A DNA stretch of 64,000 nt from an uncultured Candidatus Saccharibacteria bacterium (lineage in GTDB: Bacteria; Patescibacteriota; Dojkabacteria; B142; OLB20): the NCBI GenBank assembly GCA_964562165.1, contig CAZLRZ010000001.1, positions 1,349 through 65,348 on the forward strand, read 5' to 3'. The notes under the pieces are model-generated. The model saw only the letters and a list, made by a program, of their open reading frames with translations. It did not search any database and had not been told where the DNA came from. Positions within the stretch are counted from its first letter, which is position 1, and each line of letters opens with the position of its first letter. This document shows positions 1-64,000 of this stretch, piece by piece. The position numbers and the translations under genes were made by a program.

Positions 1-1
1 A

Positions 2-100
2 TGTGGTACAAATTTGAAACCCAAAACTAAGTGTCCCAAATGTCAATCCGATATTAAAGCAGGAATGAAGTTCTGTGCTGAATGTGGTGAAAAACTTTAA
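2..100 (+). CDS. 3' end of a zinc-ribbon protein (partial; reads ...CGTNLKPKTKCPKCQSDIKAGMKFCAECGEKL*)
   Basis: Frame 2 is open from the window edge to a TAA at 98-100. Three CxxC-type pairs are typical of double zinc-ribbon domains. Confidence 0.3.
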   Translation, partial: CGTNLKPKTKCPKCQSDIKAGMKFCAECGEKL

Positions 101-152
101 GTTAAACCTGAAGTCTTTGTAAATTCACTATCTGCTTTGATATAATCCACTC

Positions 153-905
153 ATGGGAAACCTATCAAAGAGATTGCGCTACTTCAGACAAACAAAAGGT
201 ATTAGCCAAATGGATTTGGAAATTACTACTGACCTTGCTTTTGGTAGTGTGAGCAGATTTGAATCTGGTAAAACCAATCCCACAAAAGAATCTATTTACA
301 AAATTTCCGAAATTTTAAATCTATCCAATTCCGAACTCGATTATTTAGTTGGTTCCACATCAAAGCCAGCAAATGATTCCGAAATTAAACAGGCTGAAAA
401 GGAAGTCGAAAGCTACTTCAACAAACCTCTAGTACTGGCTTTTCTTATTGACGATCGATTCAGATTATTAAAAGTATCCAATACACTAATGTCTATTTTT
501 GACACTTTAGATTTAAATCAATTAATAACTTTACCCGAAATTTTATTATCAAAAGAAAATCCTATAGGTAAATTTTTTCAAAAAGATTTGAATGCAAATC
601 TCGAACAGATCTTGATAAAGGTTAAAGATAAAATGGGCTTTATGATTGATGATGAGTATTATAAACAAATAACTGGATCTATTTTAAAATACTCCTTTGC
701 TAAGAAGATTTGGGATGAAATATTAATCCAAAACAAATCTTCGCATTCTATACCAATTAGTAATAGACAATTTACTTTTGGTACTGATAAAGAGTTTACA
801 AAGATGCATTATACAATCGAATCTTTGGAGAAAAATCCTCGTTTTTCAATTTTAGAGCTTTACCCCAATATGCAGTTTTACAAAAACTTTAAGAAGTTTT
901 TTTAA
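153..905 (+). CDS. XRE-family helix-turn-helix transcriptional regulator with a C-terminal domain of unknown function
   Basis: N-terminus LRYFRQTKGISQMDLE...SRFESGKTNPTKESIYKISEILNLS matches the HTH_3/XRE pattern. Confidence 0.5.
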   Translation: MGNLSKRLRYFRQTKGISQMDLEITTDLAFGSVSRFESGKTNPTKESIYKISEILNLSNSELDYLVGSTSKPANDSEIKQAEKEVESYFNKPLVLAFLIDDRFRLLKVSNTLMSIFDTLDLNQLITLPEILLSKENPIGKFFQKDLNANLEQILIKVKDKMGFMIDDEYYKQITGSILKYSFAKKIWDEILIQNKSSHSIPISNRQFTFGTDKEFTKMHYTIESLEKNPRFSILELYPNMQFYKNFKKFF

Positions 906-1353
906 CACTGAGAATATAGTTTCTCCAATTCGTTTTTAACCACTTTTTTGACAATTTATATTCGTCAAGTAGTCCCCTTTTTTGAAGTTCTTTACGAATA
1001 ACTCCACCTTTATGTGGGTGTTCAAAAATTTGATTTAACGGGGAACTAAATCCATGCGCATAATGGCATAGTTCGTGAGCAATAGTTCCCAGAACCACTT
1101 GGTCAGGTATTTGTGGATCTTTAAAATACGAAGTGATTGTAATTAATGACACTCGGGATTCATCTGCTGGACCTTCAGTATTTAACATCTTTTCAATTTT
1201 TTTAGTTTTTTTCCCAAGCCAAGAAATTGCGCCTAATTGCCTTTTTGACCTTTTACTAAATTTTATTAATACCACATTCAATCGAGGTACATCAGCAAAA
1301 TGATTTTCCCAAATTTCATAAAGTTTTTCTTGAAGCCAATTATCATCTCTCAT
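889..1353 (-). CDS. SprT-like / DUF45-family zinc metallopeptidase
   Basis: HExxH motif in the context TIAHELCHYAHGF. Size 154 aa. Converges on and overlaps the HTH gene by 17 nt. Confidence 0.45.
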   Translation of the reverse strand: MRDDNWLQEKLYEIWENHFADVPRLNVVLIKFSKRSKRQLGAISWLGKKTKKIEKMLNTEGPADESRVSLITITSYFKDPQIPDQVVLGTIAHELCHYAHGFSSPLNQIFEHPHKGGVIRKELQKRGLLDEYKLSKKWLKTNWRNYILSVKKTS

Positions 1354-1376
1354 GAAAATATTATACCAATAAAAAC

Positions 1377-1408
1377 AAGATCTCGGGCTTTTTAAAGCCC
1401 GAGATCTT
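1377..1408 (-). terminator. Rho-independent terminator downstream of the Hsp20 gene
   Basis: Near-perfect 15-bp inverted repeat AAGATCTCGGGCTTT / AAAGCCCGAGATCTT, followed on the minus strand by GTTTTTATTGG. Confidence 0.6.
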
Positions 1409-1421
1409 AATTGTTACTCTT

Positions 1422-1844
1422 TTATTTAACTGAAATAGCAATTTTTTTAGGTTTAACTTCTTCTACTTTTGGAAGAAGAACTTTTAAAATTCCATTTTTC
1501 ATTTCAGCTTGAACTTGATCAGATTTTACAGATGTTGGCAAGCTAATTGATTTACTAAAAGATTCGTTTCGCATTTCTTTGTAATAGTATTTTCTCTTTT
1601 TGTCTTCCTCTTCTTTTTCTTGTTCAAATTTTCCTGTTATTGTAAGAACCTTACCTTCTATACTGATTTCAATTTGTTCTGGAGTAAAACCCGCAGCTTT
1701 TAATTTAACGACTACTTTATCGTCATCTTCGTACATTTCAAGTTCTCCAGTACTTACTGGAACGAAATCTTTCATTAAATCATCCATCCAGTTAGCTGTC
1801 CAGAATCTTGTAGGATCCATTAAAGTTAATCTTCTGTCATTCAT
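1422..1844 (-). CDS. Hsp20/alpha-crystallin family small heat-shock protein
   Basis: 140 aa. Alpha-crystallin domain pattern (…ISIEGKVLTITGKFEQEKEE…YYYKEMRNESFSKSISLP…DQVQAEMKNGILKVLLPK). Confidence 0.8.
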   Translation of the reverse strand: MNDRRLTLMDPTRFWTANWMDDLMKDFVPVSTGELEMYEDDDKVVVKLKAAGFTPEQIEISIEGKVLTITGKFEQEKEEEDKKRKYYYKEMRNESFSKSISLPTSVKSDQVQAEMKNGILKVLLPKVEEVKPKKIAISVK

Positions 1845-1953
1845 TTTTAAAAAATATAAAAAATAAAATATTTGCCGAGAAGATGGTTAGCAATCTAACA
1901 ACCTCTCTGCTAAAAGTTTAACTCAAAAGGGATTTTTTTGTCAAGAGGTTTCT

Positions 1954-2988
1954 CTAATAAACAGCCGTAGCTGTGTAAATGATAGTTGTCTGGTAGAATC
2001 CGGCGGCAGTTGCAGAAGCTATCCCCACCCTATAAAAAACATTTGCTGTTTCAGTTACTTCTGTTGCTCCATACATAACCTCCTCTGGATTTGTTGAAAA
2101 TGCAGCATACTTTGGATTTGAAGGTGTATTTTGAAATCTATTTGGCGTAGCACCCGAGAGTGTATAGTCATTTGTATAATAACCAAAAGCTTCTGTTCCT
2201 GCAGCTGGGAAAACAGTTGGGGAAGCATTTGTGCCGCTATGGTCATTGATATCGTCTACTCCATTTGCAGCTAAAAGTTTTTGTGTATATCTCGTTGTCA
2301 CTGTAAATCCATTTGTTGCGTTTGTTGAGATATTTAATAAATGTGCTCCAGTCCTATTTGTTGCAGTAGTGAGGGTTCCAAATGGTACTGTCCCATCAGT
2401 TGATGTAATATCCGGAGAATAGAGAGGTATATATTCACCCGCTCCAACACCATCAATAGTAAAGGTTAAAGTGGGATCAACACTTGCAGTAACTAATTGG
2501 CTGTTGTTATAAATGTACATAACTGTACCATTATCGACTGGTGAAGAAGCACAATCAGTATTATTATAGGTACTTACCAAAACAAAATAACCAGTTTCGA
2601 TTGTTGACCCGTTTGTAATTCCACTCAAAATAATTGTTCTAGATGTTGCTGCAGCTGGTGTTTGGGCGGTACCAGTTATCGTTGTAACTCCACTTGCATC
2701 AGTATTTACAACTGTCCAACTGGCTGGTGTAGGAATGTATGTACCAGAAAAAGTTGCTGATGCAATATTCATACCTGTTGGCTTAGTTTGCACGCTTGTT
2801 GAAGTCGAAAATGCCACCTTGATACATTGTATGGCTGATACTGTTACATTATCCATTTTTATAGTATAAGACACCGCAGCCTGTGAAGGTCTTGAATCCG
2901 ATAACAACACTGACGAATTTGTGTATGAGGCAGCTTTTACAGGTTGCAGAGCAATGCTAGGCAAGGTTATTAGCAAAACCAAAAACAA
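1954..2988 (-). CDS. Secreted Thr/Ser-rich protein of unknown function
   Basis: Sec-type signal peptide MFLVLLITLPSIALQPVKA|AS, then roughly 30% Thr/Ser and no other TM segment. No recognisable family. Confidence 0.5.
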   Translation of the reverse strand: MFLVLLITLPSIALQPVKAASYTNSSVLLSDSRPSQAAVSYTIKMDNVTVSAIQCIKVAFSTSTSVQTKPTGMNIASATFSGTYIPTPASWTVVNTDASGVTTITGTAQTPAAATSRTIILSGITNGSTIETGYFVLVSTYNNTDCASSPVDNGTVMYIYNNSQLVTASVDPTLTFTIDGVGAGEYIPLYSPDITSTDGTVPFGTLTTATNRTGAHLLNISTNATNGFTVTTRYTQKLLAANGVDDINDHSGTNASPTVFPAAGTEAFGYYTNDYTLSGATPNRFQNTPSNPKYAAFSTNPEEVMYGATEVTETANVFYRVGIASATAAGFYQTTIIYTATAVY

Positions 2989-3019
2989 TTTAATTGTTTT
3001 TTCAGAGTTTTAATAGTTT

Positions 3020-3394
3020 TCATAAAATAAAAATGATTAACACACTGTAAATTAAAGCCAAGAAGACTGCAAGCAGGATAATAAACGTTGCCCTTTCTCG
3101 GTCTTTTTCAATTGAATCGCTATCAATAACATTATGCGGTTCTAGAGCATCGTCGGAATTCTCTTTTTGCGTTATTCCGTACATTACTCCAAATTTATTA
3201 CGGAATTGAATTATTCCAAGAGCGCAAAAATATGCTGGAATAAACACAAGGATTTGTAATAAGGTTGGAAAGATCCAAACATAGCTAATAAAAGTCCAGC
3301 CCATTGTGATCATGCCGGCGCCTATGGCCATATCTTGGAATTTTTGCACATCCTTTGAGCCGGCATTAGAAATGCCTGGTTTATAATTATTCAT
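3020..3394 (-). CDS. Small integral membrane protein (3 predicted TM segments), unknown function
   Basis: 124 aa with three hydrophobic stretches. No motif recognised. Confidence 0.4.
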   Translation of the reverse strand: MNNYKPGISNAGSKDVQKFQDMAIGAGMITMGWTFISYVWIFPTLLQILVFIPAYFCALGIIQFRNKFGVMYGITQKENSDDALEPHNVIDSDSIEKDRERATFIILLAVFLALIYSVLIIFIL

Positions 3395-3472
3395 AATAAA
3401 AGGATACTAAAAATGAAGCGAGATTTGAATATGCTATACTATTTTTATACCTAATTTTAACTTTTTTTAAGT

Positions 3473-4171
3473 ATGTTTTTGCCCTCATTTGATCCAATTT
3501 ACATCCTTTTCGCTTTACCTGCTCTCGTTTTAGGATTTATCGCTACTATATATTTAAATTATATAACTAAGAAGTTCAATACAATTGAAACCAAACGCAA
3601 ATTAAATGGTTTAGAAATAGCCCAAGTAATTGGGAAAAGTGAAGGAATAAAATTCCAAATCAATTTATTTCCGACCCTTCTGAGTGAGTCTTACGATCCA
3701 ACGACTCAAACTTTAAACTTATCAGTTGAAAGCGCACAAAACAGAACTATCACAACTACTGCTATAACTGCTCATGAACTTGGACATATTATTCAACACC
3801 AAAAAGATAGTTTGTTATTTAAAATCAGAACAACTATAGTTCCTCTTGTTAGTTTTGGTACAAATATTGGATATTTTCTATTAATTATAGGTTTAGTTTT
3901 GGAATTCTCAAGCCTAGCATGGCTTGGTATAATTTTCTTTTCTTTAGCTACAATTTTTGCACTTATTACTGTTCCACTTGAATTTGACGCTAGCGAAAAG
4001 GCAATTAGGGTTTTAGAAAAGAACCAAATTATTTTTCCTTCAGAAAAATCGGGTGCAAAAAAGGTATTATTTGCAGCTGCATTAACCTATGTCGCAGGAC
4101 TATTTCAGTCAATCGGACAACTCCTTTACTTTATTTTCCGCATACAGGGGTTTTCAAGGAGTAAAGATTAA
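3473..4171 (+). CDS. Membrane zinc metallopeptidase, YugP/Zn_peptidase_2-like
   Basis: HExxH within TAHELGHIIQHQ. N-terminal TM plus C-terminal TM segments. 232 aa is typical for this family. Confidence 0.55.
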   Translation: MFLPSFDPIYILFALPALVLGFIATIYLNYITKKFNTIETKRKLNGLEIAQVIGKSEGIKFQINLFPTLLSESYDPTTQTLNLSVESAQNRTITTTAITAHELGHIIQHQKDSLLFKIRTTIVPLVSFGTNIGYFLLIIGLVLEFSSLAWLGIIFFSLATIFALITVPLEFDASEKAIRVLEKNQIIFPSEKSGAKKVLFAAALTYVAGLFQSIGQLLYFIFRIQGFSRSKD

Positions 4172-4485
4172 CCAATCAATAAGCCAGATTCTGTATCCTC
4201 CAATTAGTTTTGGATTGAGATAGTAATTTATCTATGCCTAGAAATATTCTAGTTGCTCTAAAGTAAGGGTTACCCAGCATTTCAACTTTACAGTTGAAAC
4301 CGGTGGTCTTTTACACCACCTTTTCACAATCTCCAAATCAATTAAGATTTGGGATTTTGCTTTCTGTGGCCCTGTTCTATAAGCTCACACCTATCCATGT
4401 TTCCATGGTACTTTTTGCTAAATTGAATTAGCTTAGAGTCCGGACTTTCCTCCCCAAATTACTCCGGGGCTACCATCTTGATTAG
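4172..4485 (-). ncRNA. rnpB: RNase P RNA (bacterial type A-like, reduced to ~314 nt)
   Basis: The minus strand reads CCCCGGAGUAAUUUGGGG (P3 hairpin) followed by AGGAAAGUCCGGACUC (the universal P4 5' strand). Further matches are ACAGAAAGCAAAAUCCC, GGUGGUGUAAAAGACCACC, CUGGGUAAC, UAGAUAAAUUACUAUC and the 3' ACAGAAUCUGGCUUAUUGAUU, which pairs with the 5' AAUCAAGAU (P1). The 327-nt interval holds no ORF. Confidence 0.85.
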
Positions 4486-4499
4486 TTGGGATTATTATA

Positions 4500-5072
4500 C
4501 TAGAAATCGACTACTTTCGTAAATGTATACGATTCGTCCTCAAAAAGAATAGTTGCATTTAAACTGTAGCTACCTTTTTCGAAATATTCTTGAAGACCAC
4601 TTCTGTTATTAATATCTTTTGCTTTTTCAATAAAAGAATAATTTACAGAGCTATCATCCATTTTTACAAACGACCAATAAATTTGGAATTCTGAACCTGT
4701 TTCGCCCCATACTACACCTTCAACACTTGGCGTTATTTTAAAATCTACATAAGAATGATCCCCATCTACCAATAAAACTTGCGTATATATTTCAGCATTT
4801 ACTGTCCTTTTGGCTTGTATATTAAAAACCTCTTGTTGGTTAACTGCTAAGACTGCAAATACAACGCCGGCACCTACGACAAACAATCCTAATAATGCAT
4901 AAAGTGATTTCCCTAGAAATCCCGTGGCTGTTTTGTTTTGATTTTCCATGTTTAACTTTCTATTTTTAAAATGAAAAAATACAATAGCTAGTATTACTAA
5001 GATTAATAATACCAAAGCTATAAAAAATAAGCTATTCAAATTTATTGATATTTGCTGTTGAAAATAATCCAT
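4500..5072 (-). CDS. Membrane protein (2 N-terminal TM segments plus an extracytoplasmic domain), last gene of the VirB4-containing operon
   Basis: 190 aa with hydrophobic segments at ~15-35 and ~55-78. Lies 16 nt downstream of the VirB4 ATPase ORF. Confidence 0.45.
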   Translation of the reverse strand: MDYFQQQISINLNSLFFIALVLLILVILAIVFFHFKNRKLNMENQNKTATGFLGKSLYALLGLFVVGAGVVFAVLAVNQQEVFNIQAKRTVNAEIYTQVLLVDGDHSYVDFKITPSVEGVVWGETGSEFQIYWSFVKMDDSSVNYSFIEKAKDINNRSGLQEYFEKGSYSLNATILFEDESYTFTKVVDF

Positions 5073-5088
5073 AATCCTTTAAACTCTT

Positions 5089-7104
5089 TTATGTTGTTAA
5101 ATTCGTTTTTATCACACTTTTTTGGGGCTGAACATCTTTTACTCCCGAAATCTCCTCCTTATCTTTACTTTCCATTGCCAAAATTTCTCTAAGATTAGTT
5201 GTTATTAAGTTATGTTCGTTTTCGCTTGCTAATACTTGTATTGCAACATGATTATAATCGGCAAAGAATAAGCCTTCACCAATACCCGCTGAAAGTAGGT
5301 AATCCTTTTCTCCATCTGATAAATAAAAGACTTTTTGAATTTGATCAACTGCAGCGGCATTTTGCTTTAACAATAATTGAATTGACGAGTTGTTAACTAC
5401 GGCCTTTCCGTAATCGGATGTTAAAAAGTCATTAACATCTTGTGTGATTGTTGTTACTCCTAAGCCGTATTTCCTTGATCTTTTTACAATAGAATAGACA
5501 AAACGAGCCGCATCAGGATATTGCATCATCCACCAAGCCTCATCAATAATTAGAATACGTTGTCGCTTATCCTTTTTAACTAAAGTCCAGATATAGTCTA
5601 ACATCACATACATTGCTACAGGTCTGAGTTCATCTGACAAATCTCTAATACTGAAGGCTGTAAAGGTATTATTTATTTTTACATTCGTAGCCTGGTCAAA
5701 AACACCTGCAGCGCTACCTTTAATAAATCTTTCGATTTTACTGGCTAGTAGATGGGCTTCGTCTTCGGCCATTGCATTAAGGATTTTATACAAATCTTCT
5801 AATAGTGGTGGAGGTCTTCGTTGAGTGGATGGATCAGGAGTAATCCCCTTTTCTTTATATGTCAAAATCAAGGCCCTATCAAGAATAGCAGTTTCTATTG
5901 GGCTTATTGTGCCCCCGACCATAATTCTAATTAGGCCTTGTAAAAATAGGATCTTAAATCTCAATTCATCTTCATCCTTTTCGAAAATACCTGATAGTTC
6001 AAATGGATTTAGTTTAGCCCCGGAATCTTGAGAGAATGTAATATATTCCCCGCCAATAGCATTTGTGAGTTTTTCATATTCTTTTTCAGGATCGATAATC
6101 ATAACGTGGGTTCCAAGCATCAAACTACGCATTGCTTCTAGTTTTACAAAATAACTTTTTCCGGCTCCAGAGGTTGCGAATATTACCATATTAGGGTTAG
6201 GCATTTGGAACCTATCAAAAATGATCAAACTTTTATTGTGCTTATTTATTCCATACATTATGCCGTCATCCATTGTAAGTTCCGAGGATACAAATGGGAA
6301 CGTTGTCGCTAATGAGGTTGTGTCCATATTCCTATTAAGATAGATTTTGTCATATCCCAAAGGAAGCGTGGAAATAAAGCCCTGCTCTTGTTGTAATGAT
6401 GCAACTTTAACAATTACACCTATTGCAGAAAGAGTTGATTCAACATTTCTTGAAATTTCTTCAAGTTCTTTAAGGTTAGTTGAACGAATAGTTACATATA
6501 GGGCAAAGTGGAAGAACTTCTGATTGCCCGAGGCGATCTGATCTTGGAGTTCTTCAGCTGAACGCAATGCGACTTTAACATTTGGGTCTGGTAGCTTGCC
6601 TGATTCTAGGTCAATATTAATAGTCGCTTGGAATTCAGTGATTTTTCTCTTTAACCTTTGTAATACAAGGCCCGAATCTGTTGGATAATAAAAAGTCGAA
6701 ATTGTAATAGGTTTCTCAAAGTTTATTAGAGGAGACAGCCAATTTGCGCCCACCCAGGTTGGGAATCCTGTCGCAAAGAAAGTTCTAAAATATTTACTAC
6801 CGATTTGCATATTGTTGAAATCGATTTCGATTGCAGGTGGAGCAATAATATCTTTAACATCAACGATACCTTCTGAGAAATTTTTAATTGCGTCTTCTTC
6901 TAGTTCACTATCCGTTTTGGTTTCAGTAACCTTTACTTGTGGCTTGCCCATAACTGACTCTAGAGCCTGTTTAATTCCGGTGCTTTGTTGTGGGGCAGCC
7001 TGCGTAGACTGAGCCCCCGCCACAGCAGTATTAGACTGAGGCCCAGCTTCTTGAGTTTGTGGTTTTGAAGGTTTTCTTCCTAATAGTGCGTCTAATATAT
7101 TCAT
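5089..7104 (-). CDS. VirB4/TrbE/CagE-family type IV secretion ATPase, C-terminal ATPase part
   Basis: Walker A FATSGAGKSYF and Walker B ILIIDEAWWMM (DEAW is characteristic of VirB4). 671 aa. Its start overlaps the upstream stop in a TAATG. Confidence 0.6.
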   Translation of the reverse strand: MNILDALLGRKPSKPQTQEAGPQSNTAVAGAQSTQAAPQQSTGIKQALESVMGKPQVKVTETKTDSELEEDAIKNFSEGIVDVKDIIAPPAIEIDFNNMQIGSKYFRTFFATGFPTWVGANWLSPLINFEKPITISTFYYPTDSGLVLQRLKRKITEFQATINIDLESGKLPDPNVKVALRSAEELQDQIASGNQKFFHFALYVTIRSTNLKELEEISRNVESTLSAIGVIVKVASLQQEQGFISTLPLGYDKIYLNRNMDTTSLATTFPFVSSELTMDDGIMYGINKHNKSLIIFDRFQMPNPNMVIFATSGAGKSYFVKLEAMRSLMLGTHVMIIDPEKEYEKLTNAIGGEYITFSQDSGAKLNPFELSGIFEKDEDELRFKILFLQGLIRIMVGGTISPIETAILDRALILTYKEKGITPDPSTQRRPPPLLEDLYKILNAMAEDEAHLLASKIERFIKGSAAGVFDQATNVKINNTFTAFSIRDLSDELRPVAMYVMLDYIWTLVKKDKRQRILIIDEAWWMMQYPDAARFVYSIVKRSRKYGLGVTTITQDVNDFLTSDYGKAVVNNSSIQLLLKQNAAAVDQIQKVFYLSDGEKDYLLSAGIGEGLFFADYNHVAIQVLASENEHNLITTNLREILAMESKDKEEISGVKDVQPQKSVIKTNLTT

Positions 7105-7769
7105 TATTTACTTGATGTATATTGTGTAGTTTTAAGTTGTAATTTCGAAACCCCTAATTTATCAGGATCGTACATAGAATAATAAAGCCTGATAAGCCTA
7201 TCATTATCTAATTGGAATGCATTTAGCCCAATATTTTTAAATTGTTTTATAAAATTCTCTCTTTTTGGGAATAATCTTGGCTTTACTTCATCTAGCATTG
7301 AATTTATGTTTATGATCCTTTCTTTTTTGCCAAAGAACTGTTTAACTCCACTCGTTTTCTGAACTGTGCCTCCACTTTCTGGGATTACAATATAGAAGGT
7401 TTTGTCTAGGATATCTTTATTGGCAGTTAGATTCTGAATAAATTGCATATAAATATCAATTTGCCTTTTTAGGGCATCAGAAATTTGCTTTTCCCTATAT
7501 ACCTTTAGTCTGTCGATATATCCACTAATATCAGTTCTTTCGGTCTTAATTACTATTTGAAAAGGGAAGTCCAAGGAATTCAAAATTGCAGCAAAGCTCA
7601 TAATCTTCATGTCTTGTTCTTTTTCTGACAACAAATCGAAGTTTAAAGCATTTACCTCAAGCACCATTGAAATCATTCCGTTTTTCAAAATGACCAAATC
7701 ATCGCGAATATCTTCTATTGCAAGATGCTGTTGAGTGCTAGGACTTGTTGATGGACCGAATAATCCCAT
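7104..7769 (-). CDS. VirB4-family N-terminal domain (CagE_TrbE_VirB-like) encoded as a separate ORF
   Basis: 221 aa. IEDIRDDLVILKNGMISMVLEVNALNFDLLSEKEQDMKIMSFAAILNSLDFPFQIVIKTER resembles the VirB4 N-domain consensus (…ddgvl.tkdGsl…v.g.d.e…e.e…). Together with the next ORF it totals ~892 aa, which is VirB4-sized. Confidence 0.45.
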   Translation of the reverse strand: MGLFGPSTSPSTQQHLAIEDIRDDLVILKNGMISMVLEVNALNFDLLSEKEQDMKIMSFAAILNSLDFPFQIVIKTERTDISGYIDRLKVYREKQISDALKRQIDIYMQFIQNLTANKDILDKTFYIVIPESGGTVQKTSGVKQFFGKKERIININSMLDEVKPRLFPKRENFIKQFKNIGLNAFQLDNDRLIRLYYSMYDPDKLGVSKLQLKTTQYTSSK

Positions 7770-8776
7770 TAATTTATAGCTTTTATAACTAAATCTAATA
7801 ATTTCCCTTCTTCTATATTAACGCTTATGCGATCAAAGTTGAAGTTTGGTTTTGATATGTCTAAGTAATAATCGCCACTTGGCAATTGATTGATTAATTC
7901 AAACCGTCCATCCGCATTGCTGTTTAACGACCTCACCAATTTGCCAGACAAATCAATAATATCAATTTTCGCAGATTTCACAGGTTGATTGAATGCATCA
8001 ACAACAATTCCTGTTAAAAATAGCTTAATATTATTATTCTTTACTACTGCAGCAGTAGGATTTGAAGTGTTAAAATCCACCGGCCTATTTACCCTACTTG
8101 TCATTGGTTTAAAAGATACTGCATAATTTGAGCCCTCGTATAATTTTTCGCCCTTGAAATCCTGCGTGATTGAATCGGCAATGGTCTCGGGCTTTTTGTA
8201 CATAGTGTCGTTTTGTGGTGGAGTGTTTTCTGCCACCTGAGCAGTTCTTTGTGGCTTTTCGCCTTGGATTTCCGGGACTTGATTAAACAAGAAATCAAAA
8301 TGTTCGTTTATTTTGCTGAGATTGTCATCCTCAAATTTGTCTAGTTTTTCTTCTTCTACAGATAGTTTTTCAAGGGGTTGATCAGGAATGTTAGCAACAC
8401 GCATTCGTGATAAAGCATTATCGATTTCTTTACCAGGAGCTTTTGTGACAGTTTCCGCTTTTGATTCCTGAAGGATTTCAGGAACTACAGGCGTTTTGCG
8501 CCATAATCTTTCTTGGGGTTCAAAAAGGCTATTTACAAAGTTTTGAAGATATATAACTGCAGACTGACCATTTATTTTGACAACTGCCAGAATAATTCCT
8601 CCGCCAATAGAAATAGCGATAAAAATATATTTTAAGATTTCGGGGATTTCCGAGTAGTAGAGCAAAAGGGCTAATATAAAGCCTACAGCCAAATATCCAA
8701 ACTGTTTTACAGTAAAGAACCCGAATAGTTTGAACTCAACATCCATAAAATTATGGGGCACTGGATGTCTTTCCAT
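7769..8776 (-). CDS. Membrane protein with 2 N-terminal TM segments and a C-terminal CarboxypepD_reg-like beta-sandwich domain
   Basis: C-terminus GIVVDAFNQPVKSAKIDIIDLSGKLVRSLNSNADGRFELINQLPSGDYYLDISKPNFNF matches the carboxypeptidase-regulatory-domain pattern. The two TM helices lie at residues ~20-70. Confidence 0.4.
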   Translation of the reverse strand: MERHPVPHNFMDVEFKLFGFFTVKQFGYLAVGFILALLLYYSEIPEILKYIFIAISIGGGIILAVVKINGQSAVIYLQNFVNSLFEPQERLWRKTPVVPEILQESKAETVTKAPGKEIDNALSRMRVANIPDQPLEKLSVEEEKLDKFEDDNLSKINEHFDFLFNQVPEIQGEKPQRTAQVAENTPPQNDTMYKKPETIADSITQDFKGEKLYEGSNYAVSFKPMTSRVNRPVDFNTSNPTAAVVKNNNIKLFLTGIVVDAFNQPVKSAKIDIIDLSGKLVRSLNSNADGRFELINQLPSGDYYLDISKPNFNFDRISVNIEEGKLLDLVIKAIN

Positions 8777-8796
8777 TGAATTTAAAAAATTTTAAC

Positions 8797-9264
8797 TTAT
8801 TTAATATCAACAATCACATATTCATTTTCGCCTGCTGGCGTTGCGAATTGAAAAACTTGGTCTTTCTTTTTCCCAACAATTGCCATGCCTAGTGGGGCTT
8901 CAACTGAAATTTTACCGTTTGTTGGATCAGCTTCACTTGGGCCGACTAATTCAAAAGTTGATTTCGAATTGGTTGTTTTGTTTAATACAACGACAGTCTT
9001 GCCAATTGAGGCATTTGAACTGTTCTTGTTTTCAACGATTATTACAGCGTTTTTTATCATATCGTCTAATTCGACGATCTTTTTTTCGTTAAATTCTTTT
9101 TCATCCATTGCAGCTTTGTATGCCGCATTTTCTGAAAGATCTCCCTGCTCTCTAGCAGTTTCAATTTCGTCTGCAATCTTTTCCCGGAGTTTAGTTAAAC
9201 GCTCTTCAAGCTCTTTTTTTAAGTCAACTAAGCCTTCTTTTGTAATTTGAATTTTAGTATCCAT
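8797..9264 (-). CDS. greA: Transcription elongation factor GreA
   Basis: 155 aa. N-terminal coiled coil with the acidic tip DLSENAAYKAA. C-terminal FKBP-like domain (…GKTVVVLN…FELVGPSEADP…ISVEAPLGMAIVGKK). Confidence 0.85.
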   Translation of the reverse strand: MDTKIQITKEGLVDLKKELEERLTKLREKIADEIETAREQGDLSENAAYKAAMDEKEFNEKKIVELDDMIKNAVIIVENKNSSNASIGKTVVVLNKTTNSKSTFELVGPSEADPTNGKISVEAPLGMAIVGKKKDQVFQFATPAGENEYVIVDIK

Positions 9265-12200
9265 TATCGGTTAATTTTAAAATTAAAAGTTTTTGAGTTT
9301 ACAAACTGACCTTTGAATAAATATCCATTTGTTTGATTAATTGAGTTTTCAGTTATAGGAACCACATGATCCAGTGTATCTTCAAACAAAAACTCTAAAT
9401 CATAATTGATTAAGGTACCGGAAATGGAATTTATCTTGAAAAGATAATTATAGCTTGAATCGGTAGTTTTTTCAAAAACTCCAGTTTTATAATTTAACCC
9501 ATATTTTAAGTCGTCATCGGGAAGGACTATAGCGCATATCTTTTGAAGGCTCAGAACATCAAAGGCTTGAGAATAATTTTCGGTTGCTGTCTCATTTATT
9601 TCAAGTTCGGCTATGCTACTTGGCATACAAAAATATGTATTCGCAATTCCATCGGCATTAAATTTTACTTTAAAACTTTTTACCGTAGATAAATCCTTTT
9701 TAACTGTAATATTACCTGAAAACTCAATTTCGCTAAGGCTATTAAATTTGTTTGTTGATCCATCGGAATTCATACCGATATATATTTGATCTTTTACAGA
9801 ACTTTCAGGCACTAAACTCATTATAAATCTCTGGAAAATTGGGTCGTTACTAAAAAGCTTTATATCTTTTGAATTAACAGCCGATTCAATTGATTTCCCA
9901 ACAGACTTATCTTTAAAGACATTATTTACTTTGTTTTCCAACAAATTTGAACTGTACGAAATCACAAGATTGCTTCGCTGTTGATCTGTAGCATCAGAAG
10001 AAAGTAAATTATTGAATACATCAAAGAAATTATCGGAATTAAAAACCTTTTGTTTAAAATTGAGATCGTTATTTTCTCCGGTAATCATAGCAAAAGCATT
10101 TAGATTCACAATTATTCCCATATCTACATTAGTAGCCTCTTTTGCCTCGACTAATTCTTCGACTTCATCATAAAAAAGATCCATATCCGATATATAGTTT
10201 ATATCGTCAAAAACAATATTACCCTGAGTAAGTATTTTTTTGCTAACTAAGGTTATATCTTTAAATGCAGCTTGCGAAAGATTGGGGTTCGTATTTTGAA
10301 ACTCAGAAAAGTTTACAAATTTTACGGTAATAATTTTGGCATTTTGTACGCCAAATAAATAATATCCAACTAACTTTCCGCCACTAGCATAAAATCTTTG
10401 ATTGTCCTGAATTAAAAGAAGATAGTTTTTAATTTTATCTTTTCCGGTAATTAGATTGAGATTATTCACAGATTCAACTATTTTGCTACCCTCATTTTGA
10501 GTATCAACCACATCTTTTACTTCATCTCCAATTAGACTGACAACCCAACCCGGCATGGATTCAAGGGCAACTAAAATTTTCTTTGAATTTTCCTCCATCG
10601 CCTTATTACCTAAAGAAAGTAAGGATTTATTTGAATTCAGACTGTTCAGATCTTCTAAATAATCGGCTTTAGTGCTTGAGATTACTAATTGATCATCTAG
10701 CCTTTGGACAAATCCGGGGGAAAACTTTGTTTTGAAACTATCTAAAGGAATAAGCGACTTTGAAAAATTATCCAGACCCGAAAAATATTGTTCTAATTGC
10801 GAAATAAAGATTCGAGCATTTGCATAGTCATCGTTTTTATTAAAAATGATAAACACATACTCTAAATCTTTCAGCCTAGCTTCAATGTTATTGATATTGT
10901 CTAATATCTCATTAGTTTTAACATTAATCTCATTAAAGTTGTAAGTATCCCTCGACTTAGATATGGTGGTTATGTTTTGCCTTAAAAAGAAAACTTCTTT
11001 GGATAAATTTAATACAGGCGACAAGAATATAAAATAAACAATTAAAAAGGTTATTATCCCAACCATCCATAGGCCAAATTCCCTTAATGTTAGGTTCTTA
11101 AATATATTTACTTTTTGTTTTATTCTTATAAACAAATCATTTAGCCAATTATCGAACCTTTCCAAAGGTGTTCTATCCGGTTTTTTTTGAAGCGCCTCTC
11201 TTAGATTGTTATTTGCTAAAATAATACTACCCTTTCTGGCTCTTTCTTGGTTTTTTCGCTCTGCTATTAGTCTTGCTAAAGCTCCTTCGCTATTAAGGTT
11301 TGAGGTGTTAACTTCGGGGATGGTTGGATCGTCTTCTTTTGAAGCAATAAAGAAGAAATCAAGGAATCCTTTCTTCTGTTCTTTTCGATTCTTTGAGCCG
11401 GAAATTGGAATTAGTTCTTTTTCAAGTGAAGACACATTTCCATTTACTTCGCTCAGCCTTGCTTTAATAAAATCTATCGTTTGCGATAAAGCTCTATCAA
11501 ATGAAATTCTCGGAGACCATCCGATAGACGTTAGATTAGTAGCCGGTTTATATAACTTGATTGGTGGCAATGTATTATCGTTCTGGTCAAATTGGATTTC
11601 TTTCGCAGAAGGAATCAGTTCTATCATCTTGTACGCAATACCTAATACAGAGATTTCTTCTTCATTTGAAAGGGTGAAAATTTGCCCTTTTGTATTCGGA
11701 GAAAATTGAGCCTTTATTATCCCGTATGCGGCGTCTAAATAATGAATATAGAAGTCCGTATCTAATCCGTCCCCTGGAATTATCAACCTTTCACCTTGTA
11801 AAGCTTGAATAATTAATTTAACTATAAATGAGTCCAGATTAATTTCCATCCCCCTACCAAGTAATGTCCCTAAGCGAACTATCCTGGTATTTATTCCCAC
11901 TTTCTCTTGATATTCTTTTACTAAACTTTCGGAATATCTTTGGATTTCGAGTTCGGAATAAACCGAATATTTTTCAGCAGTCTGCAATTCATAATTTAAA
12001 TCAATAACTTTATTCCCAACAATTGTTTGATGAGCCTTAATAGAAGTGGTTAACAAAAATTTGGCATCAAATTTTGCCGTAAGATCAAGCACAGTGTCTA
12101 AATAATTTGATGCCTGTAAAAATTCTTGCGTAGAAATTTTTTGGCTATAATCGGCATACTGATGATCCAGATAAAACACATAATCGAGCCTTCTCAAATC

Positions 12201-12428
12201 GCTTTGCAAAGTGCTTATACCACTATAATCCATCAGGATTAGATTTTGATAGGAATCAATTAATGGTAAATATTTTTCAACTTCCCGGCTGCCTCGATCA
12301 ACAATAATTACAAACCCTCCTTGTTCTAAAAGGGATTTAGCAAGCTCTATACCCAATAAGTCTTGCCCCCTAACAATAATTGAAGTTGGGAATTTTACTG
12401 CATTTTTTAATTGATTGGCAGTGACCAT
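9264..12428 (-). CDS. 1054-aa membrane protein: cytoplasmic degenerate SDR/epimerase-like N-domain, one TM, large extracytoplasmic region
   Basis: Residues ~15-300 resemble NAD-dependent epimerases (IIVRGQDLLGIELAKSLLEQGGFVIIVD; FYIHYLDAAYGIIKA) but lack GxxGxxG and YxxxK. A TM segment sits at ~445-470 (LWMVGIITFLIVYFIFLSPVL). Confidence 0.45.
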   Translation of the reverse strand: MVTANQLKNAVKFPTSIIVRGQDLLGIELAKSLLEQGGFVIIVDRGSREVEKYLPLIDSYQNLILMDYSGISTLQSDLRRLDYVFYLDHQYADYSQKISTQEFLQASNYLDTVLDLTAKFDAKFLLTTSIKAHQTIVGNKVIDLNYELQTAEKYSVYSELEIQRYSESLVKEYQEKVGINTRIVRLGTLLGRGMEINLDSFIVKLIIQALQGERLIIPGDGLDTDFYIHYLDAAYGIIKAQFSPNTKGQIFTLSNEEEISVLGIAYKMIELIPSAKEIQFDQNDNTLPPIKLYKPATNLTSIGWSPRISFDRALSQTIDFIKARLSEVNGNVSSLEKELIPISGSKNRKEQKKGFLDFFFIASKEDDPTIPEVNTSNLNSEGALARLIAERKNQERARKGSIILANNNLREALQKKPDRTPLERFDNWLNDLFIRIKQKVNIFKNLTLREFGLWMVGIITFLIVYFIFLSPVLNLSKEVFFLRQNITTISKSRDTYNFNEINVKTNEILDNINNIEARLKDLEYVFIIFNKNDDYANARIFISQLEQYFSGLDNFSKSLIPLDSFKTKFSPGFVQRLDDQLVISSTKADYLEDLNSLNSNKSLLSLGNKAMEENSKKILVALESMPGWVVSLIGDEVKDVVDTQNEGSKIVESVNNLNLITGKDKIKNYLLLIQDNQRFYASGGKLVGYYLFGVQNAKIITVKFVNFSEFQNTNPNLSQAAFKDITLVSKKILTQGNIVFDDINYISDMDLFYDEVEELVEAKEATNVDMGIIVNLNAFAMITGENNDLNFKQKVFNSDNFFDVFNNLLSSDATDQQRSNLVISYSSNLLENKVNNVFKDKSVGKSIESAVNSKDIKLFSNDPIFQRFIMSLVPESSVKDQIYIGMNSDGSTNKFNSLSEIEFSGNITVKKDLSTVKSFKVKFNADGIANTYFCMPSSIAELEINETATENYSQAFDVLSLQKICAIVLPDDDLKYGLNYKTGVFEKTTDSSYNYLFKINSISGTLINYDLEFLFEDTLDHVVPITENSINQTNGYLFKGQFVNSKTFNFKINR

Positions 12429-13111
12429 TAAATAGTTTTAATTATTTTAACCGGTTGCAAAAACAAATTTACCTCAAGATTAATTGTAAGATCCTTTAAT
12501 TTATCCCGACTTTCTTGATCTTCGGGCAGGATCATAAACTCTAAAGAATCATATCCGTCTTTTTCAAATCGGATTTTATGCTGTCTACTAATATCTAATT
12601 CTAATTCATTTAAAGGAGTAGTTCCAATTTGTTCATCATCTATGAAAACGTTTACTTCTATAGGAGCAGAGATTACATTCAAAATTGGATTCTCATTTTT
12701 CTTAAAGTTTTTAGAAGCGTATAAAATATGCCCCTCCGTAAAAGCCTCTGATGGGCCTAAATCGTAAGCCATAACAACTTCAACTCCCGAAATAAAATTT
12801 ATTTCTTTGTTTAATTCAAAATATACATTGCCCGCTTCGGACTTTCTTTGGAGTTTGATCAAATGCATTCCTTCTTTAATGGTGTTAATTTCTGCAAAAG
12901 ATTCATCATCCACAACATTGCCCTCAAGTTTTTCATCAACATAAATATCAATACTGCCTGAAAGGGATTTAACCTTTAATGTTGAATAAGTACTATCCTT
13001 ATCAATCCCAATTAAAGATAAAAAGGAAAAGTCCCAACTATTCCATGGGGACCAAATTCCAATAAGAACTAATACTATTAACAGTAAAACTATTCTGCCG
13101 AGGTTTTTCAA
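12428..13111 (-). CDS. Membrane-anchored protein with a PEGA-like domain (TTG start)
   Basis: N-terminal TM. C-terminal VNVFIDDEQIGTTPLN fits the PEGA motif. The start codon is TTG at 13109-13111. First gene of the operon. Confidence 0.35.
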   Translation of the reverse strand: MKNLGRIVLLLIVLVLIGIWSPWNSWDFSFLSLIGIDKDSTYSTLKVKSLSGSIDIYVDEKLEGNVVDDESFAEINTIKEGMHLIKLQRKSEAGNVYFELNKEINFISGVEVVMAYDLGPSEAFTEGHILYASKNFKKNENPILNVISAPIEVNVFIDDEQIGTTPLNELELDISRQHKIRFEKDGYDSLEFMILPEDQESRDKLKDLTINLEVNLFLQPVKIIKTI

Positions 13112-13289
13112 TTTTTGATAACTATTTTCAAAAATTATAGCAATAAACCATGATAACCTCTACTTTTATTTTCAATGAAATGATAAAATAATCATAAGCG
13201 ATTAAGGATTTGGTGTAAGCCTTAAAAATTTAGTGATTACAACCAAATATTCTCTTGAGAGTCTTAAAATTTCAAGCTTTTGAAGATTT

Positions 13290-13400
13290 TAAGGAATAAA
13301 GGTGGCACCACCCAAGATTTTTATAAATTTAAGGGCCCTTTTAGATTGTATTTTATAATCTAAAGCGGCTCTTTTTTTATTTATATTTTTTACCAAATAC
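13290..13400 (+). promoter_or_regulatory. Candidate aspS leader: T-box-like GGUGGCACC element plus a hairpin/U-run attenuator
   Basis: AAAGGTGGCACCACCC resembles the T-box core (AGGGUGGNACCGCG). UGGC would pair with the GCCA 3' end of tRNA-Asp or tRNA-Asn. Hairpin TTTAGATT...AATCTAAA, then GCGGCTCTTTTTTT, ends 20 nt before the ATG. Confidence 0.2.
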
Positions 13401-13403
13401 CAA

Positions 13404-15191
13404 ATGCAACGAATCTTATCAAATGAATTGAAAAACCAAATCGGCAACGAAGTTATGCTAGAAGGCTGGCTTCATAACCTAAGGACAATGGGCAAATTGG
13501 CCTTTCTAATTTTGCGTGATAGAACTGGTTTGAGCCAAATTGTTTTAGATTCTGTTGATGAAATCAAAAAGCTCGACAATCTATACACCGGTTCGGTTCT
13601 AAGAATAGTTGGGAACGCAGTTTTATCTGAGAAATCTCAATATGGTGTTGAAATCCAAAATTCAAAAATCGAAGTAATGCAACCTGTAAAATACCCTAGC
13701 CCAGTTGATATTTCAAAAAATGATTTGAATGTGGAGTTTGATACTTTGCTTGAAAATCGCGTAGTAACTTTAAGACACCCAAAGCAATCTGCGATTTTCA
13801 AAGTTGCAGGTATTGCCGAAAAAGTAATGCGTGACTTTTATAATAAAAATGAGTTCACACAAATTAATTCACCAAAAATGATTGCCTTCCCAACCGAAGG
13901 CGGTGCTGAGGTTTTTGAGGTCAACTACTTTGATAAAAAGGCGTATATGGCTCAAAGCCCTCAGTTTTATAAACAGATGATGGTCGGTGTTTTTGAAAAA
14001 GTATATGAAATCGGTAGAGCCTACCGTGCAGAAAAAAGTAATACCAGCAGGCATCTTTCGGAGATCCTAATGTTGGATATGGAAATGGGATTTATAAATT
14101 CCTTTGAGGACGTTCTAAATACTAGTGAATCCTTTATAAAATACGTTTGTGAAAATACTTGGAACGAAGCGGCCCCTTTACTTGAAGGCCTTGGAGCAAA
14201 AAAGCCAATAATTTCGGAAAAGCTTCCAAGAATTAGTGTAAAAGATTTACACGAATTAATGAAAAAAGAAACCGGCGAAGATCATACTAGCGAACTCGAC
14301 GTTGCTCCTTCTGAAGAAAAATTTATAAGCGAATATTCACAAAAGAACTGGAATAGCGAAGCGCTATTTATTGTTGACTTCCCTTGGTCCGATGCAAAAT
14401 TTTATCATCATCAAAGCGAAACCAACCCAGAAAATGCTGATCGAGCCGACTTAATTTTTAGAGGCGTTGAACTTGCTACAATTACAAGGCGTGAAGTCAA
14501 TTACGAAAAGCTAGTCTCACAAATCCAAGCAAAAGGAATGGATTCCAATCACCCAGGCCTAGCGCAATATCTTGAAGCCTTTAAATTTGGAATGCCCGAA
14601 GAAGGCGGCTTTGGTTTAGGTATTGCAAGATTCGTTCAAAAAATGATAGGCCTCGATAATGTAAAAGAAGCCGAACTATTTCCATCGGATCCTAAGCTAA
14701 TCGGTGGAGTTCGAATTGCTCCTAAGGTGTTTTTTGGCAAAGAGTTAAATTCTGAAATATTATCCCAATTAACAAAAGGTAAAATTACCTATGAAAAGGT
14801 AACTCATGAACCCGCAAAAACATCTGAGGAATCGGCCATTCAAAGAAAAACCAATCTTGATGAAGGTGTAAAAGCAATAATTCTTCGAGGTAAAAGAACA
14901 GGAAAAAACATTATGGTTTGTATTCCTGCTGATCAAAAACTAAATATGGACATATTATCCAGTTTTGAAAGTGAAAAGTTTGAGTTTGAAAACCCTCAAA
15001 TAATTAAAGATAAGTTCGGCTTGGAACTCGGATCAATTCCTCCATTTGGCAACTTGCTAGGAATGACTACGTATTTCTCAAATGATATAGAACAAAAAGC
15101 ATTATCAGCTTTCAATGATGGACTTACAACAGAGTCCATCAAGATGCAGCCAGCAGATTTAATTAAATTAATAAATCCAATATTAGTTTGA
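13404..15191 (+). CDS. aspS: Aspartyl-(or asparaginyl-)tRNA synthetase, class IIb archaeal/eukaryotic-type core, fused to a C-terminal YbaK/ProX-like deacylase domain
   Basis: Motif 2 AYRAEKSNTSRHLSEI and motif 3 GGFGLGIARFV. Core of ~440 aa. C-terminal ~150 aa (KAIILRGKRTGKNIMVCIPADQKLNMDILSS…LGSIPPFGNLLGMTTYFSNDI) aligns by eye to E. coli YbaK (K.LL…K.LAVAV.P….LDLKK….TGY.VGGISPLG). Confidence 0.8.
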   Translation: MQRILSNELKNQIGNEVMLEGWLHNLRTMGKLAFLILRDRTGLSQIVLDSVDEIKKLDNLYTGSVLRIVGNAVLSEKSQYGVEIQNSKIEVMQPVKYPSPVDISKNDLNVEFDTLLENRVVTLRHPKQSAIFKVAGIAEKVMRDFYNKNEFTQINSPKMIAFPTEGGAEVFEVNYFDKKAYMAQSPQFYKQMMVGVFEKVYEIGRAYRAEKSNTSRHLSEILMLDMEMGFINSFEDVLNTSESFIKYVCENTWNEAAPLLEGLGAKKPIISEKLPRISVKDLHELMKKETGEDHTSELDVAPSEEKFISEYSQKNWNSEALFIVDFPWSDAKFYHHQSETNPENADRADLIFRGVELATITRREVNYEKLVSQIQAKGMDSNHPGLAQYLEAFKFGMPEEGGFGLGIARFVQKMIGLDNVKEAELFPSDPKLIGGVRIAPKVFFGKELNSEILSQLTKGKITYEKVTHEPAKTSEESAIQRKTNLDEGVKAIILRGKRTGKNIMVCIPADQKLNMDILSSFESEKFEFENPQIIKDKFGLELGSIPPFGNLLGMTTYFSNDIEQKALSAFNDGLTTESIKMQPADLIKLINPILV

Positions 15192-15937
15192 AAATGATGT
15201 TAGAAATAAAAAATCTAAGTTGCGAAATTAATTCAAAAGAAATTTTGTCTGACATTTCTCTACAAATTCAAAAGGGTGAAGTTCATGTTATTATGGGACC
15301 AAACGGATCCGGCAAGTCCACACTTGCTAAAGCCATAATTGCTGATCCTGAATGTATTATCAAAACCGGGAAAATCTTTTTTGAAAACATTGATATTACA
15401 TCTCAAGACATCTCATCTAGAGCCAAAAACGGAATCTTTATGGCTTTTCAAAATCCGGTGGAAGTCCCCGGTTTAAATTTCCGCAACTATGCAAGACTAA
15501 TCTATAACAATCTAAAGCCAAAGGAACAAAAACTCCCTGTTTTTAAATTTAGAGAACATTTATTGAGCTTAGCAAAATCTTTAAATATTCCAGAGGCTTT
15601 ACTCGAAAGGAACTTAAACGAAGGCCTTTCTGGAGGCGAAAAAAAGAAGCTGGAGATACTTCAAATGGCATTATTAAGCCCCAAATTAGTGATTCTTGAT
15701 GAAACCGATTCCGGCCTAGATATCGAGGCAATAAAAACGATTTTCAAGTATATTAATGAACTCAAGGTTTCTAACCCCAGTCTTACCATTTTGATAATCA
15801 CCCATTATCATAAGATTTTTGAGGATTTAACTCCTAATAAAATCCATATTATGATGAATGGGAAAATCGTAAAAACCTCCGATAAAAGCATTTTACAAAC
15901 AATAGAAAAATTTGGATATGAAAAATTCAGAAGCTGA
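15188..15937 (+). CDS. sufC: Fe-S cluster assembly ATPase SufC
   Basis: GPNGSGKSTLAKAI Walker A, LSGGEKKKLEILQM signature. 249 aa. Lies upstream of sufB. Confidence 0.85.
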   Translation: MKMMLEIKNLSCEINSKEILSDISLQIQKGEVHVIMGPNGSGKSTLAKAIIADPECIIKTGKIFFENIDITSQDISSRAKNGIFMAFQNPVEVPGLNFRNYARLIYNNLKPKEQKLPVFKFREHLLSLAKSLNIPEALLERNLNEGLSGGEKKKLEILQMALLSPKLVILDETDSGLDIEAIKTIFKYINELKVSNPSLTILIITHYHKIFEDLTPNKIHIMMNGKIVKTSDKSILQTIEKFGYEKFRS

Positions 15938-17348
15938 AAATTGCGATGTAAAAACCCTTGTTTCAACGAATGCTTATGACGAGAAGTACGGCTTCCACAC
16001 TGATAATACAAACACCATCGAATTTAAAAAAGGCCTCGACCTTGAAACAATTAAAAGTATTTCAAAGATAAAAAATGAGGACAAATGGATGTTAAATTTT
16101 CGACTAAAAGCATACAAAGAATTTTTAAAACACAAAATGCCCTCTTTTGGGCCCGATCTAACTCACATTAATTTTGATGAGATAAAATATTTTGTCCAAG
16201 CCTCAGCGAAATCAAACAAGAGCTGGGATTCAGTTCCCGTAGAAATTCAAGAGACTTTTGATAAGCTGGGTATTCCGGAAGTAGAAAAGAAATATCTCGC
16301 AGGCATTGCTACACAATATGAATCCGAAATCATCTATAACAATCTTAAAGAAAAGTGGACAAAACAAGGAATAATATTTTTAGATATTTCAGAAGGCTAC
16401 AAAAAATACCCCGATCTATTTACGAAATATTTTAGTTCAATTGTGCCAATTAATGACAACAAGTTTGCCGCATTAAATTCTGCTGTTTTTAGTGGAGGAA
16501 CTTTTATCTATATCCCTAAACATATTAAGGTTAGGATTCCACTCCAAACCTACTTTAGAATCAACACTGAAAGTATGGGCCAATTTGAAAGGACCTTGAT
16601 CATTGCTGACGAAGGCAGTGAAGTCCATTACATTGAAGGATGCACAGCCCCGACATATAGCAAAGATTCCTTGCACGCTGCGGTAGTCGAAGTTATTGTG
16701 TTAGATAAAGCCAGAGTCAGATATACAACCATTCAAAACTGGTCAAAAAACGTATTGAACCTTGTTACAAAAAGAGCTTCTGTCCACGAAAAAGGCATTA
16801 TGGAATGGGTTGACTGCAACTTAGGCTCAAGAATTACTATGAAATACCCAGCTGTAATCTTAAAAGGAGATGATTCCCATGGCGAAATTTTATCAATCGC
16901 CTTAGCAAACAAAGACCAAATAATTGATGCCGGTGGCAAGGCAATTCATATAGGCAAAAATACCTCCAGTATTATTAATTCCAAATCGATCTGCATTAAT
17001 GGTGGCAGAAGCTCTTTTAGAGGCTTTGTAAAATCCGAGACTACCGCACAAAACGCAAAATCGAAGGTCAATTGCGAAGCCTTAATACTAGACAACAAAT
17101 CTCAAACTGACACCTACCCTACAAATTTGATTTTGAATAAAACAACGCAAGTTGCCCACGAAGCCTCAGTTAGCAAGCTCAACACAAAACAAATGAACTA
17201 CTTAATGTCGCGCGGCCTAAATATTGCCCAGGCTTCATCTTTAATTGTTTCTGGTTTTATTGAACCAATAGTAAAAGAATTACCAATGGAATATGCAGCA
17301 GAACTTAATACTTTAATTAATTTAAGTATGGAAGGAAGCGTAGGATAA
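15912..17348 (+). CDS. sufB: Fe-S cluster assembly protein SufB
   Basis: 478 aa. ...HYIEGCTAPTYSKDSLHAAVVEV... and a C-terminal ...NYLMSRGL... typical of SufB. Confidence 0.85.
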   Translation: MDMKNSEAENCDVKTLVSTNAYDEKYGFHTDNTNTIEFKKGLDLETIKSISKIKNEDKWMLNFRLKAYKEFLKHKMPSFGPDLTHINFDEIKYFVQASAKSNKSWDSVPVEIQETFDKLGIPEVEKKYLAGIATQYESEIIYNNLKEKWTKQGIIFLDISEGYKKYPDLFTKYFSSIVPINDNKFAALNSAVFSGGTFIYIPKHIKVRIPLQTYFRINTESMGQFERTLIIADEGSEVHYIEGCTAPTYSKDSLHAAVVEVIVLDKARVRYTTIQNWSKNVLNLVTKRASVHEKGIMEWVDCNLGSRITMKYPAVILKGDDSHGEILSIALANKDQIIDAGGKAIHIGKNTSSIINSKSICINGGRSSFRGFVKSETTAQNAKSKVNCEALILDNKSQTDTYPTNLILNKTTQVAHEASVSKLNTKQMNYLMSRGLNIAQASSLIVSGFIEPIVKELPMEYAAELNTLINLSMEGSVG

Positions 17349-17801
17349 ATGGAAGACATCTCATTAGACTTAACAAAAAACATTCAAGAAATCGAAGTTA
17401 ACAAAGACTCTCTATTCAGGGCTGTTTTCCAAAGCAACCTAAACGGCAAATTAAAAAGGGTCATTACCATCACTCATACAAAGAAAAACATTGAATCAGA
17501 ATTTAGAATAAAATTCATTGTCAATTCAAAAGATCCCGTAGAGTTCATCCCTACCATTATTATAAAAAAAGGCGCAACCGGAGTAAAAAGCAAACTAAAA
17601 ATTGAAGTCCTAAATTTAACAAACAACCCCCATATACTAATCAGTCCTAATATGGAAATCCTCGATAACGACGTCGAAGCCTCTCACAGTTTGGCCATAC
17701 GACAAGTCGATTCAAATGAGTTAAAATATTTAATGAGCCGAGGCTTAGAAAAATCTCAAAGCACAAGATTATTAATTCAAGCTTTTATCAACGATTTATG
17801 A
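17349..17801 (+). CDS. sufD: Minimal SufD-like protein (C-terminal beta-helix and dimerisation region only)
   Basis: 150 aa. ISPNMEILDNDVEASHSLAIRQVDSNELKYLMSRGL matches the SufB/SufD C-terminal consensus (kP.LEI.aDDVkCsHGAT.G.ld.e.LFYL.SRGi). Confidence 0.5.
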   Translation: MEDISLDLTKNIQEIEVNKDSLFRAVFQSNLNGKLKRVITITHTKKNIESEFRIKFIVNSKDPVEFIPTIIIKKGATGVKSKLKIEVLNLTNNPHILISPNMEILDNDVEASHSLAIRQVDSNELKYLMSRGLEKSQSTRLLIQAFINDL

Positions 17802-19006
17802 ACAAATCCGACTTCCCAATTTTCAATCAATTTCCAAAACTAATTTATTTGGATAATGCTGCAACCACCCAGAAGCCCTCTTGTGTTATCGACTCCTACA
17901 AAGAGTTTTACGAAAAGCACAACGCAAATGTACATAGGGGCATATACAAATTAAGCGAGGATGCCACGGCTTTGTACGAAGCCTCTAGACAAACCGTTGC
18001 TGAATTCATCGGGGCAAAATCCGATGAGATCGTTTTCACATCAGGCACGACAATGTCTATTAATCTTTTGGCCCAATATCATTTTAGGAATGCACTAGAA
18101 GCTGGCTCAACTATCCTATTAAGCGATTTAGAACATCATAGCAATATCCTCCCTTGGCAATCCATTGCAAAAGAACAGTCACTTAATTTGGATTATATTC
18201 ATCTTAATTCAAACTTGGAATTTGATCTAAATCAAATCGAGGCCACTTTAAAAACACAAAAAGTTGACCTAATATCAATTTCATTAATGAGTAATGTCAC
18301 GGGATACACACCCCCCATTAAACAAATTAAAGAATTGATAAATAAACATTCGCCCCAAACCCTACTATTACTTGATGCAGCACAAGCTATTTCACATATG
18401 AGCATCGATGTTAACGAACTTGATGCGGACTTTATTGTTTTTTCTGCCCATAAGGCATATGGCCCAACCGGATTAGGTGTAATTTGGGGCAAACAAAACC
18501 ATTTAAAAGAAATTCAATCACTTTTCCAAGGTGGCGGAATTGTTGAAACCGTAACTAGAGATAGCGCGACTTTTATTGAAGGTCCACAAAGGTTTGAAGC
18601 AGGCACTCCTCCTATTGCCGAAGCTGCAGTTTTCGCCAAAGCCCTTAAATACTTAAAATCAATTGGCCTAGAGGAAATCAAAAATCACGAAATGCACCTT
18701 GCAGAATCCCTACACAAAAGACTTAAAGAGATTCCCGAAATCAAGCTACTTGTTGAGAACTTCGACCCAAGCCATTTTGGACCCATAATTAGCTTTACAC
18801 ACGCAAAACTACACCCTCACGATTTAGCTCAGATCCTGGATTATAAAGACATTGCAGTAAGAGCGGGGCATCATTGCACACAGATTCTACATAGAGAGGT
18901 TTTACATATACCTTCAAGCGCAAGAGTTAGTTTGGCTTTATATAACGAGGAAGCTGATATCGAAGCCATAATAGACGCCCTTAAGAACGTGTCAATAAAT
19001 CGTTAA
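17798..19006 (+). CDS. sufS: Cysteine desulfurase SufS (class V aminotransferase)
   Basis: PLP-Lys motif SAHKAYGPTGLGV. Catalytic Cys loop RAGHHCTQ. 402 aa. Confidence 0.85.
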   Translation: MNKSDFPIFNQFPKLIYLDNAATTQKPSCVIDSYKEFYEKHNANVHRGIYKLSEDATALYEASRQTVAEFIGAKSDEIVFTSGTTMSINLLAQYHFRNALEAGSTILLSDLEHHSNILPWQSIAKEQSLNLDYIHLNSNLEFDLNQIEATLKTQKVDLISISLMSNVTGYTPPIKQIKELINKHSPQTLLLLDAAQAISHMSIDVNELDADFIVFSAHKAYGPTGLGVIWGKQNHLKEIQSLFQGGGIVETVTRDSATFIEGPQRFEAGTPPIAEAAVFAKALKYLKSIGLEEIKNHEMHLAESLHKRLKEIPEIKLLVENFDPSHFGPIISFTHAKLHPHDLAQILDYKDIAVRAGHHCTQILHREVLHIPSSARVSLALYNEEADIEAIIDALKNVSINR

Positions 19007-19490
19007 TATCAAAGGGTTTTAAGGTTAAATTCATAATCAAATTCTTTTGACCAAAATATCCTTCTGGCCTTGTCCCTATTAATTTAAAACCATGCTTTTC
19101 GTAGAAGGGCCTAGCTCTATCATAGGTATAGAGCTCAATTAGATGACCTTTTATTTGCTTAATATAGTCAATATATTTTTGAAGCAAAACACCTCCAAGG
19201 CCTTTACTTCTATATTCAGGATAAACTCCTACCCAGCTTATAAAGCCGACACCACCATAAGTGTGATCCCCAATTAAAAACCCAATAACGTTTTTCGATT
19301 CATCAACTGCAACAAAAACTTTTCGAAAATTCCTATCAATCCAAAGTCGGAAGTTCTGTAATGTATAGTCCGTCAACAAGAAATGTTCCGAAAGCACAGG
19401 AGGGAACTGACCATAACCCTCATTCATAAGCTTTGAAAAGCACCTATAAAATGAGTCTAGATTATTAGTCCCAAGTTCTTCTATTACCAT
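18981..19490 (-). CDS. GNAT-family N-acetyltransferase
   Basis: Motif A YRSKGLGGVLL. 169 aa. Confidence 0.6.
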   Translation of the reverse strand: MVIEELGTNNLDSFYRCFSKLMNEGYGQFPPVLSEHFLLTDYTLQNFRLWIDRNFRKVFVAVDESKNVIGFLIGDHTYGGVGFISWVGVYPEYRSKGLGGVLLQKYIDYIKQIKGHLIELYTYDRARPFYEKHGFKLIGTRPEGYFGQKNLIMNLTLKPFDINDLLTRS

Positions 19491-20401
19491 TTTTTTTGCA
19501 GAAATTTATTGAACTTGAATTTTTTATGAGTGAAAAAATCAAATGGCAATAGGTAATCTCTTAAAACAAAAAAGTTGTAAGCTATTAAAAGCATTGCGAA
19601 AACTATTTGGAAAATACTTAGGGTAAGCTCTCCTGAAATTACAATCCAAGGCAAAACAAGGATTATTAAAATCATTGATAAAAGGAAAACGAATTCTGGC
19701 CAATAATCTTTTGAGATTTTTAGGCTGATTTCTTGAAGTGATTTTTTGACTTCAATTTGTAAAAGTTGTTTAAAGCGGAAAACATAATACATCTCAAATA
19801 TCACGATTAAGAAAATACCGGTTAAAGTAATTGTGAAAAAAGTCTGCTCCATTACAACCCCGACTGCCCCAATTACAGAACCAAAGCCCAAGAAGACTAT
19901 TATAGTAAACAAAGTCATTAACAATTCCTTAATCACAAAACTTAACAAATCCTTTATTAATAATCCGTTTTTTCTCAAAATTAAAGCTAGATAGACAAGA
20001 GCAGTTACAAAGAAAACCGCAAAAACTATCAGGGCTCTTTGAAGAACTATTACCTCTTTAGCAGGAATATATTCATAGAAGGTCTTACTGACAATACCTG
20101 GAAGCTTTGTGCTTACGGTATCTAAAATACTAATCTTTTCATCTTCAGAAACTCCTTGATAAAAAGCGTAGAATTTTGATGTACTTTCCTTTTCTACTCT
20201 CGAAGGTTTTGAAAACGATCTTAATTCGCCAACCACATTATCTGTTGAAACCTCATGATCTAATTGTATTAATAGGACATTTGAATCATTGAAAAAGGGT
20301 CCAATATTCAATTTGAAATAAAAGATTGAAAACAAAGAAAGAATTAATAAAAGAGAGGCGGAAATTGCTACTCCCCTTTTTGATTTTAAAAAGTTTGCCA
20401 T
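19484..20401 (-). CDS. secF: Divergent SecF-like protein-export membrane protein
   Basis: N-terminal TM then LNIGPFFNDSNVLLIQLD (compare SecF LNLGIDFTGGT..IE.), a periplasmic domain, then a C-terminal multi-TM bundle. Located downstream of the SecD-like gene with a 16-nt overlap. Confidence 0.35.
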   Translation of the reverse strand: MANFLKSKRGVAISASLLLILSLFSIFYFKLNIGPFFNDSNVLLIQLDHEVSTDNVVGELRSFSKPSRVEKESTSKFYAFYQGVSEDEKISILDTVSTKLPGIVSKTFYEYIPAKEVIVLQRALIVFAVFFVTALVYLALILRKNGLLIKDLLSFVIKELLMTLFTIIVFLGFGSVIGAVGVVMEQTFFTITLTGIFLIVIFEMYYVFRFKQLLQIEVKKSLQEISLKISKDYWPEFVFLLSMILIILVLPWIVISGELTLSIFQIVFAMLLIAYNFFVLRDYLLPFDFFTHKKFKFNKFLQKKW

Positions 20402-21783
20402 TTTTCTTTAGGTAAAAAAAAGATTGGTAATAAGATTTTCACGAAATTAGTGAAAATAAAATAGCCTATAATAACTCCAAATCCAAGACTATTATAAAAA
20501 TTGATCACAAAAATTGGAGAGAAATACGACACTACAAAAGCAGTAATAATAAAGACAATAGTCAAATTTCTATAATTGATTTTCAACATCTCAAATTCGG
20601 TTTCTACCTCTGATAAAATCAAGCCGGACCTTGAAGCAGTACGGATTCTATATAATAGATAAACAATAAAGGTTAAAAACAATAGGAACCCAGAGACCGC
20701 ACCTAATATGGTTGGAAGCCCAAGCACTAGGTTAAAGACCTTCATTATCGCCACAACAATTACTCCATAGATTATTACGGAAGCAATTGCTAATTTACTT
20801 CTTTCCCTAAAGTAGAAAACCAACAAACCTATGCAAGCCAATAATGACAATCCGGTCGCAATTTTAATATTTAACAAGGCATTTGGCCCCAAACCGGCTT
20901 CAACTGTATTTGTATTTGAAATAGTTAAAGTCTTATCAAAAGGTTGGTCGGTCATAATTGCTGCCAAAACTGAATTGGCTGTATATGTATCAATAATTCC
21001 GGGATATATAACTAATTCTCGATCTGGTGTTACGCCAGAATAAAATTGCCCCATCGACTGAATAGCGATTGGATATCCATCTAGAAGCATCAATAATGGA
21101 AACTTACCACTGGAACTCGAATAAAGCGCCGCGATAAATTCACCCTTTGAAGCCTCTTTGAAAGTTATGCTAATACAATAATTGCGAAGTTCATTTGGAT
21201 CGTTAATATAACAATTTGTGCCAGGCACGACGCTTACAGATTCAATATCATCGTTTGTTAAAGCAGAAGGCTTTCTAGCAGCAATAGGATTGTTTTGTAA
21301 TTCTTCCTCAGTCACCGTTGCCGATTTTTCAGTATCTTCTACCCAAAAGGAAATATCTGCAGGAGAAACCAGAATTGATAAATAATCCTTACTTAATACC
21401 TCTGAGGATTTTAATATAAGATTGTATTCGTTTTTTTCTTTACTGATCATACTATTAAGTTCGAAATAATCAGGGTTCGTTTTCTTAATTCTTCGATATA
21501 AAATACTTTTAGTATTTTCGAGTACAGCAAATTTTTCTTCTTCAGGCACATCAGTCATATCGACCGATATTGTTGCCAAAGCACCTCCCGATATATCTAA
21601 TGAAGGCAAGAACTTAAATTCTTGAAGTAAAAAATTCGGATTAAAATCTTTTGGATCCCAACCCCTGATGCGGTAATTCTGGTTATTAACATTTATGTTA
21701 AAGGTTGGTATGGCAATTGATAAAGCAAAAAAAACAAAAAGAACTAAAAGGAAGGTTTTAATAATTGATTTTTTCACATTCAA
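20386..21783 (-). CDS. secD: Divergent SecD-like protein-export membrane protein
   Basis: LPSLDISGGALATISVDMTD matches the SecD motif LGLDLRGG....VDMD. Periplasmic P1-like region, and a C-terminal TM bundle (…LVFYFRERSKLAIASVIIYGV…) like SecD. Confidence 0.45.
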   Translation of the reverse strand: MNVKKSIIKTFLLVLFVFFALSIAIPTFNINVNNQNYRIRGWDPKDFNPNFLLQEFKFLPSLDISGGALATISVDMTDVPEEEKFAVLENTKSILYRRIKKTNPDYFELNSMISKEKNEYNLILKSSEVLSKDYLSILVSPADISFWVEDTEKSATVTEEELQNNPIAARKPSALTNDDIESVSVVPGTNCYINDPNELRNYCISITFKEASKGEFIAALYSSSSGKFPLLMLLDGYPIAIQSMGQFYSGVTPDRELVIYPGIIDTYTANSVLAAIMTDQPFDKTLTISNTNTVEAGLGPNALLNIKIATGLSLLACIGLLVFYFRERSKLAIASVIIYGVIVVAIMKVFNLVLGLPTILGAVSGFLLFLTFIVYLLYRIRTASRSGLILSEVETEFEMLKINYRNLTIVFIITAFVVSYFSPIFVINFYNSLGFGVIIGYFIFTNFVKILLPIFFLPKEKWQTF

Positions 21784-21849
21784 AAAGAAATGAATTATTT
21801 TGTTATTCTATCAGCAATAATGAGTTTATTCAAACCAGCGGGAAAGTAT

Positions 21850-23901
21850 TTAGCCCCAGCCAGAGGATCCACCACCGCCACCACCGCCACCAAAGGATCC
21901 GCCAAACCCACCGCCACCGCTCCACCCGCCACCAATCGATCCTCCTCTTGATCCACCACTAGAAGAACTAGAAGGTTTTGAGTTTAAAGTTTGTGAAGAA
22001 AAACTCGAAAAATTTGATAAAGAATTAATCATGGCAATTGTATTAAACGTTGACCAAGATTGACTTTCATACCAATCTGGAGCCACTTTATAAATGTCTT
22101 TAAACCTCTCTCCCCACTGTTTTTCGATACCAAAAACCATAGCATACGGAAGGAACCTCTCGAATGTTTCTGGAGTCAAATCCTGTACTCTGAATCTTTC
22201 GGCAGTATATAGATACATTCTGAATCCTAGAATCCTATTTAAAACCCTTGACCCTTCTAGTGTTTTTGCGGGCATATAATTACCGACAACAATCAAAACA
22301 ACACATAATAATAAGAGACTAATTACTGTGATAAAAACCCCGGGGATAATTAATAGAACTGCCAAGCCAAAAAACAAAAGCATAAAAATTATAAAGAGGC
22401 CAACAAAACCTATCCCCATATATTTATTTCTTACGTCTTCCGGACTTTCTTTGTAATATTTTCGACTAACCATTTCCTTATCTATCGATTTCTTAATTGC
22501 AGGCACTTTAATATAGAATAAATTTGTTAAATCTAACGACATAATAATTTTATCTTTACTCGAAAACATAGACTCTATTATCAACTTTTCGTTTTCATCT
22601 AATGTGCCAAAATCTTTTAATTTGACCAATTCATAATCGGTATACCCACCAAAACCAAAGAATCCTTCTTTCTTAAATTCTCTAATTTTTATATACCCCT
22701 GCCTGGCAACATCTATTAAGGTAGCAGTGATGTCTATCATGTCAACCTTTTCGTCTTTCATTGAGCCTAATAAATATGGTTTTATATCATCGGGTGGATT
22801 ATATTCGGGAACAATTGTATCTCTATAAAATGCATCTCGCCCACTCTTTCTCCATTTTAAAAATATCCAAAGAGCTCCACCGGGGAAAACAAAGCAGGAT
22901 AGGATCCCGCAAACTATATTCCCCCAAAACAAAATCTTAGTTATCAAATCTTGTTCCAATTCGACTTCGACAACTTTTTCTTCGCCCGATGCTATAGTTA
23001 GAGCCGTACTTTTTGATTGATAACCAGAAAAAGAGAACTCAAGATCAACATTACCTTCTGGTATGCCACCAATTTCTTTAGAAACATCATCTAATTGAAC
23101 CCCATTGATTTTGACATCAATAGGATCAGGTTTTGAAGTTAAAAGAATTTTTCCAGGCTTTTTTATAAGCCCTTTATTTATTTTTAAAGCTATAGTTGTG
23201 TTTTGGTTTTTTTGAATATCTTTTAAATCAACTCTAACAACATTCCCTTCATTTGATAAATCATAGAGTAAAGTTGCGCTACCTAAGTCGGTAAGGACTT
23301 TAAAGCCCGTTTCGTCAAACGTAAAGCCATCAGGTAAGTTTAACAGAAAAGTAGATTTGTTAATTCCGGAGGGCCTTTCGGGTGGAAGCATGTCCCAATA
23401 AAACAAGTCGTAATCATCGAAGAACCCCAAACCGCCATACACTTTATATTTTATAGAATATTTTAAAAACTCACCATTAAAGACTCTTCCGTTAGGATCA
23501 AAGTTCCAGGTTATTTTTAATCTATCTTCACCACTTTCGTAAACATTTTCAAGTTCGATTTGAGAATCTGGGACTTTGTTCCCACCCTCATCAAATACGC
23601 CTAAAAACTCAATATATTCAAATCCACCGCATTGTAAAAGGTTCGACTCAATACACTTTTTTTCGATATCATAATCAACTAAGGTAATACCTCTAAAAAC
23701 CTTCCTAAAGGTGCCTGTGAAGTTAATTGAGACGTCTTCGGTAACTGTATAAGTTGAATCTGTATTAAAATCAACTTTAACATTAAAGGTGTCGTAGTAT
23801 CCGGAATCTGCTTTAATTGAAAAAGGGAATACTAATGCGACAAACAGAATAATTAGACTTGGCAAAAATCTTTTGGAAAAGTTAACCAAATTTATTAACA
23901 T
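21850..23901 (-). CDS. DUF2207-like membrane protein with an extracytoplasmic N-domain and a C-terminal Gly-rich tail
   Basis: Signal peptide, then a ~300-aa beta-rich domain and TM segments at ~325-345 and ~500-545. C-terminus SSGGSRGGSIGGGWSGGGGFGGSFGGGGGGGGSSGWG. Adjacent to LemA. Confidence 0.5.
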   Translation of the reverse strand: MLINLVNFSKRFLPSLIILFVALVFPFSIKADSGYYDTFNVKVDFNTDSTYTVTEDVSINFTGTFRKVFRGITLVDYDIEKKCIESNLLQCGGFEYIEFLGVFDEGGNKVPDSQIELENVYESGEDRLKITWNFDPNGRVFNGEFLKYSIKYKVYGGLGFFDDYDLFYWDMLPPERPSGINKSTFLLNLPDGFTFDETGFKVLTDLGSATLLYDLSNEGNVVRVDLKDIQKNQNTTIALKINKGLIKKPGKILLTSKPDPIDVKINGVQLDDVSKEIGGIPEGNVDLEFSFSGYQSKSTALTIASGEEKVVEVELEQDLITKILFWGNIVCGILSCFVFPGGALWIFLKWRKSGRDAFYRDTIVPEYNPPDDIKPYLLGSMKDEKVDMIDITATLIDVARQGYIKIREFKKEGFFGFGGYTDYELVKLKDFGTLDENEKLIIESMFSSKDKIIMSLDLTNLFYIKVPAIKKSIDKEMVSRKYYKESPEDVRNKYMGIGFVGLFIIFMLLFFGLAVLLIIPGVFITVISLLLLCVVLIVVGNYMPAKTLEGSRVLNRILGFRMYLYTAERFRVQDLTPETFERFLPYAMVFGIEKQWGERFKDIYKVAPDWYESQSWSTFNTIAMINSLSNFSSFSSQTLNSKPSSSSSGGSRGGSIGGGWSGGGGFGGSFGGGGGGGGSSGWG

Positions 23902-23919
23902 TTTGAAGATTTTAAATTT

Positions 23920-24501
23920 TTACTTATCGGATTGTTCAGAGAAATCAACTTTGACATTAGCCTTCTCAGATTCTTCTGCAGCAAAGAATTCTCTAGCTTT
24001 AAAGCCTAAAATACTTGCAAATAAATTGTTTGGGAAAACTAAGATTTTAGTGTTAAAATCTCTGACAGTACCATTATAGTATCTTCTTGCACCTTGTAAT
24101 TCATTCTCAATTTCTGATAATGAATCTTGTAGTTTGATGAAGTTCTCGTTAGCCTTTAATTCTGGATAAGCTTCTGCAATGGCAAAAAGAGATTTCAATG
24201 TGCCGGATAATTCTTGCTCGATTTTGCCTTTTTCACCGATACTAGTGGTATTCATTGCTGCGGATCTTAACTGCGCAATTTTTTCAAAGGTGGAACTTTC
24301 GTGTTTTGCATATCCTTTAACTGTTTCGACAATATTTGGAATTAAATCGTATCTTCTTTTTAATTGAACATCTATTCCGCTCCATGCTTCGTCAACTAAA
24401 ATTTTAGCCTGAACTAAACTGTTATATAGAGCTATTGCAAAGATTAAAACGGCGACTACTACTCCGCAAATCAATAAAATTAAAATTGTTGCTATTTCCA
24501 T
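23920..24501 (-). CDS. lemA: LemA family protein
   Basis: N-terminal TM, then ALYNSLVQAKILVDEAWSGIDVQLKRRYDLIPNIVETVKGYAKHES, a canonical LemA pattern. 193 aa. Confidence 0.85.
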   Translation of the reverse strand: MEIATILILLICGVVVAVLIFAIALYNSLVQAKILVDEAWSGIDVQLKRRYDLIPNIVETVKGYAKHESSTFEKIAQLRSAAMNTTSIGEKGKIEQELSGTLKSLFAIAEAYPELKANENFIKLQDSLSEIENELQGARRYYNGTVRDFNTKILVFPNNLFASILGFKAREFFAAEESEKANVKVDFSEQSDK

Positions 24502-24566
24502 TAAATGAAATGTTAATAAATTAACTAATAATTAAATTATACTCTAGGGATTTTTTCTTAACAATA

Positions 24567-25841
24567 TTAAGAGTTCAATTTGCCGGCAATATATCCGGAA
24601 GCAAAAGCCCATGACATATTAAATCCACCAATCATCCCGTCAATATTCAATACTTCCCCAGCGAAATACAGTCCCTTCATTTTTAGGGATTCTAAAGTAA
24701 CACTATTTATTTCGCTAGTTTCAATTCCACCGCTGGTAAATTCAGCTTCATTCCAATCGCCTGTACCACTAATCTCAATCACAAAATTAGTAATTGAATT
24801 AATGAGTTCATCCCGTTTTTGACTATCCAAATCAAAAAACTTTACTTCTTTAGAAATTTTTAACAAATCAAGAAAATAATTCGCCAACTTAAAATGAATT
24901 ACGCCGTAAAGGATTGTAGCCAAACCAAGCTTGGGGTTCTTTTTTGACACAATCTCGATTTGCTTTTTCAGCTTAAAAGATTCCATATCCGAGAAATTTA
25001 TTTGGATTCGAAAATCACTCATGCCTTCTCGATTTATGCCCACGGATACTTCTCTACTCAAAGCGAAAATGGTATTTCCACTCACGCCTTTTTTTGTAAA
25101 TAACAGATCTCCGTTGACTTCACCTAAATTGACATTCTTTTTGAACAACTTAATGTTAGCTTTTATTTTTGTTCCGGCCAAATTACTACATATTTTAGCC
25201 TTAGTTAAAAGCGGACAACCTGCAGGAACAGGTTTAACAATGCTATGTCCGAACTTTCTGGCTAAGGCAAACCCGCTTCCATCAGACCCTAACCCTGGGT
25301 ATGATTGTCCTCCGGTAGTTAATATAATTTTATCAGCATAAAAGTAAGCGTTTGTTTTATTGGCCCCCTTTGCTGAAATTAAGAACTTTCCATCTTCCTT
25401 TTCGATATCATATACTTTGTGTTCGGAATAAATTTGTATTTTATTAACGGCAAGTTGTTCCTCAAAAATTTTCAAAACGTTTTTAGAAGAATCAGTTATA
25501 GGGAATATTTTACCAGCTTCGGTCTTAGTTTCTTCGTACCACAAAATTCCTAAATCTTCGAAACAATGAAGGATTTCAGTATATCCACATTGCCCGAAAA
25601 TCGATCTTAAAAGTTTTTTATCAGAATCGTAATAGTAATTTTCAAATGAGTCTTGAAGATTGGAATTTGTAAAATTGCATCTCCCTGCGCCACTAACTAA
25701 GATTTTTCTACCGATGGAATGAGACCCTTCTAAAATAGTTATATTTTTATTTGGGAATTTTCTCGCAGCAGAAAGCCCAGCGATTATTCCGGCATATCCT
25801 CCGCCAATTATTAAAATCTCCGTATTTATTATTTTTCCCAT
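24567..25841 (-). CDS. HI0933/BaiN-family FAD-dependent oxidoreductase
   Basis: IIGGGYAGIIAGLSAA dinucleotide fold and ILVSGAGRCNFTN, the HI0933 signature. 424 aa. Confidence 0.7.
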   Translation of the reverse strand: MGKIINTEILIIGGGYAGIIAGLSAARKFPNKNITILEGSHSIGRKILVSGAGRCNFTNSNLQDSFENYYYDSDKKLLRSIFGQCGYTEILHCFEDLGILWYEETKTEAGKIFPITDSSKNVLKIFEEQLAVNKIQIYSEHKVYDIEKEDGKFLISAKGANKTNAYFYADKIILTTGGQSYPGLGSDGSGFALARKFGHSIVKPVPAGCPLLTKAKICSNLAGTKIKANIKLFKKNVNLGEVNGDLLFTKKGVSGNTIFALSREVSVGINREGMSDFRIQINFSDMESFKLKKQIEIVSKKNPKLGLATILYGVIHFKLANYFLDLLKISKEVKFFDLDSQKRDELINSITNFVIEISGTGDWNEAEFTSGGIETSEINSVTLESLKMKGLYFAGEVLNIDGMIGGFNMSWAFASGYIAGKLNS

Positions 25842-25886
25842 GTGCTAATTCTACCAAAAACCCTTTAAATATTATATATTATTTAA

Positions 25887-27083
25887 ATGAAAGCAAAATT
25901 AATAAAAAGAAACATTTTCCTTTTTTACGTATTATCCATAATTCAAGGAGCTTTTTTTATTGAAAGTAACTGGATATTCCTTTATCTGGTTTACTTTAAC
26001 TACGAGATGCTTGGCTTTATAGATTCGATTGCTTTTTCTATAGGCCTTCTACTAGAAATTCCATCAGGCGCAATTGCAGATGTTATCGGAAGAAAGAAGA
26101 CGTTAATTATTGCAATGTTCTTTTTATCTTTTGGCCTTTTTATGGAGTTCTTAGCTCAAGATTCGATTGCTCTTTTTATTGGAAACATTTTGTTTTTTAT
26201 AGGAAACGCCTTTTATTCGGGTTCCATTGAAGCCCTTACTTTTGACACATTAGTTCTCAAAAAAGAAGAAAAAGACTACGAAAAAGTTGTGTCTTTAGGT
26301 CGATCTTTAGGATCAATTTCAACCATAATTGCCGTTTTAATTGGTGGATTTTTAGCCACAATAAATATCAGATATCCATTCCTATTAATGGGAAATTTTT
26401 ATGCTATCGGATTCATCCTAAGCTTTGCACTTACCGAACCCCCAATTGATAGTGTAAAAGTTACAGTCAAAGCATATTTTGAAGTAATAAAAAACAGCAT
26501 TAAAGAATTAAAACTACCTTCTATTAAACCCTATATATTTTTCATAATTTCCATACTTGGAATCACTTATTGGTACGACTGGGGCATGGTAAAGCCTGCA
26601 ATTTCGGTCAATCTTGGGTATGACACTCAACAAATGGGATTGATTTTTTCGCTCTCCTACCTACTTATTGCCTTGCTAACCCCAACAATCCCGAAGCTTA
26701 GAAAGCTTATTAACGATTATTCCGCTATTTCAATTTTAAATTTCCTTTTGGTACTTACTCTGTTTATATTGGGATTAAATTTAGGAAGTTGGGGCTTTAT
26801 TCCGATTTTGATAATTGGAGTTATTGGAGCAATGACATCTACCTGGATAGGAATTATCATTAACGAAAAGATCCAATCTCAAAATCGGGCAACAGTTCTT
26901 TCGACAGTTTCGATGTTACTTAAAATTCCATACATTTTAACCGCCTGGATTTCCGGCTACCTAATTGATAAAGGGTTTTTACCCCAAGTTTTATTTGGAT
27001 TAGCTTTTATAGTTGGGATTTTTTCTTTTATCAACCTACTCAAAAGACAAGAGCTTTTTAAAGAAAAGATTAACAAAGCATAA
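25887..27083 (+). CDS. MFS transporter
   Basis: ~12 hydrophobic segments. 398 aa. DVIGRKK between TM2 and TM3 is MFS-like. Confidence 0.6.
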   Translation: MKAKLIKRNIFLFYVLSIIQGAFFIESNWIFLYLVYFNYEMLGFIDSIAFSIGLLLEIPSGAIADVIGRKKTLIIAMFFLSFGLFMEFLAQDSIALFIGNILFFIGNAFYSGSIEALTFDTLVLKKEEKDYEKVVSLGRSLGSISTIIAVLIGGFLATINIRYPFLLMGNFYAIGFILSFALTEPPIDSVKVTVKAYFEVIKNSIKELKLPSIKPYIFFIISILGITYWYDWGMVKPAISVNLGYDTQQMGLIFSLSYLLIALLTPTIPKLRKLINDYSAISILNFLLVLTLFILGLNLGSWGFIPILIIGVIGAMTSTWIGIIINEKIQSQNRATVLSTVSMLLKIPYILTAWISGYLIDKGFLPQVLFGLAFIVGIFSFINLLKRQELFKEKINKA

Positions 27084-27097
27084 GATTATTAAGATCT

Positions 27098-28675
27098 TTA
27101 AGACCTATCTACAAATTGAAGTCTATCCGCAACTTTTACCTCTGGCAATTTTTCATCTAGTCCGCTCCAAATTGGATCTAAAACAGATAGAGCTTTTAAC
27201 CAATCCCTTGTTAATTTTCTGTATGCAATATGACCCCCATTTCTGGTTCTAAGGGCAATTGTATAGGCAATATCATCAAAGGATCCATAGAATTTGTAAA
27301 ATACTTTGTATCCATGGTTTAATACATACCTTCCATATTCAAAAGCTAGTTCCTTTCCAAGTTCTTTTCTGAGTAACTTATACCAGACCTTAACTTCAGA
27401 ATAGTATTCGGTCATACACTTTAAATATTTTGCCTTTAAATCTTTAAACACTGGAAGTTCCAAGTAGTCACACAATCGAAACATTTCCTCCGGATCGCGT
27501 TCCATTTCTTTATCAAAATCCAATTCTTCCTCAAAAAGAGGAATAAACTTCTCAAAACTTCTATGTCTTACCAAGTCTTTTATGGCGCCATAGTCGGCCT
27601 GTCCACTAATTAAATACGAACCGGACTGCCCAACATTCCCAAGTTGATGGTGATGATCGTGACTTTTAAAAATGATTTTACTTACTTTCTTTTTTAATTT
27701 TTCAAAATCCTCTTCACTTAAAAGCAGCTTTGAATTGGGATTAATTAACAAACTATAATTTTCAATTAATTCAGCGGATGGATCCCTATTTGGACTTACA
27801 AAAAGTTCAAAAGGTATTTCTGACGTTCTCAATTTCCCGATCAGATTTAGGATCTCACTAGTGCTGGTATTCCTACTCGAATCGGCTTCGGTATGTCTAA
27901 TTAGCCCATCAGCTTCGGGAATATATCCCATTTTTTTTAGGTTTTCAGTACCCATTAAAAGCTGATAAATCAATTCCCCAAGTTCTCGTTCTATTGAGAA
28001 TTTACTAGCTCTGTAATACGAAATCCTTTCCGCCCAAGCTCTAGCCGACATTAATACACCCATCGAAGTCTGCAGGCCAATAGGCAAGAAATACCTTATG
28101 GTATCAAAGACTCTGGCTTTTAATGCAGATCTTTCATTAACATCATCGGTAACTTTGTAGTATTCAATAAAAGCCTTCTCAGTTTCGTCTTTAAGATCTG
28201 AATAGTTTTGGAGAGACTTTTCAAGCAAAGAATTGTATCCATTCTCAACCTTTTTGCTTACCTTAATCGTGGATGGGAATTTAATATATTTGGGTTTTGA
28301 AAAATCCTGATATCTTGTTGACCTTTCTTGTCCTGCATGAACTGGATTTGCATAAAAAAACCTTTGCGCAGCAAATATTGGAATATTCTCTAAGGCAAGG
28401 AATATATCTGCCATATCGCCAACTGATTTGTGTCCATAATTATAAAAAATCGCTTCAAGTTTTTTTGACGCGTCTTTCCCCGATTCATAAATTTCTTTAG
28501 CAATATCAACAATAGGATCCGCCGATCTTGAATACCTTGCCCCTAAAAAGGCATTAATAGAAGGCTGTTTGGCCTCGGTATTTTGCAATAAGACATTAAC
28601 TTTAAGATTATGCCAACTATGCTCTGGATTCGAAATTGAAGCTATATGCAAGTCCTTGAAAAAGTCTTCATTCAT
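27098..28675 (-). CDS. ThyX-like (flavin-dependent thymidylate synthase family) protein with two tandem, mutually complementary degenerate domains
   Basis: First half has …QERSTRY (an SxRY-like motif) but no RHR. Second half has LVRHRSFEKF (RHR) but no SxRY. 525 aa is about twice a ThyX monomer. Confidence 0.3.
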   Translation of the reverse strand: MNEDFFKDLHIASISNPEHSWHNLKVNVLLQNTEAKQPSINAFLGARYSRSADPIVDIAKEIYESGKDASKKLEAIFYNYGHKSVGDMADIFLALENIPIFAAQRFFYANPVHAGQERSTRYQDFSKPKYIKFPSTIKVSKKVENGYNSLLEKSLQNYSDLKDETEKAFIEYYKVTDDVNERSALKARVFDTIRYFLPIGLQTSMGVLMSARAWAERISYYRASKFSIERELGELIYQLLMGTENLKKMGYIPEADGLIRHTEADSSRNTSTSEILNLIGKLRTSEIPFELFVSPNRDPSAELIENYSLLINPNSKLLLSEEDFEKLKKKVSKIIFKSHDHHHQLGNVGQSGSYLISGQADYGAIKDLVRHRSFEKFIPLFEEELDFDKEMERDPEEMFRLCDYLELPVFKDLKAKYLKCMTEYYSEVKVWYKLLRKELGKELAFEYGRYVLNHGYKVFYKFYGSFDDIAYTIALRTRNGGHIAYRKLTRDWLKALSVLDPIWSGLDEKLPEVKVADRLQFVDRS

Positions 28676-28759
28676 ACGTAAGAAAGAAAGAATTTATTTA
28701 TTAAATTATTATGCCATGATATCTAAAAATCTGTCCAATTTAATTGGCAACAAATTTTT

Positions 28760-28793
28760 AGACAAAAAAAATCCCAAATTTCTTTGGGATTTT
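28760..28793 (-). terminator. Rho-independent terminator at the end of the ribosomal super-operon (after rpsI)
   Basis: AAATCCCAAA-GAAA-TTTGGGATTT hairpin followed by an 8-U run on the minus strand. Confidence 0.6.
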
Positions 28794-28814
28794 AAAATTC
28801 TTTTTACTACAATT

Positions 28815-29216
28815 TTAACGTTTACTGTACTGTGGACCTTTTCTAGCTTTTCTAAGACCGGTATGTTTTCTTTCAACCATTCTATCGTCTCTAGACATGA
28901 ATCCTAGCTTCTTAAGTACTGTTTTGAACTCTGGATCCATATTAACTAATGCTCTTGCAATACCATGTATTACAGCCCCTTTTTGACCATTAACTCCACC
29001 GCCGATTGCTCTGGCTGTGAAATATACTTTATCTTGAAGTTCTAAGGCTTTTAATGGAGCTATAATTTCATTTCTGTCGTTTTCCCATTTAAAATATTCC
29101 TTTAATGGTTTTTTATTAACCATACTATCTCCTTTACCTTCGTAAATTCTAACACCTGCAATTGAAGTTTTTCTTCTTCCTTTTGCGTAATAATATTTTT
29201 TACTCTGCTTTTCCAT
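28815..29216 (-). CDS. rpsI: 30S ribosomal protein S9
   Basis: …GRRKTSIAGVRIY…HGIARALV…C-terminal LRKARKGPQYSKR. Confidence 0.9.
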   Translation of the reverse strand: MEKQSKKYYYAKGRRKTSIAGVRIYEGKGDSMVNKKPLKEYFKWENDRNEIIAPLKALELQDKVYFTARAIGGGVNGQKGAVIHGIARALVNMDPEFKTVLKKLGFMSRDDRMVERKHTGLRKARKGPQYSKR

Positions 29217-29238
29217 TAGTTTATTGTTTATTTAAATA

Positions 29239-29673
29239 TTATAACTTTATAATTTCTGGTTTTTGCGCATCTAAATCGTGTTGATCGGTTGCAAATACCC
29301 TTAAATTCTTGAGCATTTTTCTGCCCATTTTATTCTTTGGCAACATTCCCCATACTGCTTTTCTAATAACATAATCTGGTCTTGAAGCCAAAAGTTCTGT
29401 TATTGGTTTCGTGGTTAATCCACCTGGGAAGTCAGAATGCCATGAATAAGTTTTCTTTGATTCGGTAGTTTTGTTTAAATCGACTTTACCTGCGTTAATT
29501 ACACAAACTCTGTCTCCGATAAACAAATGATCAGCCTGTTCAACTTTATCTTTACCCATTAAAAGTGTTGCAATCTTAACGGTTAATTTGCCGAATCTAA
29601 CGCCTTTGGCATCAATTACAACCCATTTATTGACTAATTCTTTCTCTTTAATTGCTCTTGTAGTATTGTTCAT
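29239..29673 (-). CDS. rplM: 50S ribosomal protein L13
   Basis: KWVVIDAKGVRFGKL…GDRVCVINA…PGGL; 144 aa. Confidence 0.9.
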   Translation of the reverse strand: MNNTTRAIKEKELVNKWVVIDAKGVRFGKLTVKIATLLMGKDKVEQADHLFIGDRVCVINAGKVDLNKTTESKKTYSWHSDFPGGLTTKPITELLASRPDYVIRKAVWGMLPKNKMGRKMLKNLRVFATDQHDLDAQKPEIIKL

Positions 29674-29678
29674 AATTT

Positions 29679-30212
29679 TTAAATTCCTGATCTAGTTTTA
29701 ATTTTTGCAGCAGAAACATTCCCTGCAACTTGAGCGTGACCTTTTTGGTCTTTTGAAATGTTGAAATCTTTTTTGCTAGCTGACTTTTCTTCAACTTCTT
29801 TATCAGCCTTCTTCTTTGAAGCTTGAACCTTTTTACCAATTTCTTTGTATTCGTAACCTTTTACCATCAATTTGACGACATCAGATGAGTCACCTTTTCT
29901 TTGGCCAAGTTTATATACTTTTACTAATCCACTAACTTCTTTTTCGAATCTTTTTGCATAAACTTCGATAAGTTTGCTGACGGCATTATCATTAGCAACT
30001 TTTTGTTTTAAAAGTCTAGCTTTTGATAAGGCATTTTTATCGCTTTTTGCAATTTTGACTAATTTGTCAAATTCCCCAACTACCAATTTTGATTTTTGTT
30101 TTGTAGTTGTTAGGTGCTCGTAGATAATTAAATCGCTTAAAAGATTCTTTTGTAAAGAGTTTCTATGCGAAGCTTTAATACCTACCTTTGAAATCATTGT
30201 TTTACTATTCAT
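29679..30212 (-). CDS. rplQ: 50S ribosomal protein L17 with a ~55-aa Lys-rich C-terminal extension
   Basis: SHRNSLQKNLLSDLIIYEHLTTTKQKSKLVVGEFDKLV matches the L17 core. 177 aa against ~120 typical. Confidence 0.85.
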   Translation of the reverse strand: MNSKTMISKVGIKASHRNSLQKNLLSDLIIYEHLTTTKQKSKLVVGEFDKLVKIAKSDKNALSKARLLKQKVANDNAVSKLIEVYAKRFEKEVSGLVKVYKLGQRKGDSSDVVKLMVKGYEYKEIGKKVQASKKKADKEVEEKSASKKDFNISKDQKGHAQVAGNVSAAKIKTRSGI

Positions 30213-30216
30213 TACC

Positions 30217-31161
30217 TTAATCCATTAAACTAAGATTATTTACAGACATTACCTCGATGAGTTCAGTCAAAGACTTTTTACCCATTCCTCTAAAATTTGC
30301 GACTTCATCCATTCTATATTTGGTTAAATCATTCAAATTAGTGATACCTGCATTTAACAAGGCATTACTTAATCTTGTAGAAAGATTTAATTCGCCAATT
30401 AAGATCTTCTTTTCTTCTTTCATATCACTTAAATCATCGACTTTAGTCATTTCTTTAAGCATATCCGAATCACCACCCAATAAATCAACCAATCTATTAG
30501 CTATAGAATCATAGATTTCAGCAGCTTTTAACATTGCATCAAATGGAGAAATTGTTCCATTTGTTGAAATGAAAAGATCGATTTGATCATAGTTTGTGTT
30601 TTTTCCGACTCTGGTTTTGCTTAATTCAACCTGAACTTGTTTTACAGGAGAAAAAATTGAATCTACAGGAATAGTTCCTAATTCTTCTCTAAGTTCTTCG
30701 TTTGGATATGCATAACCAACACCTGCTTCAATAGTAGCTTCAACTTTTAACTCAACATCAGCTGTTAGATGGCCTAAGACCAATTCAGAATTAATAATTT
30801 CGACACCATTTGGCAATTCAAAATCAGAAGCCTTAACTTCAACGACTTTATCTTTCTTGCCCTTTACAGTCAATTTAATGACCTTTTTTTCTTCACCTTC
30901 TAGTTTAATCGATAAATCTTTCAATTTAAGGATAAAAGTTAGAACATCTTCTTGTAAACCATTCATTGAAGCATATTCATGCTTTACTCCATCGATTTTA
31001 ACTCCGGTAATTGCTGCACCAGGAATGGAAGATAATAATAATCTTCTTAATGTGTTTGAAAGAGTGACTCCGTATCCTTTTGGTAAAGGTCCGATTTTGT
31101 AGTGAGCAAATTTCGAATCCTCTTTCTCTTTTGTGATTTTAAATAAGTCTAAGCCGATCAT
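30217..31161 (-). CDS. rpoA: DNA-directed RNA polymerase alpha subunit
   Basis: N-terminal dimerisation domain (…GPLPKGYGVTLSNTLRRLLLSSIPGAAITGVKIDGV…) and C-terminal alpha-CTD (…ELNLSTRLSNALLNAGITNLNDL…). 314 aa. Confidence 0.9.
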   Translation of the reverse strand: MIGLDLFKITKEKEDSKFAHYKIGPLPKGYGVTLSNTLRRLLLSSIPGAAITGVKIDGVKHEYASMNGLQEDVLTFILKLKDLSIKLEGEEKKVIKLTVKGKKDKVVEVKASDFELPNGVEIINSELVLGHLTADVELKVEATIEAGVGYAYPNEELREELGTIPVDSIFSPVKQVQVELSKTRVGKNTNYDQIDLFISTNGTISPFDAMLKAAEIYDSIANRLVDLLGGDSDMLKEMTKVDDLSDMKEEKKILIGELNLSTRLSNALLNAGITNLNDLTKYRMDEVANFRGMGKKSLTELIEVMSVNNLSLMD

Positions 31162-31185
31162 GATTGCTAATAAATGTAAAAAATA

Positions 31186-31779
31186 TTATTGTCTTGAATA
31201 AAGCTCAATTATCAACTGTTCTTTTATACCTTGATCCATCATTTCTCTAGTTGGTAGAGAAGCGACTTTGTTATTTTCTAACCAGGCAGGAACAATAACC
31301 TTTTTTGCTTTATTTTCGGTTTGAATTATTGAAACTATATTCCCCTTTGAAAACTTTGGAGAATATTCAATAACATCATTTACTTTACAGGAATATGATG
31401 GAATATCTAGTTTCTTACCATTAACCAAAATATGACCATGTGTTACAAACTGTCTTGCTTGGAAAATGCTATTTGCCATGCCCAATTTGTAAACAACATT
31501 GTCTAATCTTAATTCTAATAGTTGTAATAATCTCAAACCAGTATTACCGGTTGATTTAATTGCTAGTTCATAAGTTTTATGAAATTGTTTTTCTAACATT
31601 CCGAACATTCTTTTTACTTTTTGCTTCTCTCTAAACTGAACTGAATAGTTAGAAGGTCTACCTTTAGAAACTGGATGTTGTCCAGGTAAAGTTGGGCGTT
31701 TTCGCCATTTAGAATTACCAAAAAGATCATAATTTTCTCTTCTTGATTGTTTCCATTTTGAACCAGTATATCTTGCCAT
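31186..31779 (-). CDS. rpsD: 30S ribosomal protein S4
   Basis: MARYTGSKWKQSRRE…; S4 domain LDNVVYKLGMA. Confidence 0.9.
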   Translation of the reverse strand: MARYTGSKWKQSRRENYDLFGNSKWRKRPTLPGQHPVSKGRPSNYSVQFREKQKVKRMFGMLEKQFHKTYELAIKSTGNTGLRLLQLLELRLDNVVYKLGMANSIFQARQFVTHGHILVNGKKLDIPSYSCKVNDVIEYSPKFSKGNIVSIIQTENKAKKVIVPAWLENNKVASLPTREMMDQGIKEQLIIELYSRQ

Positions 31780-31796
31780 AGTTTCTTATAATAATG

Positions 31797-32219
31797 TTAT
31801 TGTCTAGGTAATTTCCTAGGTGATTCGCCACCATGTGGTACAGGTGTGAAATCTGATAATGAAATAATGTTTAAACCAGCTGATCTTAAACCCTTAACTG
31901 CTGCTTGTCTGCCCATACCCGCTCCTTTAATGATAACCATTGCTTCTTTAACTCCAAACTTTTGTGCTTTAGCAACTGCATCTTCTGCAGCTTTTGTTGC
32001 AGCATATGCTGTACTCTTTTTTGATCCGGAAAATCCAACTACACCCGAACTACTTTGGACCAAAACATTTCCATCATAATCGGCAACTGTAACAATAGTA
32101 TTGTTATAGCTAGAATGTACAAAGATTTTAACTTTTTGTACTTGTACTTTCTTTTTCTTTTTCTCAACAACTTTTTGTTGTTTTACTTTTGTTGTTTGTT
32201 TTTGTACTTTTGCAGCCAC
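31797..32219 (-). CDS. rpsK: 30S ribosomal protein S11 with a Lys-rich N-terminal extension
   Basis: …GVVGFSGSKKSTAYAA…IKGAGMGRQAAVKGL…. Confidence 0.9.
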   Translation of the reverse strand: MAAKVQKQTTKVKQQKVVEKKKKKVQVQKVKIFVHSSYNNTIVTVADYDGNVLVQSSSGVVGFSGSKKSTAYAATKAAEDAVAKAQKFGVKEAMVIIKGAGMGRQAAVKGLRSAGLNIISLSDFTPVPHGGESPRKLPRQ

Positions 32220-32255
32220 TACTTTTAATTTAATAAAAAATATTTAATTTAAAGA

Positions 32256-32636
32256 CTATGTCTTTTCAAGTTTTCTCTTTAATCCACCTACAGCGATGTT
32301 CTTACCTTTTCTGGTTACAGCATTAGATCTTGTCCTTTGTCCGCGCACAGGTAAGCCTAATTTATGTCTGATACCTCTATAACATTTGATATCTTTAAGT
32401 CTTTTAATGTCTCGGAAATACTTTTGTTTTAAGTCTCCCTCAACAAGAATAGTTTTGATTTGATTAGCAAGTCTTTGAACTTCTGCTTCAGAAAGATCCT
32501 TGATACGTGTATCTGCAGAAACATTAGCAAGTTTCAACATTTTAGCAGCAGTATGTGGGCCAACGCCAAAAATATAAGTTAAGCCAATTTCGGCTCTTTT
32601 TTCATTTGGTAATTCAACTCCAGCAATTCTAGCCAT
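32256..32636 (-). CDS. rpsM: 30S ribosomal protein S13
   Basis: [26 protein letters not shown]…. Confidence 0.9.
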
Positions 32637-32660
32637 TATTTTTAAATAATTAATAATTAA

Positions 32661-32792
32661 TTAACCCTGTCTTTGTTTATGACGGGGATTACGTTTACAA
32701 TAAACATAAAGGACCTTTGTGCCAGCTTTGTTTCTTCTTCTAACGAAGTAACAATGTTCACATCTTTTTTTTACGCTTGCTTTTACTTTCAT
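32661..32792 (-). CDS. rpmJ: 50S ribosomal protein L36 (Zn-ribbon type), 43 aa with an internal insertion
   Basis: Manual translation gives [43 protein letters not shown] (compare the canonical [37 protein letters not shown]). Not in the ORF track because it is shorter than 60 aa. Confidence 0.8.
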
Positions 32793-32794
32793 AA

Positions 32795-33025
32795 TTAGTA
32801 TCGATAAATTATCCTACCTTTTGTAAGATCATAGGGTGAAATTTCAATGTCAACCTGATCTCCAACTAGTAATTTTATATAATGCATTCGCATTTTTCCT
32901 GAAATATAGGCAAAAATCATGTGATCTTTACCGGCAATATTTATATTAACTTTGAACTTAGTCCCAGGCAGAGTTTCTAATACTGTACCTTTAACTTTAA
33001 TAGTTTTTCTGGGATCTACAATCAT
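32795..33025 (-). CDS. infA: Translation initiation factor IF-1
   Basis: …[17 protein letters not shown]…[33 protein letters not shown]…; 76 aa. Confidence 0.9.
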
Positions 33026-33091
33026 AAACCCTTATGTAACAATAATAATAAAAGAGCAATACAACTACAACAGAAAAATTCTGATTGTGTC

Positions 33092-33120
33092 ATTATAACA
33101 AATGAATTACTTTGATTCAA
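33092..33120 (-). promoter_or_regulatory. Candidate sigma70-type internal promoter for infA-rpmJ-rpsM…
   Basis: The minus strand reads TTGAAT-(17 nt)-TATAAT in the 129-nt secY-infA spacer. The -10 is at 33092-33097 and the -35 at 33115-33120. Confidence 0.4.
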
Positions 33121-33154
33121 TAGAATCTTAGTATATTCTTGTTACTTTGTATTC

Positions 33155-34645
33155 TTATTTAAACTGATCGTAACTTCTAGTTACAGCAACCGACTTAACC
33201 TGTCTTAAAGTGTCAATAACGACACCAACGACAATCAATAAACTAGTACCACCGATTCCACTAAATAAGGACAGATTTGCACCATTTGGTAATAATCTCA
33301 ATAAGGTTGGGACCAAACTTACCACCCCTAGGAACAAAGCTCCCCACAATGTTAATCTCAATAATATAGACAAAATGAATTTTTCAGTTTCTTTGCCAGG
33401 TCTAATGCCTGGAATAAAGCCTCCACTCTTTTTTAAATTATCGGCTGTTTCAGATGGCTTAAATGTTACCAAGGTGTAGAAATAAGTAAAAGCAACTATT
33501 AGTAATAAATACACAGCTTCGTAGGCAATAAAGTTTCCAGAATTGGTGCTAGAATAGCCCGATCCAAGAAACGAGTTAGTAATAAATGTTCCTGCCTTAT
33601 GAAGGAAGGAATCAGCACTAGCAATACTAGTTAAGATTTGAGCTAAGACTTGTGGGAATGTTAATAGAGCCGATGCAAAAATTACAGGCATAACTCCAGC
33701 CTGATTAATTTTTAAAGGCAAGAAGCTACTCTGGCCGGATTGTGTTGCTCGAACTCTGCTTGCATATTGAATAGTAATCTTCCTAACTGCTTCAGTAATA
33801 AAAGTAATCCCAAATATAAGTATGAACAAGGCCAAAATTGACAGATAGACTGTAATCATATTGGGGCTTGTTAATACACTAAAGTTCCCATTTTGGAATA
33901 ATAAGTTTAGATCATTTTGTACAAAGGAAAAATCTCTAACTATTAAACCCGGTATTGTGCTCAATATTCCAATAGTAATAATAATCGAAGACCCATTACC
34001 TATTCCATGTTCTGTAATTAATTCACCGATCCACATCAAAATCATTGAGCCAGCGGTAAGAGACGCAACCATACTTACTATATCTAATGTTGTGATTCCA
34101 TCTAATAATCCGGCTAATGAAGGCATAGTTTGCGCTACATTCTTCATTACTGTATAGATGACAATTGCCTGAATTAAGTTTAAAGGCACAGCGAGCATTC
34201 TTGTGTATGAGTTTATTACCTTTCGTCCACGTTCACCCTCTTTTTGAAGTTCTTCAAGTTTAGGGATAATAGTACCTAATATTTGTAAGATAATTGAAGC
34301 ATTAATATATGCACCTAAACCAATAGCTACTACAGAAGGATTGTCTAAACGACCACCGGTAACTATAGTAAAAATGTTATTCAAGGGATTATTTCCAAAA
34401 ACCTCATTGAATAATTTCATATCAATGCCAGGAAGTGGTACTGCAGCAAGTATTCTATAAACTAAGATCAAGCCTAAAGTGATGAAAATCTTTTTCTGTA
34501 CTTCTTTTGTTTTTAAAGCAGTGATAAAAGAATTTGGATTGAATTTAGTAGAAGGTAATTTAACCTTATTTTTTAAAGGTTGTACAGTATTTTTAATCCT
34601 GTTCTTAAAATTAGAAAGGGATGTATTAAGATTGATCTTTGACAT
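33155..34645 (-). CDS. secY: Preprotein translocase SecY with a ~40-aa N-terminal extension
   Basis: 10-TM topology. …ALGIMPYISASI-like and GIQPGIRPG-like (FIPGIRPGKETEKF) motifs. 496 aa. Confidence 0.9.
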   Translation of the reverse strand: MSKINLNTSLSNFKNRIKNTVQPLKNKVKLPSTKFNPNSFITALKTKEVQKKIFITLGLILVYRILAAVPLPGIDMKLFNEVFGNNPLNNIFTIVTGGRLDNPSVVAIGLGAYINASIILQILGTIIPKLEELQKEGERGRKVINSYTRMLAVPLNLIQAIVIYTVMKNVAQTMPSLAGLLDGITTLDIVSMVASLTAGSMILMWIGELITEHGIGNGSSIIITIGILSTIPGLIVRDFSFVQNDLNLLFQNGNFSVLTSPNMITVYLSILALFILIFGITFITEAVRKITIQYASRVRATQSGQSSFLPLKINQAGVMPVIFASALLTFPQVLAQILTSIASADSFLHKAGTFITNSFLGSGYSSTNSGNFIAYEAVYLLLIVAFTYFYTLVTFKPSETADNLKKSGGFIPGIRPGKETEKFILSILLRLTLWGALFLGVVSLVPTLLRLLPNGANLSLFSGIGGTSLLIVVGVVIDTLRQVKSVAVTRSYDQFK

Positions 34646-34650
34646 TAAGT

Positions 34651-35094
34651 TTAGTTAATTTTAGAACCGCCTTTTTCAACAGCTATTTTAGCAGTTTTTG
34701 AAAATGGAATATCTTTAAACTGTAATTTCTTTAGTAAGTCACCTTTTGAAACGACTTTTACTTTGGTTGCACTATTTGATACGACTCTTTTTTCTTTAAG
34801 AGATTTCATATCTACGATTGAATCGTTGTCAAAAATGTTTAAAGAAGATAATGCTATTGTTTGATTTGTCTTTTCTGTTTTGAAATATCTTCTAGAAAAT
34901 CCTTTTAACTTAGGAATTCTTCTTGATAAAGGCATTGAACCTCCTTCAAAAGCTGGTCTTGGATTTGAATAACCCGATCTTGATTTATGACCTTTTGTTC
35001 CTCTTCCGGTGGTATGACTACCTTTACCTGTACCATAACCTCTTCCTATTCTTTTTCCGTCATGAAATTTTATTTTTGGTAATGTGTTTAACAT
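34651..35094 (-). CDS. rplO: 50S ribosomal protein L15
   Basis: GRGYGTGKGSHTTGRGTKGHKSRSG… Gly/Arg-rich N-terminus typical of L15. Confidence 0.9.
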   Translation of the reverse strand: MLNTLPKIKFHDGKRIGRGYGTGKGSHTTGRGTKGHKSRSGYSNPRPAFEGGSMPLSRRIPKLKGFSRRYFKTEKTNQTIALSSLNIFDNDSIVDMKSLKEKRVVSNSATKVKVVSKGDLLKKLQFKDIPFSKTAKIAVEKGGSKIN

Positions 35095-35104
35095 AGCTAT
35101 TTCT

Positions 35105-35740
35105 TTAATTTATTTTCTTTAAATTTTGTAGGGCTTCAATACATGCATAGGCATTGTTTATAGCATTATTTGAACCAATTACTTTTGTTAAAATATCTTG
35201 AACACCAATTACTTCTAATACAGCTCTAAGAGATGATCCGGCAATAACTCCTGTACCAGGACTTGCAGGTTTTAACATTATTCTTGCAGCAGCCTTTTTG
35301 TAAAAGATTTGATGAGCAATTGTTTTACCTTTTAAATCAATCTGAACCATACTCTTTTTAGCTTTGTTGAAAGCTTTTGCTTCTGCGCTTACTACGTCAG
35401 CACCTTTTCCGATTGCAATACCAATTTTTCCTTTTCTATCACCAACTACTAAGCAAACGCTTAATCTCATTCTTTTACCACCACTGTATGTTCTTGATAC
35501 TCTTCTAATTGAAACGATCTTCTTTTCTAAATCACCATCTTGTCTATCTTTTTTATTGAAAGGTTTTCTTTCTCTTCCACCCTGTCTTTGTCCTTGGCCT
35601 TGTCTTTGTCCAGGTCTTTGACCTTGTCTTTGTTGACCAAATGGTTGTCTTTGTTGTCCTTGTGGTGCCTGTGCTGTTTCGTTAGAAACTTTAGCTTCGA
35701 CTTTGTTTTCTGTTTTGATTGTTTCTTTTACTTCAGACAT
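35105..35740 (-). CDS. rpsE: 30S ribosomal protein S5 with a Q/R/G-repeat N-terminal extension
   Basis: The S5 core (…RVSRTYSGGKRMRLSVCLVVGD…GTGVIAGSSLRAVLEV…) is preceded by QGQQRQPFGQQRQGQRPGQRQGQGQRQGG. Confidence 0.9.
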   Translation of the reverse strand: MSEVKETIKTENKVEAKVSNETAQAPQGQQRQPFGQQRQGQRPGQRQGQGQRQGGRERKPFNKKDRQDGDLEKKIVSIRRVSRTYSGGKRMRLSVCLVVGDRKGKIGIAIGKGADVVSAEAKAFNKAKKSMVQIDLKGKTIAHQIFYKKAAARIMLKPASPGTGVIAGSSLRAVLEVIGVQDILTKVIGSNNAINNAYACIEALQNLKKIN

Positions 35741-35762
35741 TTTTTATATAATAATTTTTTGA

Positions 35763-36104
35763 TTAAAATTCTAAACCGCCTTCTCTTGCACCATCTGCGA
35801 AAGCTTTGATTCTTCCGTGATATTTATAACCATTTCGGTCGAAGACGACTTTTTTAATTTTTGATTTAATTGCTAATGCAGCAATTGATTTTCCTACTTG
35901 TGTTGATTTCTCAACGTTTGTTCCTTTAGTCAAATCTTTATCACCTAAACTACAGATTGTAACACCTGCTTCATCATCAACCAATTGCCCATAAATATGA
36001 GCATTTGATCTGTAAACAGATAATCTTGGCATTTTAGCTGTTCCGCTAACTTTACCTCTTATTCTGTTTTTTCTTCTTTGTCTTTTAAATATTTTTGTTT
36101 CCAT
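35763..36104 (-). CDS. rplR: 50S ribosomal protein L18
   Basis: …RLSVYRSNAHIYGQLVDD…; C-terminal GREGGLEF. Confidence 0.9.
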   Translation of the reverse strand: METKIFKRQRRKNRIRGKVSGTAKMPRLSVYRSNAHIYGQLVDDEAGVTICSLGDKDLTKGTNVEKSTQVGKSIAALAIKSKIKKVVFDRNGYKYHGRIKAFADGAREGGLEF

Positions 36105-36117
36105 TTTATTTATTCAA

Positions 36118-36678
36118 TTATTTAGATGCTGCAGTTTTTCCTGCTTTTCTCTTAACTTCTTCGCCAAGATATCTTATACCTTTACCTTTGTAAGGTTCTG
36201 GTTTTCTTAATGCACGAATTTCTGAAGCTACTTGACCTACCATTTGTTTATCACATCCTGTAATGACAATATTAGTGTCATCTTTCATTTTAATTGTGAT
36301 ACCCTCTGGAGCTGTATAGTTTACTTTATGAGAAAACCCTAAAGCCAATTCAATTGCATTGCCTTTTTGTGCACCACGATAGCCAACTCCTTGAATTTCC
36401 AATTTCTTTTCGAATGGAGTAACAACTCCTTGAACCATATTTGCAATAAGACTTCTAAAAAGACCGTGATAAGCTTTTACTTGTTTATCATCGGATTCTC
36501 TTGTAACCTTCAAAACATTGTTTTCAATTTCAACCTTTACACCTGGTCTAGTATCTAATTTAAGTTCACCTTGTGGACCTGTTACTGTTATTGTTTGATT
36601 TTCATATAAACCACCATCAGCAACATTAATAGTTACTTTTTCTGGAATTGTTATAAGTTTTTTTCCGATCTTAGACAT
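36118..36678 (-). CDS. rplF: 50S ribosomal protein L6 (start taken at the internal Met MSKIGKK; the longest ORF extends to 36714)
   Basis: MSKIGKKLITIPEKVTINV…; two L6 repeats. The shorter start avoids overlap with rpsH. Confidence 0.9.
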   Translation of the reverse strand: MSKIGKKLITIPEKVTINVADGGLYENQTITVTGPQGELKLDTRPGVKVEIENNVLKVTRESDDKQVKAYHGLFRSLIANMVQGVVTPFEKKLEIQGVGYRGAQKGNAIELALGFSHKVNYTAPEGITIKMKDDTNIVITGCDKQMVGQVASEIRALRKPEPYKGKGIRYLGEEVKRKAGKTAASK

Positions 36679-36682
36679 GTTA

Positions 36683-37063
36683 TTACCAAATATTACAAAG
36701 ATATTCACCACCAATTTTTTCTAATTTTGCCTTTTTACCGGTCAAAATTCCTTTGGAAGTGCTAAAAATATTAATACCTAAACCACTAATAACCTTAGGT
36801 ATGTCCTGATAACTTGTATAAACTCTAATTCCGGGCTTCGATACTCTTTCAATTGTTGTAATTGCAGATTTCTTATTAATATACTTTAAAGTTATTACGA
36901 TAGACTTTCCATCAACCTTAAATTCTTCAATATATGACTCATCTTTTAGGATCTTAGTCATTTCTAGAAGCATTTTTGTATTATTAACAATAACCTCTCT
37001 TTTGTTGGCAGAGATTGCATTTCGAATTTTTGTTAAATAATCTGATACTGAGTCGTTTGACAT
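36683..37063 (-). CDS. rpsH: 30S ribosomal protein S8
   Basis: MSNDSVSDYLTKIRNA…; ends GGEYLCNIW. Confidence 0.9.
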   Translation of the reverse strand: MSNDSVSDYLTKIRNAISANKREVIVNNTKMLLEMTKILKDESYIEEFKVDGKSIVITLKYINKKSAITTIERVSKPGIRVYTSYQDIPKVISGLGINIFSTSKGILTGKKAKLEKIGGEYLCNIW

Positions 37064-37083
37064 TAAAATACTTTAATAATTAA

Positions 37084-37278
37084 TTACCAAGATGCCTTTG
37101 TTAAACCAGGGATATTACCTTCATGAGCTCTATCTCTTAAGCAAAGTCTGCACATCTTAAACATTCTATTGTATGCTCTAGATCTTCCACAAGTTAAACA
37201 TCTATTAAAAACTCTAGTTGAGTATTTACTTTTGATCTTTAATTTTTTTGCTTTTGCTTCTTGTGCTGTTGTTGACAT
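37084..37278 (-). CDS. rpsZ: 30S ribosomal protein S14, type Z (zinc-binding)
   Basis: 64 aa with CLTCGRSRAYNRMFKMCRLC, i.e. two CxxC pairs. Confidence 0.85.
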   Translation of the reverse strand: MSTTAQEAKAKKLKIKSKYSTRVFNRCLTCGRSRAYNRMFKMCRLCLRDRAHEGNIPGLTKASW

Positions 37279-37296
37279 ATTCCTAATTTAATAAAT

Positions 37297-37851
37297 TTAG
37301 CGCTTCTTTTGGAAGGGCATTCCTAATTTAGTTAATAATAATTTGGCACCTTCATCATTACCTGCATTAGTACAAATAATGGCTTGTAATCCTCTAATCT
37401 TACTTACTTTTGTAGGATCAACCTCTGGAAAAACTGTATGTTCTTTTATTCCAATTGAGTAATTCCCACGACCATCAAATGCTTTTAAAGGTACACCTCT
37501 AAAATCTTTAATTCTAGGTAGTACGATTGAGATTAATCTATCTAAAAAGTACCACATCATATTACCACGTAATGTAACTTTAACGCCAATTGGCATATTT
37601 TCTCTAATTTTAAAGTTAGAGATAGCCTTTTTTGTATATGTGATAACTGGTTTTTGTCCAGCAATCATAGTCATATCTCTTAACATATCATCGATTATAT
37701 CTTTATCATTTTTTGCTTCACCTAATCCAGAGTTCAAAACAATTTTAGTTAACTTTGGAACAGCCATTACATTGGCTATTTTTAGTTCATCCTGTAACTC
37801 TTTTTTGATTTCGTTATATTTAGTTTTTAATCTTGCATTTGTCTTATCCAT
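37297..37851 (-). CDS. rplE: 50S ribosomal protein L5
   Basis: …VMAVPKLTKIVLNSGLGEA…PIGVKVTLRGNMMWYFLDRLISIVLPRIKDFRG…. Confidence 0.9.
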   Translation of the reverse strand: MDKTNARLKTKYNEIKKELQDELKIANVMAVPKLTKIVLNSGLGEAKNDKDIIDDMLRDMTMIAGQKPVITYTKKAISNFKIRENMPIGVKVTLRGNMMWYFLDRLISIVLPRIKDFRGVPLKAFDGRGNYSIGIKEHTVFPEVDPTKVSKIRGLQAIICTNAGNDEGAKLLLTKLGMPFQKKR

Positions 37852-37853
37852 TT

Positions 37854-38156
37854 TTATTTTTTACTACTTTTTTTAAAGATACGAATTTTTTTACCATCTT
37901 CTACTTTAAAACCAACTCTTGATGGTTTTGAATTATCAGGATTGACAACCATAAGTTTTGATACATTGATTGGTCCTTCGACTTTTTTTAATCCACCTTT
38001 TTTAACATCTGACTTCTTTTTTTCAAACACAGTTACCATATTAATACCAGAAACAATAGCTTTATTATCTTCTCTAATAATAGATACTACTGTACCTTCT
38101 TTATCTCGGTCTTTTCCGCTTAATACTTTAACTTTATCGCCTTTTTTAATTTTCAT
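37854..38156 (-). CDS. rplX: 50S ribosomal protein L24
   Basis: MKIKKGDKVKVLSGKDRDKEGTV… KOW motif. Confidence 0.9.
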   Translation of the reverse strand: MKIKKGDKVKVLSGKDRDKEGTVVSIIREDNKAIVSGINMVTVFEKKKSDVKKGGLKKVEGPINVSKLMVVNPDNSKPSRVGFKVEDGKKIRIFKKSSKK

Positions 38157-38157
38157 T

Positions 38158-38541
38158 TTATAAAACCTCTGGAGCTAAACTAATAATTTTCGTATATCCT
38201 AATTCCTTCAACTCTCTTGCTACTGGCCCAAAGATACGAGTACCTTTTGGATCTTTCTTTTCTTTATCAATTAACACTGCAGCATTATCATCGAAACGAA
38301 TATATGATCCGTCTTTTCGTCTTAATTCCTTGTGGGTTCTAACTATAACAGCGTAAACAACATCACCCTGTTTAATTGCTCCATTTGGAATAGCAACTTT
38401 AACTGAAGCTGAAACGATTTGACCGACACTTCCTGATTTTTGAAAGGTTCCACCCTTTCTTTGACCAAGAATCTGAATGACCATGATCTCTTTGGCTCCG
38501 GTATTATCTGCAATTTTTAATCTAGTTTGAGATTGTATCAT
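38158..38541 (-). CDS. rplN: 50S ribosomal protein L14
   Basis: [23 protein letters not shown]…. Confidence 0.9.
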
Positions 38542-38542
38542 A

Positions 38543-38824
38543 TTAGCTTAATTTTTTCACAAAATAGAAAGACTTGTTTCTGCTTACTGGTCTACCTTCT
38601 TCAATGATTACAACGTCGTTTATAGCAACTGTTGAATCTTCACAATGAGCTAAATATTTCTTATGTTCTTTAATAATCTTTTTATATAAAGCATGTGTGT
38701 ATTTAGTTTCTACCAATACTTTTATCGTTTTATCTGAGCTTAATTTAATAACTTTACCCTGTAATCTTTTTGGTTTAGTTACTTTTTCGATTTTTTCTGT
38801 TTTAATTGATTTCGTTTTAGTCAT
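38543..38824 (-). CDS. rpsQ: 30S ribosomal protein S17
   Basis: …[21 protein letters not shown]…KYLAHCED…. Confidence 0.9.
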
Positions 38825-38838
38825 TTCAATTTTTTAAA

Positions 38839-39087
38839 TTATTTAGTTTCTTCCTTAACTGGAGCTTCTTTAACTGCTTCAGTTGTAAGAACCTCATTAA
38901 TAGTATTATTTATATTTATTAAAGTAAGAATTCTAGCAATGTCTCTTTTCATTGTTTTCAACTTGCTTGAATCTTTCTCTTTACCACTTTTTAAATCTAA
39001 CTGATAGGCGAAAACTTTTTGTTTTTTACTTTCGTATTCAGCAATTAGTTCCTTATTTGTTTTTGCTTTTAATTTTTCGATCTTCAT
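38839..39087 (-). CDS. rpmC: 50S ribosomal protein L29 with a C-terminal extension
   Basis: MKIEKLKAKTNKELIAEYESKKQKVFAYQLDLKSGKEKDSSKLKTMKRDIARILT…. Confidence 0.85.
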   Translation of the reverse strand: MKIEKLKAKTNKELIAEYESKKQKVFAYQLDLKSGKEKDSSKLKTMKRDIARILTLININNTINEVLTTEAVKEAPVKEETK

Positions 39088-39500
39088 TATACTAGTTCTT
39101 TTGTAACAATTTTAGTAGAGAATGGTAATTTATTACATGCTTTTCTAAAAGCTTCTTGTGCAATATCAAATGTCACACCGCTCATTTCAAAAAGAATTCT
39201 ACCTGGTTTAATTACTGCAACATATCCTTGAACTTCTCCTTTACCTTTACCCATTCTAACTTCAGCTGGTTTGCCGGTATATGAATGGTCAGGGAATACC
39301 TTTAACCATAATTTACCTTTTCTTTTCATTTCTTTTACAATTACTCTTCTAGCAGATTCAATTTGTCTACCAGATAACCAAGCGCATTCTAATGTCTGTA
39401 GGCCAAATTCGCCAACGGACAAAGTATTGCCTCTTAAAGCAACACCTCTATTTTTGCCTCTAAATACTTTTCTATGTTTTACTCTTTTTGGTTCTAACAT
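39087..39500 (-). CDS. rplP: 50S ribosomal protein L16
   Basis: MLEPKRVKHRKVFRGKNRG…. Confidence 0.9.
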   Translation of the reverse strand: MLEPKRVKHRKVFRGKNRGVALRGNTLSVGEFGLQTLECAWLSGRQIESARRVIVKEMKRKGKLWLKVFPDHSYTGKPAEVRMGKGKGEVQGYVAVIKPGRILFEMSGVTFDIAQEAFRKACNKLPFSTKIVTKELV

Positions 39501-39510
39501 TTTTAGTTAA

Positions 39511-40158
39511 TTAATCATTTTCAATATTATGTTTTTCGCCTGTAAAAACCCAGACTTTAATTCCGTGTTTTCCAGCATTAGGGACTGCAGCAGTTAGATA
39601 ATAGTAATCAATATCTGCTCTTAATGTTTGTAATGGAACAGTTCCCCATTGGAACTTTTCAGTTCTTGCAATTTCAGCTCCTTTTATACGACCACTAACC
39701 CATACCCTAATACCTTTTACAAAATTTGAATTTTTAGCATTTTCAATTTCTCTTGATACTGCGTACTTTGGAACAATACGTCTTTCTAATTGAGCCTTAA
39801 TTGTATCTGCAATTAATTTTGCAGATGCTTCAGGTCTCTTAATTTCAAAGATCTTTAAGTCAACATCACCTTTAATCATTTTCTTTAATTCATTTTTCAA
39901 ATCTTCAATTCCTGCACCACCTCTACCAATAACAATACCTGGTCTAGCAACTTTTATTTCAACCATAACCTTGTTCATTGATCTTTTAACTTTACATTCC
40001 TGGACTCCAGCATTCATCAATTTCTTATTCACAAATTCTCTAACTTTTAAATCTTCAAGTAAATAATCAGCAAATTGAGCCTTAGATGCATACCAGACAG
40101 ATGACCATCCTTTGTTTACACCTATTCTATATGCTGTTGGATTGACTTTATGTCCCAT
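39511..40158 (-). CDS. rpsC: 30S ribosomal protein S3
   Basis: MGHKVNPTAYRIGVNKGWSSVWYA…; KH domain. Confidence 0.9.
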   Translation of the reverse strand: MGHKVNPTAYRIGVNKGWSSVWYASKAQFADYLLEDLKVREFVNKKLMNAGVQECKVKRSMNKVMVEIKVARPGIVIGRGGAGIEDLKNELKKMIKGDVDLKIFEIKRPEASAKLIADTIKAQLERRIVPKYAVSREIENAKNSNFVKGIRVWVSGRIKGAEIARTEKFQWGTVPLQTLRADIDYYYLTAAVPNAGKHGIKVWVFTGEKHNIEND

Positions 40159-40164
40159 AGTTAA

Positions 40165-40653
40165 TTATTTAGATTCTTTCTTAATTTTAGATAATTTAGG
40201 TTTAACTTCTTTTTTTGTTGAAACGACTTCCTTTTCGACTTTTTTAGCTTTAACTACTTTTTTCTCTTTAGAAACTTTGGTTTCAGATTTAACTTTTGAG
40301 ACTTCATCAGTTTCTTTAAGATTTATTAAACCTATAACAATATGAGAGTTTCTCTTCATAATTGCTCTATATCTTCCTCTTGCTGCTGGTCTACCTCTTT
40401 TGAATATTTGAGCATCATTTACTAAAAGTTCTTTGATCAATAAATCATTTTTGTTCCAACCTTCATTATTTACTGCGTTTGCAACTGCAGATCGTAAATT
40501 CTTTAAAAGATCTTTTGCTGCTGTTTTATCAGTGAATTGTAGAATAGCTTCAGCCTGTTGTGGAGTTTTACCTCTTACTAAGTCTGCTACTAATCTGACT
40601 TTTCTTGCAGATATTAATGAGTTATTTAATTTTGCATATACTACTTTTTGCAT
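40165..40653 (-). CDS. rplV: 50S ribosomal protein L22 with a ~45-aa Lys-rich C-terminal tail
   Basis: …ARKVRLVADLVRGKTPQQAEAILQFTDK…; tail KVSKEKKVVKAKKVEKEVVSTKKEVKPK. Confidence 0.9.
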   Translation of the reverse strand: MQKVVYAKLNNSLISARKVRLVADLVRGKTPQQAEAILQFTDKTAAKDLLKNLRSAVANAVNNEGWNKNDLLIKELLVNDAQIFKRGRPAARGRYRAIMKRNSHIVIGLINLKETDEVSKVKSETKVSKEKKVVKAKKVEKEVVSTKKEVKPKLSKIKKESK

Positions 40654-40670
40654 TATGTTTAAATCTATTT

Positions 40671-40979
40671 TTAATCTTTAAGTACTCGACCCATTGTTCC
40701 TGTGCTCTTAGCGATTTTACCTTTCTTACTATGACCGGTGAATTTTCGGGTCAAAACGAATTCACCTAATTTATGACCTACCATTGATTCTGTAACAAAT
40801 ACTTTGAAAAATTCTTTACCATTATATACATCAAAGTTTATCCCAACCATTTCTGGTGAAATTGAAGAACCTCTTGCCCATGTTTTGATGGCTTTGTTGC
40901 TTCCTGTTGTTTTTGCTTTATTAACTTTTTCTAACAATTTCTGGTCTATGTAGGGACCTTTTTTTAGTGATCTAGACAT
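40671..40979 (-). CDS. rpsS: 30S ribosomal protein S19
   Basis: [19 protein letters not shown]…[15 protein letters not shown]…. Confidence 0.9.
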
Positions 40980-40981
40980 GG

Positions 40982-41851
40982 TTATATAATAGTTTTATAT
41001 GTTTTATGTTTTTTACCGCGCACATTTGAGCGTCGTTTAATTATGAACTTATTAGTATTTGGTCTGTTTCTTGTGTTGACTCCAATTCTATTACCCCATC
41101 TATCTTTAGCTGGACCTCCTGGACCGTGTCTACCAGATTTACCTTGTCCATCTCCATGAGGATGCTTTCCTCCACTCATTGCTGTACCTCTAACTGTTGG
41201 TTTGATACCCATTTTTCTCTTTCTACCGGCTTTTCCAAATTTTTCATTCTTGTTTTCAAGATTGGAAAGTATTCCAATAGTTGCTAAACAGGTTTCTTTA
41301 ATCAATCTGATTTCACCACTAGGCATTTTGACTTGAATATATCCTTTTTCACCACCTTGAATTTGAGCGCCGACTCCGGCTGATCTGGCTAAGATTCCAC
41401 CATTCCCAGGAATGAGTTCGATATTATGAACAAACATTGCTTGAGGAATGTTTTTTAAAGGTAATGTATTTCCAACTTTTACAGAAGCCTTATCACCACT
41501 CATCAATTCTTCTCCGACTTTTAAACCTAATGGAGCTAAGATATATCTTTTTTCTCCATCTGCATAACTTAAAAGAGCAATAAAACTTGTTCTATATGGA
41601 TCATATTCAATACTCACTACTTTAGCAGGAATATTGAATTTTTCTCTTTTAAAGTCGATAACTCTATATGATCTTTTAACTCTTCCACCTTTATGTCTTA
41701 CTGTTAGCTTACCATGAGTATTTCTACCTGCATTATACTTAATATATTTTAACAACGATTTCTCTGGTTTTTTAGAAGTAACATCTTTGTTATCTACTAA
41801 AACAGTAAATCTTCGTGTTGGTGTTGTTGGTTTATAAATCTTTAAAGCCAT
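40982..41851 (-). CDS. rplB: 50S ribosomal protein L2
   Basis: …[23 protein letters not shown]…; 289 aa. Confidence 0.9.
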
Positions 41852-41856
41852 TACAA

Positions 41857-42162
41857 TTATTTAATATCAAAAAGATTAATTTTATCTCCCTTTTTCAAGG
41901 TTACTATCGCTTTTTTAAAATCGCTTCGTCTGCCTAATGTTCGTTTTTTACCAAATCTCACTATTTTACCACTATTTACTATGGTTTGGATACCTTCTAC
42001 CTTAACGGAAAAGGTTTTTTCTATATATTTTGCCAATTCAATTTTATTACTAGCGTTTTCTACAATAAATGTATATTTGTTGTATAAATCAATTGCCTTT
42101 AAAGATTTTTCACTTATTAAAGGTCTTACAATTAATTTGTTAATTTTAGTTACGCTTTCCAT
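41857..42162 (-). CDS. rplW: 50S ribosomal protein L23
   Basis: …LIVRPLISEKS…YTFIVENASNKIELAKYIEKTFSVKV…. Confidence 0.9.
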   Translation of the reverse strand: MESVTKINKLIVRPLISEKSLKAIDLYNKYTFIVENASNKIELAKYIEKTFSVKVEGIQTIVNSGKIVRFGKKRTLGRRSDFKKAIVTLKKGDKINLFDIK

Positions 42163-42869
42163 TATTTGGTTGATTTAACTGTTTTTGGTTTAACTTCTTT
42201 TTTAACTGTTTCTTTCTTTACGGTTTCTTTCTTTACTGCTTTTTTTGTTCCCCAGAAGTTATAGATAGATTCTAGTGAAGATTCTAAAATAACTACTTTA
42301 GCTGCATTCAAAATATCATAATAGTTTACTGAATTTACGACTTCTAAGTTCAAAGTTTCAATGTTATGAGCAGAGTTTACTAAGAATTGATCTGCATCTT
42401 TTTGAATCATTAATACTTTTTCATCTTTTAATTTACCTAGAATCTTTAATAGATCTTGTGTTTTAGCTGAATCGAATTTCAAATCTTGAAATACAACTAC
42501 ATTACCTGCTTTTGCTTGCATTGATAAACTTGATACCATTGCAATTTTTCGCATCTTTTTGTTTAAAGTCTTTTTATAATTGATTTCATTTGTTGGACCG
42601 TATGTAACTCCGCCACCTTTCCAGATAGGAGATCTACTTGAACCGGCTCTTGCTTTACCTGTACCTTTTTGTTTCCATGGTTTTTTACCACCACCGCTAA
42701 CTTCTCCTCTGTTTTTTGTATGAGCATTACTTTGTCTTCGATTAGCTAAATAGGTTCTAACTGCTTGAGCAAGTAAAACCTTGTTAATTTTTGCATCAAA
42801 GACTTCATCTCTAACTTCTAATTTAGATTTGATTTCTTTACCTTTGTTATCAAAATATTCTACTAACAT
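42162..42869 (-). CDS. rplD: 50S ribosomal protein L4 with a Lys-rich C-terminal repeat tail
   Basis: …SGGGKKPWKQKGTGKARAGSSRSPIWKGGGVTYGP…; tail VKKETVKKETVKKEVKPK. Confidence 0.9.
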   Translation of the reverse strand: MLVEYFDNKGKEIKSKLEVRDEVFDAKINKVLLAQAVRTYLANRRQSNAHTKNRGEVSGGGKKPWKQKGTGKARAGSSRSPIWKGGGVTYGPTNEINYKKTLNKKMRKIAMVSSLSMQAKAGNVVVFQDLKFDSAKTQDLLKILGKLKDEKVLMIQKDADQFLVNSAHNIETLNLEVVNSVNYYDILNAAKVVILESSLESIYNFWGTKKAVKKETVKKETVKKEVKPKTVKSTK

Positions 42870-43477
42870 TATTTGTTTCCTGTAATAATAACTAATGATT
42901 CTTTATTTCCTGGAACTGCGCCTTTTAAGGCTAATAAATTGTTTTCTTTATCAATATTAATAATTCTCAAATTCTTTGTTGTCTTAGTATCTGAACCCAT
43001 TCTTCCACCCATTTTGTGACCTTTGAAAACTCTACCTGGGGTTGTTCTCATACCGATTGATCCAGTATGTCTTTGTCTATCAGACTGTCCGTGAGTTCTA
43101 TTACCACCGTGGAATCCCCATCTCTTAACTACTCCTTGAAAACCCTTACCTTTTGTTTCTCCGGTTACGTTTACTTTTTTGATTGATTCAAAAATTTCGA
43201 CAGTAACTTTATCTTTAATGTTTAATTCAAGATCAATTTCAGCTTCTACTGCATATTGTGGCACATATCCTAGTTCTTTGAATTTACCGAGTTCTGCTTT
43301 AGTAGGATTTTTCTTTTTACCAATACCTAAAACATAAGCAGTATATCCATCTTTTTCGGCTGTTTTTTTATGTGCAACAATTACATCAGAAGAATCAATG
43401 AAGGTTACTGGTACTACAGTTCCATCTTCCTGAAAAATCTGTGACATATTCTTTTTTATACCAATCAAAGTTTTCAT
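42869..43477 (-). CDS. rplC: 50S ribosomal protein L3
   Basis: MKTLIGIKKNMSQIFQEDGTVVPVT…GKGFQGVVKRWGFHGG…. Confidence 0.9.
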   Translation of the reverse strand: MKTLIGIKKNMSQIFQEDGTVVPVTFIDSSDVIVAHKKTAEKDGYTAYVLGIGKKKNPTKAELGKFKELGYVPQYAVEAEIDLELNIKDKVTVEIFESIKKVNVTGETKGKGFQGVVKRWGFHGGNRTHGQSDRQRHTGSIGMRTTPGRVFKGHKMGGRMGSDTKTTKNLRIINIDKENNLLALKGAVPGNKESLVIITGNK

Positions 43478-43496
43478 TTTAGTTTATTGTTTCTTA

Positions 43497-43796
43497 CTAT
43501 TTAATTTCGATTCCGACTCCGGCAGCGAGTTGTAAATGAGTTAATGAATCTATCGTTTTGCTTGTTGGTTCGACAATATCAATTAATCTTTTATGTGTAT
43601 GGATCTTAAAGTGTTCTTTAGATTTTGCGTCTACATGGGGAGATTTTAATGTGACATATTTTCTCTTTTTTGTTGGAAGAGGAATAGGTCCAAAAGTTTT
43701 AGCTCCTGTTCGAACAGCAGTTTCTAAAATCTGCAAGGCTGCTTTATCAACAACTTTTGCATCGTAACCTTTTATTTTAATCCTTATTTTTTGCAT
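43497..43796 (-). CDS. rpsJ: 30S ribosomal protein S10
   Basis: [19 protein letters not shown]…[36 protein letters not shown]…. Confidence 0.9.
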
Positions 43797-43813
43797 AAAA
43801 GTAAAGTTTAAAA

Positions 43814-43842
43814 TTGAGGAGCTTGATTTCCAAGCTCCTCAA
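43814..43842 (-). terminator. Hairpin terminator/attenuator in the 57-nt tuf-rpsJ spacer
   Basis: TTGAGGAGCTTG-GAAATC-AAGCTCCTCAA (11-bp GC-containing stem), followed on the minus strand by TTTTAAACTTTACTTTT immediately before the rpsJ ATG. Confidence 0.45.
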
Positions 43843-43853
43843 CATCATTTTAA

Positions 43854-45050
43854 TTATTTTATAAGTTTAGTTACAATACCTGCACCAACTGTTCTTCCAC
43901 CTTCTCTAATTGCAAGGGACATCTTTTCTTCAACTGCAGCAGGTTTGTTCAATTTAACAATGAATGTTGCATGATCACCTGGCATTACCATTTCAACTCC
44001 TTCTTTTAATGTAACTTCACCTGTAATATCAGCTGTATTTACATAGAATTGTGGTTTGTATCCACTTACGAAAGCTGTATGTCTACCACCTTCTTCTTTG
44101 GATAATACGTATGCTTCAATTTCAAATTCTGTATGAGGTTTGATTGAGCCTTTTGCAGCTAATACTTGACCTCTTTGAATTTCTTCTCTTTTAATACCTC
44201 TTAAAAGAATACCAACATTGTCTCCAGCTTGACCGAATTCTAATTGTTTGTTGAACATTTCAACTCCGGTTACTGTTACTTTTTTGACATCATCCATTAA
44301 ACCGATTTGGTCTAATTCTTCACCAACTTTAACTTTACCTCTTTCGATTCTACCTGTAGCGACTGTTCCTCTACCTTCGATAGAGAAGACATCTTCGACT
44401 GACATTAAGAAAGGTTTGTCTAGTTCTCTTACTGGTTCTGGAATATCTTTGTCTAATGCAGCCATTAATTCATCCATTGCTCTTTCGCCATCTGGATCGC
44501 CATTTAGACCTTTTAATGCGCTACCTCTTACGATAGTAATTTTATCACCATCGTATTCGTATTTCTTTAGTAATTCTCTAATTTCATCTTCGACCAACAT
44601 TAACAATTCTTCGTCCATGTCATCGTCAAACATATTTAGGAAGACTACGAAATGTTCTACTCCGACTTGTCTAGCTAAAATGATATGTTCTTTTGTTTGA
44701 GGCATTGGACCATCAGATGCAGAAACTACGAGAATTGCTCCATCCATTTGGGCTGCTCCGGTAATCATGTTCTTGATGTAATCTTTATGCCCTGGACAGT
44801 CGATATGAGCGTAATGTCTTTTTTCTGACTCATATTCTACATGTGATGTAGCAACTGTTACGATTTTGGTTTTGTCTCTAACGACTCCACCTTTTGCAAT
44901 TTCATTATATCCTTTTTCAGAAGCCATTCTGCCTTTTCTTGTTGCGTGAGCAATTAGAGCTGCAGTTAAGGTTGTTTTACCATGATCAATATGACCTAAT
45001 GTTCCGACATTGACATGGGGTTTTGTCCTTTCAAAAACTTTATTAGCCAT
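43854..45050 (-). CDS. tuf: Elongation factor Tu
   Basis: [27 protein letters not shown] (NKxD variant). 398 aa. Confidence 0.95.
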
Positions 45051-45177
45051 TTTTAGTATTTAATAAATAAATGTAATTAAATAAATAAAGACAAGAATTG
45101 CCTTAAATCCAGCTTAGTTTATAACAAATTTAGATAAAATGTGCAATACATTTTTGAACTTTTCGTTCTATTTTTTG

Positions 45178-47319
45178 CTATTTTATTCCCAAAACTTGAT
45201 TAACTAAGCCCTCAGGCACTTTTTCATAGTGACTAAATTCCATATAACTATTTGCTCTACCTTTTGTCATTGATCTCAATGAGTTTACCCAACCGAACAT
45301 ATTACCAATAGGTACGTAGGCTGTTATTTCCTGCATTTTACCTTTTGGATTCATTGACTTAATAATACCTCTTTTTGAGGATAAGGCTCCGGTGACATCT
45401 CCTGCGTATTCGTCTGGAGTGACAACTGGAACTTTCATAATTGGTTCTAAGAGGATTGGTTTAGCCAACTTCATAGCTGCCTTAAACCCTTTAGATCCGC
45501 AAACTCTAAATGTATCTGTATTTGAGTCAACGTCATGATATGAACCGTCAACAAGTCTAACTTTAACATCGACAACTGGGAAACCGCCTAAAACACCATT
45601 TGGTAATGATTCTTGGATTCCTTTATCAACTGAAGGGATAAATTCTTTTGGAACTGATCCTCCTTTGATTTCGTTAACAAATTCATATCCTTTTCCTCGT
45701 TCTTGAGGCTCTAGAATGATTTCAATGTCTGCAAATTGTCCTGCACCACCCGTTTGCTTTTTAAGGATCTCTCTATGGCTAACTGCTGAAGAGATTGTTT
45801 CTTTGTATGCAACCTGTGGCATACCTGCTGTTACTTCGATTCCGTATGTTCTCTTTAGAATGTCCATTTTAATATCAAGATGCAATTCTCCCATTCCTGA
45901 GATAATTGTTTGACCGGTTTCAATATCTGTTTTTGCATTAAAGGTTGGATCTTCCTGCATTAATTTATGTAGGGCTTCTCCAAGTTTTTCCTGATCAGAT
46001 TTTGTTTTAGGCTCGATTGCGAGACTGACAACTGGATCTGGGAAATCAATACTTTCTAAAACGACATTTTGATTATCACCACAAATTGTATTTCCTGTAT
46101 AGGATTCTTTAAATCCTACAACTCCAACGATATCCCCAGCTCTAGCCTGTGTAATATCTTCTGAGTGGTTAGCATGCATTAAAAGCAATCTACCAACTCT
46201 TTCTCGTTTTTCTTTTGTACTATTATTAATGAATGAGCCAGAAGATAATGTTCCGGAATAAACTCTAACGAACATTAATTGCCCGATATGTGGATCAACT
46301 GAAATTTTGAAAACTAAACCAACGAATGGTTCGGTTACTTTTGCATCATATACAAATTTTTCTTCGGTTTCTGTGTTTGTTCCAACGATCTTTCCAACAT
46401 ATTCTTCTTTTTCACCGGTTTCTTTGTTTTCGAAAATGTATCTTTTTTGATATGGGGAAGGTAGGTATCTACAGACATTATCAAGAAGTATCTTTGTATC
46501 GGCCATTCTTGAATCTCCACCCATTACTGGGAAAATCTTACTGGATAATGTTGATATTCTAAGTGCTGTATAGAGTTCGTTTAATTCTAAAACACCATCA
46601 TTTAAATATTTTTCCATCAAAACATCATCCGATTCTGCTAACTTTTCTACTAAAACAGAATGAAGTTCATCACATCTATCTTTAATATTAGCTGGGATTT
46701 CGGTTTCTTTGAATTCGTGTTTTTCTTCATCAGCATATTCATATGCTTTCATTGTTACTAGATCTACAAATCCTCTAAGCTCGTGTTCTTTACCAATTGG
46801 ATAAGTAATAGCTACAGCATTTGAAGACAATTCATCCTGAATTGATTTCAAACTCATTTCGAAATCGCCACCGATTAGGTTTAATTTATTAATAAAACAA
46901 ATTCTAGGAACTATATATTTATCTGCTTGACCCCAAACCTTGCTGGATTGTGGTTCTACTCCCATTTTTCCGTCAAAGACAACGACTGCTCCGTCGAGGA
47001 CTCTAAGAGATCGTTCAACTTCTGCAGTGAAATCTACATGCCCTGGTGTATCGATAATATTAATTCTATGTAAAATATTATCTAGAGTCCAAAAACAAGT
47101 AGTTGCAGCGGAAGTGATAGTAATACCTCTTTCTCGCTCTTGCAGCATAAAATCCATATCGGCAGCACCATCATGTGTTTCTCCGACTTTATGTTTTTTC
47201 CCTGTAAAGAAAAGGATTCTTTCTGTAGTAGTGGTTTTACCGGCATCTACATGAGCGATAATACCAATGTTTCTGTAGTTTTGCAGATCTTTTACTGCTG
47301 AGTAATCAATTTTGGCCAT
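45178..47319 (-). CDS. fusA: Elongation factor G
   Basis: AHVDAGKTTTTERIL, DTPGHVDF, and domains II-V. 713 aa. Confidence 0.95.
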   Translation of the reverse strand: MAKIDYSAVKDLQNYRNIGIIAHVDAGKTTTTERILFFTGKKHKVGETHDGAADMDFMLQERERGITITSAATTCFWTLDNILHRINIIDTPGHVDFTAEVERSLRVLDGAVVVFDGKMGVEPQSSKVWGQADKYIVPRICFINKLNLIGGDFEMSLKSIQDELSSNAVAITYPIGKEHELRGFVDLVTMKAYEYADEEKHEFKETEIPANIKDRCDELHSVLVEKLAESDDVLMEKYLNDGVLELNELYTALRISTLSSKIFPVMGGDSRMADTKILLDNVCRYLPSPYQKRYIFENKETGEKEEYVGKIVGTNTETEEKFVYDAKVTEPFVGLVFKISVDPHIGQLMFVRVYSGTLSSGSFINNSTKEKRERVGRLLLMHANHSEDITQARAGDIVGVVGFKESYTGNTICGDNQNVVLESIDFPDPVVSLAIEPKTKSDQEKLGEALHKLMQEDPTFNAKTDIETGQTIISGMGELHLDIKMDILKRTYGIEVTAGMPQVAYKETISSAVSHREILKKQTGGAGQFADIEIILEPQERGKGYEFVNEIKGGSVPKEFIPSVDKGIQESLPNGVLGGFPVVDVKVRLVDGSYHDVDSNTDTFRVCGSKGFKAAMKLAKPILLEPIMKVPVVTPDEYAGDVTGALSSKRGIIKSMNPKGKMQEITAYVPIGNMFGWVNSLRSMTKGRANSYMEFSHYEKVPEGLVNQVLGIK

Positions 47320-47445
47320 AGAATTAATAATAAAAAAATTCGAAAAATGATTATCTAACTATTATGGGAAAAAATCAATATCTAATAATGCCCAATCTAG
47401 TGGATATCTCCAATGATAAATGATATCTGGATAAAAGTAAAGTCG

Positions 47446-48189
47446 TTAGGGTTTTTTCTTTAAAACAAAATATCTATTACTTTTAGAATCGCGTCCATCC
47501 GCTGCAAATGCGTGGATTTGTTCATAGTTGGTTTGTGAAAGAAGTTCATTGATTTCAGTTTCCGTATAGTAATGAGCAAAGCGATAAGCCCGTTTACCTT
47601 CGCGCCAATCTAATAGGTAGTCATTTTTATCAATTAGAGAATCGGTAAAATCCAGTTCCTTTGCTATTTCGTTTTTATTAACACGTTCTTCGTATTTCTT
47701 GCCGGGGAAATCCCATACACTAAAGCAAAATAGACCTTCCTCACTTAATAAACTATTGGCTATATTAAACAATTCAACTCTTTTTTGGGTAGAGGGCACG
47801 TGATGCATAAAGCCGAACATTACGATTAGATCGAACTTTCCGAAATTGTTGATATTAGAAAGTTCAGCAGAATTCATTAAATCGAGTTTTAAAAACTTTA
47901 CCTTTTGACTTTTATATTTCTTTTTAGCCTCTTCAAGCAAAAAATCGTCGGCGTCAATTCCTAGGTAATTGAAGTCCTCGGAATGTTTTTTAAGGGATTC
48001 TACAAATCTCCCATTGCCACAGGCGAGATCTAATACACTATATATATTGTATCCGTTTTCTGAAATGTATTTTAATAGGACTTCCCAACCTGACCAAGTG
48101 TAATTTCGTGATTTTGAAAATGTGCTGCTAGTGATCTTGTAGAAATCTTTATTTAGTTCAATGATTTTATTTTCGGATTCTTTATTCAT
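47446..48189 (-). CDS. Class I SAM-dependent methyltransferase
   Basis: Motif I VLDLACGNGRF. 247 aa. Confidence 0.6.
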   Translation of the reverse strand: MNKESENKIIELNKDFYKITSSTFSKSRNYTWSGWEVLLKYISENGYNIYSVLDLACGNGRFVESLKKHSEDFNYLGIDADDFLLEEAKKKYKSQKVKFLKLDLMNSAELSNINNFGKFDLIVMFGFMHHVPSTQKRVELFNIANSLLSEEGLFCFSVWDFPGKKYEERVNKNEIAKELDFTDSLIDKNDYLLDWREGKRAYRFAHYYTETEINELLSQTNYEQIHAFAADGRDSKSNRYFVLKKKP

Positions 48190-49396
48190 ATCTTAAGGCG
48201 ACTATTGGATCTAATTTGCCGGCCTGCCAGGCAGGGTAACTTCCAAAGACCAATCCTATAAGGCCAGAGACACCGACAGCAAGTAGTATTGTATTAATGT
48301 TTATAGCGAAAGCTAAAGCGGCGACTTGTGTAAAAATATAGGTTAATAAGATTCCAAGTAATGTGCCAAGGATTCCACCCAACATAGTTACAGCAATCGA
48401 TTCGGTTAAGAATTGAAGCAGAATGTCGTTTCGGGTAGCTCCAAGGGCTTTTCGGAGGCCAATTTCACGAGTTCGTTCTTTTACGCTAACAAACATAATA
48501 TTCATTATTCCAATCCCGCCAACCAGCAAAGATATTCCCGCAATTAAAGCTAGAAATATTGTAAAAATACTTGTGATTTCAGAGAGGATCCCCAATGCCT
48601 GAGCGGACGTTCTAATGGTAAAATCGGATTCTTCAGTGCCTTTTAGACCTCTGACTTGTCTGAAGTTGGTTTTAAGTTCTTCTGCTGCCAAACTAATGTA
48701 TTCGGGGTCTTTAGCAGAAACAATTATTGACCTAATCGTACTATTGCCAGTAATCAATTTTTGCATAGTTTTTAAAGGAAGTATTATTACTTCATCTAAA
48801 TTTTGGAAACCATTACTACCCCTTGGCTTTGTGATTCCGACTATCGTAAAGTTCTGGTTGGAAATGTTTATAGTTTGCCCTATTGGGTTATCAACAAAAA
48901 ATTTGTCCCGAATTTCCGGACCAATCACGGCGACTCTTGAAACTGTGTCTGAATCCTTTTCATTAATTTCTCTACCTGCTAAAAGATCTACCGCTCTAAC
49001 GGAAAAATAATCACCATAGACACCGGTTACGGACATTTGTTGATTGTTTATACCTACTTTAATTGGCACTAATTTGCTGGATTCAGTTGAAATACCTTTT
49101 AAATAGATATTGGGTTTGTTTTTTAAATCAACTACATTTTGAAATTCAAATGAAGCAGACAGATCAAAAGAAAAACCTTGTGAACTGCTTTGAAACTTCC
49201 CGGGTATTACAGTGATTAGGTCGGAACCAAATGCCGAGACTGAAGATTCGATTGTGCCCTGTGCCGCTTCACCAATGTTTACTAAAGTGATTACGGAAGT
49301 AATTCCAATGACTATACCCAAGACAGTCAAAAAGGTTCTGAGTTTGTTGACCGTTAGTGAGTCGAAGGCGTTTTTTAATAAAATATTTAATCGCAT
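48182..49396 (-). CDS. ABC transporter permease, MacB/FtsX-like
   Basis: N-terminal TM, large extracytoplasmic domain, and C-terminal FtsX 3-TM bundle. 404 aa. Confidence 0.7.
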   Translation of the reverse strand: MRLNILLKNAFDSLTVNKLRTFLTVLGIVIGITSVITLVNIGEAAQGTIESSVSAFGSDLITVIPGKFQSSSQGFSFDLSASFEFQNVVDLKNKPNIYLKGISTESSKLVPIKVGINNQQMSVTGVYGDYFSVRAVDLLAGREINEKDSDTVSRVAVIGPEIRDKFFVDNPIGQTINISNQNFTIVGITKPRGSNGFQNLDEVIILPLKTMQKLITGNSTIRSIIVSAKDPEYISLAAEELKTNFRQVRGLKGTEESDFTIRTSAQALGILSEITSIFTIFLALIAGISLLVGGIGIMNIMFVSVKERTREIGLRKALGATRNDILLQFLTESIAVTMLGGILGTLLGILLTYIFTQVAALAFAININTILLAVGVSGLIGLVFGSYPAWQAGKLDPIVALRYE

Positions 49397-50076
49397 TTTT
49401 TATCCGAAATAATTAAACCATCTTTCAATTTGATTATTCTTTTTGCGTTTTGGGCTATATCTTCTTCATGAGTCACTAAAATAATTGTATGTCCTTTATT
49501 ATTGAGCTCCTTAAAAACCTTCATAACTTCTTCGCCAGTTTTCGTATCGAGATTACCGGTAGGTTCGTCTGCTAAAATCATAGCAGGATCTAAAATCAAG
49601 CTTCGGGCAATTGCCGTTCTTTGGATTTGCCCTCCTGACAATTCATTTGATTTGTTATGTCTTTTATCATATAAACCTACAACTTTTAAGGCTTCACTTA
49701 CTCGTTTGTCTTGTTCTTCTTTTGATATGATCTGTTTTGTGTATGCAAAGGGTAGCTTTACATTTTGTTCGACTGTAATCCTAGGTAGTAAATTAAAGGC
49801 CTGAAAAACAAATCCGATGTCTTCGTTTCTGACTTTAGCCAAATCTGTGTCTTTCATTTGGGCGACATTTTTATCTTTGAGGTAATATACACCGGTGGTT
49901 GGAGTATCAAGACAACCAATAATATGCATCAAAGTTGATTTCCCGGAGCCTGAGGGCCCCATAATTGCAACAAACTCGCCCTTTTCAATATTAAGATCAA
50001 CGCCTTTTAAAGCCTCGAACTGGTTTGGGCCTGTATTATAGGATTTTTTGATTGAAACTAATTTGATAAGAGGCAT
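49387..50076 (-). CDS. ABC transporter ATP-binding protein (MacB/LolD-type)
   Basis: GPSGSGKSTLMHIIG, LSGGQIQRTAIARSL, ILADEPTGNLD. Confidence 0.85.
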   Translation of the reverse strand: MPLIKLVSIKKSYNTGPNQFEALKGVDLNIEKGEFVAIMGPSGSGKSTLMHIIGCLDTPTTGVYYLKDKNVAQMKDTDLAKVRNEDIGFVFQAFNLLPRITVEQNVKLPFAYTKQIISKEEQDKRVSEALKVVGLYDKRHNKSNELSGGQIQRTAIARSLILDPAMILADEPTGNLDTKTGEEVMKVFKELNNKGHTIILVTHEEDIAQNAKRIIKLKDGLIISDKKCD

Positions 50077-50078
50077 AT

Positions 50079-51134
50079 TTAATTTGAACCACCAAGACTA
50101 AAATTGATAGTGTTAACCGATAAATCGTAATTTAAAACAACTTGATCTCCCTCATTTAATCCGGATACTATTTCGACCAAAGAATTATTATTAACTCCAG
50201 TTTGGATTTCTTTTTCAGAAATTTTTAACAAGGCTCCGGATTCGTCAAATTCAGGAACATAAACAAATGATTTCCCACTTTTCTCTCTGATTGCAGATGA
50301 GGATAATGACAAAACATTGGGGGTTTTATTAACTGTAATTAATCCATTAATAGTCATTTCAGCAAGTAAAGTTTGTTGCTCTGGAATTGAGGCTTTAACA
50401 ATGTAGTTAACAACACCGGCAACGTTGGTTCCGCTAGGATTAATTTGAATAATCTTACCTGTAATAGATTTTCCAACTGCTTCAATTTCTAATTTGATCT
50501 CCTGATCGAGTTTCACTTTAGATACATCTAATTCATTAACTGTAAGGTTTGCCACCAATTCACCACTTTCGCCAATAACTAGCGCCGGAGTCAGTTGTGA
50601 AATACTAGCAAAATCGCCAACCTTGAGGTTTAGAGTGGAAACAACGCCATCAGCAGGGCTTTTTATAATTGCATTTTCTAAATTTCTTTTGGCATTTTCT
50701 TGGTTGACCCAAGTAATATTAACTTGTTGCTGTGCTTGTTTAACTGAGTAATCATCAACGATTGGGGCGTTTTTTAATTTATCGCGTCCGTAAACTGCTG
50801 AGTTAAAAGAATATTGGGAGCTTTTGTATGCACTTTGGAGATCAGTATCGTCTAAACGTAAAAGCTCTTGATCTTTTTTAACAAAGTCTCCAACTTTAAC
50901 ACTTACGGATACCACTTTGGCATTTATTCTTGGATTTACATTAAAGGTGTTTTTGAAGCTAACCGATCCATTTGCATTCACTTGTTCAATAATGTCTGTC
51001 TTTTTTACAGATTCATAAATATAATCGGCTTTATTTGTGTTTTGTACTGGGCGAAACACAAGAATCAAAGCCAATATTATTAGGCCTAGAAAAAACCACC
51101 ACTTTTTCTTTTTAAAAAATGACATTTTTGACAT
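50079..51134 (-). CDS. HlyD/MacA-like periplasmic adaptor (membrane fusion protein)
   Basis: N-terminal TM, coiled-coil region and beta-barrel/lipoyl-like segments. Lies upstream of the ABC pair. Confidence 0.6.
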   Translation of the reverse strand: MSKMSFFKKKKWWFFLGLIILALILVFRPVQNTNKADYIYESVKKTDIIEQVNANGSVSFKNTFNVNPRINAKVVSVSVKVGDFVKKDQELLRLDDTDLQSAYKSSQYSFNSAVYGRDKLKNAPIVDDYSVKQAQQQVNITWVNQENAKRNLENAIIKSPADGVVSTLNLKVGDFASISQLTPALVIGESGELVANLTVNELDVSKVKLDQEIKLEIEAVGKSITGKIIQINPSGTNVAGVVNYIVKASIPEQQTLLAEMTINGLITVNKTPNVLSLSSSAIREKSGKSFVYVPEFDESGALLKISEKEIQTGVNNNSLVEIVSGLNEGDQVVLNYDLSVNTINFSLGGSN

Positions 51135-51151
51135 AAAGCGAGTATATCATA

Positions 51152-52870
51152 TTGTATAATATTGTAATGACTTTACAATACAAAAAAATGCAGGTCCCTA
51201 TTGAGTTCTTTAAAGAGCTCGAAAACTTAAAAAAAGTTAATAATAAAAGAATTCAGATTTTGCTTCGGAAGTACCCAAGAGGTCACGAATTATTTAGCCG
51301 TGATCAATTGATTTCATCGTATAAAGAATATTGCGAAAAAGGTTTAATGAGCTTAGATAGTGAAATCCTAGACGTACTAAAATTAAAGCCTAGCAGAACA
51401 ATGTCAGGGGTTACAGTTATTACTGTCTTAACAAAACCCTACCCTTGCCCAGGAAAGTGCATTTTTTGCCCTAATGATATTAGAATGCCAAAAAGCTATA
51501 TAAGTTCAGAGCCCGGTGCTCAAAGAGCAGCCAGGAATGCATTTGATCCATATCTGCAAACATACAATCGTTTACTTGCCCTAAAAAATATTGGCCACAA
51601 TACTGAAAAAATCGAATTAATAGTTCTTGGAGGGACTTGGTCTTTTTACCCTATCGAATACAAAATTTGGTTTATAAAAAGATGCTTTGAGGCCATGAAC
51701 GACTTTGGAGTTATGGACGGCCGAATCGAAAAGGCTTCAATGCTAGTAGAAGACCCGATGAAAGATAAAAATGAAGTTGTCACCTACAATTCAAAAATCA
51801 ACTTTGAAAGACTTGTAAAAAACGAATCAGCAACTTGGGAAGAACTTTTTGAAGAACAACTCAAAAATCAAAATGCAAAATCGAGGAATGTTGGTTTAGT
51901 TTTGGAAACTAGGCCCGATTATATTTCACCCAAAGAGATCCAAGAATTAAGGCAATTTGGCGCAACAAAAATTCAAATAGGAGTCCAATCTTTAAACGAT
52001 ATTGTTTTAGAAAAAAACCAAAGAGGCACAACAAGAGCTCAAATTGTAAACGCTGTTAATTTAATCCGATCAGCCGGATTTAAAATCCATGCCCATTGGA
52101 TGCCAAATTTGTACGGATCATCGATTGAAATCGACAAACAGGATTATTTGGATTTATTTGAATTAGTTAAACCTGACGAGTTGAAAATTTATCCGACATC
52201 AATCATTAAAGGCACATTGCTTTATAAATATTTCAATGAAGGCAAATACAAACCATATAGTAATGAAGAATTAATTGAGCTTCTAAAGTTTTGTTTAAAG
52301 AACACACCAAAATACTGCAGACTCACACGTATTATCCGAGACATTCCATCAAATGAAATTGAAGCCGGAAACAAAACAACAAATCTTAGACAAATCATTG
52401 AAAATGAACTTATAAAAGAAGGAACACCTTGCCAATGCATCAGATGCCGAGAAGTGAAAAATACTAAGGTAATTTTTGAATCTTTAGGGAAAAACATCTT
52501 AGCGTACAAATCGCAAGTTGGGACTGACTATTTCATTACGCTTGAAACGGAAAACAAAATCGCAGGGTTTTTACGTCTTTTTTTGTCAGACAAAAATGAA
52601 TCTATCGAAAATGAACTTTATAAAGAGGTCAAAGATTCTGCAATAATTCGTGAAGTCCACGTCTATGGGCAGGTCGTAGGCATAGGCAAATCAATCGGCG
52701 AAAAGACTCAACATACAGGAGTTGGGAAAACTTTAGTCGCAGCAGCCGAAGAAATTGCCATTAATAATAAATTCAAAAAAATCAGCGTAATATCTGCAAT
52801 CGGAACAAGAGAATATTACAAAAAGCTTGGCTATACTTCACAAAAGATGTTCCAAACAAAAGAGCTTTAA
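51152..52870 (+). CDS. elp3: Elp3-like radical-SAM + GNAT enzyme (tRNA wobble uridine modification family)
   Basis: Radical-SAM Cys cluster YPCPGKCIFCPN. C-terminal GNAT with QHTGVGKTLVAAAEEIA and the Elp3-typical ending KKISVISAIGTREYYKKLGY. 572 aa. The true start may be an internal Met (MQVPIEF). Confidence 0.7.
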   Translation: MYNIVMTLQYKKMQVPIEFFKELENLKKVNNKRIQILLRKYPRGHELFSRDQLISSYKEYCEKGLMSLDSEILDVLKLKPSRTMSGVTVITVLTKPYPCPGKCIFCPNDIRMPKSYISSEPGAQRAARNAFDPYLQTYNRLLALKNIGHNTEKIELIVLGGTWSFYPIEYKIWFIKRCFEAMNDFGVMDGRIEKASMLVEDPMKDKNEVVTYNSKINFERLVKNESATWEELFEEQLKNQNAKSRNVGLVLETRPDYISPKEIQELRQFGATKIQIGVQSLNDIVLEKNQRGTTRAQIVNAVNLIRSAGFKIHAHWMPNLYGSSIEIDKQDYLDLFELVKPDELKIYPTSIIKGTLLYKYFNEGKYKPYSNEELIELLKFCLKNTPKYCRLTRIIRDIPSNEIEAGNKTTNLRQIIENELIKEGTPCQCIRCREVKNTKVIFESLGKNILAYKSQVGTDYFITLETENKIAGFLRLFLSDKNESIENELYKEVKDSAIIREVHVYGQVVGIGKSIGEKTQHTGVGKTLVAAAEEIAINNKFKKISVISAIGTREYYKKLGYTSQKMFQTKEL

Positions 52871-52933
52871 AATTCATTTGCTTACTTTCTTAAATTTCTC
52901 TACAATTTTTTATATACAATTAATTTGTAGTTT

Positions 52934-53380
52934 ATGATTTATATCGGTTCAGATCACGCAGGCTTTAATACCAAAGAAATAGTAAAAAGATATCTATCCT
53001 CTATTGGATTACTCCACAAAGATATGGGGCCGTTTGAATTTATCCAAGATGATGACTATCCCTTATTTGCTTTTGACGTAGCGGAAGCTGCTGCAAGAGA
53101 GCCCTTTTCACTTGGTATTTTAATCTGCAGCAGCGGAACCGGAATGGTTATTGCCGCAAACAAAGTTAAAGGGGCAAGAGCCGCTTGTATTCAATCGGTA
53201 GAAAGCGCAAGACTATCAAAGGAACACAATAATTGTAATGTTTTGGTAATTGATAATTTAACCTTTAATGAGGCTAAAGATTTTGAAATAATTAAGACAT
53301 TTATTTTCACAGCTTTTTCGCAAGAAGAAAGGCATATTCGAAGACTAAAACAGATATCTGACTATGAATCGAGTAATTAA
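52934..53380 (+). CDS. rpiB: Ribose-5-phosphate isomerase B (RpiB/LacAB family)
   Basis: MIYIGSDHAGFNTK…GILICSSGTGMVIAANKVKGARAA…. Confidence 0.85.
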   Translation: MIYIGSDHAGFNTKEIVKRYLSSIGLLHKDMGPFEFIQDDDYPLFAFDVAEAAAREPFSLGILICSSGTGMVIAANKVKGARAACIQSVESARLSKEHNNCNVLVIDNLTFNEAKDFEIIKTFIFTAFSQEERHIRRLKQISDYESSN

Positions 53381-54014
53381 AATACACCCCGCCCCATTAG
53401 TTACCAATTTCACAGACTTACTTTTTCAAGTTGGAGCTTTAGTAGCTGTAACAAAAGATTTCGATATAGATATTGTCGATTGGGCCCGTACTAAATCCCG
53501 AACAATAGGCGTTTCGGACGCATTAAATCTTAAAGGAGAACTTAATTTAACCTTTGACTTAATGATGGATTTCCCATCCAAAAGTATAAAAAAATTAATA
53601 AATGAACCTAGAGTTAAAACTATAATAATAAATCTCGACTGCAAGGAAGATATTTCCTATTTGATCGACTTGATTCACCACTATAAAAAAGACGTGGGGA
53701 TTTCTATGAACCCCGATAATTCTTTAGAACAGATATTGCCATATCATAAGCTTATTGACATGATTCAGATATTTACTGTGGAACCTGGAAAACAAGGCTC
53801 ACCATTATTAGTTTCTCGACTAAATTTATTAAACAAATTAAGAGAGACTGGATTTAAGGGGAAATTGGGGATAGATGGATCTATCAATTTAAAAACAATC
53901 GAAACTATTTTAAAATACCCTGTGGATATACTGAGCGTAGGATCCTATTTATGTAAATCTACGGAACCTCATAAAAGTTTTAAAGAATTAGAATCAGCTA
54001 TACTAAAGGCTTAA
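53364..54014 (+). CDS. Ribulose-phosphate 3-epimerase-like TIM-barrel protein with substituted metal-binding histidines
   Basis: Rpe-like blocks are retained: IHPAPLVTNF (IAPSILSADF), GISMNPDNS, MIQIFTVEPGKQGSPL (VLLMSVNPGFGGQSF), GIDGSI, ILSVGSYL. But the HFDVMD segment is DFDIDI and the second His block is TFDLMM. Confidence 0.45.
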   Translation: MNRVIKIHPAPLVTNFTDLLFQVGALVAVTKDFDIDIVDWARTKSRTIGVSDALNLKGELNLTFDLMMDFPSKSIKKLINEPRVKTIIINLDCKEDISYLIDLIHHYKKDVGISMNPDNSLEQILPYHKLIDMIQIFTVEPGKQGSPLLVSRLNLLNKLRETGFKGKLGIDGSINLKTIETILKYPVDILSVGSYLCKSTEPHKSFKELESAILKA

Positions 54015-54654
54015 GTCCAGCCTCTTTATAATCACTCAAAAACTTTTCAAGCCCTTTTGTTGTTAGTTCATGCTTTGAAAGTTTTTCTAGAATTTCTGGA
54101 GGAATAGTTGCCACATCAGCGCCAATTAAGGTTACTTGCTTTACTGTGACATCCGATCGGATTGAAGCCGCAAGAACTAATGAGTTAAATTTATACCCAT
54201 GAACGATTGCTACAATTTCCTTAAGAACTTCTAATCCGTTTTCTCCATTGTCATCAAGCCTTCCTAAAAAGGGACTGATGTATGTTGCCCCAGCTTTTGC
54301 AGCTAATAATGCTTGGTTGGGTGAAAATACTAATGTGACATTGGTTTTTATTCCTTCTTGAGTTAAGACTTTAACTGCTTTTAAGCCTTCTTCGATAAGT
54401 GGAATTTTAACAACGACATTTTTATTTAGTAGAGCAAGTGAACGAGCCTCCCTTAAGATCCCTTCATAGTCAGTCGATAGCACTTCAAGGCTTATTGGCC
54501 CATCAACAATTTGAAAAATCTCTTTTACAACATCTTCAAATGGTCTGCCGACTTTTGAGGCAAGTGAGGGGTTTGTTGTAACTCCATCGATCATTCCCAT
54601 TTCCCAATATTTTCGAATTAAGCTTGGATCAGCAGTATCAATAAAGATTTTCAT
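53998..54654 (-). CDS. tal: Transaldolase / fructose-6-phosphate aldolase (short Tal/FSA family)
   Basis: MKIFIDTADPSLIRKY…GVTTNPSL…VVKIPL…, Schiff-base Lys context. 218 aa. Confidence 0.85.
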   Translation of the reverse strand: MKIFIDTADPSLIRKYWEMGMIDGVTTNPSLASKVGRPFEDVVKEIFQIVDGPISLEVLSTDYEGILREARSLALLNKNVVVKIPLIEEGLKAVKVLTQEGIKTNVTLVFSPNQALLAAKAGATYISPFLGRLDDNGENGLEVLKEIVAIVHGYKFNSLVLAASIRSDVTVKQVTLIGADVATIPPEILEKLSKHELTTKGLEKFLSDYKEAGLKPLV

Positions 54655-54683
54655 TTTGAGCAGTTTTAATAATTAAAAATATT

Positions 54684-55106
54684 TTAACAAAAATTGCTTA
54701 ATTCTCCTTCAATCGGCCTTGCATAATGGGTTGATTCAATTTTTTGAAAGCCTTGAGATTCATACCATTTAATTAAAATTGGTCGGCAATTGATCGAAAT
54801 TTCTACAGCTTTCAAAAGCTTTAACCGATCAATTGCCTCAAGAATTAAGGCTCTTCCTATCCCGTGACTTCGGTATTCTTCATCTACCACTAATTTATAT
54901 ATTTGACCTTTGATGCCATCAAATCCAACCAAGGTTATTCCGACGATCTTATTATCCACAATAGCTTTTACAGAAGTTTCGGAATTCTTTTTTAAATATC
55001 CGTCAAGCATTTTGGCTTCGGCTTCAGGGATTAAATGCCTAGATTCCAAAAAACTTTTCACTTCGTTAAGATCTTCGATTTTAATTGATTGATATTTAAC
55101 TTCCAT
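54684..55106 (-). CDS. GNAT-family N-acetyltransferase
   Basis: VDEEYRSHGIGRALILEAIDRL. 140 aa. Confidence 0.6.
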   Translation of the reverse strand: MEVKYQSIKIEDLNEVKSFLESRHLIPEAEAKMLDGYLKKNSETSVKAIVDNKIVGITLVGFDGIKGQIYKLVVDEEYRSHGIGRALILEAIDRLKLLKAVEISINCRPILIKWYESQGFQKIESTHYARPIEGELSNFC

Positions 55107-55119
55107 TTTTATAAAGTTT

Positions 55120-56196
55120 TTACAAATATTTTTCTAAATCGGTTCCTTCAAATTTCTTTAGCAACTCTTTGAGTTTAGTATTATCTTCTTTAGGAAAGAT
55201 TGCAATTACATCAGGAGTGTTAACAACTACAAAGCCATCAATCCCAATTGTGGTGATCATTTTACTATCTTCGTAATTGTAGATAATACTATCGGTTGTT
55301 TGATAAGGATAGACATTTCCTTTGGTGACGACATCATCTTTGTTTTTTTCGAGTGCTTCTTTTAGTGCGATCCATTCCCCGACGTCGCTCCAACCCATGT
55401 CTGAGTGGATTATTAAAGCTTCACCAGGAAAAACTTTTTCAGCAAAAACATAGTCGGCGGAGATCTTCTCTAGTAGTGCATATTTAGCATTCGCTTCGTC
55501 TGAAAAATTCGAATTAACAACCTCTTGGCAAACACTAAAGATTTTTTTATTTGTTTGCTCTACTTTTGCAAGATAAGCTGATGATTTTACAACCCAATAT
55601 CCCGGATTCCAAGCATATTCGCCTGAGAGCAAATATTCTTCGGCCACTTGTTGACTTGGTTTTTCAACGAATCGAATAAATTTCTTTAAAACATTTTTTG
55701 GATTATTGAAAACCTGGAGTTCTTTTCCAAATTTTAAGTAACCTCTATGAGGAGAAGCAAATCTTGCAGGTACGGCAATAAAAACGAATTTATCATTAAT
55801 TTTTACTTGATTTTCCGCTTCAATTAAAGCGTCAATATATGTTTTATTGTCTTTGATCAAATTGTCCGCCCACCTTATAATTACAACTTCATCAGGGAAT
55901 TTTTTGTTGAGATATGCAACTGCTAAAGTTACTGCAGGGCCTGTATCTCGCATAACAGGGTCAAAAATGAAATTTTCTGGATTTATCTCGGGCAAAATAG
56001 ATTTGATCTCTTTTTCATAAACCTTACCTGTACAAAAGAAGATATCCTCTTTTTGAATTCCTTCTAAAAGTTGCTCATACGCAAGTCTAACTAGGGGTTT
56101 GTCACCCTGAACATTTTGAAATTGTTTAGGATTATTAATCCTACTTGCTGGCCAAAAACGTTTTCCTGTGCCACCTGCAAAAACTACTATTTTCAT
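55120..56196 (-). CDS. manC: Mannose-1-phosphate guanylyltransferase (nucleotidyltransferase domain only)
   Basis: MKIVVFAGGTGKRFWPASR… 358 aa. Confidence 0.75.
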   Translation of the reverse strand: MKIVVFAGGTGKRFWPASRINNPKQFQNVQGDKPLVRLAYEQLLEGIQKEDIFFCTGKVYEKEIKSILPEINPENFIFDPVMRDTGPAVTLAVAYLNKKFPDEVVIIRWADNLIKDNKTYIDALIEAENQVKINDKFVFIAVPARFASPHRGYLKFGKELQVFNNPKNVLKKFIRFVEKPSQQVAEEYLLSGEYAWNPGYWVVKSSAYLAKVEQTNKKIFSVCQEVVNSNFSDEANAKYALLEKISADYVFAEKVFPGEALIIHSDMGWSDVGEWIALKEALEKNKDDVVTKGNVYPYQTTDSIIYNYEDSKMITTIGIDGFVVVNTPDVIAIFPKEDNTKLKELLKKFEGTDLEKYL

Positions 56197-56220
56197 AATG
56201 ACAAATTAATAATTAAATAA

Positions 56221-58332
56221 TTATATCCCTAAAAAACTTTTAATGCCTATACCATTTTTTTCTTTGAATGCCCCATCAACCTTTTGAATGGCGTCCGTCC
56301 CTAAAAATGCTAATAATTCATTCAGTTTTTTATTTTTCACAACAGGATCTTCAATTGATTTTAAGGCTTCAATTTCAGGCTCTATTTGGAAATACTTAAT
56401 TTTACTAAGGGCATCTAATTGCCAGAAAAGTAAAAAGCCTCTATCTGGAAAATCGATATTGATAATTTTATAACAGTATTTAATTACTGCCTTTTCAAGT
56501 TCTTTCATCACGCTCATTACATAAGCCTTTTCTTCTTCAAGTTTTGTATTTTCGTTAGCCGATAAGCCAATTTCAAAATAGAATTTGGTCTTTGGTTCTG
56601 TTCCTGATGGCCTTACAACAACATGCATGTATTTGATTTGCTCCGTTGTTTTGAATTTTATCTTTAAGACATTTCTAGAGACTTTGTCCGTCTCGGATTT
56701 AAAAGGCTCACCTTGCCAATAATCTTTAATCTTTTCGATTTCAAAATCTCCAAAGGCTGTTGGAGGATTAGTCCTCAACCCTTGTTGAATCTGATTCATT
56801 TTATTCATTCCTTCAGCTCCCGGTAAACGAATTTCAGTTAAATAGTTTTGGTAATATCCATATTCTTCATATAAAGAATCTAAGTATTGACCTAATGTTT
56901 TACCTTGTCGTTTTAATAATGAGGCAAGTTCCGAAACTAAGATGGCAGGAACGCAAGTATCTTTATCGCGGATGTATCCTCCAATAACACTACCATGACT
57001 TTCTTCTCCGGCAATTAATAGATTCTCCAGTTCTCCTTTCTTTTCCATCTCATTCATTATTTGGCCAATATATTTAAAACCAACAAATAAATCACTTTCG
57101 ATTTTGACTCCAAATTTTTCGGCTAAAACCTCAAGGAGATTAGTAGTGACTAAAGTTTTTAAAATAAGTTTCTCGCTATTTAATTTATTCTGTCTTTTTA
57201 ATTCTTCAAGTAAATAAATTGTTTCGAAAATCATAATTTCGTTACCGGTAAAGAATCGCCAAGAGTCGTTTTCTTTGGACATTAAGCCAATTCTATCCGC
57301 GTCCGGGTCTGCTACTATTATTATGTCTGAATTAATTGCACTTGCTTCAGGCAATAAATTTGTATATGCTTCGGTAACTTCGGGATTAGGAATGTTAAAT
57401 ATGATGCCCGGGAAACTCGGATCAGGCTCCGAGGTCTTTTTATCCATTGTTATATCAAAGTTTAATGACTTTAAAACAGGATAAACGGATGTTGATGCCG
57501 TTCCATGAAATGGAGAGAAAAATATTTTAATATCTCTATAATCTGCAAGTGAACTTTTAGCTGCTGATTCGATATATGCATTATGGTCTTGCTCTGTCAA
57601 AAATTCAAAAAGACCTTGATTTTTTGCTTGATCTAAATCAATAGTATTAATTATTTCAACTTCTTTGGTAACAATATCCACTAATTCCTCATCAAATGGA
57701 GGGATAAGCTGACCGCCATTTTCATCGACTACCTTCTTGCCATTATACTCGGGGGGATTGTGCGAAGCACTTATCATATCTCCACCCACGCAATGTTTTC
57801 TTCGCACTTGGAAAGAAAGCTCAGGTGTTGAAGAAAAGCTGTTAAACATAAAGACTTTAATCCCGTTACCTGCATAAACCATTGCGGCTTTTTCGGCTAA
57901 ATCTCTGCAACTTAAATCTTTTAATGGATTAAGCCTTGAGTCATCAAAAACACCTTTTTTCACATACTGTCTAACATCATACGAAATAACTATTCCCCTA
58001 GTTTTAGCTTCGTCTCCGAATTTTGTTAATAAATATTGCGAATGACCCTGAGCAGAAAGTTGAATTGTAATTGTATTGATTCTGTTTGGGCCAATTCCAA
58101 CCAATCCTCTACGTCCACCTGTTCCAAATGGAATGACTTGATAAAACGAATCTAGTAAAAGATCCCATTTTTTTGATTCTACTAAGTATTCAATTTGAGG
58201 GATATATTCTTTGTACATCGGGTCATTAAGCCAGATTTCGATGTTTTTAATTGCTTCTTCTTTGTATTTTTCGTCAATGGATATTTCGCTAAAGCCCTTT
58301 TGAATCTGTATTAGTAAATCAGAATTTCCCAT
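56221..58332 (-). CDS. Phosphomannomutase/phosphoglucomutase (alpha-D-phosphohexomutase, PGM2-like)
   Basis: Active-site SASHNPPEYNG. FGTGGRRG phosphate-binding motif. The start is taken at the internal MGNSDLL; the longest ORF runs to 58374 and would overlap apbE by 56 nt. Confidence 0.75.
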   Translation of the reverse strand: MGNSDLLIQIQKGFSEISIDEKYKEEAIKNIEIWLNDPMYKEYIPQIEYLVESKKWDLLLDSFYQVIPFGTGGRRGLVGIGPNRINTITIQLSAQGHSQYLLTKFGDEAKTRGIVISYDVRQYVKKGVFDDSRLNPLKDLSCRDLAEKAAMVYAGNGIKVFMFNSFSSTPELSFQVRRKHCVGGDMISASHNPPEYNGKKVVDENGGQLIPPFDEELVDIVTKEVEIINTIDLDQAKNQGLFEFLTEQDHNAYIESAAKSSLADYRDIKIFFSPFHGTASTSVYPVLKSLNFDITMDKKTSEPDPSFPGIIFNIPNPEVTEAYTNLLPEASAINSDIIIVADPDADRIGLMSKENDSWRFFTGNEIMIFETIYLLEELKRQNKLNSEKLILKTLVTTNLLEVLAEKFGVKIESDLFVGFKYIGQIMNEMEKKGELENLLIAGEESHGSVIGGYIRDKDTCVPAILVSELASLLKRQGKTLGQYLDSLYEEYGYYQNYLTEIRLPGAEGMNKMNQIQQGLRTNPPTAFGDFEIEKIKDYWQGEPFKSETDKVSRNVLKIKFKTTEQIKYMHVVVRPSGTEPKTKFYFEIGLSANENTKLEEEKAYVMSVMKELEKAVIKYCYKIINIDFPDRGFLLFWQLDALSKIKYFQIEPEIEALKSIEDPVVKNKKLNELLAFLGTDAIQKVDGAFKEKNGIGIKSFLGI

Positions 58333-59272
58333 AGTTAAAATTATTAGATTTAAAAATATTACCTTGAAAATCAACTAAAAAGCCTTTATAGCCTTTTCTA
58401 TTAATTATTGATAAGCCGTTTTTACCCAACAGAAACAAAACAGTTGCCCACAGGTCGCTTTCAGTTGCGGTTGGGGCAATTACGAACGATTGTGATGTTT
58501 CATTTACCGGGAATCCTGTTTTTGGACTCAGTAAATGATGAAATATTCCGACCTTTCTTGCCCAACCCCCAGACCCTGATATGCTTTCATTTTCAAGAAC
58601 GACTTTCCCCCATGAATCAACTTTATCTTCTAAGTTTAAACCGGAATTTGGCAAATCCGCTTTATATAGACCAATAGTCCAAGGCAGGCCTTCTGAATTC
58701 ACTCCGTATGACCTTATATCTCCCCCTGCATTTATTAATATACCATCAAATTTAAATTTTCGCAGAAAATTAAAAGCGAGATCAACAGCATATCCTTTAC
58801 CAATACTACCTAAATCGATTTTCTGATTCTTCTTTAATAATATTTGATTTGTATCAGGATTGATGACTATTTCATTTGGAGAAGGCCTGCCTTTGCACAT
58901 CTTAATAACCTCCTCCGAAAGCTTATTATTTGATAATCCTTTAAACGAACCCTCCGAATCATATCCGTACAATTCAAGTAAATCGATAATTGTTGGATCG
59001 TAAATCCCATCGGTTTCTTTGGATACCTTTAATACTTTGGAAATCAAATCGAACAATTCTTTAGAAACAACTCCGTCTTTTAACTTCCCGTTATTTAACA
59101 GTGAAAGCTCGCTATCTTTTTTGAATCTGGAGAATTTATTAACAACGTCCTTAAAGAAATCATAAGATTTGTAGAGTTTTTCTTTCGTGAAAATAGTGCC
59201 TCGAGTTGAAACTATTTGAATACGGATAATTGTATTCATAAAGACTTCCTCAGCGCTGTAAATCATGGCCAT
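58319..59272 (-). CDS. apbE: FAD:protein FMN transferase ApbE
   Basis: …LGSIGKGYAVD… and …ILINAGGDIRSYG…, ApbE signatures. 317 aa with no signal peptide. Confidence 0.75.
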   Translation of the reverse strand: MAMIYSAEEVFMNTIIRIQIVSTRGTIFTKEKLYKSYDFFKDVVNKFSRFKKDSELSLLNNGKLKDGVVSKELFDLISKVLKVSKETDGIYDPTIIDLLELYGYDSEGSFKGLSNNKLSEEVIKMCKGRPSPNEIVINPDTNQILLKKNQKIDLGSIGKGYAVDLAFNFLRKFKFDGILINAGGDIRSYGVNSEGLPWTIGLYKADLPNSGLNLEDKVDSWGKVVLENESISGSGGWARKVGIFHHLLSPKTGFPVNETSQSFVIAPTATESDLWATVLFLLGKNGLSIINRKGYKGFLVDFQGNIFKSNNFNYGKF

Positions 59273-59990
59273 CCTTTTTCTTGTACAAATAGAATCCGGT
59301 TATTATCAAAAATAGGCCGCCTACTACAGCGGAAATACTTCCTGGAGTGTCAAATAGTGCTGTATCCGGAGTTCTGCCAAAAGTTGGTTTAACCATGTCG
59401 GTATAATTTACAGTTGTTGGACTTGCCGTAATGGTTCCCTCTCCAACAATCAAATTCACTCCTTGAGTTGCCACAAGCACATTGGTTTGATCGGCTTTCT
59501 TTAGACTTGATTCTTGTTTAACTATCGAAAATTCCCCAATACCATCTTTTATAGCCCTGACTTTGATTTTTGCAACAACCATATTGGTCAGGGTAGCCGC
59601 TCCAGTTTGAGAACTTGCCTCAACCCTGATCAGCCCATTTGCCTTATCAACACTATTAACCGAACTAACAAAAAATGTATTCAAATAGTTTATTTGGATA
59701 TTTTGCACAGTTGTATTAGAATCAACAACTTCAAAAACATTGGTGTCATACGCAATAGTAAATTTTAAGGATTTTATTTCTTCACTATTACTAAAAACAC
59801 TAACACTAACATCGGTTTCACTGCCTTTATCCAAACTCACAACATCGGCTTTTAATGAAATACTCCCCCCTGTAACAGGCGCAGTAATAGTAGGAACCCC
59901 GGTAATTGTACCAGCAGGAGGGACAAACGGAATAGTTGGCGATGTAATATCATCAACACCCAACGCTTTTGCTATAGCAAATAAATTCAT
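59250..59990 (-). CDS. C-terminally TM-anchored surface protein with a beta-rich domain carrying an FMN_bind-like TGAATLT motif
   Basis: …IRVEASSQTGAATLTNMV… resembles the flavinylation motif D.xSGAT(I/L)T(S) but with one extra Ala. C-terminal TM VVGGLFLIITGFYLYKKK. Immediately upstream of apbE, with a 23-nt overlap. Confidence 0.35.
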   Translation of the reverse strand: MNLFAIAKALGVDDITSPTIPFVPPAGTITGVPTITAPVTGGSISLKADVVSLDKGSETDVSVSVFSNSEEIKSLKFTIAYDTNVFEVVDSNTTVQNIQINYLNTFFVSSVNSVDKANGLIRVEASSQTGAATLTNMVVAKIKVRAIKDGIGEFSIVKQESSLKKADQTNVLVATQGVNLIVGEGTITASPTTVNYTDMVKPTFGRTPDTALFDTPGSISAVVGGLFLIITGFYLYKKKDGHDLQR

Positions 59991-60073
59991 AGATAAATTG
60001 TGACACGATGGATTTTTTTTGTAAAGTATAATTGAGGATTTAGAATCGGTATATAATTATGATATAATTTAGT

Positions 60074-60598
60074 ATGAGATTGTATGCCAACCCAAAAACA
60101 GATAAATATCCAACTATTCGACATATAGACATTATGACTGGGGATAAGCTAGTCGGCACCTTTGATGCAAAAACATCAAACGACGGCGCACGGCTTTTTT
60201 ATCCACCTGAAATTTTAAGTCTTTTTCAGAATGAGTTTGCTTGGTGTTCAGATCTTAAAGTCACGGAACCTTTCTTAAGACAGGGATATGGCACACCAAC
60301 ATGGGCGCTAGGAGTTGTTGGAGTTTTAATGTCTAACCCCAGAACATACAATTTCTATACGGTTGATAAAGCCCGAAATCCAAAGGAGCCTGAAGGAAAT
60401 TATACAAATTGGACAACAAATCATATTGAACCTATGTTTGAACTGCTTAGAAAGAAGTTTGGAGTAGAGGCTAACATATTATGGGCCACTACATACGCTC
60501 ATAGGAATCATTTTTTTTGGCAAGCTTTGGGGGATCCTCAAGAAAGGACTTTTTTAAGAAAAAATTTTGAGAATGGCCATTTTTATTTAGATATTTAG
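60074..60598 (+). CDS. Hypothetical protein (174 aa)
   Basis: Long ORF with typical codon usage. No motif recognised. Confidence 0.4.
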   Translation: MRLYANPKTDKYPTIRHIDIMTGDKLVGTFDAKTSNDGARLFYPPEILSLFQNEFAWCSDLKVTEPFLRQGYGTPTWALGVVGVLMSNPRTYNFYTVDKARNPKEPEGNYTNWTTNHIEPMFELLRKKFGVEANILWATTYAHRNHFFWQALGDPQERTFLRKNFENGHFYLDI

Positions 60599-60657
60599 TA
60601 ATAATTTATACATTGATGTTTAATGTTGTATAATCAGCTATATCAATTCAGCAAATC

Positions 60658-61191
60658 ATGAATAAAAACACATTGATTTTTGCTATTGGACTTATCCCCC
60701 TAATTCTCTTAATAGCTCTTGTGGTAATTGTTCTTAATAGGAACAACTTAAATAATAGTGATGTTGAACAAATATTAATTTCTCCATCGGCTACTATTCA
60801 AAATACTCAAACTGCTATTATCGAAGAAACTCCACAAGAGGTGCTTGAAAAGTTTTTCCGATACATTAACGAAGACAAAATAAATTTAGCTCTTGATATT
60901 CTTAGTGAAAAACTAGTCGGGAACGATCCTCCACAGCTGAATTCGACTTTACAAGCTTATGGCGTCACTTTTAACCACTGGGAAAGTGTTGAATTGACTA
61001 AAGTTGATCTTATCGAAGACCTTTCAAATTCTAATACCGCTATTTTTTTAGTTGATTTTGATTTGAAGTTTAAGCCCAATGTTAGCGAACCTGTATATAA
61101 TGAAGGTCAAAACACTAGATTTATCACTCTTGAAAAAACAGAAGAATTGAATAGTATTTGGGAAATCACTTCAATTGCGACTTCTTTTTAG
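60658..61191 (+). CDS. Membrane-anchored hypothetical protein (N-terminal TM, 177 aa)
   Basis: IFAIGLIPLILLIALVVIVL TM. A possible TTTATA-18-TATAAT promoter is at 60607-60634. Confidence 0.4.
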   Translation: MNKNTLIFAIGLIPLILLIALVVIVLNRNNLNNSDVEQILISPSATIQNTQTAIIEETPQEVLEKFFRYINEDKINLALDILSEKLVGNDPPQLNSTLQAYGVTFNHWESVELTKVDLIEDLSNSNTAIFLVDFDLKFKPNVSEPVYNEGQNTRFITLEKTEELNSIWEITSIATSF

Positions 61192-62546
61192 AATCCGACC
61201 GGGAACTTTAAGCATAATTCCTCAACTTCTTTTTTGGTGGAAATTATCACGGGAGAACTTTTTACTTGTTCCTGAAAAGCCTCAAAATCCATTCCCGCCC
61301 ATTGTTTAACTTCTTCGACAACATTGTTGATCCATTTTGCAATTAAAAGCATCTCAGCCTTTCCTAACCCCCTAGTTGTTATTGATGGAGTACCTAGTCG
61401 AATAGCAGATGGATCGGCTGGGGAACGTTTTTCACCCGGCATTGTATTCATATTACAAACTAAGCCCGCAAAATTTAAAGCTCTAGCTGTGTATTTGCCA
61501 AAAATCCCCTTTTTTGTCATGTCTATTAAGATTAAATGCTTGTCAGTTCCGCCTGTTAACAAATCAAAGCCATAGCTACTTAAGGCCTCGGCTAATGCTT
61601 TTGCATTATCTATTACGGCTTTTGCATAAAGTTTAAAATCATCCTGTAAAGCTTCACCTAGGCCAACGCAAATTCCGGCGATATTATTGTTGAAGGGGCC
61701 ACCTTGAAGCCCTGGCAATACTCCTTTGTTAATTTTTTTAATTAAATCGCTTCGACCTAAGATTATTGCTCCTCGACCTGATCGCAAAGTTTTATGAGTT
61801 GTCATAGTGACAATATCAGCAATCCCAACGGGTGAATTCAAAACAGAAGCGGCAATTAATCCGGCTTCATGGGCAATATCGGCCATATATAGAGCGCCAA
61901 CAGAATCTGCAATGGCTTTCATTTTTTTATAATCAATATCTCTAGGATATGCAGTCCCACCGGTAATTATTAAATTAGGCTTGTACTTATTTGCCAATTC
62001 CTGAATTTGATCATAATCAAAAAGATGGGTTTTCGGGTCGGTTTTATACTGAACAATGTTATACAATCTTGAAGAAATGTTTACTTTTTTTGTACCACCT
62101 AGGTAAACTTCGCTTGAAGTTTCACCCTTGTCTTTAGCGGGAGAATATGACCAGCCATGTGACAAGTGGCCACCATCGGGCAAGTACATCGATAGGATCG
62201 TTGATCCAGGAGGCAACACTCCTAAATATACAGCAATATTAGCATTACTTCCGGCTAATGCCTGAACGTTTACTGACCAATCGGCTGGTAAATTAAAAAG
62301 CTTTTTTGCTCTTTCCATAGCTAAGGATTCTAGCGCATCAACATATTCATTACCTTCGTAATATCTAGCTCCCACATTGCCTTCTGAATATTTTTGCATA
62401 AATATTGACCCAACGGCTTCTCTGACTGCCGGACTAAATATGTTTTCGGATGGAATTAAAGACAAGTTTGTACGCTGTCTATTGGCTTCTTTGTCAATTA
62501 AATCGGCTACTTCATGGTCTTGTTCGGAAAGTTTTTTTGTATTCAT
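61188..62546 (-). CDS. glyA: Serine hydroxymethyltransferase
   Basis: PLP-Lys motif TTHKTLRSGRG. 452 aa. Confidence 0.9.
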   Translation of the reverse strand: MNTKKLSEQDHEVADLIDKEANRQRTNLSLIPSENIFSPAVREAVGSIFMQKYSEGNVGARYYEGNEYVDALESLAMERAKKLFNLPADWSVNVQALAGSNANIAVYLGVLPPGSTILSMYLPDGGHLSHGWSYSPAKDKGETSSEVYLGGTKKVNISSRLYNIVQYKTDPKTHLFDYDQIQELANKYKPNLIITGGTAYPRDIDYKKMKAIADSVGALYMADIAHEAGLIAASVLNSPVGIADIVTMTTHKTLRSGRGAIILGRSDLIKKINKGVLPGLQGGPFNNNIAGICVGLGEALQDDFKLYAKAVIDNAKALAEALSSYGFDLLTGGTDKHLILIDMTKKGIFGKYTARALNFAGLVCNMNTMPGEKRSPADPSAIRLGTPSITTRGLGKAEMLLIAKWINNVVEEVKQWAGMDFEAFQEQVKSSPVIISTKKEVEELCLKFPVGF

Positions 62547-62615
62547 TGTAAATTTTGTAAACTATAGATTATGATATGATATGATTCTTTACGAAGCAAA
62601 TTTTAATCTTAAATA

Positions 62616-63947
62616 ATGATGCAGAATTCAAAATCTCTATCCATAGGTATAATTGGTGGCGGAATTTTAGGTCTAACATTAGCTCACAAATTATCTAAGA
62701 ACGGCTTTGACGTCACCATTATTGAAAAGTCACCTGAAGTTGGCGGCCTTGCCTCTGGATTAAAAATTGAAAATCAACATATAGAAAAATTTTACCACCA
62801 CTTTTTTAAAAGCGACATAGATTTACAAAATTTACTTGAGGAATTAGGACTAAAAGACACTATTGAGTGGATCCCCAGCAAAATGGGCTTATTTGATGGA
62901 GTAAAACTTCTATCTTTTTCATCAGCATTAGATATCTTAACTTTCCCTAAACTAAACATATTTAATAGATTTAGACTCGGATTTGTCAGCTTTTATCTAC
63001 AAAAGACCAATAACATCAAGCAATTTGAGAAATGGACCGCTTATGATTGGTGCAATAAGTATTTTGGCAAAACTGTAACAGATGTAATGTGGAAGCCTTT
63101 ATTAGAATCCAAATTTGAAGGCGAATACAAAAACATTGCTATGACTTGGTTCTGGACTAGAATCCACGATAGATCAAGCTCAAGGGACTTCCCAACCAAA
63201 GATGAAAAGCTCGGATATATCGAAGGAAGCTTCCACACTTTAATTTCAGCACTTGAGAAATCCATATTAGAAAATGGCGGGAATATATTTAAAAACTCAA
63301 CAATAACAGGTTATTCAAGGATTAAAGATCAACATAAGATTGGATTTACAGACGGAATCAATAAGAAAATCGAAAAGAAGTTTGATATTGTAGTTTCGAC
63401 AATACCACCAAAGTTTTTTATTCAGCTTTTTAATCCACCCAAAAAATTTGCCGAGAAATTAAAGAAAATTAAATTTATTGGTGCATATTGTTTCATCCTT
63501 ACATTAAAGACAGGGCTTAGTAAGTATTACTGGACAAGCGTTAACGACACTTCAGCTCCATTTGTGGCTTTAGTTGAACATACAAATTTAATTTCCAAAT
63601 CAAAATTTAATGGCAAATCGATAGTTTATCTTGGTAAATATACGAATGTTAATTCCGAATTATTTAAAGCTACTAAAGAAGAATTATTAGAAAAATGTAT
63701 AAATTATTTGAAAAAGATTAAACCCGATTTCGATTATCAGACTATCGAATCCGTGGAATTCTTCAAAGCTCCTGAAGCTCAGCATATTGCAACAACCGAC
63801 TTCGAAATACTATCATATAAATCAGGGCAAAAAGGACTACTTTTTGCTCATTTCGCTCAGATCTTCCCCCACGATCGAGGCACAAATTATGCAATTGCCC
63901 AAGCAAATGAAATATTTAATTTAATAGATTCTAATAAATGGAAATAA
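62616..63947 (+). CDS. FAD-dependent oxidoreductase (amine-oxidase / protoporphyrinogen-oxidase-like fold)
   Basis: N-terminal GIIGGGILGLTLAHKL…VTIIEKSPEVGGLA dinucleotide-binding motif. 443 aa. Confidence 0.55.
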   Translation: MMQNSKSLSIGIIGGGILGLTLAHKLSKNGFDVTIIEKSPEVGGLASGLKIENQHIEKFYHHFFKSDIDLQNLLEELGLKDTIEWIPSKMGLFDGVKLLSFSSALDILTFPKLNIFNRFRLGFVSFYLQKTNNIKQFEKWTAYDWCNKYFGKTVTDVMWKPLLESKFEGEYKNIAMTWFWTRIHDRSSSRDFPTKDEKLGYIEGSFHTLISALEKSILENGGNIFKNSTITGYSRIKDQHKIGFTDGINKKIEKKFDIVVSTIPPKFFIQLFNPPKKFAEKLKKIKFIGAYCFILTLKTGLSKYYWTSVNDTSAPFVALVEHTNLISKSKFNGKSIVYLGKYTNVNSELFKATKEELLEKCINYLKKIKPDFDYQTIESVEFFKAPEAQHIATTDFEILSYKSGQKGLLFAHFAQIFPHDRGTNYAIAQANEIFNLIDSNKWK

Positions 63948-64000
63948 AATATACGATTATCTGGTATTTGATTTTCTTGTGTTTTAACGTTATTGGGCTT

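Follow-up and report, generated by a model that had tools for sequence, protein, structure and literature searches.

The window, a stretch of 64,000 nucleotides, comes from the chromosome of a member of Dojkabacteria (WS6), a class of Patescibacteria. Seven tightly packed ORFs, all on the minus strand, occupy positions 4500-13111 (Table 1), exactly where a sequence-only reading of this DNA had placed them and with gaps of no more than 20 nt, as it had described. Four of the gene junctions are 1-nt TAATG overlaps and the remaining two are gaps of 20 nt and 16 nt. The GC content of the locus is uniform with that of its flanks. An extended -10-like element, TGCTATAAT, precedes the TTG start codon of the PEGA gene by about 22 nt, inside a 292-nt divergent intergenic region, and is a predicted candidate promoter of the operon. 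Overall, the consensus promoter scan was at chance level (41 sites, with 37 +/- 6 expected). Downstream, rnpB begins 11 nt past the stop codon of the gene for the 190-aa protein (TM190), on the same strand (RF00010, 149 bits; gathering score 100). This position was kept in all six Dojkabacteria loci tested, and rnpB is the conserved downstream end of the gene block. A promoter-like TTTACG-18-TATAAT at 4523-4494 overlaps the TM190 stop.

Table 1 Features of the VirB4 locus, with positions in the window
Feature	Position	Strand	Size or basis
PEGA protein	12428-13111	(-)	227 aa
Pseudo-SDR/DUF4012 membrane protein	9264-12428	(-)	1054 aa
GreA	8797-9264	(-)	155 aa
Extended PrgI/VirB3-like protein	7769-8776	(-)	335 aa
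TrsD-family protein	7104-7769	(-)	221 aa
VirB4 ATPase	5089-7104	(-)	671 aa
TM190, 2-TM protein	4500-5072	(-)	190 aa
rnpB (RNase P RNA, class A)	4165-4488	(-)	Rfam RF00010
Extended -10-like element TGCTATAAT	13134..13142	(-)	read from sequence

Profile searches returned the domains named in the sequence-only reading (PEGA, GreA, CarboxypepD_reg, and VirB4), all above cut-offs. That reading had overlooked the PrgI domain of the 335-aa protein, the SDR-like/DUF4012 architecture of the 1054-aa protein, and rnpB downstream. From its best matches, which also give its class placement, the 671-aa protein is identified as a VirB4-family ATPase of type IV secretion systems (T4SS), of the TrsE/CD1110 (monoderm, MPF_FATA) type. 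It matched NCBIfam conju_CD1110 with 396 bits (cut-off 325; model positions 177-733 of 752), the Pfam families TraG P-loop, AAA_10, and DUF87, and the VirB4 C-terminal domain of PDB 4ag5 (E 8e-45). Plasmid VirB4 proteins of Firmicutes and Actinobacteria are 29-36% identical to it. The Walker motifs reported earlier as GAGKS and DEAW are intact in the translation, as SGAGKS (Walker A) and IIDEAW (Walker B). Relative to full-length VirB4, the protein is missing the first ~175 positions, and its N-terminus of ~70 aa is low-complexity.

The 221-aa protein is soluble and, by profile comparison, a member of the TrsD/TraD family and the free-standing counterpart of the VirB4 N-terminal domain; the trsD stop and the virB4 start overlap by 1 nt. 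The earlier description of a VirB4 N-domain protein encoded separately from its ATPase is borne out by alignments to N-terminal positions of two NCBIfam models (103-234 of VirB4_plasma, E 2e-11; 7-141 of TIGR00929, E 7e-6). Its match to TrsD NF041427 (E 3.6e-6) is under the curated cut-off. In hhalign comparisons, the family profile matched pSK41 TrsD with 95% probability (E 3.5e-8) and the proteins upstream of VirB4 on Pontibacillus and B. cereus plasmids with 99.8% and 98.2%, respectively.

The 335-aa protein starts with a Pfam PrgI domain (PF12666, 29.0 bits; cut-off 27) that spans aa 5-91 and contains a hairpin of two TM segments (21-39 and 50-68). A variable, low-complexity, disordered linker (aa ~95-250) follows, and the C-terminus is a CarboxypepD_reg-like beta-sandwich (aa 254-329, 39.6 bits; cut-off 32.3). 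The 16 Dojkabacteria homologues share the conserved N-terminus, vary in the linker and in total length (265-582 aa), and carry the sandwich in 14 cases; the ABY1 homologues have merely 138-166 aa. A VirB3 homologue lengthened by this disordered linker and C-terminal sandwich is a class-specific trait. Because both termini of VirB3 are cytoplasmic (PMC12857230), the beta-sandwich may, by analogy, be cytoplasmic. The TM190 family is a further class-specific trait of the Dojkabacteria locus. TM190 has two TM helices, joined by a K/R-rich loop in which a GFLGK motif is invariant, and its C-terminus is an FN3/Ig-like sandwich of seven strands. With this ectodomain placed outside the cell, TM190 is a plausible candidate for a lineage-specific T4SS accessory protein.

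Three genes lie upstream of the trio. The 155-aa GreA has the Pfam GreA_GreB_N and GreA_GreB C-terminal domains (each E ~1e-21) and matched TIGR01462 with 150.1 bits (cut-off 139). In 16-17 of 17 Dojkabacteria loci, its gene has the DUF4012 gene on one side and prgI on the other. We regard greA as the gene of a housekeeping transcript cleavage/elongation factor that shares the predicted operon and is not a secretion component. Its presence had been called unexpected; the housekeeping superoperon context accounts for it. The 1054-aa protein is bitopic. Its pseudo-SDR domain, with a UDP-xylose-synthase-like fold (aa 1-330), is connected through a disordered linker to a single TM helix (~aa 446-470). 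Beyond the helix come a helical bundle and the alpha/beta region of DUF4012 (aa ~667-872), and the C-terminus is a beta-sandwich in which two Cys are invariant. The UXS-like SDR domain is catalytically degenerate. This ~330-aa domain and GreA are both cytoplasmic, contrary to the earlier statement that every partner of the ATPase is predicted to be membrane or surface exposed. The 227-aa protein has an N-terminal TM anchor (aa 4-22) and a Pfam PEGA domain (aa 143-196, 25.5 bits; cut-off 20.8). Without exception, its gene adjoins the DUF4012 gene (junction kept in 14/14 loci).

A VirB4 search of GTDB genomes yielded 435 related stretches, and we fetched 80 Patescibacteria loci around VirB4, from Dojkabacteria, ABY1/Falkowbacteria, and others. 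The prgI-trsD-virB4 trio is adjacent in 75-80 of these 80 loci, and trsD adjoins virB4, split with the same sizes, in 76. VirB4 is 62-92% identical across class Dojkabacteria. All seven genes recur in the same order in ~14-20 Dojkabacteria loci, at only 17-80% protein identity to the window, so the module is conserved in related genomes and is not a chance juxtaposition. The usual Dojkabacteria block is rpoA-L17-L13-S9-PEGA-DUF4012-greA-prgI-trsD-virB4-TM190-rnpB. Within it, the junctions from PEGA to virB4 hold in 14/14 to 19/20 loci, and virB4|TM190 holds in 17/20, TM190 being absent 3' of virB4 in the other three. The outer junctions are less stable, with breaks at S9|PEGA in 5/14 loci and at TM190|ZnP in 10/19. 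In the window, S9 and the PEGA gene are set apart by a ~15.7-kb segment; this upstream ribosomal-gene junction is also broken in a second locus (L001), and the block is intact in both. The 58 loci from other classes had no homologue of GreA, DUF4012, or PEGA up to 10 kb from virB4. Among the loci fetched, greA, DUF4012, PEGA, and TM190 accompany VirB4 solely within class Dojkabacteria.

Several expected T4SS parts were not detected. The ORFs scanned gave no Pfam match to a relaxase, T4CP, or VirB6, no VirB6-, VirB8-, or VirB2-like genes were found near virB4, and a TM scan of the whole window left no polytopic membrane protein unassigned. Locally, the only candidates for channel-forming parts are the block's own membrane proteins. 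The locus lies in a housekeeping context that includes neither an integrase nor repeats, and the Dojkabacteria locus is not flanked by genes for competence or recombination.

The sequence-only reading was right that the locus holds a non-canonical type IV secretion module centred on VirB4 and lacking a relaxase, but this module is not the undescribed apparatus suggested there. It is the Patescibacteria T4SS already reported in Wang et al. 2023 (PMC10633639) and in Quinonero-Coronel et al. 2025 (PMC12102498). The PrgI-TrsD-VirB4 module was catalogued in a survey of 3,035 genomes that took in Dojkabacteria, which scored VirB4-positive; Patescibacteria VirB4 forms a clade within MPF_FATA, its commonest neighbours are TrsD and PrgI, most loci have no relaxase, and the locus is often near ribosomal or RNase P genes (PMC12102498). 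The T4SS, including TrsD and PrgI homologues, is essential in the Saccharibacterium Southlakia epibionticum (PMC10633639; PMC12102498). Like these systems (for S. epibionticum, SEML1_0006-0019), our locus is chromosomal with adjacent PrgI/VirB3, TrsD, and VirB4, lacks a relaxase, adjoins ribosomal and RNase P functions, and has a VirB4 nearest to monoderm MPF_FATA. Unlike them, it has no VirB6, VirB2-like pilin array, peptidoglycan hydrolase, or VirB8-like protein found near virB4. Its type of VirB3 homologue is 2-5x the usual size, the class-specific 2-TM/FN3 protein lies 3' of virB4, and greA, DUF4012, and PEGA are fixed upstream.

The Staphylococcus pSK41/pGO1 Trs region has the same order, TrsC-TrsD-TrsE, and pSK41 TrsD and TrsE (227 and 672 aa) are close in size to the window proteins; pSK41 TrsC (135 aa) is the counterpart of the PrgI domain. 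However, pSK41 is a plasmid with TrsF, TrsG (CHAP hydrolase), TrsK (T4CP), TrsL (VirB6-like), a relaxase, and a CagC-like pilin, none of which was found in the window. The ABY1/Falkowbacteria loci (L023-L080) also have adjacent PrgI (~140 aa), TrsD (~226 aa, 24-33% identical to the window protein), and VirB4 (~633 aa, 45-49%). They add a ~950-aa seven-TM protein (extended-VirB6-like), two soluble proteins of ~350-500 aa, a 1-TM protein of ~205 aa, radA, and recG, without homologues among the window proteins.

We interpret the region as the known Patescibacteria (CPR) T4SS core (VirB3-like PrgI, TrsD, and VirB4), in a class-specific version and within a conserved housekeeping block (probability about 80%). 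The trio would be the energising core, at the cytoplasmic membrane, of this system, which derives from monoderm MPF_FATA. As in R388 and pCF10, TrsD and VirB4 would form an oligomeric ATPase, docked on the membrane by the VirB3 homologue, that would drive the assembly of a translocon or transport through it. Other translocon parts (a VirB6-like channel, pilins, and T4CP) would be encoded elsewhere or be too divergent to recognise. As a relaxase is absent, conjugative DNA is an unlikely cargo; effector proteins, pilus subunits, or imported nucleic acid are candidates. The seven genes and rnpB, in most relatives together with rpoA-rplQ-rplM-rpsI, make up a conserved housekeeping block that is probably constitutively expressed, which fits a secretion system needed by the cell at all times.

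The same core could mainly be a machine for DNA or nucleic-acid uptake rather than an exporter, like H. pylori ComB or archaeal Ced, feeding a cell unable to make nucleotides. Uptake has been proposed for Saccharibacteria (PMC11665869). The lack of a relaxase or T4CP nearby is consistent with it, as are a weak match of VirB4 to the CedB model (64 bits against a cut-off of 700) and radA and recG flanking the module in ABY1 relatives, which the published survey noted likewise. However, the CedB score is far under that cut-off, the best family for VirB4 is the conjugative CD1110 type, and the Dojkabacteria locus is without flanking competence or recombination genes. Transport direction is not readable from sequence, and we consider this reading doubtful.

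A single trans-envelope apparatus specific to Dojkabacteria and encoded by the whole set of seven genes, much as first suggested, or by six if greA is set aside, is quite improbable. In it, the DUF4012, PEGA, and TM190 proteins would join the motor and stand in for the missing cell-wall-spanning VirB6/VirB8. Each of these three has a TM anchor and a large ectodomain, and the 1-nt gene overlaps, the strict gene order, and the neighbourhood without VirB6- or VirB8-like genes agree with this idea. A stable core with breakable flanks, surviving the upstream break in the window and L001, is also the pattern expected of a single functional unit. However, greA, rnpB, and mostly rpoA-L17-L13-S9 are equally linked despite clearly unrelated functions, so synteny by itself does not prove one apparatus. 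GreA, DUF4012, and PEGA are near VirB4 in Dojkabacteria only, and TM190 is not always present. DUF4012 is enriched in CPR and monoderms whether or not a T4SS is present, and it occurs in a Gram-positive EPS locus. The window shares the DUF4012 region and a monoderm envelope context with Bifidobacterium longum BL105A_0406 (EPS/CPS locus). It differs in the fusion to the N-terminal degenerate UXS-like SDR, in the pairing with a PEGA protein, and in having no adjoining glycosyltransferase or Wzz gene. The nucleotide-sugar SDR fold points to glycan metabolism. The 1054-aa protein probably acts in envelope polysaccharide or cell-wall functions, and together with the PEGA protein it looks like a module separate from the T4SS core.

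Finally, the missing relaxase, T4CP, VirB6, and VirB1 and the two-ORF VirB4 might suggest the relic of a decaying integrated conjugative element with a frameshifted pseudogene, but this is barely credible given the housekeeping context without integrase or repeats, the GC content shared with the flanks, the intact Walker motifs, the conservation of VirB4 across the class, and the same TrsD|VirB4 split in most Patescibacteria loci and in functional plasmids such as pSK41.

The seven minus-strand ORFs lie exactly where the sequence-only reading had placed them, and Pfam and NCBIfam profiles upheld its domain calls (PEGA, GreA, CarboxypepD_reg and the VirB4 ATPase). Adjacent genes overlap by 1 nt (TAATG) at four of the junctions, and gaps of 20 nt and 16 nt separate them at the other two. 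The GC content of the block is uniform with that of its flanks. That reading missed the PrgI domain of the 335-aa protein, the TrsD identity of the 221-aa protein and the downstream RNase P RNA gene (rnpB).

Features of the seven-gene block and its surroundings in the window
Feature	Position	Strand	Remarks
344-aa protein gene	1954-2988	-	signal peptide; rich in Thr/Ser/Ala/Asn; no Pfam match
rnpB (RNase P RNA)	4165-4488	-	11 nt past the stop of the last block ORF, same strand
Promoter-like site upstream of rnpB	4523-4494		predicted
Seven-gene block	4500-13111	-	PEGA, DUF4012, greA, prgI, trsD, virB4, TM190
TM190 gene	4500-5072	-	190 aa
virB4	5089-7104	-	671 aa
trsD	7104-7769	-	221 aa
prgI	7769-8776	-	335 aa
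Promoter-like site upstream of greA	9475-9447		predicted
DUF4012 protein gene		-	1054 aa: disordered linker, one TM helix, helical bundle, DUF4012 alpha/beta region, C-terminal beta-sandwich
Interposed region	13112-28814		between S9-sized ORF and PEGA gene
tRNA synthetase gene	13404-15191	+	class II aspartyl/asparaginyl type
Two overlapping membrane-protein genes	19484-21783	-	SecF/SecD-like topology; sole polytopic proteins nearby
ThyX-like gene	27098-28675	-	525 aa
rpoA-L17-L13-S9-sized ORFs	about 28.8-31.2 kb		identity from size and order

The ATPase belongs to the VirB4 family, as had been proposed. The 671-aa protein exceeds the cut-off of the curated NCBIfam family NF045971 (conju_CD1110; 396.1 bits vs 325), matches PDB 4ag5 (E 8e-45) and carries a Walker A motif (SGAGKS) and a Walker B motif (IIDEAW) in its translation. 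The 221-aa protein is encoded directly upstream by a gene that overlaps virB4 by 1 nt. It spans positions 7-141 of the TIGR00929 profile and 103-234 of VirB4_plasma; the 671-aa protein spans 242-726 of TIGR00929 and 177-733 of CD1110. In profile coverage, the two proteins are jointly colinear with one full-length VirB4, with the N-terminal domain supplied in trans. The homology of the 221-aa protein to TrsD is remote only, as it falls below the NCBIfam cut-off (NF041427; E 3.6e-6, 26.9 bits vs 200). A profile of 35 homologues aligned with pSK41 TrsD at an hhalign probability of 95% (E 3.5e-8). For the proteins encoded next to VirB4 on its upstream side, the probability was 99.8% on a Pontibacillus plasmid and 98.2% on a Bacillus cereus plasmid. 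These matches to separately encoded proteins rule out a frameshift as the origin of the VirB4 split.

On pSK41, TrsC (135 aa), TrsD (227 aa) and TrsE (672 aa) follow the same order as the trio in the window. PrgI-like, TrsD-like and VirB4 genes were adjacent in nearly all of the 80 GTDB loci compared (families of 75, 76 and 80 members). As a proxy for its placement in the monophyletic Patescibacteria clade of MPF_FATA, identities were compared: VirB4 is 45-49% identical to the VirB4 of ABY1, another Patescibacteria class, and 29-36% identical to the best plasmid VirB4 of Firmicutes and Actinobacteria. Comparative sequence analysis establishes a TrsD and VirB4 ATPase that is complete, conserved and chromosomal and that has a VirB3-type membrane partner.

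This partner is the 335-aa protein, which has a TM hairpin (segments 21-39 and 50-68) and matches PF12666 (PrgI) over aa 5-91 with 29.0 bits against a cut-off of 27. Its PrgI membership rests on the Pfam match, because pairwise hhalign comparisons of the PrgI family with Firmicutes proteins at the TrsC/PrgI position were weak (20-38%; pSK41 TrsC 38%). VirB3 proteins are usually small (10-15 kDa) and have short termini, both of them cytoplasmic (PMC12857230). The 335-aa protein exceeds this size, and its Dojkabacteria homologues range from 265 to 582 aa. In these homologues, a P/Q/E-rich linker that varies widely in length separates the conserved PrgI domain from a conserved C-terminal CarboxypepD_reg-like sandwich, which is kept in 14/16. 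The sandwich had been assumed to face outward; since VirB3 termini are normally cytoplasmic (PMC12857230), it may instead be located in the cytoplasm. The positive-inside charge count on the hairpin was uninformative, and this topology rests on analogy only.

The proposal of an undescribed seven-gene envelope apparatus finds support only in part. The term "undescribed" has to be dropped because the core is an already known system, the module of Quinonero-Coronel et al. 2025 (PMC12102498). According to that article, Patescibacteria VirB4 forms a clade within monoderm MPF_FATA, and TrsD is the most abundant VirB4 companion, with 1,664 copies adjoining virB4. There, PrgI/VirB3 is described as common and relaxases as mostly absent from Patescibacteria type IV secretion systems (T4SS), the locus is often close to ribosomal and RNase P genes, and the dataset includes Dojkabacteria genomes scored as VirB4-positive. 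In Southlakia epibionticum the homologous system, with its TrsD and PrgI genes, has been found essential (PMC10633639), and the Patescibacteria T4SS is now treated in a T4SS review (PMC12857230).

Like these systems, the window has a chromosomal PrgI-TrsD-VirB4 cluster without a relaxase among the ORFs scanned. A VirB6 homologue and an array of VirB2-like pilins near virB4 are frequent, although not universal, in the Patescibacteria clade and were not found near virB4 in the window. Conjugative MPF_FATA systems of plasmids and ICEs differ further, as they have a relaxase, a T4CP (VirD4/TcpA), VirB6-like and VirB8-like subunits and a VirB1-type hydrolase, none of which turned up in the block or among the ORFs of the window that were scanned. 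For VirB6 and the VirB2-like pilin, a screen of the larger ORFs gave no Pfam match and no polytopic candidate beside the block. The two overlapping membrane-protein genes encode a 305-aa protein with 6 TM segments and a 465-aa protein with TM1, a large loop and 4 TM segments. Both were rejected as VirB6, as their topologies fit SecF and SecD and no profile matched them; in Pfam, neither had a match at E<=0.001.

ABY1 loci have an accessory set of their own (a 7-TM protein of ~950 aa, two soluble proteins, a 1-TM protein of ~205 aa, radA and recG) with no homologues among the window proteins tested; the ABY1 families (extended-VirB6-like f8, f0, f10 and f16) were not found among nine selected window proteins. 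Within the ABY1 loci (among them L025 and L024, for example L024:3116-6094, 6106-8759 and 11830-12453), the accessory families are conserved and have no Pfam match, the two soluble proteins are paralogues of ~350-500 aa, and radA and recG come after the accessory families. The consensus of the 1-TM protein gives the impression of an NTF2-like domain, which is suggested here as a putative assignment.

The last protein of the block, TM190, has no family assignment. Its model contains two TM helices plus an FN3-like sandwich that is modeled with confidence. From the K/R-rich loop, in which a GFLGK motif is invariant, the C-terminal domain is predicted to face outward. TM190 proteins form a small, uniform family with 195 representatives of ~175-199 aa. 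We rejected TM190 as a VirB8 analogue, given that the modeled sandwich is FN3-like and not NTF2/VirB8-like. It also showed no homology to the 1-TM protein that occupies this position in ABY1 loci (hhalign 14%; HMM match limited to the TM segment). A role as a T4SS accessory is plausible, its position being the sole evidence.

The closest relatives of the window are Dojkabacteria (WS6) MAGs, and the order PEGA-DUF4012-greA-prgI-trsD-virB4-TM190 is kept in about 14-20 Dojkabacteria loci, with identities of 62-92% for VirB4 and 17-88% for the other proteins. The observed arrangement is non-random. The PEGA/DUF4012 junction was found in 14/14 loci, prgI/trsD in 18/18, trsD/virB4 in 19/20 and virB4/TM190 in 17/20. 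The DUF4012/greA and greA/prgI junctions each occur in 16/17; the remaining locus comes from a fragmented assembly, where greA was nevertheless found by tblastn. Profile HMMs of GreA, DUF4012 and PEGA had no match within 10 kb of virB4 in 58 non-Dojkabacteria loci. Upstream of the block, most Dojkabacteria loci have rpoA-rplQ-rplM-rpsI, and rnpB is directly downstream in all six tested. This conserved order would fit seven genes acting as a single envelope apparatus, which we regard as unlikely. The synteny takes in greA, rnpB and the ribosomal proteins equally, and these are not secretion components. On the best reading, the T4SS core became part of a conserved block of housekeeping genes.

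In the window and in its nearest relative (locus L001), the S9/PEGA junction is broken by about 15.7 kb. The interposed region is a lineage-specific rearrangement with its breakpoint exactly at the block boundary, and it carries AspRS, SufC/B/S, SecDF-like, DUF2207+LemA, HI0933-like, MFS and ThyX-like genes.

The remaining block proteins were also annotated. GreA matches both PF03449 and PF01272 and exceeds TIGR01462 (150.1 vs 139) and NF001263 (147.7 vs 145), and the 227-aa PEGA protein matches PF08308 (25.5 bits vs a cut-off of 20.8). The gene of the 1054-aa protein lies at 9264-12428 on the minus strand. The AlphaFold model of this protein has a pLDDT of 81, and its C-terminal beta-sandwich contains two invariant cysteines. 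On PF13196 (DUF4012) the protein reaches 25.2 bits, below the cut-off of 28, and the domain was recorded for most full-length homologues of the same family. Residues 1-330 match PF01370 and adopt an extended SDR nucleotide-sugar epimerase/dehydratase fold. Across 42 aligned homologues, Tyr157 is invariant, the Lys of YxxxK is replaced by Glu or Gln, and the glycine-rich NAD loop reads RGxDxLG, with Arg and Asp present, where GxxGxxG is expected. Going by these substitutions, the domain is probably a membrane-tethered, nucleotide-sugar-binding pseudo-enzyme rather than an epimerase. A word-indexed search gave 158 matches, each a ~1,000-aa protein built in the same way, and all those that were named came from Dojkabacteria. 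CPR and Gram-positive bacteria are enriched in DUF4012, which also occurs in a Bifidobacterium EPS locus. We infer an envelope-glycan or cell-wall role for the 1054-aa protein, with the PEGA protein as a partner.

The T4SS could in principle have been rebuilt in Dojkabacteria, with the extended VirB3, the 2-TM/FN3 protein and the DUF4012 and PEGA proteins forming an envelope-spanning part in place of VirB6, VirB8 and pilins. We consider this improbable; if true, the result would be a minimal machine driven by VirB4 and distinct in its architecture. Under the preferred reading of a known core within a housekeeping block, the class-specific novelties are modest. They comprise the extended VirB3 and the TM190 family, together with a fixed linkage to greA, DUF4012, PEGA and rnpB and a local lack of VirB6, VirB8 and pilins. 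The analogy with R388 and pCF10 suggests that VirB3 would dock an oligomer of VirB4 at the membrane and that this ATPase would drive assembly of, or transport through, a translocon. Few machines are known to be essential for an epibiotic lifestyle, and the Patescibacteria T4SS is one of them. Its Dojkabacteria version is locally reduced to VirB3, TrsD, VirB4 and one small accessory and is wired into a putative housekeeping operon, making it a compact comparison point for the true core parts and for the role of the TrsD/VirB4 split and the VirB3 extensions. Its value is comparative, and no new category is opened.

No Shine-Dalgarno-like sequence was found upstream of any of the seven block genes, where the regions are A/T-rich. 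An extended -10 element (TGCTATAAT) is predicted ahead of the PEGA gene and promoter-like sites upstream of greA and rnpB, and a TATAAT box overlaps the stop codon of the TM190 gene. The promoter and terminator scan as a whole was at chance level and so neither supports nor contradicts a single transcript.

Elsewhere in the window, the tRNA synthetase combines tRNA-synt_2 and OB anticodon domains with a C-terminal PF04073 aminoacyl-tRNA editing (YbaK-like) domain (aa 468-589), an unusual fusion. The 344-aa protein may be a surface or pilin-like protein. The ThyX-like protein, at ~2x the usual ThyX length, has its Thy1 domain in the first ~220 aa only.

Follow-up and report, generated by a model that had tools for sequence, protein, structure and literature searches.

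Does the pair of adjacent open reading frames at positions 5089-7769 of this window (the whole stretch of 64,000 nucleotides that we analyzed) encode a VirB4 protein that is genuinely divided between two genes, or is it a single gene broken by mutation or by an error in the assembly? Both frames lie on the minus strand. ORF1 (7104..7769) encodes a TrsD-like, or "TraC-like" (PF26593), N-domain protein of 221 aa, and ORF2 (5089..7104) encodes an N-terminally truncated, shortened VirB4 ATPase of 671 aa. They are joined by a stop/start overlap TAATG (7102..7106, minus strand, read directly from the sequence), in which the stop codon TAA (7106-7104) and the start codon ATG (7104-7102) share 1 nt. 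This layout is as the initial annotation had described it, and both the ORFs and the junction sequence confirm it. We consider it very probable that VirB4 is genuinely encoded by two genes here, in a conserved arrangement, as part of a chromosomal T4SS of Patescibacteria (Dojkabacteria/WS6-like).

At the junction the minus strand reads ...TCA AGT AAA TAA TGA..., with tandem stops (TAA, then TGA) in the frame of ORF1. The frame of ORF2 has a TAA at 7110-7108, 6 nt 5′ of the ORF2 ATG, so that the two frames are both open only at ~7107. There are five TAATG junctions in the window; since such overlaps are common in this genome, the overlap of ORF1 and ORF2 by itself reveals little about the pair. 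No clear Shine-Dalgarno sequence precedes the start of either ORF1 or ORF2 (both TAATG starts were inspected). The overlap geometry, with a TAATG here and tight junctions in most relatives, suggests that the two ORFs may be translationally coupled, the TAATG at 7102..7106 being the putative site of termination and reinitiation.

ORF1 is the stand-alone first subdomain (~200 residues) of the VirB4 N-terminal region. It matches NCBIfam models at their N-terminal positions with E-values from 2e-11 to 7e-6: residues 11-151 match positions 7-141 of TIGR00929 (VirB4; E = 6.6e-6), residues 11-130 match positions 103-234 of NF045975 (E = 2.1e-11), and residues 12-131 match positions 15-144 of the 201 in NF041427 (TrsD/TraD; E = 3.6e-6). 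The NF041427 score, 26.9 bits, is far under the curated cut-off of 200 bits, and ORF1 is therefore a remote homologue of TrsD/TraD and a nonmember by the NCBI criterion. The gene context is that of TrsD/TraD: a protein of ~200-230 aa with a VirB3-like gene upstream and an N-terminally short VirB4-like ATPase downstream. A BLASTP comparison with TrsD of pSK41 gives an E-value of 7e-7. A local Pfam-A search returned no family for ORF1 at E ≤ 1, nor for its homologue P0121 at E ≤ 0.01; the label PF26593.2 ("TraC-like") is a precomputed one only, carried by an identical protein (P0001) and by most homologues. The affiliation of the N-domain protein with the known TrsD/TraD family had been overlooked in the initial annotation.

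We found 243 homologues of ORF1, the best 120 of which are all 146-263 aa long and consist of this domain alone; a profile search gave 3243 matches among 1.84 billion representative proteins. An AF2 model of ORF1 (pLDDT 72.5) predicts residues 16-200 to be folded, with low confidence at residues 1-15 and 201-221. When this model was searched with Foldseek, the top 14 PDB matches were all TrwK/VirB4 of R388 (probability 0.90-1.0), although the lone ORF1 fold matches TrwK modestly (TMq ~0.4, E = 2.5e-3). Searching the PDB with a sequence profile from our alignment (A1) gave zero matches, even at E ≤ 10. Taken with the alignment to a natural fusion protein described below, the NCBIfam and Foldseek matches agree with the earlier suggestion that the 221-aa product resembles a VirB4 N-domain.

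The second frame had been read as the Walker A/B ATPase, and this is upheld by scores above the cut-offs for the VirB4 model and for the P-loop NTPase domains. Residues 73-621 of ORF2 match positions 177-733 (out of 752) of the CD1110 VirB4 model NF045971 (E = 3e-118; 396 bits, with the cut-off at 325), and the Pfam domains P-loop_TraG, AAA_10, and DUF87 each score above their cut-offs. Model positions 1-176 have no matching part in ORF2; the N-terminal piece that is absent is the one encoded by ORF1. The product of ORF2 begins with a conserved start motif, MNILDALLGRKP (residues 1-12); next come a variable linker of low complexity (residues ~13-86) and the VirB4 core (residues 87-647), which takes in the remainder of the N-terminal half together with the Walker A/B ATPase. 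It is 25% identical to TrsE of pSK41 over 604 aa (E = 1e-43).

A natural fused relative of 787 aa (P0205), present in five assemblies, allows both products to be placed on one polypeptide. Residues 9-200 of ORF1 align to its residues 7-198 (38% identity), and residues 87-647 of ORF2 align to its residues 213-773 (55% identity). Since the two products abut on the fused protein, no VirB4 residues are missing from the split pair, which answers the question of abutment raised when the split was first noted. A model of the fusion matches full-length TrwK with a TM score of 0.70-0.72 (E = 4e-28), and the ORF1-type N-terminal domain is present in 43 out of 120 close relatives of the fusion. The initial annotation had equated the combined length of ~892 aa with that of a normal VirB4: the whole protein is indeed covered, but the 892 aa of ORF1 plus ORF2 exceed the fused form by ~105 aa. 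This surplus lies wholly in the linker at the junction, which is 14 aa in the fused protein versus 107 aa here (~93 extra residues, mostly low-complexity). The break is located within the classical N-terminal half of VirB4, after the first subdomain of ~200 residues, and not at the boundary of the ATPase domain.

The genes on either side form a compact cassette with the pair. Upstream on the same strand, a gene for a PrgI/VirB3-like membrane protein of 335 aa (7769..8776, minus strand) meets ORF1 at a second, identical TAATG (7771-7767). Its product has Pfam matches to PrgI at residues 5-91 (E = 1.6e-6) and to a C-terminal CarboxypepD_reg beta-sandwich at residues 254-329 (E = 6.6e-10). Downstream, 16 nt 3′ of virB4, is a gene for a predicted membrane protein of 190 aa (4500..5072, minus strand), which probably belongs to the virB4 operon; it holds an equivalent position in three related loci (L001, L002, and L005) and has a dN/dS of 0.08. 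A homologue search with the 190-aa protein returned just five clusters, and no Pfam or NCBIfam family scored above threshold. GreA and Zn-peptidase genes flank the PrgI-like/TrsD-like/VirB4 cassette, and no relaxase was found among the neighbors scanned. The locus thus has the features by which a Patescibacteria-type T4SS has been recognized (PMC12102498): a chromosomal virB4, adjoining homologues of TrsD and PrgI/VirB3, and no nearby relaxase. Between positions 4200 and 13500, promoter-like sites are as numerous as expected from shuffled sequence, and a terminator scan of the same region gave none that was convincing inside the cassette.

We compared the junction across 85 loci: 80 from species-representative genomes (one of which had no ATPase part and was left out), five further related loci (L001-L005), and the window itself. 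The split is present in all 85 (84 related loci and this one), and comparison of related loci, the check proposed when the split was first noted, thus yields no uninterrupted ORF. The -1 geometry seen here occurs in 25 out of 85; the other offsets (-8, +1, +2, -14, -4, 0, and others) cover all three relative frames. The order of PrgI, N-domain, and ATPase is repeated in L001-L005, and an upstream PrgI-like match on the same strand was found in 68 out of 76 related loci. Purifying selection on both ORFs is strong: dN/dS is ~0.03 as measured against an orthologous locus that is 88-92% identical and at which dS is saturated. The value for ORF1 (against L001) is 0.030; for ORF2 it is 0.027 over the whole length, 0.013 in the core, and 0.21 in residues 1-86.

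Out of the three options that the initial annotation had left, the genuine split holds up, and the pseudogenising frameshift and the assembly error do not. These two, together with programmed recoding, were rejected on the strength of the purifying selection, the split in 85 out of 85 loci, the shared junctions, and the lack of a slippery heptamer. It is exceedingly improbable that the pair is the decaying remnant of an intact virB4 disrupted by a 1-nt indel. The frames of ORF1 and ORF2 do lie one nucleotide apart, and fused full-length relatives in other Patescibacteria make a single-ORF state possible, but both halves evolve under the same low dN/dS, the start motif of ORF2 and the C-terminal tail that ORF1 has of its own are each conserved, and a simple indel would not account for a linker that is longer by ~93 residues than that of the fused form. 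An error confined to the junction of this one assembly is next to inconceivable, even though the region is A/T-rich (AAATAATGAAT) and homopolymer miscalls could arise there: The junction AGTAAATAATGAATATA recurs in independent assemblies from different samples (L001, L002, and L006), the 221-aa protein is present at 100% identity on four contigs, and, given the TAA 6 nt before the ATG and the tandem stops of ORF1, the error would have to lie in one particular base. Ribosomal frameshifting that yields a fused VirB4, whether beside the two products or in place of them, also seems very improbable. The frames differ by -1, an AAA Lys codon precedes the junction (AGT AAA TAA TG), and functional fused forms exist elsewhere; against this, no slippery heptamer of the form X XXY YYZ is present, and, with a TAA at 7110-7108 in the frame to be entered, exactly one codon would be left for the slip. 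Relatives are moreover found in all three relative frames, some of them in-frame with stops and with spacers of up to ~36 nt, and therefore no single conserved recoding mechanism is possible.

A further alternative accepts two real genes and denies that they make up one protein: The 221-aa product could be an independent accessory factor, acting, for example, in substrate recruitment, with a distant likeness to the VirB4 N terminus only and without completing the VirB4 protomer. Many stand-alone homologues have tails of 100-480 aa, rich in Q/P/S/T, that canonical VirB4 lacks, and TrsD homologues in Gracilibacteria do not adjoin virB4 (PMC12102498). We nevertheless regard this alternative as unlikely, since natural fusions join the same domain (38% identity) to the ATPase by a linker of 14 aa, full-length TrwK and the fused model superpose with TM 0.7, exactly this domain is absent from the partner ATPase, and the adjacency and overlap of the two genes are conserved.

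Under the preferred reading, a two-gene VirB4, the first gene supplies the first N-terminal subdomain of ~200 residues as a TrsD-like protein, and everything else comes from the second gene: the latter portion of the N-terminal half and the hexameric ATPase. The gene order PrgI/VirB3-like, TrsD-like, VirB4 matches the N-to-C order of contacts in full-length VirB4. We infer that the products are coupled in their translation, which may keep the three proteins in matched amounts, and that they interact physically: The TrsD-like protein would bind the ATPase in trans and anchor it to the VirB3-like membrane protein and to the membrane. In R388 TrwK/VirB4, the N-terminal domains are embedded in the inner membrane and touch both VirB3 and VirB8 (review PMC12857230); the TrsD-like protein would play a similar part.

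The distribution of fused and split forms hints at a history of repeated change. In a neighbor-joining tree of the ATPase core from Amesbacteria/Microgenomates, the fused forms fall in at least five clades interleaved with split ones, and parsimony on this tree gives ~6-7 changes between the fused and split states. We tentatively suggest, as a possibility on which we would not rely, that the boundary between the TrsD-like and VirB4 parts is an evolutionarily labile joint that has been fused and split repeatedly in Patescibacteria, the detached halves appearing to be linked through new elements. One such element might be the conserved motif M-[GA]-[LI]-[LF]-D-x-L..KKK at the N terminus of the ATPase, as a membrane or docking peptide; another appears to be a hypervariable disordered tether, found on either partner and reaching 480 aa on TrsD-like proteins. 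If so, the T4SS motor would be a naturally occurring model for how gene fission is tolerated in an essential machine.

The two-gene arrangement of VirB4 is already published as the norm, both for the Patescibacteria T4SS (PMC12102498) and for some Gram-positive plasmids (pGO1/pSK41-type), and what is new here, mildly so, is limited to the lability between fused and split states and the features of the linker and start motif; TrsD-VirB4 fusions, the geometry of the junction, and the linker are absent from the main text of PMC12102498. In annotation, "TrsD-like VirB4 N-terminal domain protein" should replace "hypothetical protein" as the name of the 221-aa product, and it would be wrong to mark the gene pair as a pseudogene with a frameshift; "hypothetical" genes on Firmicutes plasmids call for the same treatment. 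A motor made from two polypeptides and a VirB3-like anchor is also relevant to structural work, a point that has been published as well. Epibiotic growth has been reported to require the T4SS of Patescibacteria (PMC12102498, PMC12857230).

Compared with full-length VirB4 (R388 TrwK, PDB 7O41, 7O42, 7O43, 8RTB, and 8RTD; CD1110 family), ORF1 and ORF2 together span the whole protein, the difference being that one polypeptide is replaced here by two, with the additional, mostly low-complexity residues around the break. VirB3-VirB4 fusions, which PMC12102498 cites, for example, from Campylobacter plasmids and reports as not found in Patescibacteria, represent the opposite, fused state; they indicate that VirB3, the VirB4 N terminus, and the VirB4 ATPase are collinear modules that can be joined or separated. 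Precedent for the split pair itself exists on Firmicutes plasmids. In pSK41/pGO1 of Staphylococcus aureus (MPF_FATA, pGO1 subclass), the order is alike: trsC (a small VirB3-like membrane protein), trsD, and trsE (a VirB4-like ATPase). The products of pSK41 are of nearly the same size as those described here (TrsD 227 and TrsE 672 aa, versus 221 and 671 aa), although identity is low (25-30%). The trsD and trsE genes are 14 nt apart, whereas those of the window overlap, and the plasmid genes serve conjugation with a relaxase and a coupling protein, whereas the present locus is chromosomal and lies between the housekeeping genes for GreA and AspRS.

The closest comparison is with the T4SS of Patescibacteria, for which Wang et al. 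(2023), as cited in PMC12102498, is also a source. Quinonero-Coronel et al. (2025; Microb Genom, PMC12102498) describe TrsD as a remote homologue of the VirB4 N terminus; the name "TrsD" is absent from the main text of Guglielmini et al. (2014), and the statement of homology rests on PMC12102498. According to the same study, TrsD is the most abundant component of the Patescibacteria T4SS, mostly near virB4 (2,272 homologues, 1,664 of them in a VirB4 neighborhood), and the TrsD homologue of S. epibionticum ML1 is listed as essential. The VirB4 proteins of these systems are chromosomal and form a Patescibacteria-specific clade, related to MPF_FATA, that is accompanied by TrsD and PrgI/VirB3 homologues. 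From these systems the present locus shows no difference in kind: It is another instance of the same arrangement, in a Dojkabacteria-like genome.

Two minus-strand ORFs, of 221 aa (ORF1, 7769..7104) and 671 aa (ORF2, 7104..5089), had been proposed in the initial annotation to encode a VirB4 in two parts, and both the ORF listing and the window sequence bear out this arrangement. The TAA stop of ORF1 (7106-7104) and the ATG of ORF2 (7104-7102) overlap by 1 nt (TAATG), the minus strand reading ...ACA TCA AGT AAA TAA TGA AT... across the junction. Since an in-frame TGA directly follows the ORF1 stop and the ORF2 frame carries a TAA at 7110-7108, there is essentially one position at which both frames are open. 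An identical TAATG joins ORF1 to the 335-aa ORF upstream (8776..7769). There are five such stop/start overlaps in the window (7102-7106, 7767-7771, 9262-9266, 12426-12430, and 42867-42871), four of them within the run 13111..5089, where they link genes in series, first those of a PEGA protein, of a 1054-aa epimerase/DUF4012 protein, and of GreA, followed by PrgI, TrsD, and VirB4. These overlaps are a habit of the genome, so the TAATG, although compatible with translational coupling, is no special mark of the VirB4 split. Inspection of the upstream sequence revealed no clear Shine-Dalgarno sequence ahead of the ORF1 and ORF2 TAATG starts.

ORF1 has no match in our local Pfam copy, and the public protein identical to it has PF26593 ("TraC-like") as its precomputed Pfam label. 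Its suggested resemblance to the VirB4 N-terminal domain is confirmed by matches at N-terminal positions of three NCBIfam models: VirB4_plasma (positions 103-234 of 894, E 2e-11), TIGR00929 VirB4 (7-141 of 792, E 7e-6), and the TrsD/TraD family conjugative transfer protein (15-144 of 201, E 4e-6). At 26.9 bits, against an NCBI curated cut-off of 200 bits, ORF1 falls short of formal membership in the TrsD/TraD family NF041427; it is a remote homologue that shares the architecture and context of that family. For its AlphaFold2 model (pLDDT 72.5, pTM 0.61; residues 1-15 and 201-221, the two ends, disordered), the best 14 PDB matches are all chains of TrwK, the VirB4 of plasmid R388, with probabilities of 0.90-1.0 and modest scores (TMq ∼0.4); the next family has a probability <0.5. 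ORF2 is a VirB4-type ATPase without the family N-terminus: It matches positions 177-733 of 752 in the CD1110-family VirB4 model (396 bits, E 3e-118; cut-off 325 bits) and positions 242-726 of TIGR00929, and it carries the Pfam domains P-loop_TraG, AAA_10, and DUF87.

With a profile built from ORF1 homologues, we searched 1.84 billion representative proteins and recovered 3243 relatives, and among the best 150 of these a single one is fused: P0205 (MEK7091100.1, Patescibacteria group bacterium), whose 787-aa form is present in five assemblies. ORF1 residues 9-200 align with P0205 7-198 (38% identity), and ORF2 residues 87-647 with P0205 213-773 (55% identity). The two ORFs thus cover the fused protein and abut without missing residues, with a linker of 14 residues in P0205 versus 21 (ORF1 tail) plus 86 (ORF2 head) in the window. 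The AlphaFold2 model of P0205 (pLDDT 71.6) matches full-length TrwK with TM 0.70-0.72 (E 4e-28); coverage by the crystallised C-terminal ATPase domain of Thermoanaerobacter VirB4 is only TMq 0.41. Alignments and models therefore place the break in the N-terminal half of VirB4, behind its first subdomain of ∼200 residues, and not at the boundary between that half and the ATPase.

Four lines of evidence indicate that the split is genuine, as in the first of three options raised by the initial annotation; it is conserved, with varied junctions and low dN/dS. The best 120 of 243 ORF1 homologues (43-100% identity) are all 146-263 aa long, without an attached ATPase part. Scanning species-representative genomes yielded 386 relatives; the 80 best loci belong to Dojkabacteria/WS6, Woykebacteria, Curtissbacteria, Microgenomates, Doudnabacteria, Nomurabacteria, and MAGs labelled Saccharibacteria. 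Both parts are present in 85 loci (79 of these 80, the related loci L001-L005, and this window), and all 85 are split; a single uninterrupted ORF, the contrary outcome envisaged earlier, occurs in none. Measured from the N-domain stop, the ATPase starts at −1 in 25 of the 85, at −8 in 11, at +1 in eight, and at +2 in six, with mostly small offsets in the rest, and all three relative frames are in use. This diversity of frames and spacers opposes conserved programmed frameshifting.

The option of an assembly error is excluded by the split in all 85 loci, by the identical junction in L001, L002, and L006 (independent assemblies from different samples), and by low dN/dS. Compared with L001, an orthologous locus 88-92% identical, ORF1 has a dN/dS of 0.030 and ORF2 one of 0.027 (dS saturated); these values, together with the split in 85 of 85 loci, also dispose of a pseudogenising frameshift. 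ORF1 residues 201-221, its tail, are 100% conserved in L001, and ORF2 residues 1-12 are conserved ahead of a linker that varies and bears indels (dN/dS 0.21 over residues 1-86). Some loci deviate in detail: In L016 (WS6 OLB20), the N-domain ORF stops early, and the first possible ATPase start follows the N-domain stop by 651 nt in L034, 150 nt in L016, and 117 nt in L005. Local errors, longer linkers, or inserted sequence may account for these deviations.

To the literature we read, our comparisons add the interleaving of fused and split forms, the ATPase start motifs, and the tails of the N-domain proteins. The 120 close relatives of P0205 (Amesbacteria/Microgenomates) include 43 fused and 67 split forms. 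In a neighbour-joining tree of the ATPase core, without support values, fused forms fall in at least five clades interleaved with split forms; Fitch parsimony gives seven changes, at least one of them from a partial protein. Approximately 40 of the 85 detached ATPase ORFs (starts compared including L003-L079) begin M-[GA]-[LI]-[LF]-[DP]-x-[LF] followed by a K/R-rich stretch, or more narrowly M-[GA]-[LI]-[LF]-D-x-L..KKK (MNILDALLGRKP at 7069-7104, minus strand, in the window), a start that we presume to resemble N-terminal amphipathic membrane-binding helices. Approximately 40 others have instead a ∼120-aa extension with an NYNRTFENK...GEKY motif, and the fused form has neither. In many stand-alone TrsD-like proteins (e.g., P0192, P0154, and P0130), the ∼225-aa domain is followed by 100-480 Q/P/S/T-rich, apparently disordered residues without a Pfam match; the low-complexity stretch lies in the tail of the TrsD-like protein in many relatives, whereas in the window it lies at the ATPase N-terminus (residues ∼13-86). 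Outside the window, about 10 VirB4 ATPases of Amesbacteria/Microgenomates relatives (P0328, P0329, P0332, P0338, P0339, P0380, P0382, P0391, and P0407 among them) reach 1158-1215 aa, with intein and homing-endonuclease domains (PF14890, PF14528) inside the ATPase.

The chromosomal cassette, in the order PrgI/VirB3-like, TrsD-like, VirB4, lies between GreA and a Zn-peptidase gene inside a long minus-strand gene string, and 68 of 76 related loci have a PrgI-like match upstream in the same orientation. In the window, one 335-aa protein (7769-8776, minus strand) combines the PrgI/VirB3-like domain with a CarboxypepD_reg beta-sandwich; in a Saccharimonadales relative (L003, 2653-5981) two separate genes, of 206 and 903 aa, encode them. 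This boundary is a further variable joint of the cassette. A 190-aa protein (4500-5072, minus strand) starts 16 nt downstream of virB4 and has two predicted N-terminal hydrophobic segments; its position is kept in close relatives, it has only five homologue clusters in 5.8 billion proteins, and it may represent a membrane component of the T4SS that evolves fast. The 1054-aa protein (9264-12428, minus strand) begins with an NAD-dependent epimerase domain and also matches DUF4012; its gene has a TAATG overlap with GreA, and its counterparts in relatives, of 1002-1055 aa, keep the syntenic position.

The N-terminal domains of R388 VirB4 link protomers, embed in the inner membrane, and touch VirB3 and VirB8 (review PMC12857230). 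By analogy, the TrsD-like protein may attach the shortened ATPase to the PrgI/VirB3-like membrane protein, and the overlapping stop/start codons would help produce the three subunits in matched amounts.

Staphylococcus aureus pSK41 has the same gene order at near-equal sizes: trsC (VirB3-like position), trsD (227 aa, TrsD/TraD family), and trsE (672 aa, DUF87), with E 7e-7 for ORF1 against TrsD and 1e-43 for ORF2 against TrsE. A tblastn search found the N-domain in 73 plasmid records, mainly of Bacillus and Clostridium. Two of these contexts were examined, on Pontibacillus and Bacillus thuringiensis plasmids (L087 3887-6566; L088 3935-6560); in both, a "hypothetical protein" gene of 274 or 237 aa, unannotated in RefSeq, overlaps a VirB4-like gene of 621 or 645 aa by 11 or 26 nt, split as in the window. 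Quinonero-Coronel et al. (2025, PMC12102498) describe TrsD as distantly homologous to the VirB4 N-terminus and report that no T4SS component is more abundant in Patescibacteria, with 2,272 homologues, 1,664 of them associated with VirB4; its homologue in S. epibionticum ML1 is listed there as essential. The main text of that paper does not mention TrsD-VirB4 fusions. Given these precedents from pSK41, Firmicutes plasmids, and Patescibacteria, the two-gene VirB4 arrangement was already known, and the window holds an ordinary instance of a published architecture.

Follow-up and report, generated by a model that had tools for sequence, protein, structure and literature searches.

What is a deacylase-like domain doing at the end of an aspartyl-tRNA synthetase (AspRS)? 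AspRS is counted among the synthetases accurate enough to do without proofreading, and deacylases of the INS superfamily have been described either as parts of ProRS or as single-domain proteins (PMC11295145). The 64-kb stretch of DNA analyzed here (64,000 nucleotides, hereafter the window) nevertheless encodes both in a single open reading frame. We asked whether this fused gene is real, what each half is, where else the combination occurs, and which function could account for it.

RESULTS

A genuine fused gene in Dojkabacteria

The fused gene comes from the Dojkabacteria (Patescibacteria, candidate phyla radiation), and in the window it neighbors sufCBDS as well as an unrelated pair of divergent genes (Table 1). 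An earlier note on this DNA, made without database searches, had placed the open reading frame at 13404-15191, which held exactly. The window protein or near-identical copies of it are found on independent contigs (P0001-P0003), and 20 more full-length fused homologs share 41-85% identity with it. An assembly chimera or read-through artifact is ruled out by the many independent contigs and by 80 GTDB species representatives in which the reading frame is uninterrupted. The earlier note had proposed a check for gatCAB and asnS; we found no gatA, gatB, or asnS among the large open reading frames of the 64-kb window and none near ∼90 loci, whole genomes being outside the scope of the search. No tRNA genes were found in the window.

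Table 1. Features of the fused aspS locus (positions within the window; residues refer to the fused protein)
Feature	Position	Strand	Details and basis
Reduced T-box-type leader (likely)	13196..13343	+	Rfam match, motif search, covariation
Leader AAGCGA	13196-13201	+	
Short Stem I-like hairpin UUAAGG/CCUUAA, AGUG.AAG-type loop	13202-13225	+	
Candidate specifier GAU	13235-13237	+	
Stem III-like hairpin	13263-13293	+	
T-box core AGGUGGCACCACCC	13300-13313	+	
Antiterminator closing	13333-13340	+	
Terminator-like hairpin GGGCCCUUUUAGAUU / AAUCUAAAGCGGCUC, then U7	13333..13378	+	Read directly from sequence
Fused gene, AspRS plus C-terminal INS/ProX-like deacylase domain	13404..15191	+	ATG start, 595 aa, stop codon within coordinates
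OB-fold anticodon-binding domain, residues 17-91	13452..13676	+	Pfam PF01336; PDB alignments
Class IIb catalytic core, residues 113-429	13740..14690	+	PF00152, NF003483, 1N9W match, motif survey
Graft junction and linker, residues 428-445, SDPKLIGGVRIAPKVFFG	14685..14738	+	Junction alignment; low pLDDT
INS-superfamily (YbaK/ProX-like) domain, residues 446-595, Pfam match 468-589	14739..15188	+	PF04073, PDB profile search, AF2/Foldseek, conservation
K490 codon	14871-14873	+	Within INS-like domain
G543-x-x-P546-P547 loop	15030-15044	+	Within INS-like domain

The core is an archaeal-type AspRS

Residues 1-432 make up a complete archaeal-type class IIb AspRS, with a class II D/K/N core (PF00152, E 5e-68) and the motifs QSPQFYKQ, YRAEKSNTSRH (motif 2), and GGFGLGIAR (motif 3). 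Residues R208, E210, R216, H217, and R409 are invariant across 21 homologs. The FRAE-type motif 2 (AYRAEKSNTSRHL, residues 206-218) and the GLGIAR motif (residues 404-409) that the earlier note had read in the protein both held; the core, which it had ended near residue 440, ends near residue 432, with the Pfam match stopping at 429. That note had left open whether the enzyme is an AspRS or an AsnRS, and the NCBI curated models settle the matter in favor of AspRS: the model for aspartate--tRNA(Asn) ligase (NF003483) scores 457 bits against a cutoff of 353 and TIGR00458 falls slightly under its cutoff (344 versus 368 bits), whereas AsnRS is ruled out by two asnS models that both score below cutoff (245 versus 414 and 240 versus 343). 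The protein's NF003483 score is also higher than its scores with the LysRS and bacterial AspRS models.

The nearest solved core is AspRS2 of Thermus (1N9W, 319 bits in a PDB search). At the two positions reported to have a role in discrimination (Trp26 and Lys85 in Thermococcus kodakarensis numbering; Feng et al. 2003), H24 aligns with W26 of the discriminating T. kodakarensis AspRS (3NEL/1B8A) and with a His of the non-discriminating Thermus AspRS2, and Q79 aligns with K85 of the former and a Pro of the latter, so that there is no Lys at the K85-equivalent position. The His at the W26-equivalent position is common to fused and unfused relatives. Based on the curated model and the closest solved relative, the core is likely a non-discriminating archaeal-type AspRS; that it aspartylates both tRNAs is inferred. 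Residues 359-363 read T-I-T-R-R, a lineage-specific sequence in place of S-G-G-Q-R.

The appended domain belongs to an uncharacterized INS subfamily

The C-terminal domain matches PF04073 (tRNA_edit) across all 123 profile positions, with 60 bits against a gathering score of 25.5 (E 3e-16). By eye, the earlier note had aligned this region to conserved YbaK blocks and had named PF04073 and AspRS profiles as the check; both the alignment and the check held, with a significant full-length PF04073 match and only INS-superfamily folds recovered. K490 falls on the lysine within YKTLL of YbaK and is equivalent to the critical K46 of Haemophilus influenzae YbaK (PMC3532385), and GSIPPFG aligns with GGISPLG. 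An AF2 model of the isolated domain is confident (pLDDT 92.5, pTM 0.86), and all 37 of its Foldseek matches at E ≤ 1e-3 are YbaK/ProX/INS-fold entries (TM 0.6-0.8), among them lpg1207/3OP6, APE2540, ProX/YbaK, and ProRS INS; this set includes computational designs derived from 2CX5 (3RI0, 3RIJ) and two larger proteins in which the fold occurs (SadB 9QZK, 3MEM). In the full-length model (pTM 0.65), the linker is disordered (residues 429-438, pLDDT < 50) and the inter-domain geometry is not confident.

The identification as YbaK-like, also made in the earlier note, held only in part: the domain is a member of the INS superfamily, but orthology with YbaK is ruled out by a TIGR00011 (YbaK_EbsC) score far under its cutoff (35 versus 153 bits). 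The best match in a PDB profile search is 3OP6 (E 1.6e-18), followed at only 12-21% identity by ProXp-x (2CX5, 2e-9), YbaK (5e-8), and ProXp-ala (5VXB, 0.045); the YbaK structures 2DXA and 1DBU rank under 3OP6, 1WDV, and 2CX5. The domain comes from an uncharacterized INS subfamily, and Legionella lpg1207 is the closest member of it with a solved structure. Our comparison with characterized subfamilies lacked reference sequences for ProXp-ST1/2 and ProXp-7/8/9, and 3OP6 has no subfamily assignment in the literature searched.

The domain retains the catalytic residues of its superfamily; hydrolytic activity is inferred. Residues K490, G543, P546, P547, F548, and G549 are invariant or nearly so across 108 archaeal-type fused, 14 bacterial-type fused, and 109 free-standing members, and K490, G543, and P547 are 100% conserved among fused sequences. 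The family also conserves a near-invariant arginine (R481) along with S474, N571, and S578; YbaK and 3OP6 have other residues there. Residues whose conservation is confined to archaeal-type fusions are mostly basic (K497, K512). The domain is under purifying selection and about as constrained as the core (pN/pS against the closest genome, 0.13 and 0.12, respectively; only pN/pS is given because dS was saturated).

The fusion recurs across phyla, always with AspRS

All 80 of the best domain-encoding loci among GTDB species representatives are AspRS fusions in a single open reading frame. The earlier note had treated the fusion as unfamiliar and had suggested surveying its recurrence in related taxa; the arrangement does recur, in several phyla, and is undescribed in the open-access literature searched, yet it is not rare. 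Hundreds of uncultured bacteria carry the AspRS fusion, which is found in Patescibacteria, many environmental Chlamydiae (where its neighbors are pnp, tadA, ftsH, and tilS), Legionellaceae, Bdellovibrionota, and Verrucomicrobiota. The same domain family is also joined to bacterial-type AspRS both with a GAD domain (P0158, P0145, P0169, P0215) and without one (P0126, P0141), and all six of these proteins pass the curated aspS model. An exhaustive HMMER search revealed no synthetase partner other than AspRS among the 150 best cluster representatives. Within the sets searched, the association with AspRS is therefore recurrent and, among synthetase partners, exclusive. Most members of the subfamily, however, are free-standing proteins of ∼155 aa, and one such member from Patescibacteria is not next to aspS. 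Altogether, at least three distinct AspRS backbones carry the fusion, at least one lateral graft has occurred, and most likely its spread over several phyla reflects repeated origin or transfer.

Within the window's own lineage, the two halves of the protein have distinct affinities. Compared with clade I fusions, its core is 38-42% identical and its domain 45-53% identical, and where clade I has SGGQR, the core follows the T-[ILV]-T-[RQ]-R pattern of the unfused family. The junction falls at ELFP/SD, with SDPKLIGGVRIAPKVFFG standing where unfused orthologs have the canonical C terminus RDVQRITP. In all likelihood, an otherwise unfused AspRS core of different ancestry acquired the linker and domain by grafting. 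Syntenic orthologs without the domain exist (L082), and in P0010 and P0011 the domain has probably been lost secondarily; it is dispensable in these close relatives. Such a presence/absence series among syntenic orthologs offers natural controls. An origin from split genes is ruled out, as the unfused syntenic orthologs have no downstream editing reading frame and sufC comes immediately after them. The change from SGGQR to T-I-T-R-R can also be discarded as a cause of a need for editing: it is not specific to the fusion, since the whole unfused family has the T-I-T-R-R-type sequence and clade I fusions keep SGGQR.

A reduced T-box-type leader precedes the gene

The DNA upstream of the fused gene likely encodes a reduced T-box whose specifier is probably GAY (Asp), an inference from sequence with an uncalibrated register. 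The Rfam match is weak (RF00230, 18.6 bits against a gathering score of 93; E ∼0.03 on 250-300 nt). In the 1.15 Mb of DNA examined, however, the extended core AGGUGG[CU]ACC precedes only aspS genes, namely that of the window (repeated on the duplicate contig L001) and those of nine Patescibacteria loci, fused and unfused. Compensatory changes are seen in six of six pairs of the 5′ hairpin. In the antiterminator, double changes affect six of eight pairs, 93% of cells are paired, and none of 500 shuffles matches the covariation score, as measured on a hand-curated excerpt of the alignment; RNAalifold run on the plain MAFFT antiterminator alignment recovered nothing beyond the GGUGGCACC palindrome, owing to misalignment of the loops. 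The antiterminator's 3′ strand and the terminator hairpin's 5′ strand share sequence, making the two structures mutually exclusive, and an equivalent terminator hairpin and U-run are present in 10 of 10 leaders. An invariant GU-GA[CU] gives an Asp codon in which the third position alone varies, and there is no second T-box with which to calibrate the register.

The features that this leader shares with RF00230 T-boxes, especially with variants whose Stem I is short, are a position ahead of a synthetase gene, competition between a terminator and an antiterminator bearing a UGGN bulge, and a codon-like GAY matching the enzyme's amino acid. Among the differences, 86 Stem I positions shrink to 12 in the cmscan alignment, and neither a canonical specifier loop nor a distal platform is recognizable. 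If correctly identified, this reduced leader extends the T-box riboswitch class to Patescibacteria.

DISCUSSION

Tethered proofreading as the leading hypothesis

Because the domain has been joined repeatedly and independently to one enzyme, we argue that its function is tied to AspRS. The reading we place first, with no more confidence than doubt, is tethered post-transfer proofreading of the AspRS core's own products; the activity, its action on those products, and the substrate are all inferred. In this view, the gene would be a T-box-regulated housekeeping aspS whose core is expected to charge tRNAAsp, and probably also tRNAAsn, with aspartate, and the ∼150-residue INS-type deacylase would be catalytically active on its flexible C-terminal linker. 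With the tRNA still held by the anticodon-binding domain, or just rebound, the aminoacylated CCA end would enter the deacylase pocket, where a wrongly esterified residue would be cleaved and Asp-tRNAAsp left intact. The tether would supply the tRNA specificity, comparable to the way YbaK gains specificity by binding ProRS. YbaK requires this binding for its specificity (PMC7373986; PMC3367201), and ProXp-ala fused to ProRS shows better deacylation (PMC11286415). As to the target, we would guess first at a non-cognate or non-protein amino acid wrongly attached to tRNAAsp or tRNAAsn. Against this guess, the near-invariant R481 might instead indicate an acidic substrate, such as Asp itself.

Several points weigh against this hypothesis or limit it. 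No activity data are available for any member of the subfamily, close relatives dispense with the domain, and the full-length model places the two domains relative to each other without confidence. A need for editing is not known for AspRS, nor to our knowledge is there a misacylation product that demands it; in the single report of Glu use by AspRS, no mischarged tRNA was detected (PMC6523644). Class II synthetases release their products quickly, and editing may therefore occur after rebinding and not strictly in cis (PMC11286415). Proofreading of a mischarged tRNA in cis, already suggested in the earlier note, thus remains an inference.

Alternative readings

A first alternative, less likely but possible, is that the domain specifically cleaves Asp-tRNAAsn made by a non-discriminating core, such that the holoenzyme acts as a discriminating AspRS in genomes that use AsnRS and do not depend on GatCAB for Asn. 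The core does resemble non-discriminating enzymes (it passes NF003483, has Thermus AspRS2 as its nearest solved relative, carries His where W26 would be, and lacks a Lys corresponding to K85); R481, S474, N571, and S578 could bind a carboxylate side chain, although the location of R481 in the pocket is not established; and the patchy gain and loss of the domain could follow the presence or absence of GatCAB and AsnRS. Against this, unfused orthologs have the same non-discriminating-like anticodon-binding residues, identical synteny, and the same EF-Tu distance, and INS-family domains usually choose by aminoacyl moiety and not by tRNA identity. Chlamydiae are known to rely on GatCAB and to be without AsnRS; in these GatCAB-dependent bacteria, where the fusion is commonest, such an activity would be counterproductive.

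A second and unlikely alternative is a general trans-editing factor that handles the errors of other synthetases (ProRS errors, or Ser/Thr- or Abu-tRNAs, as for ProXp-ST and ProXp-x), with fusion serving only expression or stoichiometry. In its favor, every characterized INS-superfamily member deals with mistakes made by ProRS or by several other synthetases (PMC11295145), the subfamily is mostly free-standing, the free-standing Patescibacteria member is unlinked to aspS, and relatives dispense with the domain. However, AspRS is the sole synthetase partner, on at least three backbones and with at least one lateral graft; a neutral co-expression fusion would predict varied partners, and this exclusivity therefore counts against the idea.

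Least plausible is a non-hydrolytic role, in which the domain would bind the CCA end, whether aminoacylated or free, and either keep Asp-tRNAAsn for hand-off to GatCAB as a transamidosome element or raise tRNA affinity: the nearest solved core, Thermus AspRS2, does operate in a transamidosome (3KFU), AspRS-GatC fusions (NF009460) are a precedent for a C-terminal addition that works in the indirect pathway, and basic residues mark the archaeal-type fused group (K497, K512), but the deacylase signature (K490 and the GxxPP loop) is intact and conserved and gatCAB is linked to 0 of ∼90 loci.

Implications

Whether by proofreading or otherwise, a fusion that is conserved, under selection, and repeatedly reinvented implies either that an AspRS error matters in some cells or that Asp-tRNAAsn is policed by hydrolysis. 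It gives an uncharacterized INS subfamily a testable anchor, with partner enzyme and tRNA known and the aminoacyl group still to be found, and it bears on translation fidelity in genome-reduced, host-dependent bacteria (CPR, Chlamydiae, Legionellaceae). A bolder reading, which we offer only as a possibility, is that this is the first natural AspRS with a dedicated editing domain and that the 3OP6-like subfamily, with its thousands of free-standing and AspRS-fused members (Legionella lpg1207 included), consists of AspRS-associated deacylases whose target is an acidic aminoacyl-tRNA, most provocatively Asp-tRNAAsn. If true, tRNAs for Asp and Asn could be discriminated by hydrolyzing the charge on the wrong tRNA and not by anticodon recognition, a new solution to Asp/Asn decoding in genome-reduced symbionts (Patescibacteria, environmental Chlamydiae).

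Comparison with known systems

The closest solved relative of the domain by fold as well as by profile is lpg1207 (3OP6; Foldseek E 2e-12, TM 0.73-0.79, 28% identity), which shares the PPFGN loop but is free-standing, has Ala, Ala, and Leu at the positions of S474, R481, and S578, and is of uncharacterized function. YbaK, ProXp-x (2CX5), and ProXp-ala have the same fold and catalytic lysine; unlike the window protein, all are single-domain proteins (PMC11295145), and the YbaK-synthetase complex that confers specificity (PMC7373986) is a functional analog of the covalent tether. On the synthetase side, Thermus thermophilus AspRS2 (1N9W/3KFU) ends at the FPRD motif, the point where the window's graft starts; it has no C-terminal domain, partners with GatCAB in the transamidosome, and carries S-G-G-Q-R in place of T-I-T-R-R. 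The bifunctional AspRS-GatC fusion (NF009460) is likewise an AspRS with a C-terminal add-on acting at the acceptor end of its own tRNA, but that add-on is an amidotransferase subunit and not a hydrolase, the core is bacterial type, and with only 72 bits the window protein falls far short of that model's cutoff of 1379.

The bacterial ProRS INS domain and the protozoan ProXp-ala-ProRS, a fusion thought to boost deacylation (PMC11286415), likewise combine a class II synthetase and an INS-superfamily deacylase in one polypeptide, with the catalytic Lys and a GXXXP-type loop conserved in these systems and in the window protein alike. The window protein differs from them in its host enzyme (class IIb AspRS versus class IIa ProRS), in the placement of its deacylase (at the extreme C terminus on a flexible linker, versus between motifs 2 and 3 or as an N-terminal fusion), and in drawing that deacylase from a different, uncharacterized subfamily.

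Architecture and identity of a fused AspRS

The aspS gene encodes an anticodon-binding domain, a class II catalytic core and a C-terminal aminoacyl-tRNA editing domain in one reading frame. The match to PF04073 is complete (profile positions 1 to 123 of 123), bearing out the earlier note's claim of a YbaK-like C-terminal fusion; the synthetase motifs 2 and 3 that it named are also present, at residues 206-218 and 404-409. Identical or near-identical proteins occur on three independent contigs, and 20 further full-length homologs (41 to 85% identity) share the three-domain architecture, which rules out an assembly accident as its source. Together with GTDB loci, these homologs establish that the fusion recurs in related taxa, a question that the note had raised.

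Features of the window and of the fused protein
Feature	Position	Strand	Remark
Fused AspRS ORF	13404-15191	+	ATG start, 595 aa
OB anticodon-binding domain	residues 17-91		Pfam
Class II D/K/N catalytic core	residues 113-429		Pfam, E 5e-68
Replaced S-G-G-Q-R motif	14469-14492 (residues 356-363)
PF04073, "aminoacyl-tRNA editing domain"	residues 468-589		Pfam, 60 bits vs gathering score 25.5
Reduced T-box-type leader (likely)	13196-13378	+	Precedes aspS
sufC, sufB, sufD, sufS			Downstream of fused gene
PEGA-like protein and 1054-aa protein		opposite to fused gene	Upstream of fused gene
VirB4-like conjugal-transfer ATPase, CD1110 family	5089-7104	-	396 bits vs cutoff 325
Elp3-type radical-SAM/GNAT tRNA U34 modification enzyme	51152-52870	+	TIGR01211, 491 bits vs cutoff 350
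Bacterial RNase P RNA class A	4165-4488	-	RF00010, 149 bits vs gathering score 100

The core is an AspRS. It scores 457 bits against NF003483, the NCBI curated aspartate--tRNA(Asn) ligase model (cutoff, 353), whereas its scores fall far short of the cutoffs in the bacterial AspRS models and in the two for AsnRS, settling a choice between AspRS and AsnRS that had been left unresolved. Among solved structures it is nearest to Thermus thermophilus AspRS2 (1N9W/3KFU; 319 bits), while the discriminating enzyme of T. kodakarensis scores lower (261 bits); AspRS2 is a non-discriminating archaeal-type enzyme that partners with GatCAB. The Trp26 and Lys85 positions reportedly control discrimination (Feng et al. 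2003). H24 of the window core aligns with Trp26 of the discriminating enzyme and with His in AspRS2, and the Lys85 position is Gln in the window core and Pro in AspRS2. On these grounds the core appears non-discriminating, an inference from sequence alone; charging of tRNAAsn has not been shown.

The window core also carries T-I-T-R-R where solved AspRSs and clade I, a deep clade of fused proteins, have S-G-G-Q-R. Across a large Patescibacteria AspRS family to which the window core belongs (P0010-P0045 and others), this class IIb active-site motif is replaced by T-[ILV]-T-[RQ]-R, or in some members by T-V-P-[LM]-R, with the flanking Glu and Arg retained.

The appended domain has the fold of the INS superfamily (YbaK/ProX/ProRS-INS deacylases) but is not a YbaK orthologue, as it reaches only 35 bits against TIGR00011 (cutoff, 153), which refines the earlier YbaK/ProX-like assignment. 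An AlphaFold model of the isolated domain is confident (pLDDT 92.5, pTM 0.86), and all 37 of its Foldseek matches in the PDB at E≤1e-3 are YbaK/ProX/INS-fold entries (TM 0.6-0.8), including computational designs based on 2CX5 (3RI0, 3RIJ) and two larger fold-containing proteins (SadB 9QZK; 3MEM). A profile of 21 fused domains, searched against PDB chains, ranks the uncharacterised Legionella protein lpg1207 first (3OP6; E 1.6e-18), followed by APE2540 (1WDV; 9e-10), ProXp-x (2CX5, named per PMC11295145; 2e-9), YbaK (2DXA/1DBU; 5e-8/3e-7), Atu3699 (1VKI; 2e-6) and ProXp-ala (5VXB; 0.045).

The putative catalytic lysine is retained: K490 aligns with YbaK K46, which mutagenesis found critical (PMC3532385), and GSIPPFG aligns with YbaK GGISPLG. 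H468, T473, K490, G543, P546, P547, F548, G549, F570, N571, G573 and D585 are conserved in all the groups compared: archaeal-type fusions (108), bacterial-type fusions (14) and free-standing relatives (109). S474, R481 and S578, near-invariant in the domain family and different in 3OP6 and E. coli YbaK, could be specificity residues, a suggestion resting only on sequence. The domain is under selective constraint as strong as that on the essential core, since a comparison with L002, the closest genome, gives pN/pS values of 0.13 (domain) and 0.12 (core); this is a single genome pair with saturated synonymous sites.

Distribution and genomic context

Exhaustive HMMER searching of 1.84 billion cluster representatives recovered 5135 domain relatives with E≤1e-3, of which 85 reach E≤1e-30; most are free-standing proteins of ~155 aa. 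Association with AspRS is recurrent: no fewer than 22 of the 150 top-ranking relatives are AspRS fusions or their C-terminal fragments, and no other synthetase partner occurs among those 150. Three backbones are represented, namely archaeal-type AspRS (the window's kind) and two forms of bacterial-type AspRS, one with a GAD insertion (P0158, P0145, P0169, P0215) and one that shows no GAD match (P0126, P0141); every bacterial-type fusion tested passes the curated bacterial aspS cutoff. The sole non-synthetase partners seen are a DD-carboxypeptidase, a GmrSD_N domain and tandem copies of the domain itself. These other architectures (P0217, 486 aa; P0259, 505 aa; P0191, 286 aa; P0140, 448 aa; P0146, 491 aa; P0204, 303 aa) comprise N-terminal tRNA_edit with a Peptidase_S11 DD-carboxypeptidase, GmrSD_N with tRNA_edit, and two or three tandem tRNA_edit domains.

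When each GTDB species is represented by a single genome, relatives of the domain are encoded in 179 stretches; in the best 80, without exception, the domain and an archaeal-type AspRS core share one ORF of ~600 aa. As labelled, these 80 come from Dojkabacteria/WS6, other Patescibacteria, Legionellaceae, Bdellovibrionota, Verrucomicrobiota and many environmental Chlamydiae (Parachlamydiaceae, Simkaniaceae, Rhabdochlamydiaceae). By EF-Tu the window's organism itself falls among Dojkabacteria, the label borne by every named hit at 79-83% identity. Public records call the fused proteins "aspartate--tRNA(Asn) ligase" or sometimes "asparagine--tRNA ligase."

The fused aspS of environmental Chlamydiae directly follows pnp, the polynucleotide phosphorylase gene, in the same orientation (L008 4581-6689 and 16 other chlamydial loci); tadA, ftsH and tilS are close by. 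The large ORFs of the window include no gatA/gatB, asnS or proS, which bears on the earlier note's question about gatCAB and asnS for this stretch only, and the window has no tRNA genes. Judging by the neighbors in the window and in Chlamydiae, aspS is probably a housekeeping translation gene; the context is silent on substrate. Genes related to the VirB4-like ATPase occur at two syntenic loci (L082, L086), and adjoining PrgI-like and TraC-like genes in syntenic loci hint that a gene cluster of the type IV secretion or pilus-like kind is conserved close to aspS.

A T-box-type leader

Within the 292 nt upstream of the gene, Rfam gives only a weak T-box match (13192-13343; 18.6 bits vs gathering score 93), which alone would not support a leader; no Rfam family in the window other than RNase P RNA reaches its gathering score. 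Position-specific conservation and covariation nonetheless make it likely that the leader is real. Across 1.15 Mb surveyed, the extended core motif [AG]GGUGG.ACC[AG][CU] is seen solely upstream of aspS: in the window, in L001 (a contig that duplicates it) and at nine Patescibacteria loci, of which six carry the fusion and three do not (L002, L003, L004, L005, L025, L045, L082, L084, L086); it is missing at every chlamydial, Legionella or other locus surveyed.

In every leader a UGGN bulge (UGG[CU]) sits inside a helix of two parts, and the 3' strand of that helix is shared in part with a long hairpin that runs into a stretch of U, the arrangement of a classical antiterminator/terminator switch. 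In a hand-trimmed excerpt with strands picked by eye, six of eight antiterminator pairs show double compensatory changes, 93% of cells are paired, and none of 500 shuffles reaches the covariation score; the signal collapses when partners are slid. A short 5' hairpin covaries at 6/6 pairs and has a loop similar to the Stem I distal-loop motif. Because cmscan collapses 86 Stem I positions to 12, we read the leader as a reduced T-box with an ultrashort Stem I.

All 10 leaders contain GU-GA[CU], and as GAC and GAU differ at the third position only, an Asp specifier (GAY) is probably the best candidate. A conserved, unexplained A-rich block with an AAY triplet (A.AA[CU]..AA.A) follows it, so another register cannot be excluded. 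The UGG-C bulge is predicted to pair with a G73 discriminator, which fits both tRNAAsp and tRNAAsn. Because the same leader precedes orthologues with and without the domain, the fused gene in these Patescibacteria is likely the regular, tRNA-sensing aspS and not an accessory paralogue.

Origin and loss of the fusion

In a neighbor-joining tree of cores, which lacks support values and is indicative only, clade I contains fused proteins exclusively, and the large unfused Patescibacteria family surrounds the small clade to which the window protein belongs (P0001-P0009, L002). Identities of core and domain are incongruent: between the window and clade I the core is 38-42% and the domain 45-53% identical, whereas inside the window's own clade the values are 65-87% and 53-81%. 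Unfused kin end in ARFVQKMIGLDNAKEAELFPRDVQRITP; the window junction joins ARFVQKMIGLDNVKEAELFP to SDPKLIGGVRIAPKVFFGKEL, and that of clade I joins ERFTMMLLGLDNIRESTLFP to SDPKRIAGVSIAGKLFFGDEL. The T-I-T-R-R replacement is common to the whole unfused family. Given these identities, the junctions and the independent core motif, the simplest reading, and a likely one, is that a gene of the clade I type was the source of linker and domain, which were grafted laterally onto an aspS already present.

The L082 orthologue (core 65% identical) has no editing domain and shares the window's synteny: upstream genes encode a PEGA protein and a protein of 1050 aa, and sufCBDS and a GNAT gene follow downstream. 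Two further homologs, P0010 and P0011 (loci L086/L087, positions 5001-6347), still carry the linker of the fused type (ELFPSDTKMIGA[VI]R) and terminate 13-17 residues on, with sufC directly downstream in the same synteny. They represent secondary losses, natural deletions that could act as ready-made controls. Repeated gain alongside these domain-less genes suggests a domain beneficial enough to be acquired repeatedly yet non-essential.

Proposed function

We propose tethered post-transfer proofreading, a reading that we consider as likely to be wrong as right. Architecture, fold, retained catalytic residues, selective constraint and a recurrent link to AspRS alone among synthetases are shown; hydrolytic activity, target tRNA and target amino acid are all inferred. 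The core would esterify tRNAAsp, and probably tRNAAsn, and the linker, disordered in the full-length model (pLDDT <50 at residues 429-438; pTM 0.65), would keep the deacylase within reach of the charged tRNA, where it would sample the aminoacylated CCA end and hydrolyse the wrong ester.

Three alternatives remain possible. Selective hydrolysis of Asp-tRNAAsn could make a non-discriminating enzyme effectively discriminating. The domain could be a general trans-editing factor merely co-expressed with AspRS. It could also act without hydrolysis, helping to retain tRNA or to hand it off, and AspRS-GatC fusions (NF009460) are a loose precedent for such a role.

AspRS is not known to edit, and we found no description of an AspRS-INS fusion in the open-access full text searched. 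With plain ligase names in public records, the sequences are public and the feature apparently undescribed; within that literature, the attachment of this familiar editing fold to AspRS is likely new. Among related editing factors, ProXp-7, -8 and -9 are still uncharacterised (PMC11295145). Joining ProXp-ala to ProRS improves deacylation, and fast-releasing class II enzymes may edit mainly after rebinding (PMC11286415). YbaK requires a ProRS-YbaK-tRNA complex for tRNA specificity (PMC7373986, PMC3367201). Under tethered proofreading, the tRNA specificity often missing from INS-family domains, which YbaK gains through its complex with ProRS, would instead be provided here by a covalent tether.
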